From: Malacoraja senta
Lineage: Eukaryota
Length of the DNA: 64,000 nt
Assembly: GCA_038087875.1 (NCBI GenBank)
Contig: CM075992.1
Location: 10,170,001 to 10,234,000, forward strand
Direction of reading: 5' to 3'
Shown: positions 1-64,000 of the stretch, one piece after another
How positions within the stretch are numbered: the first letter of the stretch is position 1
Layout: every line of letters starts with the position of its first letter
Notes under the pieces: generated by a model
What the model was told of the DNA's origin: nothing
Databases searched by the model: none
What the model saw: the letters and a program-made list of their open reading frames with translations, nothing else
Program-made: the position numbers and the translations under genes

Positions 1-290
1 TATGCGGTGTGGAATTCTGATGAATTTCATTGCAATAATAACTTACACAAGACACTAATCTAATCTGACCATTGTTCCCTGAAGAAGGGTCTCGACCCGA
101 AACATCACCTATTTCCTTCGCTCCATAGATGCTGCCGCACCCGCTGAATTTCTCCAGCATTTTCTCTACCTTCTTATTGTTTCCACTAAAATATCTGCCC
201 TTGTGATATGAATCATTCCGCAAAGACAAACTGTGATGGATTCTAAAATGTTTAATGTTTATGTTAAAATACGGCCTCTCCTCTCTCAAG

Positions 291-468
291 GCGCTCAGTA
301 ATTTCTCGCAGTCGGTGTTGGCCAGCCCGGAGGAATGGGGCCGCCTGGAGAAGAAGCAGCAGCAGGCAGCGCTTGGCCACTTGCTGCAGGCCATGGAGGT
401 TGTCATCGCCGACGCAGCCCTCAACCTACTCCGCAACAACAAGACGCGCTATTCGTCGTCCACCATCG
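291..468 (+). CDS. ADGRE-like exon (GAIN subdomain A) ALSNFSQSV...TRYSSSTI
   Basis: ctctctcaag| acceptor, |gtaagg donor, phase 0->1. Confidence 0.85.
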
Positions 469-3400
469 GTAAGGGACACCCCGCACTCCACATCTCTTTC
501 CCTCCGAACCCCATTCTCCCGCCTTCTCCCCACAGTGGCGCAGCAGTAGAATTGCTGCCTTGCAACGCCGGAGACCTGGGTTCACCTATACAACATCTGT
601 CCATTCTTATCTGTACAACTTCTTTCCATTCTTATCTGTACAACATCTGTCCATTGATTGACCTGTCCACCATCTCTCTGTTGACGCAATGTGTAGAAAA
701 GAACTGCAGATGCTGGTTTAAATTGAAGATAGACACAAAATGCTGGAGTAACTCAGCGGGACAGGCAGCATCAGTCTGAAGAAGGGTCTCGACCCCCAAA
801 CGTCACCCATTCCTTCTCTCCAGAGATGCTACCTGTCCCACTGAGTTACTCCAGCGTTTTGTGTCTATCTTCACCGTTGACTCACCTGTCCACCATCTCA
901 CTGTTGACTCACCTGTCCAACTTCTCACCACATGTAACCTGTCCCCTTTGCCCGCAGCGGTTGATATGGCTTCTCTTCAGAAGGACAAAGTGACGGAGAG
1001 ATCCATCATCTCCCTGACCGCCTACCGCAGCGTCTTGGTGGCTCGCTCCCTCTCGCTGCTGGGACAGGACAATCACGGTACCTGCCCGCTCTCCTTACCC
1101 AGTCCGCGGGGCTAAGGGCAGCCTGCCAGCCTTCCCCTGGGTCGGATAGTTGGGAGTCAGATGAGGGGGGACCTCATTGAAACACACATAATAATGAAAG
1201 GCCTGGATAGAGTGGATGTGGAGAGGATCTTCCCACTAGTGGGAGAGTCTAGGAATAGAGGTCACAGCCTCAGAATTAAAGGACGTACTTTTCGGAAGAT
1301 GAGGAAGAATTTCTTTAGTCAGAGGGTGGTGAATCTGTGGAATTCTTTGCCACAGAAGGCTGTGGTGGCCGTCAGTGGATATTGTTAAGGCACAGATAGA
1401 GATTCTTGATTAGTACGGGTGTCAGAGGTTATGGGGAGAACGGGGTTAGGAGGGAGAGATACATCAGCCATGATTGAATGGCGGAGTAGACTTGATGGGC
1501 TACTCCTATCACTTATGACCTTTTGATCTTCTATCCTGGGACGGCCCTGAGCTGCTCTGCTCCCCGGGAAGTCCCATAATGCCGAGCCAGTGCACGCCAG
1601 AGCAGTGGAGTCCGCCATCACTGTTCACCCATGCCCAGGCCCCTGCTCTGACCACGCTGGACATCCGTGGGCTGTACCAGCTCGATGCTCCGGCTTGTTG
1701 CCGATTCAAAGACGGATGTTCCGGGTGGATACCAGGGACAGCTGTGACAGCCCAGGAAGGGAGGTTATGGAGGGGTTATGGAGGGGTTGAATAGTGGATG
1801 GAGGTTGATGGACCTCACAGCTCTGGAACGATGAGTTCTGGAGGTAAATGCAGGAACTTCATGGGAGTGGGGTGGGATGAGGTTTGATGAGGTGAGATGG
1901 GGTGGGTATGAGTGGGGATCAGGTGGTATGAGGCTCGATGAGGTGGGATGTGGTGGAATGAGGTGGGATTAGGTGGGATGAGTTGGGATGAGGTTGGGAT
2001 GGGGATGAGGTGGAATGATGTGGTAATCGAGTGGGGATGAGGTGGGATGAGGTTGAATGAGGTTTGCTGAGGTGGGAAGAGGTTTGGGGTTGAGCATGAC
2101 GTGGGATGGGAAGAGATGTGGATGGGGTGGGATGAGGTTTGATGGGGTGAGATGAGGTTAGTGAGTGGGGATGAGTAGTTTAGAGGTGGTAGTGCTTTCT
2201 ACTTAGAGCATAATCAGACTGTCCACCTTCCTCTCTCTCACACACGGGGTGGGACAGAGAACGCTCTCCTCATCTTCCTGGCTTACGGAGACCTGGAGAC
2301 CGTCGTGGAACCAACGTTGGCGCAGGAGGGAAGCAGAAACGTCTCCAGTGTGAAGTTCAATTCGAAGGTGGCGACGTTGACCAAAGTGGGCGGCCAGAGG
2401 CAGGGTCTGACATCAACCATCAACATCACCTTCAGTGTGAAGGAGGAGGTGAGCCCGCACTCAGCGGTGGGGCAAGGCAGACGGCAGTCGTGGCGGACCC
2501 TGAGATCCCTGCGCAATAAACCCATTCCACCACCTTCATCTATGCTTCCACCAGTGGGGGAGTCTAGGACCAGAGGCCACAGCTTCTGGCGGGTCGCGGT
2601 GGCGCAGCGGTAGAGTTGCTGCCTTACAGCGAATCAGCGCCGGAGACCCGGGTTCGATCCCCGACTGCTGGTGCCGTCTGTACGGAATTTGCACGTTCTC
2701 CCCAGTGACCAGCGTGGGTTTTCTCTGAGATCTTCTTTTCGGTTCCTCCTACACTCCAAAGACCTTCAGGTTTGTAGGTTAATTGGCTTGGTAAATGTAA
2801 AAATTGTCCCCAGTGTGTGTAGGATAGTATTAATGTGCGGGGATCGCTGGTCGGTGCGGACCCGGTGGGCCGAAGGGCCTGTTTCCACCCTGTATCTCTA
2901 AACTAAAAAAACTAAACTAAAGCTTCAGAGCAAAAGGATGAACCTTTAGAAATTAGAAAGTTAAAGTGAGAAATGTTGCTTTAGGTTTAGAGATTTAAGA
3001 TTGTGGAGCGATTGTAGTATGTGATTGTGGATCTTCTATGGGCCAGCACTCAAATGTGCTTCACACCCACCGTCCACATCTTTAGACACCCTGTGCGCAG
3101 GGGAGAGGTAGGGGGCTGAAGATGTCCTGGTTGGGCTGCTCCTGGGCCTGGCCATGCTGGCCATCCGCGAGTCACGGCGCCAGGTGGAAGAGGGCTCTGC
3201 CCGAGCCGGCTGCCTGCCCCTTTTCTGGGGTTACGTCCGCGCCCGGTTGGTGTTAGAGAGGGACTACGCGCTGTCCACTGGCACCTGGGGATATCCGGGA
3301 CCGCTGGGCACCGCGGGGGGTGGATTGCATCTTTAATAAGGATGGCGATATAGTTACTTGAAAATTCAGTGATTAGATAATTTGGTGCTTTTGTATTATG

Positions 3401-3596
3401 GTGCAGGGTGAATTACCGCTGGTTTGGTTAGTAAAATATTTTTTAATAATAATTGGATACATTATTTTTGATTTAAAAAAATATCGTTGCCTGGGTTGGG
3501 TGCTAGCTTTGGAAGCTTGTGCAATAAATCGATTCCAACACCTTCTGTTTCCACTGGTGGGAGAGTCCAGGACCTCACCGCATGGTAATAGAGTCA

Positions 3597-3627
<31 letters not shown>

Positions 3628-6600
3628 AGTGTGTGTGGGTGTGTGATAGTGTGCGTGAGTGTGAGTGTGGGTGTGTGATAGTGTGCGTGAATGTGAGTGT
3701 GTGTTTGTGAGTGCGTGTGAGTTTGTGTGAGTGCGTGCGAGTTTGTGTGTGAGTGCGTATGAGAGTATGTGTATGCATGTGTGAGAGTGTTTGTGAGTGT
3801 GTGCATGTGTGTGAGTGCGTGCGAGTGTACGTGTGAGAGTGTGTATATGAGTGTATGTGTGTGCATGTGTGTGTGCGTAAGGGAGGTGTAATACTCAGGT
3901 GTGCTTGCTTCCAGATTGACGATGGTGGCAATAGGAAGAGACTCTGTGGCACCTGGATGGGCAACGGCTGGGCAACACAGCAGGAGAGCAGCGGCAACAA
4001 GACTCACGCCACCTGTACCTACAACACCCTGTCCAGCTTTGCCTTGCTGCTGGCTCAGTACAAAATGGTGAGACGGGTGGAGAGCGGGCATGGAGCAGGG
4101 CATCGGGCAGCCGCTTGGGCCACGGTCCGGCAGCGCAGGAACACAGCCAGCAGGAACACGGGCGCAACACAGTGGAGTAGCTGGTAGAGTTGCTGCCTCA
4201 CAGCGCCAAAGACCCAGATTCAATCCTGACCTCCGGTGCTGTCCCTGTGTGGACAGTTTAGTTTAATTTAGTTTAGTACAGTTTAGTTTCTTTTAGTTTG
4301 GATTTGTTTCATTTCTTTTAGTTTAGTTTTAATTTATTTTACATTAGTTTAGTTTATTTTAATTTATTTTATTTTAGTTTAAATCATTTTATTTTAGTTT
4401 TGTTTCGTTTAATTAATTTCAGTTTAGTTGAGTTTAGTTTAATTTTGTTTTGTTTATTGTCACATGCCCCGAATAGCGTTTTTGTTGCGTGCTATCCAGT
4501 CGGTGCAAAGTCCTCACAAAAGTTTGCACGTTCACCCCGTGACCGCGTGGGTTTCCTCCTGGTGCTCCCGTTTCCTCCCACATCCAAAAGACGTGCGGGT
4601 TTGGAGGTTAATTGTAAATTGCCCCCGGTGTGTGAGATGTGAGAGTGGGATAACATAGAACTATTGCACAGGTGAGCGTTGACCCGGTTCGATCGTGACC
4701 TCGGTAAGCTCGCTCTGTGCAGTTTAGTTTAAATAAGTTTCATTTAGATTCGTTTTGTTCCGCTAGGTTCCATTTAATTTAGACCATAGACAAAAAGCCA
4801 TTCGGCCCTTCGAGCCAGCACCGCCACTCAATGAGATCATGGCTGATCATCCACAATCAGTATCCCGTTCCCGCCTTCTCCCCATAACCCCTGACTCTGC
4901 TATCTTTAAGAGCCCTATCTAGCTCTCTCTTGAAAGTATCCAGAGAACCGGCCTCCACCACCCTCTGAGACAGAGAATTCCACACTCACAACTGTGTGGA
5001 AAAGTGTTTCCTCATCTCTGTTCTAAATGGCTTACCCCCTTATTCTTAAACTGTGGCCCCTGGTTCTGGACTCCCCCAACATCGGGAACTTGTTTCCTGC
5101 CTCTAGCGTGTCCAAACCCTTAATAACTTTATAAATAAAACTCGAGTATACAATTTAGTTCAGTTTCATTTTATTTTGTTTCGTTTCATTTTGTTGCTTT
5201 TACAGTCACATGTCCCAAGGTACAGTGAAAAGCTTTTATGTTGCGAGCTATCCAGTCAGTTGACCATAGTCCACCGAGTCCACGCCGACCATTGATCACA
5301 TGTACACTAGTTCCATGTTATACCACTTTCGCAACCTACACTCCAGGGGCACATTGAGGAAGCCATTTAACCAACCAAGCGAGACACAAATTGCTGGAGT
5401 AACTCTGCGGGTCAGGCGGCATCTCTGAAGAAAAGAGCTAGGTGACGTTTCGAGTTGGGACCCTTCTTCAGATGTCCCGACCCAAAATGTCACCCATCCT
5501 TTTTCTCTGAAGATGCTGCCTGACCCGTTGAGTTACTCCACCACGTTGTGCCAATATAAACCAGCATCTGAGGAAGGATTTCGACCCGAAACATCACCAA
5601 TTCCTTTTCTTCAGAGATGCAGCCTGACCCACTGAGTTACTCCAGCATTCTGTGTCAATCTTCAGTGTAAACCAGCATTTGCAGTTCCTTCCTACACATG
5701 TCGTCTGAACTGCTGATACTGGTTTAGAAAATAACCTCGCAAAGTACTGGAAGGTAGACAAAAATGCTGGAGGAACTCAGCGGGTGAGACAGCATCTATG
5801 GAGCGAAGGAAATAGGCGACGTTTCGGGTCGAGACCCTTCTTCAGACTCACAAAGTACTGGGGTAATTTGGTGTGATTTGTGCTGCATTGTAAACTTGGA
5901 CCATTTACATTGCGGTTGCCTGACGTTGATCTGTATTGCCCTCAGGACCCGGTGCACAGTACCGCCCTCTGGTGGATCACTCTACTGGTGCTGCCCGTGT
6001 CTCTCCTCCTCCTCTTGCTGTCCGTAGCAACCTTCTTCTGGTGCAAGGCCATCCGCGGCCCCTACACGCTGATCCGAGCGCACCTCTGCCTCAACCTCTT
6101 CCTGGCCCAGCTGCTCTTCCTCATCAGCATGTCCATGAAACCGAAAACGGTAACGTGTGGGTGTCGGGTGGGTGTGGGGTGCATGTGGTGTGGGTGTGGG
6201 GTGAGGCGGGTGAGAGATGGATGTGGGGTGGATGGGTGAGGGGTGTGTAGTTGTTGGGCAGGGATGGGCAGGGGGCATGGAGTGTGTTGGGTTTGGGGGG
6301 GTGAGAGTGGGTGGGGATGGGTTGGCTGTTTGGGTGGGTGGCCTTGATTGGGTGGGGGTGTGGGATGGGTAGAGTAGATGAGGGGTGGGTGAAGGGTGGG
6401 TATTAGGTGGTCTCCAGTGGGCGTGTAGTGACCACTGCTGTCTCTGCAGATGGTGTGTGCGTTGGTGCTGGGTAGTATTCACTACCTGCTGCTGGTGGCG
6501 TTCATCTGGATGCTGCTGGAGGCCGTACACCTGTGGCTGATGGTGCTCAACCTGAAGGTGGTGAACTTCACCCGCACACGCGTGATGAAGCGGCGATACA

Positions 6601-9600
6601 TGTACCCTGCCGCCTACCTGTGCCCGGCGCTGGTGGTGGCCGTGGCAGCCTCTGTCAACCACGACGGCTACCGGAGACAAGACGGGTCAGTATGACATAC
6701 ACCGTCACACACAGTGACACACACCATCACACACAGTGACACACACCGTCACACACGGTGACACACATAGGGTCACACGTGGTGACACACTCCGCCACAC
6801 AGACTGAAGAAGAGTCTTGACCCGAAACGTCACCTATTCCTTCTATCCACAGATGCTGCCTGTCCGGCTGAGTTACTCCAGCTCTGTGTCTATCCAGTTT
6901 AAAGCAGCATCTGCAGTTCCTTCCTACATATACCTGTTTGTACTGTATGCTGCCTTTACAATCTCTGCTGCCCCAGCCACAGACTAGGCCCAACTCCTCC
7001 ATGCCCACCCAGACGTTCCATTCAAGCTGATGGAGCCTGTGGGAAGTACATCAGTCCACTCACCCTGATTGGTGCTAATATCATCATATGTAGGAAGGAA
7101 ATGCAGATGCTGGTTTAAACCGAAGATTGACAGAAAAATTTGGAGTAACTCAGTGGGGCAGGCAGTATCTCTGGAGAGAAGGAACAGGCAACGTTTCGGG
7201 TCGAGACCCTTGTTCAGCCTCAAATGCCACTTCAGAGACTGCATCTGAAGAAGGATCCCGACTTGAAACATCACCTCTCCATGTTCTCCAGAGATGCTGC
7301 CTGACCCGTTGAGTTATTTTGAGTCTATCTTGATTGCCGTTATCACCCTGGCTGTCAGAAGTTGTGATGCAAGACTTTAACAGAAGCCCCAGAAGATAAA
7401 GAAAATACTTATTACTTTTGAAAATCTCATTGATAGATGAATAAATGTTTCTTTACTTGCAGGTGTTGGCTGACTCTGGAGAAAGGATTTATCTGGAGTT
7501 TGTTAGGTCCGGTGTGCTTCGTGGTCCAGGTAAGGTTTGAAGGGGTGATACAATAGACAATAGAAAATAAGTGCAGTGGTAGGCCATTCAGCCCTTCAAG
7601 CCAGCACCGTCATTCAATGTGATCATGGCGCAGCGGTAGAGTTGCTGCCTCACAGCTCCAGAGACCCAGGTTCGATCCTGACCAGGGGTGCTGTCTGTAC
7701 GGAGTTTGTACATCCACTTCGTGACCTGCGTGGGTTTTCTCCGGGTGCTCCAGTTTCCTCCCACACTCCAAAGACGTACAGGTTTGTAGGTTAATTGGCT
7801 TGGTCTATGTGTAAATTGTCCCCTGTGTGTGTAGGATAGTGTCAGTGTGCAGGGATCGCTGGTCGGTGCGGACCCGGTGGGCCGAAGGGCCTGTTTCTGC
7901 GCTGTATCTCTAAACTAAACTAAACCTCCTGTAAAATCTTCACCAATTCTTTCTACACCATTTAAAGCAGCTCCATCTCCTCCTCACGATAGCTCCTGTC
8001 TTTTGGTCTGCTTTGGACTAAACCAGTACATTTCCTCCCTCTTTGGAAACTTGAATCCTCTTTTAACCCAGTCTGTTATTAGCTACTTGTTGCACAGAGA
8101 TTTTTTATTTTTCATCGTGGTGAAGTTTGCACCAAGTATGTCTATGAGTACCCTGGTGTCATGTTGAATGTTTCATTTGTGGACTGCTCCTCAGTCCATG
8201 TTTTACAGTCATAGAGTGATACAGTGTGGAAACAGGCCCTTCAGCCCAACTTGCCCACACTGACCAACATGTCCCATCTACACTAATCCCACCTGCCTGC
8301 GTGTGGCCCATATCCCTCAAAACCTGTCCTATCCATGTGGCTCCGTGTGTGTGTGTGAATGAGAGTGTGTGTGTGTATGCAAGTGTATGAGTGTGTGCAT
8401 GTGTGTGTGTATGAGTTTGTGTGTGTGAGTATGTGTATGAGTCTGAGTGAGTGTGTGTGAGTGCGGGTGTGTGTGCATGTGTGTGTGTGTATGAGTGTGT
8501 GTGTGCGGGTGTGTAGGAGTCTGAGTGTGTGTGAGTGCGTATGTGTGCGTGTGCATGTGTGTGCGTATGAGTGTGTGTGTGAGAGTGTGTATATGAGTCT
8601 GAGTATGCGTGTGAGTGCGTACGTGTGCATGTATGTGTGCTCGCGTGTGTGTGTATCTGTGTCAATAGACAATAGTCAATAGGTGCAAGAATAGGTCATT
8701 AGGTCCTTCGAGGTACACTGTGATCATGGCTAATCATCCACAATCAGTACCCCATTCCTGCCTTCTCCCCATATCCCCATGACTCCGCTATCTTTAAGAG
8801 CCCTATCTAGCTCTCTCTTGAAAGTATCCAGAGAACCGGCCTCCACCGCCCTCTGAGGCAGAGGTGGTGTCCGTACAGACAGCACCCGAGGCAAATTTGA
8901 GCCCGGGACTCTAGCGCTAAAAGGCAGCATTTCTACCGCTGCTACACCGTGCATAAATACAATCAAGCCAAACTCAAGGACAACAGTACGAGTGAAGAGA
9001 AAACTACCAGAGTGCAGAACATACTTTCTCAGCATTGTAGTGTAGCAGTTCCAGAGTGGGATTGGAAGATCACACAGTACCCTAGGTTATGGAAAGACTG
9101 TTAATTAGTCTGATAGCAGAGGGGAAGAAGCTGTTCCTGAGTCTGGTGGTAGGTGCTTTCATACAACACAGTACAGCACAAGAACAAGCCCTTCGGCCCA
9201 CAATGTCTATGCCAAACATGATGCCAACACCACCTCCTATCCACCTACGCAAGCTCCATATCCCTCCTTTCCCTCAGCATCCATTTGCCTGACCAAAAGC
9301 TTTTGTATCTTTTGTCTGACGGGAGTGTGGAGAATAAGGAAAGTGGAGGGTGGTGAATCTGTGGAATTCATTGCCACGGATGGTGGTGGAGGCCAAGTCA
9401 ATGGATATCTTCAAGGCAGAGATAGATAGATTCTTAATCAGTACGGGTGTCAGAGGTTATGAGAAGGCAGGAGAATGGGGTTAGGAAGGAGAGATAGATC
9501 AGCCATGTGTAGGAATGAACTGCAGATGCTGGCTTAAGCCGAAGGTAGACACAAAAAGCTGGAGTAACAGGCAGCATCTCAGGCAGCATCTCTGGAGAGA

Positions 9601-12600
9601 AGGAATGAGTGACATTTCGGGTCGAGACTGGTGGAGTGAGTCTGAAGAAGGGTCTCGACCGAAACATCGCCCATTACTTCTCGCCAGAGATGCTGCCAGG
9701 CCCGCTGAGTTAACCCCTGTCCGACTTAGGAAACCTGAACGGAAACCTCTGGAGACCTTGCGCTCCACCCAAGGTTTCCATGAGTCGCCAGAGGTTTTGA
9801 TCACTTGCCAGGAAAGCTTCGACCGAAGCGTGAGCTGCATCTACTGACCAAAGATCCCACAGGATCTTTGCTAGCGACCGCCCACACACACAAACACATC
9901 GCGAAGGTGGGGGCCAGGGACAGCGGAGGAGCGCTGTCTGCGTGATGAAGAGGAAGGTAAACGGCTGCCACAGAGCACGGTAAGGCATGGGGGGGGGGGG
10001 GGGAGAGCGCGGGGGGGAGGGAGAGAAGATGAAAGAAGGGGGGCGAAGGACAGAGAAGGGGAGAGAGAAGGGGAGGAGAAGTGGAGAGAAGGGGGGGAGA
10101 AGGGGAGAGAGAAGGAGAGAGAAGGGGGGGAGAAGGAGTGGAGACAGTTTTAAGAAGTTTAATAAAGTTAGCGGGCATTTTACCTTCCGGCGGTTCTTCT
10201 AGGTCCTGAAAACCATAGGATCTTTGCTGAAAACTCCAATGAACCAATCAAAATGGCTGGTCAGCGAAGGAGATTACCTTCGACTGCCTGTAAGTAAATA
10301 ACAACCCCACTCCACTGGCTTCGACCAAACGGCAACTATTTTTCGTCGAGGCCTCTTTTGAATTTGTTGAAATACTCGCAGGAACATAGAAGAGCCTCGA
10401 CTATGCGGAAACCACTTTCGACTATTAGGGAGAGTGACCAGAACCTCCGGGAACCTCATGGAAAGCTTGGGTGGGGCGCAATGTCTCCAGAGGTTTCCGT
10501 TCAGGTTTCCTAAGTGGGACAGGGGCTTTACTCCAGCATTTTGTGTCCATCTTCGATAGATCAGCCACGAATGAATGGCGGAGTAGACTTGATGGGCCGA
10601 ATGGCCTAATTCTGCTCCTATCAGATGAGCATGAAAGTTTATGAAGGAACGACTAGGGTGGGAAAGGTGTTTGGAAAAGTATTGGAGTTATCTGTATAAT
10701 TAAACGTATCATCTTGACCACTTCCTGTTTGCATTGCATATTGATTTTAGAAAAAACGCTACCACTTATGGCTGTAATTTTTGGCCATCTTACTCAGAGT
10801 CTCCCTCTGCTGCGGAGGCCAAGAGGATTTTTCCCATCGATCAAAAATAAAAGACCTATTAATGTTTTATTCTCTCTCCTGTCAATCATGCCATGAAGGC
10901 CACGCCCCTTCCGGTGGGAAGGACAATACAACCCGGAAGTGTGGGCGTGGCTCAGTCTCTGCAACATGGGGGAGTGAGAGGTCACGACTCTCTGTCTGAG
11001 CTGTGAATCAAGTGAACACACTATGGAAGTCAGGGGTAGACACTACTTTTCTATACAATCTGAAGTTAGGAAAATATGTTTCTGTACATCTCTGTCCCGT
11101 GGGGACTCAGTTAAACTGTGTAGATTGAGGTTGGGACACTGTGGGTTAAATTACTATTTGTGCATTGTAGGGAAACATGTTTCTGGCTTGTGTGAATGTG
11201 GGAGTAATGAGACAGTTAAGCATGTTTTCCTAGAATGTAAAAAGTATAGGGTAGAAAGAAAAGTATTATTTGTTAGACTGACAGGACTTGGAGTTGAGGC
11301 TTTTTCTGTTTTATCTTTGTTTGGACACAATGAGAAACATCAACTGATATCCAGGGCTGTTCTTCAATTCCTGCAAGTTACAGGACTGTATGTAAGAATT
11401 TAGTTCAAACTTTGACCTGTGGAGGGCAGTAATACGCTTAGCAGCGTCTGCCGGAATCCTACAAGAAGAAGAAGAAGAAGTGAACACACTGAATGTTAAC
11501 TGAACTGTGTGTGGTTTTTATGTGTTTTTATATGGTTTTGTGGTATTTTATGTTGGTTTTATGGTTGTTTCACCCTGCTTGAAATGGTATAAGTGCATTT
11601 TAATTTGGTGACCTTGCAGCCTACTTGAAATGGTATGAGATTGCATTTGAATTTGGTGGGCTTGCATCCCGCTTGAAATGCTATGAGACTGCATTTGAAT
11701 CTGGTGGCCTTGCACCCGGCTTGAAATGGTATGAGATTGCATTTCAATTTGGTGGCCTTGCACCCTGCTTGAAATGGTATGAGACTGCTTTTCAATTTGG
11801 GGGCCCAGTTGCAGCCTGCTTGAAATGGTATGAGACTGCATTTGAAATTGGTGGCCTTGCACCCTGCTTGAAATGGTATGAGACTGCATTCGAATATAGT
11901 GGCCATGCACCCTGCTTGAAATGGTATGAGACTGCATCGAATTTGTTGGGCGAGCACCCTGCTTGAAATGGTATGAGACTGCATTCAAATTTGGTGGGCG
12001 TGCACCCTGCTTGAAATGATATGAGACTGCATTTGAATTTGGTGACCGTGCACCCTGCTTGAAATGGTATGAGACTGCATTTGAATTTGGTGGCCTTGCA
12101 CTCTGCTTGAAATGGTATGAGACTGCATTTGAATCCGGTGGCCGTGCACCCTGCTTGAAATGGTATGAGACTGCATTTGAATTTGGTTGCCTTGCACGCT
12201 GCTTGAAATGGTATGAGACCCCATTTGAATTTGGTGGCCTTGCACCCTGCTTGAAATGTTATGAGACTGCATTTGAATTTGGTGGCCTGTCACCCTGCTT
12301 GAAATGGTATGAGACTGCATTTGAATTTAGTGGCCTGGCACCCTGCTTGAAATGGTATTTCAAGGAATAGCCATGAGTCAACTGCCAGCCAACCAGCCGT
12401 GAGTGAGTACGCTGCCAGCACACCATGCTCAGTGACTGAGCTCCCACTAGCCCTCTGGAAACCAGTCCATTCAGCCCACAACACCCATACTAGCGCTCCA
12501 GGACCCCCACTCCCACTGGCCACCAATATTGGAATTGGTGGAGAGGTGGAATATTGCGTTGGGGGACCAGCCCTACCGTGTGAGTCTAGTTGGAACTATA

Positions 12601-15600
12601 ATTACGGTGCTGCTGTGTTGCAGGTTAACACGGTTTTGTTTGTCATGATCATCTGGATCTTGAGGAGTAGCATGACTGCCCTGAACGCCGATGTTTCAAC
12701 CATCAAGGATTCCAGGTACGTATGAAACCTCACAAGAAACAGGGGGAGACAGAGATCAACTATCATAGGGTTGCTGGGTCCACTCAGCTGCAGTGAGGAT
12801 ATTGATCGCTAGCCAACAATAACTGAGGAGATACTCAGCGGGTCAGGCATCATCTCAGGAGAGAAGGAATAGGTGACATTTCAAGTCGAGACCCTTCTTC
12901 AGACCCAGATTCAGGGGAAAGAGAAACGAGAGATATAGACGGTGATGTAGAGAGATATAAAACATATATATGGAACGTATATAGATCGCTTCACCCAACA
13001 CCTCCGCACAGTTCGCAATAACCAACCTGATCTCCCGGTGGCTGAGCACTTCAACTCCCCCTCCCATTCCGAATCCGACCTTTCTGTCCAGGGCCTCCTC
13101 CATGGCCAGAGTGAGTCCCACCGCAAATTGGAGGAGCAGCACCTCATATTTTGCTTGGGTAGTTTACACCCCAACGGTATGAAAATTGACTTCTCCAATT
13201 TCAGGTAGTCCTTGCTTTCTCCCTCCTTCCCCTCCCCTTCCCAGCTCTCCCACAGCCTAATATCTCCGCCTCTTCCTTTCTTTTTCCTGCCCCCCCCCCA
13301 CATCAGTCTGAAGAAGGGTCTCCACTTGAAACGTCGCTTGTTCCTTCGCTCCATACATGCTGCCTCACCCGCTGTGTTTCTCCAGCATTTTTGTCTACCT
13401 TCGATTTTTCCGACATCTGCAGTTCTTTCTTAAAAATAAATAGAACAAATGAATGATATGCAAAAATGTAATGATGATAAAGGAAACAGGCTATTGTTTC
13501 CTTCTCTCCAGTGATGCTGCCTGATCCATTGAGTGACTCCAGCTTTTTGTGTCTATCTTTGGTTTAAACCAGCATCTGCAGTTCCTTCCCTCATGTTCCC
13601 AGTTGTTTAGTTTATTGTCACGTGTACCGAGGTAAAGTAAAAAGCTTTTGTTGCATGCTATCCAGTCAGCGGCAAGACAATACGTGATTACAATCGAGCC
13701 ATTTACAGTGTACAGATACATGATAAGGGAATAACGTTTAGTGCAAGGTAAAGCCAGCAAAGTCCGATCAAGGATAGTACGAGAGTCACCAGTGAGATAG
13801 ATAGTAGTTGGACACAAAATGCTGGAGTAAATCAACGGGATCGGCAGCATCTCTGGGGAGAAGGAACGGGTGATGTTTCGGGTCGAGACCCTTCTTCATA
13901 CTTTGTGTATGTTACCACTTCTTCAGACTGAGTCGGGGAGAGGGAGACGAGAGAGACGGGAAGGAATGTAGGGGGACGGGGGGGAAATTGGGCCTGTTTG
14001 ACTGCTGGGTTGAGGTCCTCACCCTGTCTTTGTACATCACCAGGATACGGACCTTCAAGGCCATGGCCCAATTCGTTGTGTTGGGCTGCTCATGGGTCTT
14101 TGGACTTTTCCAGCTGAACAAGGACACCATCGTGTTGTCGTACATATTCACCATTGTAAACGGCTCCCAGGGAATGTTCATCTTCCTGGTCCACTGCCTG
14201 CTGAACCAGCAGGTAATCTGCTCTCACCCTCACGCTATTCTGCTCTGACTGCAACATTCACAGTATTCGGTACATTGTTCAGTACATTCTACAGCTTTAG
14301 TTTAGTTGGCTTTAGAGATACCGCGCAAAGGCAGGCCCTTCGGCCCACCCAGTCCACGCTGACCAATGATCAACACCTGCACACTATCGTAGCATTACAT
14401 GGATAGGACACAGAGAGTTGTGAGTCTGTGGAATTCTCTGCCTCAGAGGGTGGTGGAGGGCGGTTCTCTGGATGCTTTCAAGAGAGAGCTTTATAGGGCT
14501 CTTAAAGATAGGGGATATAGGGAGAAGGCAGGAACGGGGTACTGATTGTGGATGATCAGCCATGATCACATTGAATTGTGGTGCTGGCTCAAAGGGCAGA
14601 ATGGCCTACTCCTGCACCTATTGTCTATTGTCTATTGACAGAGATATGGACCAAATGCGGGCAGGTGGGACGAATGTAGCTGGGACATGTTGGCCGGTGT
14701 GGGCAAGTTGGGCCGAAGGGCCTATTTCAGCACTGTGTCACTCTATGACTCTGTGATTCTATCCTAAACATTAGGGACAATTACATTTTTTTACCATAGC
14801 CAATTAATCTACAAACCTGTGTGTCTTTGGAGTGCGGGAGGAAACAGGAGCACCCGGAGAAAACCCACATGGTCACGGGGAGAACGTACAAACTCCGTAC
14901 AGACAGCACCTGTAGTCAGGATCGAACCCGGGTCTCTGGCGCTGTAAGGCAGCAAATCGACCGCTGCGCCACCATGCCATCCTTCACCGACAACAGAATT
15001 CATCAGTTCATGAGAACAGAATTAGACCATTCGGCCCATCAAGTCCAATCTACCATTCAATCATGGCTGATCTGTCTTTCCTCTTGACCCCATAGTCTTG
15101 CCCTCTCACCATATCATTTGACGCCCGTACTAATCAAGAATCTGTCATTCTCTGTTTCAAAAATAACCAATGTCTTGGCCTCCACAGCTGTCTGTGTCAA
15201 TGAATTCCACAGATTCACCACCCTCTGGTTAAAGAAATTCCTCCTCATCTCCTTCCTAAAAGAACGTCCATTTTATTCTGAATCAATAGTTTGGAAGTAT
15301 ACAGTGGCAATGTAGGTAGGATGACACAATGACTCAGCAGGCAAGCAGCATCTCTGGAGAACGTGGATGGGTGACCTTTATGGCCCTGTCCCTCGGTACG
15401 AGTTCATTCCAAGAGCTCTCCCGAGTTTAAACAAATCAAACTCGTGGTAAGCACAGAAAATGAACGAAGCGGGTACGTCGGAGCTCGGGGACGTCTCTTA
15501 ACGGCTCCTAATGCTAACGGCAGGTACTCGTGAAGACTCGCTAATGGCAGGTAAGCTCGGGAAGACTCGTGAAGATGTTTCAACATGTTGAAAAATGTTC

Positions 15601-18108
15601 ACGAGAGCCCCGAGTACTGACGAGCGGCCATTACCGTAAATCTCCGAGTTCGAATCAGGGAAAACTCGGGAGAGCTCTTGGAATGAACTCGTACCTTGGG
15701 ACAGGGCCATTAGGGTCAGGACCATTCTACAAACTGATTGTAGTGGGGGACGGGGGAGAAAACTGGAAGAGGTGGGAGGCTGGACATGTACAATACATGT
15801 ACCACATGTTAGGCAGCACAGTCCCGCAACAGTAGAGGCACTGCCTCACAGCACAAGAGACCCGGGTTCGATCCTGACCTCGGGTGCTGTCTGTGTAGAG
15901 TTTGCAAATTCTCCCTGTGGTTTTCCTCTGGGTGCTCTGGTTTCCTCCCACATTTCAAAGAAGTGTGGGTTTGTAGGTTAATTGGCCCTCTGTAAATTGC
16001 CCCCTAGTGTGCAGGGAGAGGATGTGAAATTGGGATAACATAGAAGTGCTGTGAACTGGTGATCGATGGTCGGCATGGACTCATTGGGCCGAAGGGCCTG
16101 TTTCCCCGCTGTATCTCCAAACTAAACATAGAACTAGCATGATAGACACAAAGTGCTGGAGTAACTCAACGGGTCAGGCAGCATCTCTGGAGAAAAAGGA
16201 TGGATGATGTTTCAGGACCCTTGAAACGTCACCCATCCTTATTCTCTACGGATGCTGCCTGACACACTGAGTTTCTCCAGCACTTTGTGTCTATCTTTGG
16301 TGCATACCAGGTATGTGCGGGTGTCAGAGGTTATGGGGAGAAGGCAGGATAATGGGGTTGAGAGGGAAAGGTAGATCAGTCATGATTGAATGGCGGAGTA
16401 GACTTAATGGGCCGAATGGCCTAATTCTGCTCTTAGCACCTATGAACATGAACTTATTAACATATACCGGCATCTGCAGTTCCTTTCTATACATAGAACT
16501 AGTGCGGACAGGTGATCGCTGGTCGGCATGGACTCAGTGGGCCGAAGGGCCTGGTTCCACGCTGTATCTCAAAACTTTACTTTGCTCTAACATTATTCCT
16601 TTATCATGTATCTATACACTGTAAATGGATCGATTGTAACCATGTATTGTCTTTCCGCTGACTGGATAGCACGCAACAAAAGCTTTCCACTGTACCTCTG
16701 TACACGTGACAATAAACTAAACTGAACTGAACTAAAACATTAAGTGGGCAGCACGGTGGCGCAGCGGTAGAGTTGCTGCGCCACCAGAGTTCGGAGACCA
16801 GAGTTCGATCCCAACTATGTGTGCTGTCTGTACGTTCTCCCCGTGACCTGCGAGGGTTTTCTCCGAGATCTTCAGTTTCCTCCCACATTCCAAAGACGTG
16901 CAGGTTTGTAGGTTAATTGGCTTGGTGTATGTGTAAATTGTTTCTAGTATGTGTAGGATGGTGTTAGTGTGCGGGGATCGCTGGTCGACGCGGACGGGGT
17001 GGGCCGAGGGGCCTGTTTTCTTGCTGTACCTCTAAACTAAAAATCTAAAGAACATTAATAATCTACGGTTCGCTTTCATGTCATCAGTGTACGGTCTCGA
17101 GGCGATGTTTTTGTGCTGATTTGTTTATTTACGCTGCCTTCTGTGGGCAGGTGAGGAGAGAATACTGCAACTGGTTCAACCGCATGTGCCGGAGGAAGAA
17201 GGCAGAGGCGGCAGACACCTCCTCCCCCATCGCCATCTCCCAGGTGACGGTGAGTGCCGAGGACCAAACACGCATGGTGCATCGCCGCAGTGAACCCCAG
17301 CCAGCTGCTGTGGCATGTGCTGCACTGGTGCCCCCTCTCCAATGCTTCAACACACCCCTCCATTCCTTCCACCCCTTCCTGCACCATGGCGCAGCGGTAG
17401 AGTTGTTGCCTCACAGCGCCAAAGACCCGGGTTCCATCCTGACAACGGGTGCTGTCTGTACGGAGTTTGCATGTTCTCCCTGTGAACACGTGGGTTTTCT
17501 CTGGGTGCTCCGGTTTCCTCCCACATCCTAAAGACGTGCAGGTTCGTAGGTTAATTGTCTTTGGTAAAAGATTGTAAATTGACCCTAGTGTGTGGATAGT
17601 GTTAGTGTACGGGGATCGCTGGTCGGCGTGGACTCGGTCGGCCGAAGGGCCTGTTTCCGCGCTGTATCTCTAAATTAAGCATCCTCGTAAATCTTCTCTG
17701 TGCTCAGATTATTATGATGTTTGGACATGGCAGGTAAAGTTTGTTATTTGATTTTATTCGAAGGTAGACACAAAATGCTGGAGTAACTCAGCGGGACAGG
17801 CAGCATCTCTGGAGAGAAGGAATGGGCGACCTCTTGGGTTGAGCCCCTTTTTCAGACAGATGTCAGGGGTGGGGACAGGACAAAGATAGAATGTAGGCAG
17901 AGACAGTAAGCCAGGTGGAGAACTGTGAAGTGGAAGGGGATGGAGAGAGAAAGGAAGGGCTAATTGAAGTTAGGGAAGTCAATGTTTAAACCAGCATTTG
18001 CAGTTCTTTCTTAAACATATTTGGTTTTATTCTCAGGTTTCGAAGACTGTGGATAGTCAGACAACTCAGTCGGACATTCCGTGGGTGAATATGGGCTCCG
18101 AAGGATGA
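291..18108 (+). CDS. Adhesion GPCR of the ADGRE (CD97/EMR)-like family, 5'-partial, 11 exons in window (GAIN-GPS-7TM-C tail)
   Basis: Exons 291-468, 958-1077, 2258-2448, 3915-4067, 5946-6149, 6450-6685, 7463-7529, 12624-12715, 14044-14212, 17151-17249, 18037-18108 have AG acceptors and (except the terminal exon) GT donors with compatible phases, giving a 1581-nt open frame. Motifs: LSSFALLLA (GPS/Stachel), WMLLEAVHL, CWL..GFIWS.LGP, LGCSWVFG, N..QGMFIF. The 67/92/169-nt 7TM exons are typical of ADGRE/ADGRL genes. Exact ortholog not resolved. Confidence 0.93.
697..875. mobile_element. Penelope-terminus-derived inverted-repeat element
   Basis: gatagacacaaaatgctggagtaactcagcgggacaggcagcatc and its reverse complement flank ctgaagaagggtctcgacc; same family recurs throughout the window. 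Confidence 0.7.
958..1077 (+). CDS. ADGRE-like exon (GAIN) AVDMASLQ...LLGQDNH
   Basis: cccgcag| acceptor, |gtacct donor, 120 nt, phase 1->1. Confidence 0.8.
1160..1525 (+). mobile_element. CR1/HER1-like LINE 3' fragment
   Basis: RGDLIET...RGHSLRI...FFSQRVVNLWNSLP (CR1 RT C-terminus) plus 3' UTR. Confidence 0.9.
1860..2175. repeat. Degenerate (GGGAT/GAGGT)n simple repeat
   Basis: Repeating gaggtgggat units. Confidence 0.85.
2258..2448 (+). CDS. ADGRE-like exon (GAIN subdomain B) ENALLIFLAYGDL...FNSKVATL...INITFSVKEE
   Basis: acag| acceptor, |gtgagc donor, phase 1->0; NS.V and NITF motifs of GAIN. Confidence 0.85.
2590..2922 (+). mobile_element. tRNA-derived V-SINE (HE1-like)
   Basis: A box tggcgcagcggt, B box ggttcgatcc, V-domain core, CR1-like tail ending (ctaaa)n. 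Confidence 0.88.
3030..3480 (+). mobile_element. Tx1/L1-clade LINE 3' fragment
   Basis: GLLLGLAMLAIRESRRQ...CLPLFWGYVRARLVLE resembles the Tx1 ORF2 C-terminus; A-rich tail near 3475. Confidence 0.65.
3595..3878. repeat. (GT)n-rich degenerate microsatellite
   Basis: Direct inspection. Confidence 0.95.
3915..4067 (+). CDS. ADGRE-like GPS/Stachel exon
   Basis: ttccag| and |gtgaga; CGTW...W...NKTHATCTYNTLSSFALLLAQY aligns with the GPS consensus. Confidence 0.92.
4785..5135 (-). mobile_element. CR1 LINE 3' fragment
   Basis: Reverse complement of the CR1 3' end seen at 58560-58935. Confidence 0.85.
5815..5848 (-). ncRNA. Minimal type I hammerhead ribozyme motif in Penelope-derived repeat
   Basis: Minus strand AGU CUGAAGA A GGGUC UC GACCC GAAA C GUC GCC: core, stem II, GAAA, GUC site. 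Confidence 0.7.
5946..6149 (+). CDS. ADGRE-like exon TM1-TM2
   Basis: ctcag| and |gtaacg; two hydrophobic helices, HLCLNLFLAQLLF. Confidence 0.93.
6450..6685 (+). CDS. ADGRE-like exon TM3-TM4
   Basis: ctgcag| and |gtcagt; C..HY..L.AF.WMLLEAVHL, Y..PALVV. Confidence 0.95.
7463..7529 (+). CDS. ADGRE-like 67-nt exon ECL2-TM5 (CWLTLEKGFIWSLLGPVCFVVQ)
   Basis: ttgcag| and |gtaagg; CWL..FIWS..GP motif. Confidence 0.95.
7626..7925 (+). mobile_element. V-SINE (HE1-like)
   Basis: Same structure as 2590-2922. Confidence 0.88.
8345..8662. repeat. (GT)n-rich degenerate microsatellite
   Basis: Direct inspection. Confidence 0.95.
9713..10527. mobile_element. PIF/Harbinger-like non-autonomous DNA transposon
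   Basis: Long TIRs (cccctgtccgacttaggaaacctgaacggaaacctctggaga / reverse complement at 10485-10527), TTA duplicated at 9710-9712 and 10528-10530. Confidence 0.85.
11023..11477 (+). mobile_element. 5'-truncated I/Nimb-clade LINE
   Basis: RLRLGH..L...CECG..ETVKHVFLEC zinc knuckle; (AAG)n tail; 13-bp TSD aagtgaacacact at 11010-11022 and 11478-11490. Confidence 0.85.
11571..12360. repeat. 48-bp minisatellite, about 16 copies
   Basis: Unit caccctgcttgaaatggtatgagactgcatttgaatttggtggccttg, head-to-tail. Confidence 0.95.
12624..12715 (+). CDS. ADGRE-like 92-nt exon TM5-ICL3
   Basis: ttgcag| and |gtacgt; VNTVLF...LNADVSTIKDSR. Confidence 0.93.
12985..13432 (+). mobile_element. Penelope-like element 3' fragment (GIY-YIG C-terminus plus terminal repeat)
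   Basis: Near-identical to 47150-47585. Confidence 0.85.
14044..14212 (+). CDS. ADGRE-like 169-nt exon TM6-TM7
   Basis: caccag| and |gtaatc; TFKAMAQFVVLGCSWVFG...QGMFIFLVHCLLNQQ. Confidence 0.95.
15381..15709. mobile_element. PIF/Harbinger-like MITE
   Basis: TIRs tggccctgtccc..gtacgagttcattccaagagctctcccgagttt; TTA at 15378-15380 and 15710-15712. Confidence 0.88.
16745..17045 (+). mobile_element. V-SINE (HE1-like)
   Basis: A/B boxes, V core, tail. Further copies at about 14760-14975(-), 15810-16130, 17385-17680, 31633-31780, 48770-49020. Confidence 0.85.
17151..17249 (+). CDS. ADGRE-like helix-8 exon (VRREYCNWF...)
   Basis: gggcag| and |gtgagt; VR.EY..W motif. Confidence 0.88.
18037..18108 (+). 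CDS. Probable terminal coding exon VSKTVDSQTTQSDIPWVNMGSEG*
   Basis: Pyrimidine tract plus tctcag acceptor, phase 0, TGA at 18106-18108, AATAAA at 18220-18225. Confidence 0.65.
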   Translation, partial: VSKTVDSQTTQSDIPWVNMGSEG

Positions 18109-18419
18109 GCCAGTCAGCGTCTTCAGCTCCAGACTCTTCCAGCAGTGAATCATCATTTTGTACCAACCATCCGTGAAGCCCACGGAGTTCATATTAACCT
18201 GCAGATGCTGCAAGTCTGAAATAAACACCGGAAATACTCAACAGGTCAGGCAACATCTGGAGAAAGAGGAAAGGTTAGCATTTCAGGTTGAAGACTCTTC
18301 ATAGAGTCATACAGCATGGAAACAGGCCCTTCGGCCCAACGCATCCATGCTGACCAAGATGCCCTATCTAAGATCGTCCCAATTGCCCAATTATCTTTCT
18401 CAATCTAAATCGTTCCCAT

Positions 18420-19583
18420 TAGGCTGTGGGCCGAGGAGCTTTTTCGTTCAGGTTCGTGACCCAACTCACGGAACGACCTAAATTTTTCACATATTGTGTA
18501 AAAATATTATATACATCATACCTGAAACTCGTCAAGAACAAAACCTGCACATTTTGTTTAAATATGATGAAAACCAATTTTACGAGTAGTAATTGTCCAA
18601 TCAATGCACGTTTGACATTGAGGTCGGACGCAAATTGACCAATCCCGCGCTTTGTTTTATGGTCGCAAGGGAGCAAGGACCCTGGGATCAAGGCTGCCTC
18701 CTCATTACATCAATAGCAATAACATGGTTTCCAAGTATAAAGGTAATGCTCACCTTGCTGATCATTTTGTTTTTCAATTGATTTATCTTTATAAAGTAAC
18801 GATGTGAACTGTTAAATAAAATGATAAATAACAAATGTACAGCTGGGTTAGGATTAGGGTTAGGGTCGGGATCGGGGTTAGGGTTAGGGTCAGAGTAAGG
18901 GTCAGGGTTAGGATCAGGGTTAGTGTCAGGGTCAGGGTCGGCCGGACTGTGGGAAGGCTGGTGAGTGCTGCGAGGGGTCGGTCGGGCTGTCGGCCGGCCG
19001 GTGTTGCAGCGAGCGAGTGGGCAGACTGACGGAGTCGGCGCTATGCGGGTGCTGAAGGCGGCCTGGGCTGCGTGAAAGACAATGCTGCTCGCCACCATAA
19101 TCACCACGACGATCCAGAAGGGCATGCTGGCCGAGGTGGACTCGCTGAGCGGCCACACGTACGGAGCCCGCAGCCAGTCCCAAAGCGGCTCCAGCTCCAG
19201 CCGTGGGCAGCTCTGGAAGGGGGGGGGGGTGTTACGGTTAGTATAAGGTTAGGCATTTTCCTCTCAGTGGAAGGTGCCTTAGCCTTCCTCCATCCTGGCA
19301 CTGCCCCAGTCCCACTATATAATATATAGTTTAAATAGACTGCAACACGGAAATAGGCACCCCATGGTGTAATATGGGCATTGGACACGAGATGGCGCTT
19401 ACTTTTTTAATTTCATTTTCTAATTAGTTTAATTAATTAATGTGCAACTTTTGGCACTGACGAGTTATGACTTCCTTCTCAATTATATTTTATCTAAATC
19501 TGTGCAAAATTGTATGTAGTTCCAAGACATGGGTCACGAAAGTTGATTGCTAGACACATTTTTGATGCTTGGCCCACAGCCTA
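18420..19583. mobile_element. Non-autonomous TIR DNA transposon with captured GC-rich insert
   Basis: Termini taggctgtgggcc / ggcccacagccta; imperfect TIR of about 140 bp (shared blocks ttcgtgaccca, aactcgtca, tgcacatt); a second left end at 46887. Confidence 0.8.
18845..18940 (+). repeat. Degenerate TTAGGG/TCAGGG hexamer array
   Basis: gggttagggttagggtc... variants, interstitial. Confidence 0.85.
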
Positions 19584-19595
19584 TATCAATCTCTG

Positions 19596-19596
<1 letters not shown>

Positions 19597-19655
<59 letters not shown>

Positions 19656-19855
19656 CCTAGCTCACCCTCTCTTCTGTCTCTCACTATCTTTCTCTCTCCG
19701 TCTCTCTCCCCTCTCCCTCTCCTTCTCAATCTCTCGCTCTTGTACTCTCCCATTCTCTCATTCTCTCTCTCTTCCCCCTCTCCTTCTACCCCCCAACCTC
19801 TCTCTCTCACTCCCCCACTCTCTCTCCCCCCTCTCTCTGTCTCTCTCCCTCTCCA
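19597..19855. repeat. (CT)n microsatellite and CT-rich tract
   Basis: Direct inspection. Confidence 0.95.
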
Positions 19856-21834
19856 CAGATGCCGACTGACTTGCTGAGTAATCCCAGAATGTTCAGTGTT
19901 TATTTCAGACAGGTTTAAATTAATGGCCTGCTCCTGTCTTGCAGGAGCGACGGGCTGGTACCTTGCGTGAGTGTTCGCTCTGTATCCTGGCATTCCCTGG
20001 AGTCCATGCCCAAGCGATCATTCCCTCAGTATCCCGACAATCCGTGGAGCTAATTCCTGAGTGATCATTCCCTCAGGATCCTGGCGCTCCATGCTATTTT
20101 CTGAAGCCGTCTTGTTAATTAATCTTCATGGTGTGAAAGGGTGGTTTCATAAATTCATAAGTGATAGCAGCAGAAGGAGGCCATTCGGCCCATCAAGTCT
20201 ACTCCGCCATTCAAGCATGGCTGATCTATTTCTTCCCCCCCAATCCCGTTCTCCTGCAATGTCCCCATAACCCCTGACACCCGTACTAATTAAGAATCTA
20301 TCTATCTCTGCATTAAAAATATCCATTGACTTGGCCTCCACTGCCGTCTGTGGCAATGAATCCCACAGATTCCCCAGCTTTGGTGTGGTTCATTAACTGT
20401 AGCTTTGCCTGGTTAATCTCCTCTGCGGCATCCCCTGAGCTTCCACTCAATTGACCACACAAACACAAGGAATTGCAGATGCTGGAATCTTGTTAGAACA
20501 CAAAGTGCTGGAGTAATGCAACGGGTCTGGCAGCATCTCTAGAGGACATGGATAGGTGGCGTTTCGGTTTCAGTTGAGTTGAGTTTAGTTTAGAGATTCA
20601 ACGTGGAAACGGGACCCTCATTCTCCCTGTGACCTGCGTGGGTTTTCTCCCACACTCCGAAGACCTACTGGTTTGTTGGTTAATTGGCTTGATGGAACTG
20701 TAAAAATTGTCCATAGTGTGGTTAGGATAGTGTTGGTGTGCGGGGATTGTTGGTCGGTGCGGACTCGGTGGGCCGAAGGGCCTCATTTCCATGCTGCATC
20801 TCGAAACTAAACTAAACTAAATCCGAAACGTCACCTATCCATGTTCTCCAGAGATGCTGCCTGACACGTTGCGTTACTCCAGCGGTTCATGTTCTAACAA
20901 ACCGACTAGGGGTCCGATTGCCGGTGTGGGAGAGCTGAGATTCCCCCTCCCACCCCGATGCAGGAGCTTGGTCGCCTCGACTGCCGGCTACGGGAGCCAA
21001 GATCATCCCGTCAACGGAAGGCTCGAGGCACCGGACCGTGGGAGAACAAAGAAGGGAAGAGATTGAACTTTTTTTTCACCTTCCATGACAGTGAGGAATG
21101 TGGAGGATGTTCATGTTGAAATGTATTTTATGTGTTCTGTTGCTTTCTATTGGTGTGACTATGGCAACTGAAATTCCTCATATGTTGCAAAACATACTTG
21201 GCTAATAAAGTATTATTGTATTGCATTGTGTGTATACATGTACTACCAAGTCCCTCTGCTCCACAACCCATCCCAGAATCCTATCGTTTACTGAGAAAGA
21301 TGAAAACGGTCTTGACCTACCATCTACCTCATTGGAGATCCTGAGTATATATTTTATTGGACATTACTTGCACAAAAAGTTATTCCCTTTATCATGTATC
21401 TGTACACTGTGGATGGCTTGATTGTAATCATGTACAGACTACTGTACTGGATGTACTGCGCTAACTGGATAGCACGCAACAAAAAAGCTTTTCACTGTAC
21501 CTCAGTACACGTGACAATAAACTAAACTAAAGCTATCCTGGTTTGTCTATGTTTAGGAAAGAACTGCAAATGCTGGAAAAATCGAAGGTAGACAAAAATG
21601 CTGGAGAAACTCAGCGGGTGAGGCAGCATCTATGGAGAGAAGGAGCAAGCGAAGTTTCGGGTCGAGACCCTTCTTCAGACAGAACTGTCTGAGGTTATGG
21701 GGAGAAGGAAGGAGAATGGGGTTAGGAGGGAGAGATAGATCGTGGAATATGAGCCATGACCTTGGTGAATGTCCTAGATCAGCCATGATTGAATGGCGGA
21801 GTCCACCTGATGAGCCGAATGGCCTATGAACTTC

Positions 21835-24800
21835 TTTATTTTTTTTTTGATTAATATTTTTATTAGAAGCCAACATATTATAAAGTATAATAACATATTA
21901 TAATAGAAAAAAAACTTTTCATATACATCAATCATACATTATTAAAATTGTCAATTGTCGATTAATTCTGCTTCTAGTGATTTTTTAAAATATAGATAGA
22001 AAAAGAGAGGTAGAAAGAAAAAAGCATTACAAATATCGAAAAAGAAGAGGTGGAATGAGTTACTTATAATACGTCATTGGAGATAAGTTCGTAGGTTATG
22101 AAATATAATTTTACATCTAATCCTGAGTTCAAGCTTCAGTTGGGTTTTCATGCTGGGCCCATCTATCCCTTCAAATAGTTAATGAATGGAGCCCATATTT
22201 TAACAAAAAGTTATTGTTTGTCCATTAAGACAAGTCTAATTCTTTCTAGATGTAGGGTCTCCGACATTTCCACAATCCACATTTTAATTGTGGGGGTTAT
22301 AGGACATTTCCAAAATTTTAATATTAATTTTTTCCCAGTTATTATACTGTAGTCAAGGAAGTTTCTTTGGCTTGTTGTGAGTGTTAAACTTTGTTCTGAT
22401 ATCCCAAGTATTATTAATTTTGAGTCTGGATCCAATTTAGTATTAACAACTTCAGAAATTATTTCAAAAATATCAATCCAGAAATTTTTGATTTTTATAC
22501 AATTTGCAAAAGTATGTGTTAAATTGGCCTCTAGATGTAGGCATTTATCACTGATAGGAGAAATATGTGGGAAGATTCTATTTAGTTTTATTTTGGAGTA
22601 ATGTAATCTGTGTAAGACTTTAAATTGTATTAAAGCATGTCTGGCATTTAACGAGCATTGATGTATATGTTGTAATCTTTCGTCCCAAATGTCTTTCGTT
22701 ATAGAGTGACCTAACTCATTTTCCCATGTGTGTCTATATAGTTCCATCGGTGGTACCTCATTGTTTAAGAGGGTGTTATAAATATAAGCTATTAATCTTT
22801 CAGTGTTAGGATGCTTATTCAAACATTCATCAAGAATTTCTGGTTCCCTAGTCCTATATACTTGTGTATTAGATTTAACATAATCTCTAATTTGTAGATA
22901 TCTGAAAAAATTATTTGAGTGCAGTCCATAATTCTGTTGTAACTCTTGAAATGACAGAAAGATGCCTTCCCTATAAAGATGTCCAATCTTTTTAATTCCA
23001 TAATTTTTCCATTGTATAAAACCTCTATCCAATATGGATGGCTTGAATAAAGGATTATTTACAATGGGAAGACATAGTGGTATATTATTCAGTTTTAAAG
23101 CTTTTTAAAATTGTTTCCAAATTCGTATTCCACTATGTATTATAGGGTTTTCCTTATAGGTTTTTTTATGCAATTTTGTGGGAGCAAATATAATCGAACC
23201 AATTTCAAAAGGTAAACAGTCTTCCTTTTCCATCCTTAACCAATCTGGATATTGATCCATTTCTTCCAGCCAGAAATTCATGTTTTTAATATGGACTGCC
23301 CAAAAATAAAATAAGAAATTTGGCAAAGCCAAACCTCCGTTGCTCTTTGACTTACATAAATGTTTTTAACTTATTCTATGATTCTTATAATCCCAAATAA
23401 AGCTTGTAACAAAGGAGTCGACTTTTTTGAAAAAGGTTTTTGGGATATATATCGGAATTAATTGAAATAGGTACAGTAGTTGCGTAAGAAGATCATTTTT
23501 ATAGTATTAATTCTACCAAGCATTGAAATGGGAATTGTTTTCCAGTACTGAATATTCTTGTGTAATTTATTAAGTAAGGGTGGAAAATTTAGTTTAAATA
23601 AAGAGGTATATGTCTTAGTTACATAGATTCCTAAATATTTAAGTTTATCTTTAACTATTTTAAAAGGGGATTGTTGCAATGTATTTAAATTGAATTTTGT
23701 TATTGGCATGATTTCACTTTTATTCCAGTTAATTCTATATCCTGAGAACTGACCAAATTGCGTTATTAGATTTAATAGATTTGGAATACTAGTTTCTAAC
23801 TTTGTGATATATATTAGTACATCATCTGCAAATAAGGAAATTTTATTCCTTGTATCTCTGGTGTTGTACCCGTGTATTCCTGGATGGGTTCTAACGCTTT
23901 CTGCTAATGGTTCAATTGCAAGAGCAAATAATAGTGGGGGTAGTGAGCATCCTTGTCTACAACCTCTAGAAAGATTAAATTTAGCTGATAACATTTGGTT
24001 TGTTAATATTCTAGCTGTTGGATTGGAGTATAACAGTTTAATCCATGTGCAGTACTTCTCTCCTAGTTGAAATTTTTCCATTACCGAAAATAAATATGAC
24101 CATTCTACCTGGTCAAATGCTTTTTCAGCATCTAACAATATAATTGCTAGATCTGCATTAGGAATTCTATTTGTATATATAATATTGAATAGTCTTCTCA
24201 AATTATAAAATGATTAACGTTTTGGAATAAAAACAGTTTGGTCGGGGTGTATTAATTTGTTAATCACTAAGCTCAATCTATGAGATAGGATTTTGGTTAA
24301 TATTTTTTGATCAGTATTTAAGAGAGCTATTGCTCTATATGAACCTGGGTCTTCAGGATCCTTATCTGTTTTTGGTATAAGTATGATTGTAGATTCATTT
24401 AGAGTTTCTGGGAGTTTCTGTTGAGCATAAACGTATTTGTATAGTGTCTGTAGGCGTGGAGAAATCAGATCGTAATTTTTTAAATAAAATTCAGAGCTTA
24501 GACCATCAGGACCTGAGGCCTTTCCGTTTTTTAAAGATCTAATTGACTTCGATGTCTTTTATCGTAATTTCTGCATCTAGTGATTCTCTCTCTTTCTGAT
24601 CTAAACCTGTAAGGTTACATTTCTGTAGAAATGTTTCCATTCCTGCTGATTGTTCTGTCGTTTTAGATGAGTACAGTTTTTGATAGTATTGTAAAAATCT
24701 ATCATTAATATCTTTAGGCAGTGTTAATATTTCTCCCTTGTCTGATCTAATTTTGTAAATTGTTTTTTCCCCGTCCAGTTTACGAAGTTGACGCGCAAAA

Positions 24801-27800
24801 AGTTTTTGTGGTTTATCACCAAATTCAAAGTTTAATTGTTTTGTATGTTGATATAGTTTTATAACTTGGTCTGAGTCTATCTTGTTTAACTTATATTTCA
24901 GTACTGCAATTTTATTGTGTTTTGCCATAGATGGTGCTATTGCATTTTCTATGTCTAATTGCCTTATTTCCATTTCCAAAGTCTGTTGTTTGGCCCTATT
25001 CTCTTTGTTAAGAAATGATTGCGAAGAGATTAGTGCTCCTCGCACAAATGCTTTAAATGTTTCCCAAAGAAGATTCCAGGGCTATCATTAGCCTCAAAAA
25101 ACATATTAATCTGTTTTACGCAATATTCATTACATAGTTTTTCTTTTAAGATTTGGGGGTTAAGTCTCCATTGTGACTGTGTCTCGGTCATTCCATTTAG
25201 TTTAATCATAAATGTTAGTGGAGCATGGTCTGATATTATAATATTATGATATTGCGAGTTATAGGTAAATGGGATAAGTTTAGAGTCTACTAAGAAGTAG
25301 TCTATCCTTGAGTAAGTTTTATGCACTGGTGAGTAAAATGAGTATTCTCGCCCAGATGGAGTTTCAATTCTCCAAACATCCTTAATGTTGGTAGTATTAA
25401 TATATGAATTTAGAAATTCACTTGACTGAGATTTTAATTTTCTTTGAGTTGATGATCTATCCAAGTAAGCATCCAGTGTACAATTTAAGTCTCCACCGAT
25501 AATTAAGTTATGTTGTGTACATTCCGGGATAGTGTTAAGTATTCTCTTAAAAAACAGGGGGCTATCAAAATTTGGTCCATACACATTAAGGAGAGTCACT
25601 TTTTTTGAATATAACTCCCCTACTAATACAATATATCTGCCTTCAATATCTTCTATCGTTGATATATGTTTAAAGGGTATACCTTTACGAATTAATATTG
25701 CAACCCCTCTAGATTTATGTGAGAATGAAGAGTGATACGCTTTAGCAATCCATTTTGTTTTCAATCTATGTTGTGCTTCCTTTTTAAGATGTGTTTCCTG
25801 GAGAAATATTATATCTGCTTTAAGTGATTTTAAATGAGCTAATACTTTACCTCTCTTGATTGGTTCATTAATTCCCTTAACATTCCAACTACAGAATTTA
25901 ATTCCTTCACCCCCAAATTTTCCTATTAACGTCTTGCATCTTGTGATTAAAGTGGTCTATGTTAGAGCAGATGGCTCAGCACACTAAACCCCACCTTATA
26001 CCCAAACATCAGGTAGATGAATTTTAAGTCCCGTCGGTTTTCCATCCAGATATATCTCCCTAAATAAAATATATAATTCCATTCCAAATACAAAATATAA
26101 TATAACATAAGATAAAAAAGAGAAAAATAAGTTGCATTAATAACGTGTAAAGAGTAGAAAAATAAGAAAACTACAATTATGGTTAGTCCAGTTAGTGATA
26201 GCCACCCTAATGTGGCTAAGCATCTAAGGACTTCCGTAGCGTTTGGTAAAAAAAAAATATTACTAGCTCCGTACTTTCCTTAAAAGGAAAGTTTCAATCA
26301 CAATGAAAGCAATTTATGGGGGGGAGGGAAACAATAGTTATATTCCATAATTGAAATAATTATTAGTCTCCAATTGAAATGTTAGTTGCAAAAAAATAAA
26401 AAAAATAAAAAATTGTTGAAGAGTAAAATCAAAAATATCATAGAAAAAACGTCCTAAATTTGTATTAATAAATTACCTGATTCACACTATACTTATATTT
26501 CATACTATTAATTAATTCAGAGTTGATCCAGTTAACAATAATTAGTATTGATTAGTATTCATAATTAGTAATAATTGTTAGAAATTAGTACTAACATGTA
26601 AATATTATATATCAGTAGCAATCTAATTGCCCAATTCTTATTGCAGATTTTGGACAGTTCTTAAGTATAATAGCTTAAAGTTCCATTTCTTCTCTGCAGG
26701 GTAACAATGTCCGATATCTTCAGGTGAATGTTGGGTGTAGGGTATTATTCAATCTTCGGACTTATTCACGATGCTCTGGGCGAATTCAAGTGCTTCTGTG
26801 TGCTTGATGAAGAAATGTTCCTTCCGCTCGTAGGTTACTCTTAATGTTGCAGGGAATAACAGTCCATATCAGTCCAGGTCGGGTAGGGGGCGCTGCTCTG
26901 GGCAGTGGCCATGTCAGCAGCGCGTCAGTTTTTTCAACTTTTTTTTATTTTTTAGTATGTTTTAAAGTGTGTATTTAATGTTTCTGTGTGTGTCTTGTGT
27001 GGGGGGTGGTGTGGGGGGGGTAAGGGGGAAACCGCTTCGGTCACCTCCTCCATGGAGAGGCAACGTTTTCCAGGTCGCCTCCCCCGTGGCCTAACATCAA
27101 GGATCGGCGCGGCCTTTCCCGGAGACGCGCCCGGGGCTTCAGCGGCGGGCGCAGCGTGGACTCTCGGCGTGGAGTGGGTGAGCCCTCGCTGGAGGGGAGT
27201 GCTTCGTTTCGCTGGCCCGGGGCAGCCGGCAGCCTGAAGTCGCGGTCTGAAGTCGCAGTCTGCAGAGCTCCAGCTGGTGCGGCGTCTACAGCCCGGGATC
27301 CCTCGTGGGGGACCCGGGGGAAGAAGAAGCCATCACTGGCGGCCCGCGGCCAACTTCTACCGCGGGGCCGGCATGGACTTACCAACACCCCTGCAAGGGA
27401 GCTTCGACCGCCGGCCCTGCAGTCTACGGTGCTTCTGGCTGCGGCGGAGACTTTAAATCTCGACAGCCGGCCTGCGGCCTACAACAACTTAAAGCCGCGG
27501 TCTCCGGTGAGGAAGAGCCGATCCTGGACTGACTCTGGACTCTGGTCCTGTCCACGGAGGGGAAATGGAGGAGGATTGGCCAAATTTTTGTGCCTTCCAC
27601 CAGTGTTGAATGCTGTGGTGGATGTTTGTGTTACATTTTTTTTTTATTGTGGTTGTGTGTTCTTATTATTGTATCGCTGCTGACAACCCAAAATTCCACC
27701 AGCTTGGCTGTGTGGTCATTAAAATACTATATACTATACTATCTCAAATTGTTTATATTGTTAAGTATTCTTCTTGTTTCTGTAAACAGCGCTCTCTTCT

Positions 27801-28806
27801 TGGCGACTTCCACAGGGTAATCTCTAAATATACTGATCTTGTCTCCTTCCAATATGAGGTTTCTGCTTTGAACAATTATCTTCATCATATTATCCAAAAC
27901 ATGGTCATATTGCACCTTCACTATCAGTTGTCTTGGGGGGGCGCCCTCCCTTGGGCGACGTCTCGATACTCTGTGCGCTCGGGCATGTAGTGGTGATTGA
28001 TCCAAATTCAAGACTTTTTTCAGTAGATCTGCAGCAAATTCACGGGGGTCACGATTCCCCTCTCTGACTTCCTTGATGCCCACGATTCTTAAATTCTGGC
28101 GTCTCTGTCGTCCCTCCAAATCAATACATTTTTCGGTTATTTGATGTAATAACTTTGATAGCCGTTTATTCTCAGCAATAAGTTTATTTGTAGTTTCGGT
28201 GCTCGTCTCAGCAATTTCCTCTAATTCCGTCACAACCTGTTGGTGTTGATTTAATGTCTGGAGGATAGGCTCCAACTTAGAATCAAATTTAGATTCCATC
28301 GAATTCAGTTTATCATTTACTTCTTCAATATTTTGTTTCAAATTTTCTTCCATGAGTAACTTCCAATCTTCCAGAACTTCATGTATAGAAGCTGTAACTT
28401 CTTCTTTAATTTGTTCTTTAATTTCCTCTTTAAAAGAAATCAGATCCTTTTTAAGATTTTTAATTTCTTTCATTATATTAGAGATTTCCTGTGTAATGAA
28501 GATTTTTAATTCTTCCACATCTGTCTTTTTCTTCTTTGAGATATCTTCTTGGGATGCTGTTAAAACTGAGGCCGAGGCTTCAGTTGGGCCTACCTCATTT
28601 CCCTTGCCGGTTTTTCTCGCCTTGGGGGGGGGTATGTTGAATCAACATGCTGCCGGTGTCGCGCGCCTGATGACGTCACGAACTTACTGCAAACAATCGG
28701 TGCCGTTTACTGCAGGTAGGTCCCGTCTTTTTCCCCCGTTTTCAGCGTTTTTTTCACGGAGCTAGTCGGCGCGAGTCTCTCCTACTCCATAGCGCCACCG
28801 GAAGTG
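21835..28806 (-). mobile_element. Full-length L1 retrotransposon (degraded ORF1 and ORF2)
   Basis: ORF1 (DLEGRQRRQNLRIVGI, ~28635-26700); endonuclease (LNVYGP, IGGDLN, YSRIDYF, SDH); RT (LDAEKAFD, GCRQGC, LFADDV); poly-A at ~21835-21850; 9-bp TSD atgaacttc at 21826-21834 and 28807-28815. Confidence 0.95.
26871..27739 (+). mobile_element. GC-rich non-autonomous retroelement with Rex1-like 3' tail, inserted in L1 ORF1
   Basis: Interrupts ORF1 (NNLR|YGLLFP) with tatc on both sides; homologous to 37113-37948 and 53244-54025. Confidence 0.75.
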
Positions 28807-28829
28807 ATGAACTTCGTCTTTGCCACAGA

Positions 28830-29490
28830 ACCCCCGTTCCCTGAAGAAAGAGGACATCTCCGATGCCCTGGGTTGGAACACCTCATCCTGGTTGCAGATG
28901 CGACGTAAACGGAGGGGTTGGGAGTAGGGGATGGAGTCCTTACAGGAAGCAGGGTGGGAAGAAGTGTAGTCCAAATAGCCATGGGAGTCAGTGGGTTTAT
29001 AGTAGATGCCGGTCAGTAGTCTATCACCTACGATGGAGATAGTGAGGTCTAGAAATGGTAGGAGAATGTCGGAAATGGTCCAGGTGTATTTGCGTGCCGG
29101 ATGGAGGTTAGTGGTGAAATGGATGCAGTCAATGAATAGTGTGTGGGTGCAGTAGGTAGCACCAATGCAGTCGTCGATGTAGCGGAGGTAGAGGAAGCGT
29201 GGCCTCAGACATGTAGAGATCAGCAGGCTAGACTACCACGGCACCTCCCTTGTCGGCAGGTTTGATCACCCAGTCGGGGTTGTTGCAGAATGAGTGGAAG
29301 GCTGTATGTTCATGTGGGGGGGGAGAGGTTAGAGTGAGACAGGGGAGTGGAGAAGTTGAGGTGGTTGATGTCCTGCCGGCAGTTTAAAATAAAAAGGTCT
29401 AAAGCTGGTAGATGGCCATGAGGGGGGGGGGGGGTCCAAGAGGAGGGGGTCATCACTGGGGGGCGAGGACTCCTTCCCATGGAAGACCCT
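28830..29490 (-). mobile_element. Penelope-like RT fragment
   Basis: Minus strand YLRYIDDCIG and SSHP.SCKDSIPYSQ.LRLRRIC. Confidence 0.85.
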
Positions 29491-29536
29491 TATTCTTAAA
29501 CTGTGTGACCCCTGGTTCTGGACTCCCCCAACATAG

Positions 29537-29702
29537 TCAAGTCAAGTCACATTTATTTATATAGCACATTTAAAAAACAACTCTCGTTGGCCAAGGTACT
29601 TTACATTTGTTATAAGAATAGCACAAACAAAACAAACAACATACATATATACATGTAGCCCTCACTCAGAGGACGTCAGGAAAGGCTTGGGAGTATAGAT
29701 AA
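29537..29702 (-). mobile_element. L2-like LINE 3' end inserted in a CR1 fragment
   Basis: Tail ataaataaatgtgacttgacttgact on minus strand; TSD aacatag at 29530-29536 and 29703-29709. Confidence 0.65.
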
Positions 29703-30581
29703 AACATAGGGAATATTTTTCCTCAATCTGATGCCTGTCCAATCCCCTAAGAATTTTCCATGTTTCTTTAAGATACCCTCTCATCCTTCTAAATTCTGGT
29801 GAATTTAAGCCCAGTCGACTTCTTCCTGCTGATTTTTTTAAATCCTCTGTCTGTTTAAAAGCAGATTCTCACTTGCAGCAAGATTCCTCTTCACCCTCAG
29901 CCTTCAGTTTTTGCAGCAGAAAAACCAAAGCCAATGGTGATAAGGAAATGTAGAATGGTTCACTGTTAGCTGAGGGGAAGGTGACTATGTGGCATACAAC
30001 CAGTAATATTTAATCAGGAGGACAGTAGAACTAGTCGTAGAACTAGGATGGCGGTGGGGACTACAGCAGTATCGACCCGAAACATCACCCATTCCGGAGA
30101 TGCCGTCTGTCCCGCTGAGTTACTCCAGCATTTTGCATCTGTCCTCGGCTTCAGTACAAGTTTTGGTGATGACAAGAGGAACAGAAAGATGGATAAGATC
30201 ATAAGGTCAGAGGTGATAGGAGCAGAATTAGGCCATTCGGCCCATCGAGTCTACTCCACCATTCAGTCGTGGCTGATCCAGACCATTCACCAAGATCATG
30301 GCTCGTCTTCCACAAGCACACCATTTCCCTGCACGACCTCCACTCCCTCAAAGCCCCTCAAATCCAGAAATCTATACACAAGAAGACATGGTCATGTGAT
30401 AGGGGCAGAATTAGGCAATTCGGCCCATCGAGTCTACTCTGCCATTCAATCATGGCTGATCTATCTCTCCCTCCTATCCCCATTCTCCTGCCTTCTCCCC
30501 GTAACCCCTGACACCCATACTAATCAAGGAAATGGCTGAGTCTCCGAAGTTCTCCCGCACCAAGAGCCTTAGAGCTTGTAC

Positions 30582-30674
30582 CTGGTTGGAGGAGGAGGTG
30601 GAGGCAGCGACTGGTGTCCATCTAACCGGCCGAGTGAAGCACTTCGTGAAGCCACGCTGGTAGCACTCTCTCAC
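30582..30674 (-). pseudogene. Orphan helix-8 exon of a second ADGRE-like paralog (VRECYQRGFTKCFTRPVRWTPVAASTSSSNQ)
   Basis: ctaccaacag| acceptor, |gtacaa donor, 93 nt phase 0/0, similar to exon 17151-17249. Confidence 0.6.
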
Positions 30675-30879
30675 CTGTTGGTAGAAAGGCACACAGGGTT
30701 CATAGTGGAGCCTCCAACAAACACCAGGCAGGCGCAGGCCAGCGATCAGCTTCGTATTTTGGTTCCGTTGACAATGGGCTTTCATGCCAATAATCACAGA
30801 GTAGATAGGCGCAGATCAGCTAGATTGGCACCGGACACTGGTCGGGCGAGGAGAGGGATGTGGGGTCACCGGCCTGCAG

Positions 30880-31062
30880 GAACCTGGGCCTCACTTGGTC
30901 TTACCTGGGCTTACCTAGGCGTAACTAGCCTTACCTGGGCTTAACTGGGGCTTAACTGGTGCTTAACCTGTCTTACCTGGCCTTACATGGCCTTACCTGG
31001 GCTTAACTGGCCTTACCAGGGCTTAGCTGGCCTTATCTGGGGCTTACCTGGGCTTACTTAGT
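30880..31062. repeat. About 10-11-bp degenerate tandem repeat (gggcttacct)n, continued at 31390-31460
   Basis: Direct inspection. Confidence 0.8.
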
Positions 31063-31780
31063 CGTAGAGTCAAAGAGTGATACAGTCTGGAAACAGGCCC
31101 TTCGGCTCAACATGCTCACACCGGCCAACAATGTCCCAGTTACCTAAGCTTGATCCATAACCCTACAAACCTGACCTATCCATGTACCTGTCCAACTGTT
31201 TCTTAAACGATGGGATAGTCCCAGCCTCAACTACCTCCTCTGGCAGCTTGTTCCATACACCCACTGTGTGAAAAAGTTACCCCTCAGATACTTATTAAAT
31301 CTTTTCACTTTCACCTTGAACCTATGTCCTCTGGTCCTCGATTCCCCTACTCTGGGTAGGACTGTACATCTATTCTATTCCTCTCATGATTTTACCTGGC
31401 CCAGGTAAGCCCAGGTAAAGCCCAGGTAAGATACCTGGGCTTACCTGGGGCTTACCTGGATCGGGGAGGGAGGGGGGTTCCAGTACTTCCAGCACATGCA
31501 CCCGACTTTGGAATTTGGACTTTTTCTTTTGTAAACTGCACCAAAATATGGCGACTATGCATTTGTGGGTTGTGCTAAAGAATTTGACCATGCCGTGCAT
31601 ACTCGACAGTAAAGAACCATTCCACCAGAAGAGGGTGGCACAGTGGTAGAGTTGCTGCCTCACAGCGCCAGAGACCCGGGTTCTATCCTGTCTACGGGTG
31701 CTGTCTGTACGGAGTTTGTACGTTCTCCCTGTGACCTGCGTGGGTTTTCTCCGGGTGCTCCGGTTTCCTCCCACACTCCA

Positions 31781-33617
31781 GGACTGTTTGGAGTCTGTAG
31801 AGTGGGCAATGTTCAGGGACTCGGCAACAGACCTGAATGAATACGCCACAGTCGATACAGACTTCATAAAGAAATGTGTGGAGGACTGCATCCCAACAAT
31901 AACCTTCTGAGTGTTTCCTAACCAGAAGCCTTGGATGAATCATGAGATCCACATTCTTCTGAAGACCAGATCCCGGGCATTCAGGTCTGGAGATACAGAG
32001 GTCTACAAGAAGTCCAGATACGACCTTGGTAAGGCCATCAAAAAGGCCAAAAGGGACTTCTGCTCCAAGCTGGAGGATGAGACGGATGTTCGGCAACTGT
32101 GGCAGGGCTTGAATGCCATCACCTCCTACAAGGCGGAATCAGGAGGCAGTCCAAATGTCAGCGAAGCATCACTCCCTGACGAGGCCAATGTGTTTTACAC
32201 ACGCTTTGATAGGGAGAACACTGATGTGCCTTCCCGAGCCCCCATTCGCCATGATGGTTTTTCGGTCACAGTCACAGAGGTCGACGTCAGAAGATCCTTC
32301 AGAGGGGTGAACCCTCGGAAAGCGCCTGTACCTGATGGCATACCCGGGCGTGTTTTAAAAACCTGTGCGGACCAACTGGCTGGAGTTTTTACGGACATTT
32401 TCAACCTCTCACTTCTGAGGTTCCCACCTTCTTTAAAAGGGCATCAATAATACCGGTGCCCACGAAGTGCAAGGTGACGTGCCTCAATGACTCTCGACCA
32501 GTGGCACTAACGTCTGTGGTGATGAAGTGCTTTGAGAGGCTGAACATGGCGCAAATCAACTCATACCTTGACAAAAACCTGGACCCACTGCAGTTCGCTT
32601 ACCGCCACAACAGATCAACAGTGGATGCGATCCATTCTGCTCTGGACCACTTGGACAACAAAAACTCATATGTCAGGCTGTTATTCATTGCCTACAGCTC
32701 GGCATTTAATACCATCATCCCCTCCAAGCTGGTTACCAAGCTCTCAGATCTGGGTCTCTGCGCATCCGTCTGTAATTTGATTCTCGACTTCCTCATTCAA
32801 AACCACAGTCTGTCCGTATTGGTGGAAATGTGTCATCCTCGATAACAATCAGCACGGGAGCACCTCAAGGCTGCGTGATCAGGCCCCTGCTGTACTCACT
32901 CTATACTCACGACTGTGTAACTGGACATAGTGCAAACTCCATCATCAAGTTCGCCGACGACGCCACTGTTGTGGGACGAATCACTGATGGGATGAGTCAG
33001 AGTATAGAAGAGAGATCGAGCAACTGTCCATATGGTGCCAGCACAATAACCTGTCCCTCAACACCAGCAAAACCAAGGAACTGATTGTGGACTTTGGAAG
33101 CCGTAGGATGGGGACCCACAGTCCCATTTATATCAACGTAGATGGTGGAAAGGGTCAAGAGCTTCAAATGCCTGGGCGTGCATATTTCCGAAGATCTGTC
33201 CTGGTCCCAGACCACTGATGCAATTATAAAGAAAGCACATCAGCGCCTCTACTTCCTGAGAAGATTACGGAGAGTTGGTATGTCAAGGAGGACTCTCTCG
33301 AACTTCTACAGGTGCACTTTGGCAACTTGAGCGTACAGGACAGGAAAAGGCTGCAAAAAATTGTAAACACTGCCACCATCATCGGCTCTGACCTCCCTAC
33401 CATCAAGGCGATCTATCGCAGTTGTTGCCTCAAAAAGCTGCCAACAACATCGCTGCCAACATCATCAAGGACCCACACCATCCTGGCCACACACTCATCT
33501 CTCCGCTGCCATCAGGTAGAAGGAACAGGAGCCTGAAATCTGCAACATCCAGGTTCAGGAACGGCCTCTTCCCCTCAGCCATCAAACTATTAAACACAAC
33601 TCCAAAGAAACTCTGAA
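31781..33617 (+). mobile_element. Rex1/Babar-clade LINE, 5'-truncated and frameshifted; 3' UTR resumes at ~36423-36520
   Basis: [54 protein letters not shown]. Confidence 0.92.
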
Positions 33618-36422
33618 TTTTACTTCGGAGTCACGCGAATGACTGCGTGAAGAAGAGCCCGTCCAGCCGCACACGCGTCCTATCGTCAGACGCATAGCGC
33701 AGCGACCGTGTGTAAGTAAAACGCCTGAAGGTAAGCGGTTTTCTTGCGTTTTCAGGTCGCTTTCTTCAGAGAAACTTGTAGTTGTGCAACACAAGTTAGA
33801 ATGGAGAAAGGACGTAAGAGACGTACCGCAGGTAAACTCGAGAAAGACCGCGGGTCTGCGAGTAGCGGGCACCCGTTTGAGGAGTCGGTGGCAGCGAGGC
33901 CATCGACTTTAGAAACGGTTAAAAGAAATACCGTTGCAGCGCCATTAGGTCGCAAGGCAGGCAAAAAGCCGGGTGGCCAGCAGACTCTGAGGAATCAGAC
34001 CGGAGGAACCCCGCCTCAGGCAGACATTTTGTCTATTCGGGTCCGCGTTGGCCTACGGGAGATCCAGCGCAGGGAGTGCCTGGGGAAGTTCCAGCTCAGC
34101 GTTGGCCTACAGGAGAGCCAGCGCAGGGAATGCTTTGGAAGGTCCGGCTCAGCGTTGGCCTACAGGAGAGCCAGCGCAGGGAGTACTTGGGAAGGTCCGG
34201 CTCAGCGTTGGCCTACAAGAGAGCCAGCGTCAGCAATGCCAGAATAAGGGCATTTTATGCATTGGCCTACAGGAGAGCCAGCGCCAACAATGTCTGAAGG
34301 AAGACAGTATAGGCTGTACAGTTTGGACCGCTGCATTATCAGCATTTACAGCAAGCATATGTACAGGCATTGAGGATACATTCAGGGCATTTTGACAGAC
34401 CCATGTAATTGCCAGTTGCAGTTTTTACTGAAATACTATGGTGGATCATGAGTGTCTCAAATGCTTCCAGAGAGATCCTGGTTGAAACACCTTCCATTAT
34501 TCTACAGACTGATTTAATGCTCTAGGTTGGGGTGCTACTTATACTATTTCCAGCTGTGGAGGTAGATGGAAAGTGGAGAAAGTACCTTTGATCCAATAAC
34601 AATGGATCATTTACTGTGAGCTTTTAGGAACATTTTATGGGCCTAAAGCTTATTGCTCTAATATGCAAAATTTGCTTGTTTAGGTACAGATTGACAACAC
34701 TACGGAATAGAAACGTATGTTAATCATTTGAGTGGTATTAAGTCAGAATCTTGTGATTGGCTAACGTGATCTGGACCTGGTGTTTTACCAGAAATATTTG
34801 GTTTCGGCAATCTACCTACCAGGTAGATTCAAAATAGTTGCAGACGTAAGGTCACGTAAATTCAATGACAAAACAGAATGGATGTTGGATCGTGACAAAT
34901 TTAATAAAATTGTTGCAAGGTTCGGGATGCCAGAGATTGACTTGCTTGTATCCAGACTTAACCACCAATTACCTAAACATGTGTCATGGGAACCTGATCC
35001 TGGGCAGTAGCGGTGGATGTTTCTCGCTGCATTGGGGTACAATGTTTTTTGTATGCATTTCCTCCATTTTGCCTTATTTAGTCAGTGTATACAGAAGATC
35101 AAACAGGACGCCGCTTCGGGAGTATTGGGGGTACCAGATTGGCCTACATAACCATGGTACCCTCTGGTGTTGAAAATGATCACAAAGCCCTTATGATTTT
35201 TCCCAAACAAAATAAACCTGTTTGTGCACCCTATAACTGATGATTCACATCCTTTAAATAATCGTATTGGTTTGTTGGTTTGCAGATTCTAAGGAGTGCC
35301 ATATCTCGAAGAGGACTATCAGATCGTACTGCGGATGTTATTGCGGAAACCTGGAGGGATAGTACCCAGAAGCAGTATATTTCTTACATAAGGAAATGGG
35401 AGGTGTTTTGCTTAAGGCAGAATATTACATATCACACTGCAGACATCCTGTTAGAATTTCTGTCAACTCTTGAGTTTGATTGGCAGTTAAGCTATAGTGC
35501 TATCAATACTGCAAGAGTAGACCTGGAGTCACAGGATGTAAGTTGGGGTTTTCAGCATATTCTACGGATCCACGTCTATGTGTAGTATCACATTTACGAT
35601 GTTACATTAAAGCCACCAGAACCTTAAGAGGTGCAGTATCAGCATTCTTTATCAGCCATAAATAACCGCATAAGAAAGTGTCGGTTCAGACTATTTCATA
35701 ATGGCTGAAGCAGGTGTTGGTTGATGCAGGTATTGATACTGATAAATTTATATCTCATTCCTCCAGGGCGGCATCAACATCGGCGGTCAAGGATTTGGAT
35801 GTCCCAATAGACCATATCCTGGCGGCCTCACGATGAGCAAGTGAAAGGATGTTTCACAAGTATTACCATAAGAAGATTACAGAACCTGTGGTTATTTGGT
35901 GGTGCTGTTTTAGATTCAGTATTAAGTTTCAACTTGTGATAAAGGGGTTACTATTGTTGTGATAAATTAACCATTAACTGGTTGCATCTATGTTGTGGTT
36001 ATGCACTGTTGATTGCTTCACGCATTTAGAGTCAATCAATGCAGTGAGACGCCTGGATTTGAATCTACGGCATGAAATCAGAGCTTTAAAATCTTCACGC
36101 AGTCACTCACGTGACTCTGAAGTAAATAGTAAGATTAAACGAGAACTTACAGTTTGAAGTTGATCTTTATTTTTATGAGGAGTTACGATGAGGGACTACG
36201 TGCCCTCCGCTCCCACCCTCATAAAGGTCAAGCTGATAGTTCTAGTCTTCACGTATCTTACTAGCATACTTCAGTAATTATTATCTGTGATTTCACCCCG
36301 CTGCTTTGAAGATTGACGTGTGTGCGGCTGGACGGGCTCTTCTTAACGTGATCCCTAAACGTAACTCCTCATAAAATAAAGATCAAACTTCAAACTGGTA
36401 AGTTCTCGTTTAATCTTACTAT
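33618..36422 (+). mobile_element. DIRS1-type tyrosine-recombinase retrotransposon, internally deleted
   Basis: Inverted terminal repeats plus internal complementary region (36092-36188); RNase H/methyltransferase remnants (LGWGA, IDNTT, HLSG, EIDLLVSRLN, PDWP..PW); YR remnants (WRDSTQKQY...LSYSAINTAR, HSSRAASTS). Confidence 0.92.
34045..34300 (+). repeat. About 53-bp tandem repeat, 5 copies, in the DIRS gag region
   Basis: cgttggcctacaggagagccagcgc... units. Confidence 0.9.
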
Positions 36423-36808
36423 TATAACATCCCATTGCACTTTATCTGTTTATTTATGTGTGTATATATATATATATTCTATGGTATATAGACACACTGA
36501 TGATATACACAATAAATAAACAGATAAATAGATACAAGAAATTGCCTTGGTGCTCCACCCGCAAGTGACAACATGACATACAGTGACAATTAGGAATAAC
36601 TCATAAAACATTAAACACTAATAATAAAATATTATTGATTAAACATGTGAATTAAATACTTGGTCACTCTCTGGCTCTCTTCTCCACCCCCCCCCCTGGG
36701 TTCCCACTCTCTACCCCTGGGCCACTTTCCACCGGGCCTCCCCCCCCCCCCCCCCCCCCCCCCGGCGCCGCCATTAGCCTGAGCCCCCTTTCCCCGTCCC
36801 CAGCTCAC

Positions 36809-36896
36809 CCGGGCCGCCGGCCAATGCGGTCCCCTTTATCTCAGCCAAGACCAGGTCTCCGGCCTTGTCGTCCCACTGGCGGTTGATCCTCGACTT
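36809..36896 (-). pseudogene. HDGF: Degraded HDGF-family exon 1 (PWWP N-terminus)
   Basis: Reads (K)SRINRQWDDKAGDLVLAEIKG/frameshift/HWPAAR|gtgag versus HDGF [29 protein letters not shown]; AAG in place of ATG; donor retained. Confidence 0.8.
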
Positions 36897-37112
36897 GTTG
36901 GGGCCGCCCCGCCCGCTCTCGCGCTCAGGCCCAGGCTGGCATTGACCCGCCGCTGCTCGGCTCACCCCGCCTGGACGACCATCGGCGCCCGGCTCACCCC
37001 GCTTGGCCTGGATGACCATCACTGATCCGCTCGCCCGCCTGGAGGACCACTGGCTCCCATCACGGAGTGATGAGGCTCAGTATTGTCCCGCATCCTTCAG
37101 TCTCCCCCTCCC

Positions 37113-37948
37113 AGGGCGCCGTCCTGTGTGGTATGGCTGCCCAGCCTGCAGCTGTCCGTTTTCATCTTTTTTAATTTTTAGTTAGTTAGTTGTTTTGTTT
37201 TTTTAGGAGTTCTATTATTTTTTATGTGGGGGGTAGGGGAAACTACTTTCTAGGGTCCATACCTGGTCGGAGAGGCAGCTTTTCTCTGGGCTGCACTTTC
37301 GACCCGTCCTCACGGCCTACCAGCGGGCCTGGAGCGGCGTTTCCTGAGGGGACCGCCCAGAACCTCGCCTTCGGCGGCGGCACAGCGCTGGAGCGCTATC
37401 GCGGAGCGGAGCTGGCGATGCCTTGCCCGGGTCGCCGCGCTGGAACTCCGGTGAGCTGGGACCGCCGGTGAACATCGTGGAGCTGCAGGTCTGTGGAGCG
37501 ACCAGCTGTGGGCGGTGGCGCTGAACTTTACATCGGGAGCCTGGGATCTCGCGACGAGATCGCCAGTGGTGGAGCTCCATCCAGCGCGGCCTGTCGGCTT
37601 CAGAAGCCGCGGACTCCGGTAGGGAGACGGCCGTTCCAGGTGTCCCAAGCTGCTGAGAGGGTTCTCCCGACGCCGGAGCACCATCACCCGGCGAAGAAGG
37701 GCCTGTAACATCGGCCCCCGTAGCGCCGACTGTGGAGGTCTATATAGGCCAGACTATGGGTGGACAAGGGGATATGGACTGGACTTTGTGCCTTCCCCCA
37801 CAGTGGGATCCATTGTGGGGGGATGTTTTTATGTTTTATGTTAAATTTCTTTAATGTTGTGTCTATTTGTGCTGCATGGCAAGAACAAATTTCACTACAC
37901 CATTTGGTGTATGTGACAATAAATGTCCTTTGTCCTTTGTCCTTTGTC
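37113..37948 (+). mobile_element. GC-rich non-autonomous retroelement with Rex1-like tail
   Basis: Same family as 26871-27739; ends gtgacaataaa(tgtcctt)n. Confidence 0.75.
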
Positions 37949-37949
37949 C

Positions 37950-39030
37950 CCTCCCTCCCTCCCTCCCCTTCATCTCCCCTACCTCTCTTAGCCACCCTCT
38001 CTCTCTCCCTTCCCTCCCCTCCCCTTCCTTCACTCTCTCCCTCCCCTCCCTCTCTCCCTCCTCTCTCTCTCAAACCTTCCTCACTCCTTCCCTAACCTGT
38101 TCCCTCAATCCCTCTCATCCTTACCCCCATCTGTCCCCTCACTCTCCCCTCCTTCACCCCCTCACTCCCACTTTTACCTCAATTCCTCCCTCGTCTCTAG
38201 TCCTCCATCCTCTCACTCCCACCAGTTCCTTCCTTCCTCCTGTTCCTTCATTCCCCTCATCCCTCCCTCCCTCCACCCCGCCTGTTCACTCCCTCTACTC
38301 CACTTTTCCCTCATGCCCCTGCTCCTCTCTAGCCCTGCTCCCTCTATCCCTTCACTCCCTCCCTTCTCTCTAGCCCTCCTCACTTGTTCCCTCCCTCACT
38401 CCCTCCATTCTAGCCCTCATCTCTCCACTCCCTCTACTGCCAGTGTTCCCTCACTCACTCCCCTCTCTAGTCCTCCCCCTTCTACCTACCCCCCACATAT
38501 TCCCTTCAACGACTCTGCTTCTGTTTGCAGTTTTATTTTATTTTTAAAAATACTGTATTGGAGGTAATATAAACCTGAAATATATAAAGAGAATATTGAC
38601 TAACTTGCACAAGTAATGAAATGTTTCCAACGCCATTCTTTGCCAAAGGGAATGCCAATAGGCAGTGGGTTTTAACACAAATTGTAACAGGTTTGTGTGC
38701 AGACGGGAGGGTGATCTTTTCCCACCCCTCTCTCCCCACCATCTGTTTCTCCCCTTCCACTGTGTCTCTCCTCTTCCCCTGTCCCTCTCCCCTCCCCCCT
38801 GTGCCCCCCATCGCTCCCACCCCTCTCTCCACATACTCATCTCTCCGTCACCCCTACTCCTCTCTGTCAACCCACCCTCTCTTCCCTTCCTTCTCTTCTC
38901 AGCACCTCTCATTCTCTCACCCGATCTCTCTCACCCTCCCCTCCCCCCTCCCACCCGTCGCTCCACTCTGCTATCTTCCCCCCTTCCCCACTAGTCTCTC
39001 TCTCTCCCCCCTTCCTCCTCGTCTCTCACA
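37950..39030. repeat. CT-rich low-complexity tracts (intron-like)
   Basis: Direct inspection; interrupted by unique sequence at 38510-38715. Confidence 0.85.
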
Positions 39031-39289
39031 GCTCTGCAGAGTATTTATATTCAGCAGCTTCTCCATGTATTTACAGCGTTGATGACAGATTTATTGACGC
39101 TTAATCCGTTCCACGGGGCGGCGGGATTCCAATCTCCTGCGCCCACTCCGCTGGACACCTGGGTCTGGAGGAAGGGGCTAGCAGTGCCTGCCCTGCGATT
39201 AGCCACCACCGCCAGCAGGCTTGATAGCAGACCAACACGAAGCTCCGCTTGGTGACCAGTCTTATCTCTGTCTGGGGATCGCTCCTATA

Positions 39290-42200
39290 TGCCTATATTG
39301 GATGTGCCTATATAGAATATAAAGTACAAGAGACTACGAGGACTCTTGATGGAAAGGTGGCACTTGTGAATTGGAGTTTAGAGACTCGTTGGTTGGCTTT
39401 GGTTTGGATGGGGGAGCCGAGGAACATCTGGAAGATTGGTTGCAGCCCCAGCTTATGCCCCTTGCCCACCCTATATACCACCTCCACCTTCTGCACCTCG
39501 TGCCTCACAGACCTCCTGTGTCTGCAGCACCGCCCACACCCACTGCTGATTGTGATCCTTTAGCATCACCCGCTCCGCAGACAGCAGCACCCACTTACAG
39601 TTCCGTGACCCCAACAGCTCCCGCACTAACAGACACCCCAGTAGCGCTCGGTACAAGGAGCAAGACAAAGAAATTAGCACCCGCATTCCGAGAGAAAGAA
39701 CCAGTTTACGAACCACCTAAACCTTGGAGAATAAGACGGCCACCCAGAGAGAGAAGACAGTCTTTTAGAAATGATCGTCTTCCCCTTGTGATGAGGGTGT
39801 GACATCGGAGGGTGATCTAATCTAAACAATATGGATTGGTCAGAGAATAGTGCAAGTCAAATGGCCCGTGTGTTAGGTATCATTGGAAAGACATTAGAAA
39901 GCAAGAGAAACAGCCCCAAATTAAGGCAAAGACTGAATATGTTATAATGAAGGAAGCGCCAAGAGAGTTATGGAGTAGTCCCCAGACAAGACCACAGCAT
40001 AATGCGCCAGTATGGGCAAGGGTGCCAGAACCGGAGTATCCAGGTTACCCTGATGAACCACCTCCCTTAGAACCAATTCCCCAAGACGCTGGAGAGGGAA
40101 TAGAGTATTGGGACCAGACCAATGTTATACCTGTGGCGTACAAGCTCACTGAGGTAGGGAGTGCCCGACACGAAAACGACAGGAAGGAGGGGGCCAACAG
40201 AGAGAGCAGAGAGGGAACTGGCAAGGAATCAGGGACAGAGAAGACAAACACCCTTCTCTCAAAATAATCCATTCTCACGTTCCTGATTAGCTAACTTGGT
40301 GGTGAATTAATGCAAATCTGATGAAGAACCTGTACTATCATTGCGAGTGGAGGGAAGGATATGCACCGTTTTGGTAGATCCAGGGGTATCCATGTCATCT
40401 CTTCAATAAACCTATAACCTTCCCAAGTCTAGGGAAGTTCAGAGCCTGTCTGGATTCCAGGGACAAGTTTGCCAGTACCCCATTTCTATGCCAGTCGAAG
40501 TGGTGTATCAATGCAAGGCCATCAAACATAGATTTGTAATAACAACTGGATTGGATTGCAATTTACTGGCTATAGATTTGCTCTGTGCATTTCAATTAAA
40601 ATTTGAATGCAGCGATGGTGGAATAATAGTAACCCCATGGGCTCCTGAAAGGCAATGCTACTCGTCAGTAACACCCCAATGGTGGTCCATAGGCTCAGAT
40701 GATTAGCCCCCGCTTAATATCACATTGGTCTATGATAGAAGTGGCAAAAATAAAGAATTTGAAACCTTTTTCAGGCCTCAAGAAGGAACAAAATGGGACG
40801 TGAATATTTTAGCACTGGTAACAGGCCAAGATGGAACTGCAGAGTATGTTAAGATACCCCTAGATTTACGGAAACGAGCTTCAGAGGTTACTCACACATA
40901 ACAAGGAAGGTGAATTTTTCAGCAAATGAGAAGGACGGGAGCGATTGTTAAGAAAGCAATTGATCTGTCAGATCTGAATATGTATCAAGAACAGAGCTGT
41001 TGAGATTTACCAGTCCCCGAGGACAGTTGTTGCCCAGCTACGCCAGCATCTGGGTAGTGAGGTGTGTGAATATTTGGACCCGCAAGTGTGGGTAGAAGAC
41101 ACTACTCAGGTAGGATGTGTTCATATTGATCTCATCCAGGTAGCTCATCAGAAAGGGGTAACACTGCCCTCGATACAGTAGTACCCATTGAAACAACAGG
41201 CAATTCCGAGTATAGACAAACTGATTCGGGGATTGCTGGAACAAGGCATCCTAGTAGAGTGCCAATCCATTTGTAATACACCGATCCTTGCAGTGCCCAA
41301 GGCAGGGAAAGAGGGTCAGTACAGACTGGTCCAGGACTTAAGATCTATCAATGCAGTGGTAGAACTGCTCATGCCTTGGTGCCGAACCTGGCTCATATTT
41401 TAGCCTTGATTCAGTGGAGTCGAAGATTTTTTCAATTGTAGATCTACAGCATGCCTTCTTCTCATTACCTCTGCACCAAAACCGCCAGTACATATTTGTA
41501 TTTACTTACAGGGGACAACAATATACATGGATAAGATTACCCAGGGATTTATTAATTCGCCCACCTTATTTCTTGACGTCTTCAAGGACAATTAAACACC
41601 TTAAACTTTAAAAGTAAATCCACTCTGGTTCAATATGTGGCCGACCTATTGCTGGCTAGTTTTTGATGAGCTGAGCAACCGTGAGGATACCACTCAATTA
41701 TTGAACCACTTGGCAACGTTTGGATACATTGTCCCTGAGTCCAAAGTATTAATGTCTCAACAAAAATTAAAATTCCTGGGAGTGATAATTTTGGCCACGG
41801 AAGAAGTCTGGAGAATAGTAGAATTGAACCAATTTGTGAATTTCCTGTACCAAAAGAGGCGACGCAGATGAGACAGGGGCGTGGCATGGTGAACTAGTGC
41901 CGACCATGGATCCCTAATATTACATTAGACACCAAGGAATTGACTTCTTTTATCAGCCTAGAGGGCGAATTTCAGTTGTCCGAAGAAGCTCAGAAAGCTT
42001 TAGAGAATTTAAAGAGATCCTCAATGCAGGCTCCAGCATGAGGAAGGCCACTCCATGATAGACCCTTCCAACTTTACTGTACCATTCTTTCCGAATGTTC
42101 AACTGCAGTCCTCACCTTAAAACGTGGGTATAAGCACAGACCAGTGGCTTATTATTCTTCGAAGCTTGACCTAGCAGCGAGAGGACACCCAATATGCACC

Positions 42201-42704
42201 CAGATCTTAGCAGCAATCTATAATAGTTTCAGTCTGCTGCAAACCTGACCTTACAGCAAGAGATAGTAGTGTACAGTTCCCATTCAGTGGCAACCTTGTT
42301 AGGACAACTGCAAACTCAGCATCTGACAATGGCTTGTCAAAACAAATATGAAATCTATCTTTTGCATAATCCAAAACTCCAGTTCAGATACTGTACAACT
42401 TCAGATCCGATATCTTTTCTTATTTCACCACTGAAGGAACAGTCAGAATCAGGACATGACTGTTTATTTGTAATACAGGAAGAGACATCTGTGAGGGAAG
42501 ATCAGAAGAGCGCTCCTATCGTAGACCCTGATCTGACATTATACGAGGATGGAAGTGCATCTATTGGGCCCCAGGGAGAGAGACTCTCTGGGTACACTAT
42601 CATAGACCAGGATGGGAACAGTGTAGAGGCAACTGCCTTCCAGTCACCCTTTTCAGCCCAACGGGCTGAAGAGATCTGAAAGTAAACATATATACAGATT
42701 CTAG
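39290..42704 (+). mobile_element. Class I (epsilon/gamma-like) endogenous retrovirus remnant gag-pro-pol
   Basis: Protease VLVDPG (degenerate DTG) and LLAIDLL; RT CNTPILAVPK..YRLVQDLR, VDLQHAFFS, YTWIRLP, QYVADLLL; RNase H RPVAYYS, LYEDGS, SAQRAE; many stops and frameshifts. Confidence 0.92.
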
Positions 42705-43607
42705 ATGGTACACAAAAATGCTGGAGAAACTCAGCGGGTGCAGCAGCATCTATGGAGCGAAGGAAATAGGTAACGTTTCGGGCCGAAACCCTTCTTCAGA
42801 CTGATAGGGGGTGGGGAGAAGAAAGGAAAAAAGGAAAAGGAGGAGGAGGAGCCCGAGGGCTGGGGGAGGGGAGGAGACAACCAGATGGCTGATGAAGGGG
42901 AGGGGACAGCCAGGGCTAGCAGAATTGGGAGAATTCAACGTTCAGGCCACCAGGATGTAGACTGCCTAAGCGGAATATGAGGTGCATTTCCTCCAATTTA
43001 CGGTGTTGCTCGCTGTGGCCATGGAGGAGACCCAGGACAGAGAGGTCAGATACGGAATGGGAGGGGGAGTTGAAGTGCTGAGCCACCGGGAGTTCAGGTT
43101 GGTTATTGCGGACCGACCGGAGGTGTTCGGCGAAACGATCGCCAAGCCTCCGCTTGGTCTCACCGATGTAGATCAGCTGGCATCTAGAGCAGCGAATGCA
43201 ATAGATGAGGTTGGAGGAGATGCAGGTGAACCTCTGTCGCACCTGGAACGACTGCTTGGGGTCCTGGAATGGAGTGGAGGGGGGAAGTGAAGGGACAAGT
43301 GTTGCATCTCTTGCGGTTGCAAGGGAAAGTACCAGGGGAGGGGGTGGTATGGGAGGGAAGGGAAGAATTGACAAGGGAGTTACGGAGGGAGCGGTCTTTG
43401 CGGAAGGCAGACATAGGGGGAGATGGAAGATGTGGCGAGTGGTGGGTCACGTTGGAGGTGGCGAAACTGACGGAGGATCACTTGTTGTGCAGTCGCTTGG
43501 GCAGTCTACATCCTGGTGGCCTGAACGTTGAATTCTCCCAATTCTGCTAGCCCTGGCTGTCCCCTCCCTTCATCAGCCATCTGGTTGTCTCCTCCCCTCC
43601 CCCAGCC
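42705..43607 (-). mobile_element. Penelope-like element (GIY-YIG endonuclease) with inverted terminal segment
   Basis: NLIYCIRCSRCQLIYIGETKRRLGDRFAEH...GLN; an inverted copy of its 3' part at 43494-43607; hammerhead motif at 42769-42803. Confidence 0.92.
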
Positions 43608-43807
43608 NNNNNNNNNNNNNNNNNNNNNNNNNNNNNNNNNNNNNNNNNNNNNNNNNNNNNNNNNNNNNNNNNNNNNNNNNNNNNNNNNNNNNNNNNNNNN
43701 NNNNNNNNNNNNNNNNNNNNNNNNNNNNNNNNNNNNNNNNNNNNNNNNNNNNNNNNNNNNNNNNNNNNNNNNNNNNNNNNNNNNNNNNNNNNNNNNNNNN
43801 NNNNNNN
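43608..43807. other. Assembly gap (200 N)
   Basis: Run of n. Confidence 1.
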
Positions 43808-44099
43808 AGAGCGCACGGGGGCTGCAGGAGCACCAACGGATATACAGACCATGATGGAGAGGGTGAGGGCAGACTCTACGATGGCAGTATAAAATTGGAC
43901 CATCATTGCCTGCGGCAGATTGTGTTTTCTCAGCTGTTCAGCTTTTTTCACTGTGAAGTCGATGGTGGCCTCCCATTGATCTATCGAACAATGATCAATC
44001 TCCATTTTTTTAAAACTCCTTTGTCCTGTTTTCACTCCTTACACTTCCTTATCTCTGTACCTCCCTTCAGACTGAACAAGGGTCTCGACCCGAAACGTC

Positions 44100-44270
44100 A
44101 CCCACGTGACTCTGCTCAATGGCAGGTGGTGGGGCCCGCACCAGTCCCCCTCGGATTGGCGGTGACGTGAGGACACCGGTCTAACGCACCCTCTGTGGTT
44201 GCGGCTGACGTCACGGCGCAGGGCGGGCAGAGATGCGGGCGGGCGGCACGACGCGGGTCCCGGATGCTCA
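44100..44270 (+). promoter_or_regulatory. CpG-rich promoter-like segment upstream of the ZNF relic
   Basis: Palindromic CRE TGACGTCA at 44206-44213, CACGTG, ATTGG, GGGCGG boxes. Confidence 0.45.
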
Positions 44271-44525
44271 ACGCACCCCACTCCCCCACATCCCCCCTCC
44301 CCCCTTCAAGCACTAGTAATGTTCATGCGTCAGTAATGTCCTGTTTGCCCGCAGTTGACCCTCTGTGTTCCCCTCCTACAGGGTTTAGGAGCTGTTGCTG
44401 TGGACGGAGAGATGGGGACGTGAGCGGCCATTGAGGGCAGGCAGGGTGCCGGTGAGCCTCCCACCCCCCCTCCCCCCCCCCCATCTGCTCGGTGTGTGGG
44501 CTGAGCTTTGAGGGGCTGAGCTTCG

Positions 44526-45038
44526 ATGGAGGACATGATGGGGCACAACAAGGAGAAGCGTTATGAGTGCGATGTGTGTGGCAAGGCCCGGCAGCACTGG
44601 TACCTGCTGGAGACCCACCGGAGGGTGCACACGGGAGAACGTCCCTTCGACTGCTCGGAGTGCAGCAAGAACTTAACCCGATACGAGACCGCGTGCACTC
44701 CGGCGAGATGCCCTTCGGCTGCTCCAACTGCATCAAGCGGTTCATCCGCTCCAACAGCCTGCTGGAGCACTGGCAAACCCACAGCGGCGAGCACCGCCTC
44801 ACCTATGCCCAGTGCGGCAAGGGCTTCACCTGCTCCTCCAAGCTGCTGTCCCACCAGCAGGTGCACACTGGTGACCGCCCCTTCTCCAGGCCCTTCGGCG
44901 GCTCCGACTGCGGCAATACTTCAAGACAGTGTATGACCTGAAGATCCACCGGTGAGTGCACACGGGCGAGAAGCCCTTTTGCTGCTCCACCTGCGACAAG
45001 AAATGTTCAATTCGTCGAAGCTGCGGATGAACTGGCGG
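44526..45038 (+). pseudogene. C2H2 zinc-finger pseudogene
   Basis: YECDVCGK...H.RVHTGERPF and further fingers across frameshifts; truncated by the LTR at 45039. Confidence 0.88.
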
Positions 45039-45506
45039 TGTGGAAGGATAATTAATATCCTTCCTTATTTAATTTTGATTGGAATTGAATAAGGTAAGGA
45101 AAGGGTGCTTATGATTGGCTTGGAAAGTGGATAGTGGTACGGGCCGCCTGAAAGTTGAGATAGAATAATGTCATGATGCCCTTGTATTGTGTTTGACTTG
45201 TGTTAACCATCTGTTGTTGAATAAGATTAACATAAGCGAAATGTATGTTATGACTAATGAAATAATTGGTATCCGTGTAGTTGATAGAATATTTTCGTAG
45301 AGTAGTATCTAACAACAGTACAAAAACTTTTGTTTACAGCACAGTATAACTGTCCGCTAATTCCGATGTGAAGTCAGAGAACTGGTGGGCAGTTTACTGT
45401 CACCATCTCTCCATAATATCATGCAATAAAGTCTTTTGAAGCAAAGCTGCAAAGTCTGTTATTTGTAGTTTTCCTTAAATTTCCCTCTGAATTAATTTCT
45501 TCCACA
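45039..45506 (+). mobile_element. Retroviral 5' LTR (468 bp)
   Basis: TGTGGAAG...CTTCCACA terminal inverted repeat, AATAAA at 45425-45430, followed by a PBS. Confidence 0.88.
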
Positions 45507-45511
45507 GAATT

Positions 45512-45529
45512 TGGCATAGTCAGCAGGAA
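45512..45529 (+). promoter_or_regulatory. Primer-binding site, tRNA-Ser type
   Basis: TGGCATAGTCAGCAGGAA versus the Ser PBS TGGCGTAGTCGGCAGGAT (two CpG-type changes plus one terminal mismatch). Confidence 0.8.
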
Positions 45530-45807
45530 CCCAATTGTAACGGGGTTAGAACGAATAGAAGGGGAAATAAAAGGGAATGATAAAATAGTCCCTACCGAAA
45601 GAGGGACAGGGGGCTTCCCAGAGAAGGGAGAGGCCCGGCAGCCTAGCTATCTGGCCAGTGACTCACGCTGAGCCAAGACACCTATTAGGCTTGGGGCAAG
45701 ATTGCGGAGAAGATAAATGGAAGCAGGTGCCGTAAAGCACGCTATAGAAATTGAAAGGTGACTTCGAGGTTTGCAGACGGAGTAAAACTGGTGCATGCAA
45801 ACTGTAA

Positions 45808-46261
45808 AGGGCCTGTCCCACGGGCATGCGACTTCATGCAGCAAGCGCAACCTAACGTGGTCGCTTAAGCCGTACGGCCTCGCGGGGCCGGTCCCACTTC
45901 GATCGCCGGAGCCGTATGGAGTTGTGCAGAGCTGGTCCCGACATCGCGCGGGGCTCCGAAAAACTGACAGTGTTCAAAAATTGCGCGCGGCAACGGCCTG
46001 CCGGCCCGCAGCCGCCTCGACACCGTACGCACTGCCTCGACGGATGTGCGCAGCCTCGACGCCATACGTCACGCGCGAACTTCCCGCGTCACTCACTCGA
46101 CCTCCGCGCGGCCCTCGCTTCCGGTTTGGTCGCGCTTGCCGCATGTTGCCACATGCTGGTGGGACCGGCCCTGTACGGGGATCACTCGACCTCCGCGTGG
46201 CCCCCGCTTCCGGTTAGGTCGCGCTTGCCGCATGGAGTCGCATGCCCGTGGGACAGGCCCT
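45808..46261. mobile_element. PIF/Harbinger-like MITE in the ERV leader
   Basis: TIR agggcctgtcccacgggcatgcgac / gtcgcatgcccgtgggacaggccct, TWA-type flanks. Confidence 0.85.
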
Positions 46262-46330
46262 TTAATAGAATATAATAAGACATTGTCCGTGGAAAACTAA
46301 CTTTTGTTTTAACAGACTTTTGAATAGAAT

Positions 46331-46880
46331 ATGGGAGGAAGCAGTAGTCGATCGGAGAAATCTGATCCTACTGACAGAGGGCCTGAGGAAAAGAAACAGG
46401 TGGTCCAGGAGGGAAAGATGCAGATAAGAAAGAGCATTGCCAAGGTGATAAAAAAAGACCAGCAGATGTGGTAATAAAAAATAAGGGAGATTACCAATGT
46501 CTGGAAAATATTTGTGGTAATGTAGCTAATCGATCAATTGGAGATTGGCCAGATGGGGGAAATTATAAGCTATCTCTGTCCTCACCTCTAAAAATGAAAT
46601 GGTTTGGCAAGATGGGAGCATAATTAATATTTGAAGTGTTATTCGTGGAAGTGTTATTCGTGATAGTTGGAGTGGTAACTGTAACTTTAAATTTGATTGA
46701 AATAATAAGGAGGTGGATGGTGATGGAGAAAATACACCAGCCTCCAGAGGAGATAGCAGCTGTTAAGCAAAATGAGGGACCTGTGCCTATAATACTAAAG
46801 CAACTGATAGCAATATGTCCCCTCAATATATGTCACGGAGGTAAGGTGGTACAGGCGGCTGTGATCAGATTGTCTAAATC
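46331..46880 (+). mobile_element. Degraded ERV gag 5' region (matrix)
   Basis: MGGSSS myristoylation-type start downstream of LTR/PBS; WPDGG motif in a shifted frame; stops. Confidence 0.6.
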
Positions 46881-46886
46881 AATGAA

Positions 46887-47730
46887 TAGGCTGTGGGCCG
46901 AGGAGCTTTTTTGTGCAAGTTCGTGACCCAACTCACGGAACTACATGACATTTTCACATATTGTGTAAAAATATTTAAATCATACCTGAAACTCGTCAAA
47001 AACAAGACTTGCACATATTTTAATAAATTAGAGAAAAACCTGAAATTTTCGGGTAGCTTTAGTCCAATCAAAGCACATTAACCTCATCTATTGCATCCGC
47101 TGCTCTAGATGTCAGCTGATCTACATCGGTGAGACCAAGCGGAGGCTTGGCGATCGTTTCGCCGAACACCTCCGGTCAGTCCGCAATAACCAACCTGACC
47201 TCCCGGTGGCTCAGCACTTCAACTCCCCCTCCCATTCTGTATCTGACCTCTCTGTCCTGGGTCTCCTCCATGGCCACAGCGAGCAACACCGGAAATTGGA
47301 GGAAATGCACCTCATATTCCGCTTGGGCAGTCTACATCCTGGGGGCATGAACATTGAATTCTCCCAATTTTGCTAGCCCTTGCTGTCTCCTCCCCTTCAT
47401 GAACCCTCTGGTTGTCTCCTCCCATCCCCCAGCCCTCGGGCTCCTCCTCCACCTCTTTTCTTTTTTCCTTTCTTCTCCCCATCCCCTATCAGTCTGAAGA
47501 AGGGTTTCGGCCCGAAACGTTGTCTATTTCCTTCGCTCCATGGATGCTGCTGCACCCGCTGAGTTTCTCCAGCATTTTTGTGTACCAAAGCACATTTAAC
47601 ATTGAGTCGGACGTCAATTGGCCAATCACAAGCTTTGTTTCAGGCTAGCTAGGCAGGGAGCACACATCATGGCTGAGAGTACTTCCACTGATTGAACCAT
47701 TGTCAATCAACTGGAACTGAAAGGTAAGAT
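46887..47730 (+). mobile_element. Left end of the same TIR family as 18420-19583
   Basis: taggctgtgggccgaggagctttt...ttcgtgacccaactcacggaac matches 18420-18660; interrupted by a Penelope insertion; right end not found. Confidence 0.75.
47080..47585 (+). mobile_element. Penelope-like element 3' part with hammerhead motif
   Basis: GIY-YIG coding; ctgaagaagggtttcggcccgaaacgtt at ~47494-47521; TSD caaagcacatt at 47069-47079 and 47586-47596. Confidence 0.9.
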
Positions 47731-47825
47731 ATAAAGTCTGATTTATGAAAATTAATATGTATGGACTTTAATTAATTTATTTGCACCCTTTTATAATTTG
47801 AAAAAATGAGATTTGGAGGCTGTAC

Positions 47826-47946
47826 ATTCACTCATTCATTCACTCATGCATTAACTCATTCATTCACTCATTCATTCTTTCACTCATTCACTCATTCATT
47901 CATTCATTCATTCATTCATTCATTCATTCATTCATTCATTCATTCA
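47826..47946. repeat. (TTCA)n microsatellite
   Basis: Direct inspection. Confidence 0.95.
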
Positions 47947-48347
47947 TGAAGTTGAGGGCCTAAACTATGTGTATCCATAACAAAGTAAAATAAAAAAAAT
48001 CACTAATGCAAGCTTGTTGTAGTCTAATAAGTCTTTAACATCAAAACTCGGAGCTGCCTGCGATAACTTACCGAGGAAAAGTGCTCCGACCGCGGGGCCT
48101 ATGTACTTAACATAGTGAAGCCGTGGTCTCAATTAAGAAGCGGCCGATTCGCGAACGCAGAGCCACGTAGTGTGTTTGGATTATCTCCATGGGGGGGAGG
48201 CTGTACATAGTGTCGTCCATAGCGGCCGTTTCCAGGCCCCGACCACGGGAGAACGATGGAGGAATATTGACTGCACTTTATAGGCTTCCATCGGAGTGAT
48301 AAATGGTCAGAAATGGTTGATGTTTATGTAGAAATGAATTGGTGTAT

Positions 48348-48634
48348 TTGAACTTGAACATGAACTAATTTATCTATGGTAGTAACTTAGTGTTCATCTC
48401 ATTAACATTAAAAATAGGTTGAAATTTTATGAATTGAAGTCCATGCAGACTTAATGACTATGAGATGTTTTTTTCTGTGGCCTCTGCCCCGCCACTTGAA
48501 CTTGAACTAACTTATCTATGGCAGTAACTTACAGTGTAAGTCTCATTGACATTAAGATGAGATTGACATTTTATGAATTGAAGTCCATGCAGACCTAAGT
48601 ACTATGAGATTTTTTTTCTGCAGCTTCTGCCCCA
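48348..48634. repeat. About 145-bp diverged tandem duplication
   Basis: ttgaacttgaac...ttttatgaattgaagtccatgcagac...ctgcccc occurs twice. Confidence 0.85.
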
Positions 48635-50370
48635 ATTTATACAGTCAGCGCTTCGATCGCCTTTTCTTTATAGTGAGTGACCTTTGACAAATCGCATGAT
48701 TGGTTGCGTTTTTCAGAATACCGAACTCGCTTATTGGCTGCATCTTGGCTCAGGTTGTAGAACAACATCTTCAGCGCAGGAGACCCGGGTTCGTTGGTGA
48801 CCTCGAGTGCTGTCTGTGTGGCGGTTGCAAGTTCTACCTGTGACCGCGTGGCTTCCTCCGCGTGCCCCAATGTCCTGTCACTTCCCTGGGATGTGTGGGT
48901 TTACCGATTAACTGGCCTCTGTTAATTGCCCCTAGTGTTTTGGGATTGGATGAAAATGTGGGACAGCATCAACTGATCGATGGACAGCGCGGACTCGATA
49001 GGCTTGTTTCCATGGTGTAATTTAAAAAAAAAATCAGATTGTGACAGATGCCAATCCATCTTTATCAACGACTGATAAGTAAGACAGGACATCTACTTTT
49101 ATCCTGTTAATCTGAAGGGCTAGTATGGATAACTGCACGCCAACGGCTGCAATATCAATGTAGGGATGTTGTTTATGGACTTTGGTAGGACAATATTTAT
49201 CTGGTAAATGTGTGGGATGTTTAGAAGGATGCAACCTGGTTTTCTACACAGGGAAATACTTGCTGGCCTTTTAAAAAAAAGGTTGCTAGGAAAATTGCTT
49301 AGCCTCGATGCAGCAGAAACAGGAACTAAAGGTGACATCTGAAATTGGGAGCATATTTGAGGGGTGCATTTATCACAGGCCTGCTTTACCTCTGTTACTG
49401 AATTAGCACAATGTAGCTGGTGTGTTTTCAACCAATCCTGTCGATGAATACTCTGACAGCAGCGTCAAAATGAACGGATTATTTAGTATGATACATATTA
49501 GAAAGCACAAACTCAGGACTCAGGCTGGGGTGGGAGCGTGAGGAGTGTCGGAACAAGTCATTGATGTCTGGCTGCAGTTGTGTGGTCTGTACGTTAATAT
49601 ATCAGGCAGTTAAAATGTGAACAATTGTCGTTTTTCTTTGAATGGATGTGCTCTCTCGATGTCATGTTTATCTTAGTGGCACTCATATCACAGGTTTTGC
49701 AGACGGACATGAGAGAGTAGAGCACATGGCTCTCAGCCATTTACGTCAAATTATGCTCGGCAGCCTGGACTGAAGTTGTTCACAATGCTCGCTTCTTTCC
49801 TGATAACTAGTTCGAGTAGGTTCATTCAAAAGAGAAGCAAGGAGAAGCGAAGCTGTGATAATGCAACTATTATATTTTATACACACATTATAACGGATGT
49901 GCAAAAGGTGCTTTGCAACATTTTACCATGTCGTAGCAAGTTGCGATGTTGTACAAGCCTTTGTGGCAATACTTCCAACATGCGGTTTCATCCGGTCGCA
50001 CTGTGCGGCAAGACACAAAATAAAAGTTGATTAAACAGTTGGTAAATCATTTTATTTATTGGTGCCACGAGGAACTGAGGAAGCGTCGAATAAAATAGTA
50101 TGTGCAATGCGAAGGACATGACTACTACTGGTGACTCATATCATCTTCATCACCCTACTCCTTGCTCCCGATTAGAACAGAATGAATACAAATTAGTCAT
50201 TGTAGAATGTTTGCATTTCTTAAAGGTCCGAAGGAAAGGACGACTGCATTAGGCAATGTGATGTTGCATTTTGACATATATATATATTAATAGGGAATGA
50301 GCTAACCAAGAGAGGATCGTTCGAAGAAAACATGCCAATTCTAACGGCCAATGTGTAGACATAGAACTGG

Positions 50371-52452
50371 ATACATAGATACATAGAAAATAGGTGCAGG
50401 AGTAGGCCATTTGGCCCTTCGAGCCTGCACCGCCATTCAATATGATCATGGCTGATCATCCAACTCAGTATCCCGTACCTGCCTTCTCTCCATACCCCCT
50501 GATCCCTTTAGCCACAAGGGCCACATCTAACTCCCTCTTAAATATAGCCGATGAACTGGCCTCAACTACCCTCTGTGGCAGAGAGTTCCAGAGATTCACC
50601 ACTCTGTGTGAAAAAGTTTTTCCTCATCTCGGTCTTAAAGGATTTCCCTCTTATCCTTAAGCTGTGACCCCTTGTCCTGGACTTCCCCAACATCGGGAAC
50701 AATCTTCCTGCATCTAGCCTGTCCAACCCCATAAGAATTTTGTACGTTTCCATAAGATCCCCTCTCAATCTCCTAAATTCTAGCGAGTATAAGCCAAGTC
50801 TATCCAGTCTTTCTTCATATGAAAGTCCTGACATCCCAGGAATCAGTCTGGTGAACCTTCTCTGCACTCCCTCTATGGCTATAATGTCCTCCCTCAGATT
50901 TGGAGACCAAAACTGTACGGAATACTCCAGGTGTGGTCTCACCAAGACCCTGTACAACTGCAGTAGCGCCTCCCTGCTCCTATACTCAAATCCTCTTGCT
51001 ATGAAAGCCAACATACCATTCGCTTTCTTCACTGCCTGCTGCAACTGCATGCCTACTTTCAATGACGTGTACCATGACACCCAGGTCTCGCTGCATCTCC
51101 CCATTTCCTAATCGGCCACCATTTAGATAATAGTCTGCCTTCCCGTTTTTGCCACCAAAGTGGATAACCTCACATTTATCCACATTATACTGCATCTGCC
51201 AAACATTTGCCCACTCACCCAGCCTATCCAAGTCACCTTGCAGTCTCCTAGCATCCTCCTCACAGCTAACTGCCCCCCAGCTTAGTGTCATCCGCAAACG
51301 TGGAGATGTTGCTTTCAATTCCCTCATCCAGGTCATTAATATAAATTGTAAATAGCTGGGGTCCCAGCACTGAGCCTTGTGGTACCGCACTAGTCACTGC
51401 CTGCCATTGGTAAAAGGACCCGTTTACTCCTACTCTTTGCTTCCTGTTTGCCAGCCAGTTCTCTATCCACATCAATACTGAACCGCCAATACCGTGTGAT
51501 TTAAGTTTGTATCCTAATCTCTTATGTGGTACCTTGTCGAAAGCCTTCTGAAAGTCCAGATACAACATATCCACTGGTTCTCCCCTATCCACTCTACTAG
51601 TTACAACCTCGAAAAATTCTATAAGATTCGTCAGACACGATTTACCTTTCGTAAATCCATGCTGACTTTGTCCAATGATTTCACCACTTTCCAAATGTGC
51701 TGCTATCCCATCTTTAATAACTGACTCTAGCAGTTTCCACACTACCGATGTTAGACTAACTGGTCTGTAATTCCCCGTTTTCTCTCCCTCCCTTCTTAAA
51801 AAGTGGGGTTACGTTTGCTACCCTCCAATCCTCAGGAACTACTCCAGAATCTAAAGAGTTTTGAAAAATGCATCCACTATTTCTGGAGCTACTTCCTTAA
51901 GTACTCTGGGATGCAGCCTATCTGGCCCTGGTGATTTATCGGCCTTTAATCCATTCAATTTACCCAACACCACTTCCCGACTAACCTGGATTTCACTCAG
52001 TTCCTCCATCTCCTTTGACCCGCGGCCCCCTGCTATTTCCGGCAGATTATTTATGTCTTCCTTAGTGAAGACGGAACCAAAGTAGTTATTCAATTGGTCC
52101 GCCATATCCTTGTTCCCCATGATCAATTCACCTGTTTCTGACTGCAAGGGACCTACATTTGTTTTAACTAATCTCTTTCTCTTCACATACCTATAAAAAC
52201 TTTTGCAGTCAGTTTTTTATGTTCCCTGCCAGTTTTCTTTCATAATCTATTTTCCCTTTCCTAATTAAGCCCTTTGTCCTCCTCTGCTGGTCTCTGAATT
52301 TCTCCCAGTCCTCTGGCATGCTGCTTTTTCTGGCTAATTTGTACGCATCATCTTTTGCTTTGATACTATCCCTGATTTCCCTTGTTATCCACGGATGTAC
52401 TACCTTCCCTGATTTATTCTTTTGCCAAACTGGGATGAACAATTTTTGTAGT
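50371..52452 (-). mobile_element. CR1 LINE ORF2 (RT) to 3' end
   Basis: [54 protein letters not shown]; frameshifts. Confidence 0.95.
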
Positions 52453-53243
52453 TCAAGATGAGGATCAAACATTCAGACCACATCCATCTGTAATGCGTGC
52501 AAACCACTACTGTTATTTTGAATATCACTGGGAGAGCACATCTTCTGCACAGGACAAAAGAAAGTTGCACATATTCAGCAGAATGTCAGTGGACAGAGTG
52601 GGATGATGTGAGAACTTCTGTTTTTGTAAGTACACGAGAAGCGCAGCGTATTGTTTGGAATGGCAGCCACAAAATAAGGCACAGGAGGCAGTAAACAGGA
52701 GAGTCATTACGTGAAGCAATGGAAAATGACCTTAATTTTTCAGCTCAGAGCAGGTTAGAAAAAATGTTTCGATGCATAGTGAGCTCTTAAAACCACGGTT
52801 GGACATAATGATGATAATCTCAGCAAAGAAGGAAATATTTTGAGACAGTTCCAAGATCGTTGACTGGAATGACACATTATCTGCATTAAGAGAGATGGAG
52901 GCGCTCCTTTCCGCTCCAGTCGCTCCTTTGAGATGAAAATATAAAACATTGTGTTTCATAAATTATATGCGCATGTTTAATATATTATTCTAATTCGGCC
53001 AACTCTTCACTTCATTTCGGTTCTGTCCGCGACCTGCTGCTATTGCTTTAGAATGATACAGTAAATCGTTAAGCTTACTGAACGACTTTTGCCCCCGTTT
53101 AAATAACAACACTCTCAGAATCAGCGTTTTTTTTCTAATTTATCATTGATCACCTACGACGGGTGGACACAATTCGCGCCTGGGAGTACTTTTTGATGTC
53201 ATGCTTGGTTCTTGGTGCTCAGCACAAACCTCTTATCACAGCA

Positions 53244-54025
53244 CCTGTCAGCCTGTCCGTTTTTTTCCCTCTTTTTTTAATTTTAGTTTGTCTAAACTGT
53301 TCGTTTTGGGGATTCTTTAGTTTTTCTATGTGGGGGAGTGGGGTAGGGTAAGGGGGGAACCGTATCCCAGTCGCTTCCTGGCGAGGATACGACTATTTCT
53401 CCGAGTCGCGTCCTCGCCCCCCCCCCCCCCCCATCCTCGCGGCCTACCAACTGGATCGGAGCGGCCTTTCCTACCTGAGACTGGGGACCGGACCAGAGCT
53501 TCGGCAGCGGATTCACCGCGGAGCGGGCGATGCCTACCTGGATCGCCGTTTGAAGCTGCGGAGCGTTAGGCCTGCTGCGTCGACATCACGGAGCTGTGGT
53601 TCACGGAGCTCCCAACGCGGGCGGCGCTGACCGACATCGCAGAGTCCTGGGGCCCTTTGCCTAGGACCGCCAGCGTGAATCTCCGCCCGGCGCGGTCTGG
53701 GGACGTCGGGAACCGCGGACTCTGGTAGGAAGCGGCCGTTTTGGAGGTCCAAGCCGCTGAAGTTGGACTCCAGTCCCGACATCGGAGTTCCATCATCCCG
53801 GAGAGCGGGCCTGAGCGGCGGGCTGCCCGTAGCGGCGACTGCGGAGGGCTCCGGAGGCGCCGTCCACATGTGAACATCAGAGGAAGATGACTGCCTTCCC
53901 TCACAGTGGGAAACTTTTGATTCTGCTGCGTGGGGATGTTTTATGTTGAACTCTATCGTGTGCTGTGTTCTTTATTTTATTGTATGGTGATCACATTTCA
54001 CTGTGCCAACTGGCACATCTAATAA
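53244..54025 (+). mobile_element. GC-rich non-autonomous retroelement with Rex1-like tail
   Basis: Same family as 26871-27739 and 37113-37948. Confidence 0.72.
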
Positions 54026-55069
54026 TGCGAGGGGATCTTGTATCTGAGCGTAGACTTTGCTCTCCATATATTGTGAGGCGGGGATGGTGTAATGATGGTG
54101 CACGCGGGTGGGCAGTTGTGGTACATTTATTCCAGGAGGCGCCCGCCGGACTGATTATTCCTCAGTGACTCAGGATCACCGAGCAGATGATTTACCTAGC
54201 TGACATGAACTGGTCATAAATAAATAAGTACGCTTGTACCTCATTCCAAAATTAGCCCATCACACCGACGACAGACGCTGAAAGAGCCCACGTGTTATAC
54301 TCTCAGACACGACTCCTTCCCCAGGGCATTCATGTCCACGTGATTCTTGCAACGTATCCAAGCCCAATGAATTCGATTTACAACACGAATATCGGAACTG
54401 TTCTCAATTCATACAGCATTATATAAAACAACAGATTACTTCCCATTGCATCGTATTTGCAAATGAATTTGGTCCAATGTGTGCATTCTTTATCTGTGCT
54501 TCTCTGATTGTGGTTTGCGAACATTTGTTTCCAAATGTCAGTTATATTGTCAATGTGTTTCTAACAAAATAACATACAGAGAGAGCCACGGAGTGCACAG
54601 AAAGTGCCCGTTTAGCTCACAAGGCCATGATCGCTTTCCATCTGCTATGATCCTATTTACCAGCACTTCCAGTGGTTGTCTCAAGTGTGATGAGCATGTC
54701 TACCACCACCACCCGTCAATGCATTCCAGTTATCAACCTTCCGCGCTCTCGCATCCATCCCCACGTTTATTTAAATCTGTCTTGTTGAATACCTGCCAAA
54801 GTGATAAGTTTTCCATCTTACCGGTGTTCCTGACTTCACCAAAACATTCTTGGCCTCATGGCAATGAATACAAATAAATACAGGCCCTCAGTACCTCCTC
54901 ATAACTGACACGATCAGATGCAGTCGGGCGACATGGAAACTCTCTTCTAATTTCTCTTCAATTTTATTCGGAATTCCTACAGTGTGGCGAATGGGACCGA
55001 ACACTACCCACCAGCTGTGCGGGAAACAATCCTCGATGAAGTTACCTATCTAATGAGCACAAGCTTTCC

Positions 55070-58000
55070 TTGTGGCATGTACAGTTTAATTTGGATAATT
55101 GTGAGGTTATCCACTTTGGTGCCAAAAACAGGAAGGCAGATTATTATCTGAATGGTGTTAAGTTGGGAAAAGGGAAAGTACAACGAGATCTGGGGGTCTT
55201 TGTTCACCGGTCACTGAAAGTAAGCATGCAGGTACAGCAGACAGTGAAGAAAGCTAATGGCATGTTAGCCTTCATAACAAGAGGATTTGAGTTTTGGAGC
55301 AAAGAGATCCTTCTGCAGTTGTACATGGTCCTAGTGAGACCACACCTGGAGTATTGTGTGCAGTTTTGGTCTACAAATTTGAGCAAAGACTTTCTAGATA
55401 TTGAAGGAGTGCAGCGTAGGCTCACGAGGTTAATTCCCGGGATGGCAAACTGTCATATGTTGATAGAATGGAGCGGCTGTAATTTAGAATGATGAGTGTG
55501 GATCTTATTGAAACATATCAGATTATTAAGGCATTGGACAGGCTAGAGACAGGAAGCATTTTATCGTAGTTGGGGGATTCCAGAAGCAGGGGCATAGTTT
55601 ACGAAGAAGGGGCCATTTATAACGGAGATGAGGGAAAACATTTTCACCCATAGAGTTGTGAATTCTCTGCCTCAGAAGGCAGTGACGGCCTATTCTCTGG
55701 ATGCTTTCAAGGGAGAGTTAGATAGAGCTCTTAAAGATAGCAGAGTCACGGCGGCGAGAAGGCAAGAACGGGGTACTGATTGTAAATGATCAGCAATGAT
55801 CATATTGCATGGCAGTGCTGGCTCGAAGGGCCGAATGGCCTACTGCACCTATTGTCTATTGTCTATTGGTGACCAATTTCCAATGTTCTATAGATACTGG
55901 ATTAGTTCCTGTGGATTGGAATGTAGCTAATGTTATCCCACTTTTTAAGAAAGAGTAAGCAGTGAATTATAGACCATTTAGAATGACATCAGTGGTGGAA
56001 AAGATGCTGGAGTCAATTATTAAAGATGTAATATGCATTTGGATAGCAGTAACAGAATCGATCCAAGTCAGAATGGATTTAAGAAGGGGAAATTTTGCTT
56101 GACTAATCTTCTGGAATTTTTTGAGGATGTAACAAGTAAAATGGATAAGGGGGTGGCCAGTGGATGTAGTGTATTTGGACTTTCAGAAAGGCTTTGATAA
56201 GGTCCCACAGAGGAGATTAATGAGAAGTAAATTTCGAGAAGGGATAAGAGTAAGCTCAGGGCCATTAGAGACCGGAGTGAGAGCGGAAGTGAATACCAAA
56301 GTCAAAGTGGTGAATATGAATGCGCAAAGTATCAGAAATAAAGTGGACGAGCTTGAGGCTCAGTTAGAATTTGGCAAGGATGATATTGTGGGAATAACAG
56401 AGACATGGCTGCAAGCGGGCCAGGGCTGGGAACGGAATATTCAAGGGCATACATCCTATCGAAAAGACAGGGAGGTGGGCAGAGGGGGTGCGGTAGCTCT
56501 GTTGGTGTGGAATGAAATTCAGTCCCTTGCAAGGGGTGACATTGAAACAGAAGACATGCGGAGTCATTATGGATAGAACTAAGGAATTGTAAGGGTAAAA
56601 CGACCCTTAAATGGGACTTATCTACAGGCCCCCAAACAGTAGCCTGGATATAGGGTGCAAGTTGTATCGAGATAAAATTGGCATGTTGTAAAGGTATTGC
56701 TACGGTTGTTATTGGAGATGTCAGCATGCAGGTAGTTGGGAAAATCAGGTTGGTATTGGACCCCAAAAAAGGGAGTTTGTGGAGTGCTTCCGTGATGGAT
56801 TCTTGGAGCAGCTTGTACTGGAGCCTACCAGGGAGAAGGCAATTCTGGATTTAGTGTTATGTAATGAAACGGATTTGATAAACAAACCTGAAGGTAAGGA
56901 GCCATTAGGAGATAGGGATCATAATATGATACGTTTAAACTGCAATTTGAGAGGGAGAACGGTAAATTGGAGGTGTCAGTATGGCAGTTGAACAAAGGGG
57001 ACTATGGAGCCATGAGGGAGGAGCTGGCCAAAGTTGACTGGAAATATACCTTAGCAGGGATGACTGGAACAGCAATGGCAGGTATTTCTGGGAATAATAC
57101 GGAAAGTGCAGAATCCAAGAGGAAGAAAGATTCCAAGGAGAGTAAGGGGCGACCAAGGAAAGTCAGGGACAGTATAAAATTAAAAGAGAAGTACAACATA
57201 ACAATGATGAGCGGGAAGTCAGATGATTGGATAACGTTTAAGGTGTAACAGAAAATAACCAAAAAGGAAATAATGGGAGAAAAGATGAGATGCAAAGGTA
57301 AGCTAGCCACGAATATAAAGGAGAATAGTGAAAGCTTATTTAGATTTGTGAAGGAAAAAAATAGTTCAGACTAAAGTTGGGCCCTTCATGACTGAAAAGT
57401 GTGATTTTATTATGGGGGACAAGGAAATGGCACATGAGTTGAACAAGTACTTTGGATCCGTCTTCACTAAGGAGGACACAAACAATCTTTCTGATGTACG
57501 AGTGGCCAGAGGATCTGGGGTGATGTAGGAACTGAAGGAAATCCACATTAGGCAGGAAATGGTGTTGCGTAGACTGATGGAACTGAAGGCTGATAAATCC
57601 CCAGCGCGCGATGGTCTGCATCCCAGGGTAGTTAAGGAAGTGGCTCTAGATGGCATTGGCGATCATGTTCCAATGTTCTATAGATTCAGGATCGGTTCCT
57701 GTGGATTAGAGGGTAGCTAATGCTATTCCACTTTTTAAGAAAGACGGGAGAGAGAAAACAGGGTATTATCGAACAGTTAGCCTGACATCCGTGGTGGGGA
57801 AGATGCTGGACTCAATCATAAAAGATGAAATAGCGGCACATTTGGATAGCAGTAACAGGATCGGTCCAAGTCGGCATGAGATTACGAAGGGGAAATAATG
57901 CTTGACTAATTTGGAGTACCGCAAGGCTCGGTACTGCGACCGCAGCTATTACGATATATATTAATGATTTAGATTAAGGGATGACGTGCAACATCAGCAA

Positions 58001-58990
58001 ATTTGCAGATGACACAAAGCTGCGTGGCAGTTTGAACTGTGAGGAGGATACTATGAGAATGCAGGGTGAATTGGACAGGTTAGGTGAGTGGGCAGATGCA
58101 TGGCAGATGCAGTTTAATGTGGATAAATGTGAGGTTATCCACTTTGGTAGCAAAAGCAAGAAGGAAGATTGTTATCTAATTGGTGTCAAGTTGAGAAAAG
58201 GGGAAGCACTACGGGATCTGGCGGTCCTTGTTCATCAGTCAATGAAAGTAAGCATGCAGTTACAGCAGGCAGTGAAGAAAGCGATTGACATGTTGGCTTT
58301 CATAACAAGAGGAGTTGAGTATCGGAACAAAGAGGTCCTTCTGCCGTTGTACAGTGCCCTAGTGAGATCACACCTGGTGTATTGTGTGCAGTTTTGGTCT
58401 CCAAATTTGACGTAGGACATTCTTGCTATCGAGGGGATGCAGCGTAGGTTCACAATGTTAATTCCCGGGATGGCGAAACTGTCATATGCTGAGAGAATGG
58501 AGCGCCTGGGGGCTTGTATACTCTGGAAATTAGGATGACGAGAGGGGATCTTATTGAAACATATAAGATTATTAAGAGTTTGGACACACTAGAGGCAGGA
58601 AATATGTTCCCGATGTTGGAGGAGTCCAGAACCAGGGGCCACAGTTTAAGATTAAGGGGTAAGCCATTTAGAACGATGAATAAACAATTTTTAATATAGA
58701 GAGTTGTGAGTTTGTGGAATTCTGTGCCTCAGAGGGCGGAGGAGGCCGGTTCTCTGGATTCTTTCAAGAGAGTGCTAGGTAGGGCTCTTAACGATAGCGG
58801 AGTTAGGGGATATGGGGAGACGGCAGGAACGGGGTACCGATTGGGGATGAACAGCCAATGTCACATGAATGGCGGTGCTGGCTCGAAGGGCCGAATGACC
58901 TACTCCTGCACCTATGTCTATTGTCTATGGTCTATTAGTGGACAAAATTAGAGCACATGGTATTTGGGGTAGTCCATTTACATGGATAGA
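55070..58990 (+). mobile_element. Nested CR1 LINE fragments (RT 3' part 55070-55870; RT piece 55875-56225; EN-RT 56260-58935)
   Basis: NAQSIRNK, ITETW, ILDLVLCN, FADDTKL, RPHLEYCVQFWS motifs with stops and frameshifts. Confidence 0.92.
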
Positions 58991-59479
58991 AAATTGGTTG
59001 GCAAACACGAATCTAAAAGTCGGAATTAACGGGTCGGTCGTAAGTGCACGTTAGCGAAAGTAAAATTTCTCGGAATTTATGTTGATGTGGTATTGTTACT
59101 GAAGGGTGAAAACTGAATTGGCGCATGGGTATATGCTTTGGGTAGATTTAAACGAGATTAGTGCACTGAAGATATTCCATAAACTGTACCGAATGTTCTG
59201 CGATTCAGTTTATATAAGTCGTGATCTTCCTGTCGCTCGACGTGGCAGCCAAGTGGTAATGTCTCTGAATGCGTAATATTACTCGATAACTGTTAGCTCC
59301 GACTGTCGGCAAGTTCATCTTCAAAATACATCAATTACAGATTTTATTAGAGATGTCCCAAAGAGGAGAGAAGAGTTGCTTACTGTGTGGATATATGTCA
59401 GTGTGCAGAGGTGAAACACTACTGCGCCTACTCCAAAGGCAATGTTACGACCCGTGACATTGATTACACCCGGCACATA

Positions 59480-59880
59480 CAAGAACGCGACCAATTACTC
59501 CGTTGAGAGGGGATCTCGCTCAACCTGCACATCCACCACCCTCAGATAGAAAAGTCAACTTGTCCTGACCTTTCAGTCTTGCAGCTGCCGTCTCCAACAT
59601 ATCGTTCTCCGACATTTCCGGCGCTCGAACGTGATCACACCATCACTCACATCTGTCCACATATGCAGGCACCTTTTACGCTGCAGCTCATTGGTTCACA
59701 GTCCCCTTCCTCCGAAACTACTGCTTCCCAGTTACTTTCCCTTCAAACGCAGGAGATGTCGCAGCTGCTCCGGCACCTCCTCCCTTATCTCCATCGAGCG
59801 ACCTGCTCTGCGTGACTGATGATCACATGCTCCTCCGCGAACCTCCTCTACTTCATTTGGTCCTCCCAATGTGGCCAACT
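59480..59880 (+). mobile_element. Old degraded Penelope-like fragment; another at ~61930-62420
   Basis: Similarity to 42950-43490 (reverse complement). Confidence 0.55.
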
Positions 59881-59949
59881 TTACTTCAACCAGACAAAAC
59901 GTAAGCAAGGGGATGGATTCGACGAACCGTCGCGCACTATTCTCCAAGG

Positions 59950-61210
59950 TCTTCTGCCTGACAAATTTACTGGAATTCTTTGAACAAGTAAATAGCAGGA
60001 AAGACAAAGGAGAGTCAGTAAATGTTGTTTTCTTAGATTTTCAGAAAGCCTTTGATAAGTTGCCACACGTAAGGCTGCATGGAATATCAGAGTTTACCGT
60101 ATCAAAGGGCATTAATAGCAGGTTGGCTGGATGGCAGAAGACAAAGCGTGGCACTAAAGGTGGCTTTTTGTGCGATGCTGCCAGTGACTAGTGGAGTTCC
60201 GCAGCGGGGGGGGGGGGTCCGCTACACTTTATATTGAATATTCAGGATTTGGACGAGGAGATTGAAGGCTTACTGGCCGTTTGCGGATGATACGAAAATA
60301 GGTGAAAGAGCATGCAGCGTTGAGAAAGCACGGAGTCTGCAGAAGGACATGGACAGGTTGGGAGAGTGGGCAGAAAAGTGGCAGATAGAATATAGTGCAG
60401 CAAAGCGTGGAGTCATGCATTTTGGTCGTAGGAATGAAGGCGTAGACTATTTTCTAAATGGGGAGAGAATCCTGAAATCGGAGGTGCAAAGGGACTTGGG
60501 CGTGCTGGTGCAGGATTCCCCAAAAGTTAATCTGCAAGTTGAATCGGTAGTAAAGAAAGCAAATTCAATGCTGGTATGTATTTTAAGAGGGCTTGTATAC
60601 AAACACACGGAGGTAATGCTGTGGCTCTCTTAGGCATTGGTAAGGCCGCAGATGGAATATTGTGAGCAATTTTGGGCACCATACCCGAGGAAGGATGTTC
60701 TGGCTCTGGGGAGGGCCCTGCTTTACAAGAATGATCCCAGGTTAGCCTATGATGAACGTTTGTCGGCACTGGGCCTGTCTGTACTCGCTGGAATTTAGAT
60801 GAATGAGGGGGGACCTCATTGAAACATACAGAATAGTGAAAGGTTTGGATAGAGTGGATGTGAAGTGGATGTTTTCATTAGTGGGAAAGTGTAGGACTGG
60901 AGGTCATAGCCTCAGAATTAAACAACGCTCTTTTACGAAGGAGACGAGGAGACAATTCTTTCGTCAGAGGGTGGTGAATCTGTGGAATTCTTTCCCACAG
61001 AAGCACGTGAAGGCCACATAAGTGGATTATTTTAAGGCCGAGATGGAAAGACTTCTGATTAGTACAGTTGTCAGAGGTTATGGGAGAGGGCAGTAGAATT
61101 GGGTTAGGAGGGAGAGATAGATCAGCCACGATTGAACGGTTGTATACTTGATGGGCCGAATGGCCTAATTCTGCTCCTATCACTTATGTCCTGATGACCT
61201 TATTTATGTC
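59950..61210 (+). mobile_element. CR1 LINE RT to 3' end (degraded); older CR1 pieces at 61380-61920 and 62440-62990
   Basis: [44 protein letters not shown]. Confidence 0.9.
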
Positions 61211-63549
61211 TTATGATTTTCATATTTGAGAGGTGCCAGATGTTTAAGCATTGTGACTCACTTTGTCTTTTTTTCTCATGGTACAAATTTCCGGGCCAGT
61301 TCCTTGATAGGTATGGTAGTTTATCTCAATACAATCGATCGCTGTATCTCAATAGATATAAATATGTTTGCATTTCGATAGATGGAGGCTGATAAGGGCA
61401 TGGTTATCTGTTTTGTTCATGTGAGAATGAATCTCGTGACTTTGATAGAGTTTTGTGAAGAAGTAACAATGAAATCCACGAGGGCAATGTCGTGGAAATG
61501 GCAACGTGTTGGGAAGTTTAGAGTTGCAGTTTACGGTTTTTTTCGGATGCTTTTGACGTGGTGCCGAAGGGATTATATCTGGGTCCCTTGGTGTTTGTGT
61601 TTTACATCAACGATTTGAATGCATAAGTAAACGACTTGATTAATACTTTGTACATGATTATAAAATAGTCGGTCTATCAGCTGGGCAACTGGGCTGAAGA
61701 GCGGCAAATGGTGTTTCATGCAGATAATTGCAAGATGATGCAGTTTGGGAAGGCATACCGGCGCAGAATCTTCATAGCGAATGGGAGGGCATTGGAGAGT
61801 GTTTTAGAGAAGAGGGATTTAGTTGCCCAAGTACATGGATCCCCTGAAGTGTCACCAGAGGAAGATGAGTGAAAATGTGTTGGTACATTGCTCTTCATCA
61901 GTCAGTATATTGTATGAACAAATCCTTTCATCACATTAACAGTCGCATCCAACACATCATCCTCCAACGTTTTCGCCACTTCAAACGGGATCCCATCACC
62001 AGTCACATCTTCCCATTTGTACCCCTTTATGCTTTCCACAGAGACCACATCTCCCTGGTCTATACAACCCTTCCACCGCAAACCACAAATGCCCGGGAAC
62101 TTTACCCTGCATATGCAAGGGGTACAACACATGTACAGGCATCCTCCTCCCCCGATTCCATCCTGACACCCCGAGAGTCCATTCAGGTTAGTCACTTTTT
62201 AGATCACTTGTATCTCCTCCAAACACATCATCTATATCCGTTGTTCTCGATGTGGGCTCCAATATTTTGTCATGACAAGGCGCAGACTGGGCGATCATTT
62301 TGCCGAACATGCCCACTCCGTCTTGGCCTACTTGATCAGCCGGGTGCCAAACAATTTATCTTCCCTCACCATTCCCATGCTCACCTTTCTGTCCCTGTCC
62401 TCCTCCACTTTTGGTCACGGAGTTGGATAGGGGCGAAGATAGATAAATAGCTGCAAATGCCACGAGGAAAGCGTGTGTTCCTGAGAAAGGTAACTTCATC
62501 AAAGATTGGTTCGAGCACAGATGGCTTGCAGTGTTCGGTCCCATTCGCCGCAATGTAGGAATGCTGAATTACATTGAAGAAGTAGCAGAGATTCTACAAA
62601 TTAACCTCTGCGTCTGAACGTGTCAGTTATGAGGAGGGCGCGGAAAGATTGCACTTATTTTTGTTCATGAGGCCAAGAAGTATTAGGTAAAGTGAATAAC
62701 ACAGACATGGTGGTATGTTGGGACAATTATCACCTTGTTAGGTTTTCAACATGACAACTTTAATTAAAGGGTGAGAGGAATGTGAGAGCGCGGAAGGTTG
62801 GTAAATGGAACGCAATGATCGAGGGGTAGTGGACGCAGATATTCTCACCACACTTGAGACGACCACTGGGAGTGCCATCCAATCGAAATCTACGGGTCAA
62901 GTGTTAGTGAATAGGATCAATGCAGATGGAAAGATATCATCGCTTTGTAAATTGTGAGTCAAACCCCACTTTCCGTGCACCGTGGCTCTCCCTGTATGTC
63001 ATCCTGTGAGAAACACACTGGCACACATCTGACGTTTGGAATAAATATACGGAAAACACAGCAGGGAATTAAATGAACGGACATAAATATACAGGACACA
63101 CAAACAGGAAGCACTGGTAAAGAATGCACGTCTTTAGACTAAAGTCCTCTGCAAACACGATGCAATGGGATGCCAGCTCTGTTTTATATAGTGCTTTATG
63201 AATTAAGAACAGTTCTGGTATTCGTATTGAAGGCCTGATACATTGGGCATGGACACGTTGCAAGAACCACGTTGACACGAATACCTTGGGGAAGGAGTCG
63301 TGTCTGAAAGTTTGACACGCGGCTGTCGTCGGGCTGATCTTGGAATGGAGTACAAGCGCACATATCTAATGCTGACCAGTTTATGTCAGCGAGGTGAATC
63401 ATGCTTGCATCTGCTCGGTGTTCCTGTGCTAATGAGGAATAGTCAGACGGGCGGGCGCCTCCTGGAACAAATCAACCACAACTGCCCTCTTGCGTGCACT
63501 ATCATTACAGCATGCCCGCCAACGCAAGGCACAGCCTCACCTCACACAG

Positions 63550-63557
63550 TATATAGA
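63550..63557 (+). promoter_or_regulatory. Candidate TATA box
   Basis: TATATAGA about 65 nt upstream of the ATG at 63619; a TATA-like motif is also present in the inverted paralogous copy near 54067-54074. Confidence 0.5.
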
Positions 63558-63618
63558 GCAAAGTGTACAATCAAATACCCGATCTCCTTGCATTATTTGA
63601 TCCTGAACGGGCAGCGAA

Positions 63619-63691
63619 ATGAGAAACGTGCTTCTATTTCTCGTTGCAATATTGCTGCTGGCTCATCCGTTCGCGGAGGGAATTGATAAAG
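63619..63691 (+). CDS. Putative first coding exon (signal peptide) of an unidentified secreted or membrane protein: MRNVLLFLVAILLLAHPFAEGIDK
   Basis: gaaATG context, basic N-terminus, hydrophobic core, A-x-G cleavage-like site, phase-1 donor AAG|GTAAGG. Confidence 0.62.
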
Positions 63692-64000
63692 GTAAGGATG
63701 GATGAACATTTGTGTACACAAACGTCAAAGTATGAGGTGGGCATTATCAGAGACAAAGGAATCCCGGTTTCCTACAGCTGCTGAGATAATCGGTTGGCGC
63801 TGAGAACCAAGAACGAAGCATGAAATCTCTCACAGTACTACCAGGAGAGAATTGTGACTGCCCGCAGTCGTAGGTGATTAACGATAAATTAGAAAAGAAC
63901 CCGCTGATTCTGAGAATGTTGTTATTTTAAACCGGGGCAAAATTGATTCAGTGTAGAAAGTTAGAGGATTCATTGTAAAGCAATAGTAGGAGGTCGAGGA

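Follow-up and report, generated by a model that had tools for sequence, protein, structure and literature searches.

A skate ADGRE-type adhesion GPCR with a remodeled and probably non-cleaving GPS

In the adhesion GPCR CL1, the disulfide bonds C832-C801 and C834-C820 hold the turn at the scissile bond, and the H836S mutation blocks cleavage but does not prevent transport to the surface (PMC3321182). Two further elements act on the catalytic His, as the Phe at position S10.49 stacks on it and the Gly-Cys peptide forms a hydrogen bond with it (PMC13062082). According to the same source, the Gly before C S12.50 is strictly conserved in the human receptors that cleave, the C S12.50 bond occurs in all human GAIN domains (in "most" according to its discussion), and 10 of the 32 human adhesion GPCRs do not have the H-X-S/T triad. 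The need for self-cleavage in adhesion GPCR signaling is disputed, and uncleaved receptors that signal through the Stachel have been described in reports that conflict (PMC13197933).

The window analyzed here is a stretch of 64,000 nucleotides from the skate Malacoraja senta (GCA_038087875.1, contig CM075992.1, positions 10,170,001 to 10,234,000). An ADGRE-type gene is present on the + strand, with 11 exons at 291-18108 that make up a continuous frame of 526 codons closed by one stop at its end, and all 11 exons are bounded by GT-AG splice signals (Table 1). The original prediction of an open 11-exon gene holds for the open frame but not for the exon total, which is higher than 11 because the N-terminus precedes base 1 of the window. 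The secretin-family 7TM is recognized by Pfam 7tm_2 on exon 5 and in the skate models (E to 7e-45), and the cysteines of TM3 and ECL2 are retained, as are the motifs of TM6 and TM7. A GAIN domain lies directly before TM1, with exons 1-4 aligning along the GAIN domains of sharks and sawfish, and the shark domains score as Pfam GAIN. The skate exons alone gave no Pfam GAIN match, and their GPS match is sub-threshold. Within the window, no second copy of the gene and no IgV exon elsewhere were found.

Table 1. Exons of the skate receptor gene and features of its GPS, numbered from base 1 of the window
Feature	Position	Strand	Observations
Exon 1 of the window, GAIN subdomain A helices	291..468	+	Open, AG/GT; 26/59 identical to Pristis; tblastn E 9e-13; gene extends upstream
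Exon 2, first GAIN subdomain B strands	958..1077	+	Open, phase 1-1; aligns with shark GAIN; no tblastn match; weakest exon
Exon 3, GAIN subdomain B	2258..2448	+	Last 25 bases joined to GPS exon in X1 and X7 contigs (by-eye comparison)
Exon 4, GPS/Stachel, 51 codons	3915..4067	+	Phase 0-0, AG/GT; 96% Amblyraja and 94% Leucoraja model identity
Exon 5, TM1-TM2	5946..6149	+	Pfam 7tm_2 E 2.9e-7; joined to exon 4 in X1 and X7
Exon 6, TM3-TM4	6450..6685	+	TM3 cysteine retained; open frame, GT-AG splicing
Exon 7, ECL2 Cys-Trp-Leu and TM5 start	7463..7529	+	Open frame, GT-AG splicing
Exon 8, TM5-ICL3	12624..12715	+	Open frame, GT-AG splicing
Exon 9, TM6-TM7	14044..14212	+	Open frame, GT-AG splicing
Exon 10, helix 8 and tail	17151..17249	+	Open frame, GT-AG splicing
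Exon 11, tail end and stop	18037..18108	+	Tail 37/56 identical to Pristis
C1, retained, partner of C3	3945..3947	+	Same in 4/4 runs
Thr for S10.49 Phe (Asn in Pristis)	3951..3953	+	Position by alignment; role from PMC13062082
Two conserved Trp (3954, 3969), shortened loop between	3954..3971	+	Loop length as in Pristis; VWWL core, PMC11697300
Two-codon in-frame deletion of Gly-C2, exact register ambiguous	3978..3983	+	All skate rows gapped relative to sharks and Pristis; 4/4 runs without insertion
C3, retained	4014..4016	+	Invariant in 64/64 rows
Tyr for C4	4020..4022	+	Same in 4/4 runs
Thr for catalytic His (GPS-2; Ser in Pristis)	4026..4028	+	Alignment
Leu-Ser scissile position (4029/4032) and intact Stachel SSFALLLAQ	4029..4058	+	4/4 runs without amino-acid change

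Translation of positions 3945-4058 of the + strand gives CGTWMGNGWATQQESSGNKTHATCTYNTLSSFALLLAQ, exactly as first read. The Pfam GPS profile scores 21.2 bits (E 4e-4) on exon 3915-4067, where the cut-off is 22.5, and 53-55 bits on the shark orthologs. Both the translation and the alignment agree with the original prediction that C2 and C4 are gone, C1 and C3 are kept, His is replaced by Thr and the Stachel is intact, and the assumed pairing of C1 with C3 and C2 with C4 matches C832-C801 and C834-C820 in CL1 (PMC3321182). Beyond that reading, the Gly before C2 and the S10.49 Phe are also missing. Gly-C2 was deleted and not substituted, leaving a two-residue gap against four of the four shark rows in the alignment. 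The H-X-S/T triad is absent, with Thr-Leu-Ser in its place, and the site has neither the aromatic residue at S10.49 (Thr), nor Gly-Cys at S12.50 (deleted), nor two disulfides (one pair is left). The retained residues, which are C1, C3, both Trp, the GPS-1 Leu and the Stachel, are the non-catalytic core of the site, to which the VWWL motif belongs (PMC11697300).

The remodeled site is also found in other skates. A search with the exon matched two proteins among four candidates, from Amblyraja radiata (96%) and Leucoraja erinacea (94%), and the same site is present in Amblyraja XP_032906739.1 and in Leucoraja XP_055519965.1 and XP_055520966.1. Overall, the window protein is distinct from both, being 83% identical to the Amblyraja model and 81% to the Leucoraja model; both RefSeq models are 5'-incomplete, without exons 1-2 and without a signal peptide. 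In addition, four of the nine listed sequencing runs, carrying three organism labels, were compared at 3880-4165. The exon was covered in all four, and Gly-Cys, C4 or His was restored in none of them. The organisms of these runs could belong to the species of the models and do not enter the species count.

The contigs of runs X1 and X7, from one organism label and two studies, end at the boundaries of exon 4. Compared by eye, their loose ends match 25 bases at the end of exon 3 and 27 bases at the start of exon 5 (26/27 and 27/27), and runs X2 and X3 continue through the introns. Since the loose ends match exons 3 and 5, splicing carries exon 4 into the mRNA of a related skate, an organism other than the window's own, with no covering run on record as RNA and X1 classed as "probably DNA". 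The joining of exons 3, 4 and 5 in X1 and X7 agrees, for this relative, with the expression that had been expected of the gene. The joined exons may stem from a retrocopy, but two genomic-type runs show no joined form.

Among the matches listed, the nearest non-skate protein is XP_051897944.1 of the sawfish Pristis pectinata (55.8% over 529 columns), followed by shark proteins at 44-47%. Outside the elasmobranch group, identity is at most 42% among the 30 matches listed, compared with the 55.8% to Pristis. In a careful 22-row tree, the skates form one clade (100/100), are joined by Pristis (100/100) and lie inside a 13-row IgV clade (100/100); a quick 52-row tree has the same shape. The assignment to ADGRE made from the window is borne out, as the best 7TM matches are ADGRE and the gene is nested among chondrichthyan ADGRE-like and CD97 rows (52-row tree with a midpoint root and no ADGRL outgroup).

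Four cysteines and His-Leu-Ser are present in the orthologs of Heterodontus, Cetorhinus, Carcharodon, two Scyliorhinus, Mustelus, Pristiophorus and Heptranchias. The sawfish keeps the four cysteines, but Ser stands at the His position and Asn at that of the Phe, and its loop is short as in skates. In the carpet sharks (Rhincodon, Chiloscyllium and Hemiscyllium), His is replaced by Val and the Phe is also absent. Because Pristis without His and Phe keeps four cysteines, catalysis was lost first and the disulfide later, an order for which Pristis is the single non-skate batoid. The path along the orthologs is stepwise, from the canonical site of most sharks, through a sawfish site without His and Phe, to a skate site without C2-C4. 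The losses had originally been read as coordinated; one-step remodeling is rejected by this intermediate state, in which His and Phe are already gone from a four-cysteine site. As for the orthologs, the remodeled site is shared by all skate sequences compared, but C2, C4 and His are kept in most sharks. In our data, a joint clade of carpet sharks and batoids, with a single His loss, is not rejected (p-AU 0.147); on the species tree, and from the differing residues (Val against Ser/Thr), the carpet-shark loss counts as a second one.

A profile search of 380 proteins gave 368 GPS stretches, located in 358 of the proteins, and 366 stretches were counted after a partial row and the duplicate window exon were dropped; this set is redundant, rich in turtles and teleosts and not a random sample. 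Four cysteines are present in 348 rows, C2 and C4 are both missing in 8, C4 only is missing in 8, and 2 are other cases; His is absent in 33 of the 366 rows. The paired loss alone is weak evidence, because two of four cysteines are a bonded pair by chance in one case out of three. C2 is never missing alone, and since C4 is absent in all eight C2-lacking rows, the pairing goes beyond chance. Four of the eight paired losses are skate rows; the rest come from gar (three proteins) and frog (one), with His kept. Only the skate rows (4/366) are without His, Phe, Gly-Cys and C4 together, and in this census the combination of all losses is confined to them. Each element has precedent, as shown by the paired loss in gar and frog, the single bond of polycystin-1 and the human receptors without H-X-S/T. 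In addition, the paired loss is not a marker of non-cleavage, because gar and frog keep His and polycystin-1 is cleaved with one bond. These same proteins reject the paired C2/C4 loss as a unique feature and as proof of non-cleavage. The skate form of the GPS was not found in the literature searched, which contains few subscription papers.

The N-terminus of this receptor is known from the orthologs, as that of the skate gene lies before base 1. Predicted proteins of 12 out of 12 elasmobranch species (Heterodontus, Cetorhinus, Carcharodon, two Scyliorhinus, Mustelus, Pristiophorus, Heptranchias, Rhincodon, Chiloscyllium, Hemiscyllium and Pristis) carry between one and three V-set Ig domains at their start and no EGF, so that the repeats of the EGF-TM7 class are absent in all 12. 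The Heptranchias and Rhincodon models stop before the 7TM and were left out of the trees. Because the layout recurs in 12 annotations, mis-joined gene models are unlikely. The IgV of Cetorhinus matches TIM-1/2/3/4 structures (E 3e-29 to 4e-24, 15 rows), with the next family at 3e-8, and the IgV of Pristis also matches TIM-1. In an alignment of 16 IgV domains, the six TIM cysteines are found in 14, the FG-loop Asn-Asp belonging to the phosphatidylserine site in 11 and Phe-Asn-Asp in 6, and the Trp and the full WFND in 0/16; both bamboo-shark IgV domains are degenerate. In TIMs, the WFND metal/lipid site is located in the FG loop (PMC9611583). By its GAIN-7TM orthology, the skate gene is a predicted member of this elasmobranch TIM-IgV-GAIN-7TM group. 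A TIM-IgV joined to a GAIN-7TM was not found in the literature searched, again with few subscription papers in it, nor by its terms in PMC8584163, PMC13197933, PMC8455134 and PMC11788884 (supplements included).

The three long skate proteins are variable at 80 of 392 scored sites. These sites avoid the conserved sites of 110 background ADGRE-like proteins (9/108, with 22 expected), and a value as low was reached in 0 of 20,000 permutations (P<5e-5). The remodeled segment is variable at 1/38 sites, compared with 44/256 in the 7TM (P=0.015) and 86/369 elsewhere (P=0.0014); when every sequence seen is counted, 4/38 core sites are variable and not 1. With 17 read variants, neither the pN/pS of the exon (0.67, P=0.31) nor that of the core (0.30, P=0.086) is significant. 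In run X2, differences are denser in the exon than in the adjoining intron (9/153 vs 1/127, P=0.025), and the values in run X3 are 11/153 and 4/133 (P=0.18). Five of these exon differences sit in the first 11 bases. The skate proteins compared may be paralogs from a duplicated locus. The skate stem, with a length of 0.55, is about twice the Pristis branch (0.25) and changed 10/96 conserved sites. The gene is fast-evolving yet constrained, like ADGRE genes generally, which are unstable in number and weakly constrained (PMC8584163).

Eleven open exons, in-frame indels between skates, the avoidance of conserved sites, a core more conserved than the 7TM, a GC3 of 0.79 against an intron GC of 0.49 and spliced contigs in two studies all argue against a redundant, duplicated immune-receptor gene that drifts towards loss. 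Such a gene, in which the GPS changes are tolerated decay and folding or signaling is poor, is an unlikely explanation, to which the long skate stem, the changed conserved positions of the 7TM, the fragmentary and additional copies that skates have (P0003, P0004 and a segment fused to P0006), the instability and weak constraint of ADGRE genes (PMC8584163) and the non-significant dN/dS would nevertheless conform. Of the "selected remodeling" first proposed, the maintenance of the remodeled state stands. Selection for the remodeling itself does not, since relaxed constraint would account just as well for a C2-C4 pair lost once catalysis had ceased.

The favored and reasonably likely reading is that of a maintained, expressed skate receptor without self-cleavage, in which the GPS is now structural. 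Judged by published mutagenesis, the receptor is very probably not self-cleaved, and it is quite likely to reach the surface and signal. That the uncleaved Stachel is used for this signaling has an even chance, put no higher because folding would also keep the Stachel strand. In the proposed mechanism, His and its orienting Phe would have been lost in the batoid stem. In the skate stem, Gly-C2 and C4, which would hold the strained catalytic turn, may have become dispensable once His and Phe were lost and would have been removed as a pair, a lone cysteine being disfavored. C1-C3, the two Trp, the GPS-1 Leu and the Stachel would be retained as the folding core of the beta-sandwich. The receptor would remain one chain and signal without ectodomain shedding, with ligand or force on the N-terminal domain shifting the GAIN, and the attached Stachel or a GAIN-7TM contact activating the 7TM. 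This would be the non-dissociation route of uncleaved receptors, which is itself disputed (PMC13197933). An AlphaFold2 model of the truncated Leucoraja protein has strands at 95-100, 103-109 and 116-121, around C1 and C3, and its best fold match is CD97. Its Stachel has a pLDDT below 50, and the Stachel placement is uninformative because half of the GAIN domain is absent from the model; a single-sequence AlphaFold2 model of Pristis (pLDDT 39) was not used.

It is also improbable that the loss of C2-C4, perhaps together with a shorter transcript without subdomain A, loosens the GAIN and frees the uncleaved Stachel, so that basal activity would be high or the force threshold low. In CL1, both disulfides keep the turn in place (PMC3321182), but polycystin-1 folds with a single bond (PMC4810088). 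Both RefSeq skate models begin in exon 3 and one Heterodontus isoform (P0011) skips the GPS exon; however, exons 1-2 in the window are open and Pristis-like, and the X7 contig has 619 bases 5' of the GPS exon, enough by length for exons 1-3. The Stachel is not a strand in the Leucoraja model, which is, as noted, without half of its GAIN domain.

There is a small chance that the skate receptor is still cleaved, either by slow, His-independent chemistry at Leu-Ser or through a separate protease that cuts close to the GPS. The Ser nucleophile and the Leu are retained, and ADGRB1/B3 are without His, yet CTF-size fragments are found in brain (PMC13062082); four catalytic aids are, however, missing together from the skate site. 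For an outside protease, a basic Arg-Lys-Arg cluster is present at 3933-3941, just before C1, but it is altered in run X3. The furin consensus includes a P4 Arg, which is absent here, and a furin site before C1 was rejected as weak. Finally, an assembly or sequencing error in this genome, which the original prediction had allowed for, has a negligible probability and is rejected. Compensating errors in short C runs could mimic the His-to-Thr codon change, but identical residues occur in the Amblyraja and Leucoraja models and in four of four runs with three organism labels.

The loss of cleavage alone is ordinary, and the value of this locus lies in its graded orthologs and in the TIM-IgV ectodomain of the group. 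Most tests of the need for cleavage use engineered point mutants, to which the ortholog series is a natural alternative: within one receptor, the machinery is intact in most sharks, partly gone in sawfish and carpet sharks and fully gone in skates, where the receptor is probably both uncleaved and functional. The series permits tests of the part played by the C2-C4 bond and the Gly-Cys motif in folding, in the force threshold and in Stachel release. If the IgV binds phosphatidylserine, the receptor would link two families of dead-cell-clearance receptors in the oldest jawed-vertebrate immune system. A tentative and rather doubtful extension is that the group is an undescribed elasmobranch chimera of a TIM-type, phosphatidylserine-binding IgV and an ADGRE GAIN-7TM, which would act as a G-protein-coupled sensor of dying cells independent of BAI1. 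Under this proposal, self-cleavage would have been lost at least twice, in carpet sharks and in batoids, and the skate GPS would have been rebuilt as a structural one-disulfide unit in a receptor that still signals.

The ADGRE receptors (ADGRE1/EMR1, E2, E3, E4 and E5/CD97) share the GAIN and the secretin-family 7TM with the skate protein, and its best solved relatives are ADGRE1 (E 1.7e-71) and CD97. The ADGRE1-named rows are without His, as in skates, and ADGRE1 is not known to be cleaved. However, the ADGRE1-type rows keep four cysteines and have an altered Stachel start, whereas skates have an unaltered Stachel and no C2-C4 pair. The ADGRE subfamily carries EGF repeats where the elasmobranch orthologs have the TIM-type IgV, and in the 52-row tree the skate gene has no one-to-one orthology with any mammalian ADGRE member. 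Paired losses of C2 and C4, as in skates, are found in ADGRE-like proteins of gar (Atractosteus MBN3317297.1 and MBN3314863.1, Lepisosteus XP_069052023.1) and frog (Hyperolius XP_068130595.1). These sit on separate branches (three of the four are in the 22-row tree) and differ in that His and Gly are kept and C2 is substituted, while the skate C2 is deleted. By their numbering, C3015 and C3043 of polycystin-1 presumably correspond to C1 and C3. They form the one GPS disulfide of its GAIN domain, and skates likewise have one, but polycystin-1 keeps His-Leu-Thr, is cleaved and is not a 7TM receptor (PMC4810088). ADGRB2, ADGRB3 and ADGRG5 have an uncleaved GAIN in which the Stachel is kept and His and/or the S10.49 Phe are lost, as in skates, but they keep the C S12.50 disulfide, where the skate gene deletes Gly-Cys outright (PMC13062082). 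The TIM/HAVCR proteins, which are phosphatidylserine receptors, share the IgV with the Cetorhinus ortholog but are single-pass mucins with WFND. ADGRB1/BAI1, which has thrombospondin repeats for this function, is a functional analog, an adhesion GPCR that binds phosphatidylserine (PMC13197933).

Changes of the GPS have been observed in several lineages. In the gar proteins P0298, P0325 and P0328 (Atractosteus MBN3317297.1 and MBN3314863.1, and Lepisosteus XP_069052023.1) and in the Hyperolius protein P0330 (XP_068130595.1), both C2 and C4 are lost and the catalytic His is retained, and these four proteins are good test cases for cleavage with one disulfide. In the ADGRE3-named protein of Pogona (P0094), C1 and C2 are present and C3, C4, the His and the nucleophile are all missing, a cysteine pattern that is unpaired. 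Among the carpet-shark orthologues, the His is replaced by Val in P0220, P0249, P0382 and P0386, which are also without the S10.49 Phe, and in the two bamboo sharks Ser replaces the Gly that precedes C2. The IgV domain of these two bamboo sharks has lost its first Cys and the FG-loop Asp. The annotated isoform X4 of Heterodontus (P0011) leaves out the entire GPS/Stachel exon with the reading frame kept.

At the ends of the GPS exon, the window differs from X2 and X3, two sequencing runs that read through the introns. Five substitutions fall between 3915 and 3925, the exon's opening 11 bases, and three bases, encoding one Lys, are missing from the window at the exon end (4066).

The Amblyraja protein P0006 (XP_032906737.1) is an ADGRE model with a canonical GPS, and part of the 7TM from another copy of the remodelled gene forms its end. 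The contigs bearing P0006 and the protein P0002 are equally long, and the arrangement is probably a tandem cluster with additional copies.

Further features were located within and downstream of the gene. The GC-rich stretch matched no Pfam family, and the zinc-finger fragments are apparently frameshifted. The remainder of the window is filled with more LINE, SINE and LTR-like remnants.

Other sequence features in the window
Feature	Position	Strand	Remarks
Minisatellite	11571-12358		intron 7; 48-bp unit, 16.4 copies, 88% matches
GC-rich coding-like stretch	19030-19215	both strands open	~900 bases past the stop
LINE-like element	about 21850-28800	minus	AT-rich, ~7 kb; judged by eye
C2H2 zinc-finger fragments	44523-44914	plus	two frames

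Ig domains are also found on other ADGRE-type receptors. In a single record, the elephant 'ADGRE4-like' model P0184 (Loxodonta africana XP_023396291.1), an N-terminal TIM-like IgV precedes the GAIN-7TM part, which clusters with the mammalian E3/E4 rows in the tree; either the fusion arose convergently or the model has been joined wrongly. The ADGRE-like models of Protopterus (P0338) and Coilia (P0377) carry an N-terminal Ig domain that, judged by eye, resembles the CD300/pIgR type, and these two models suggest that Ig domains may have been recruited repeatedly onto ADGRE modules.
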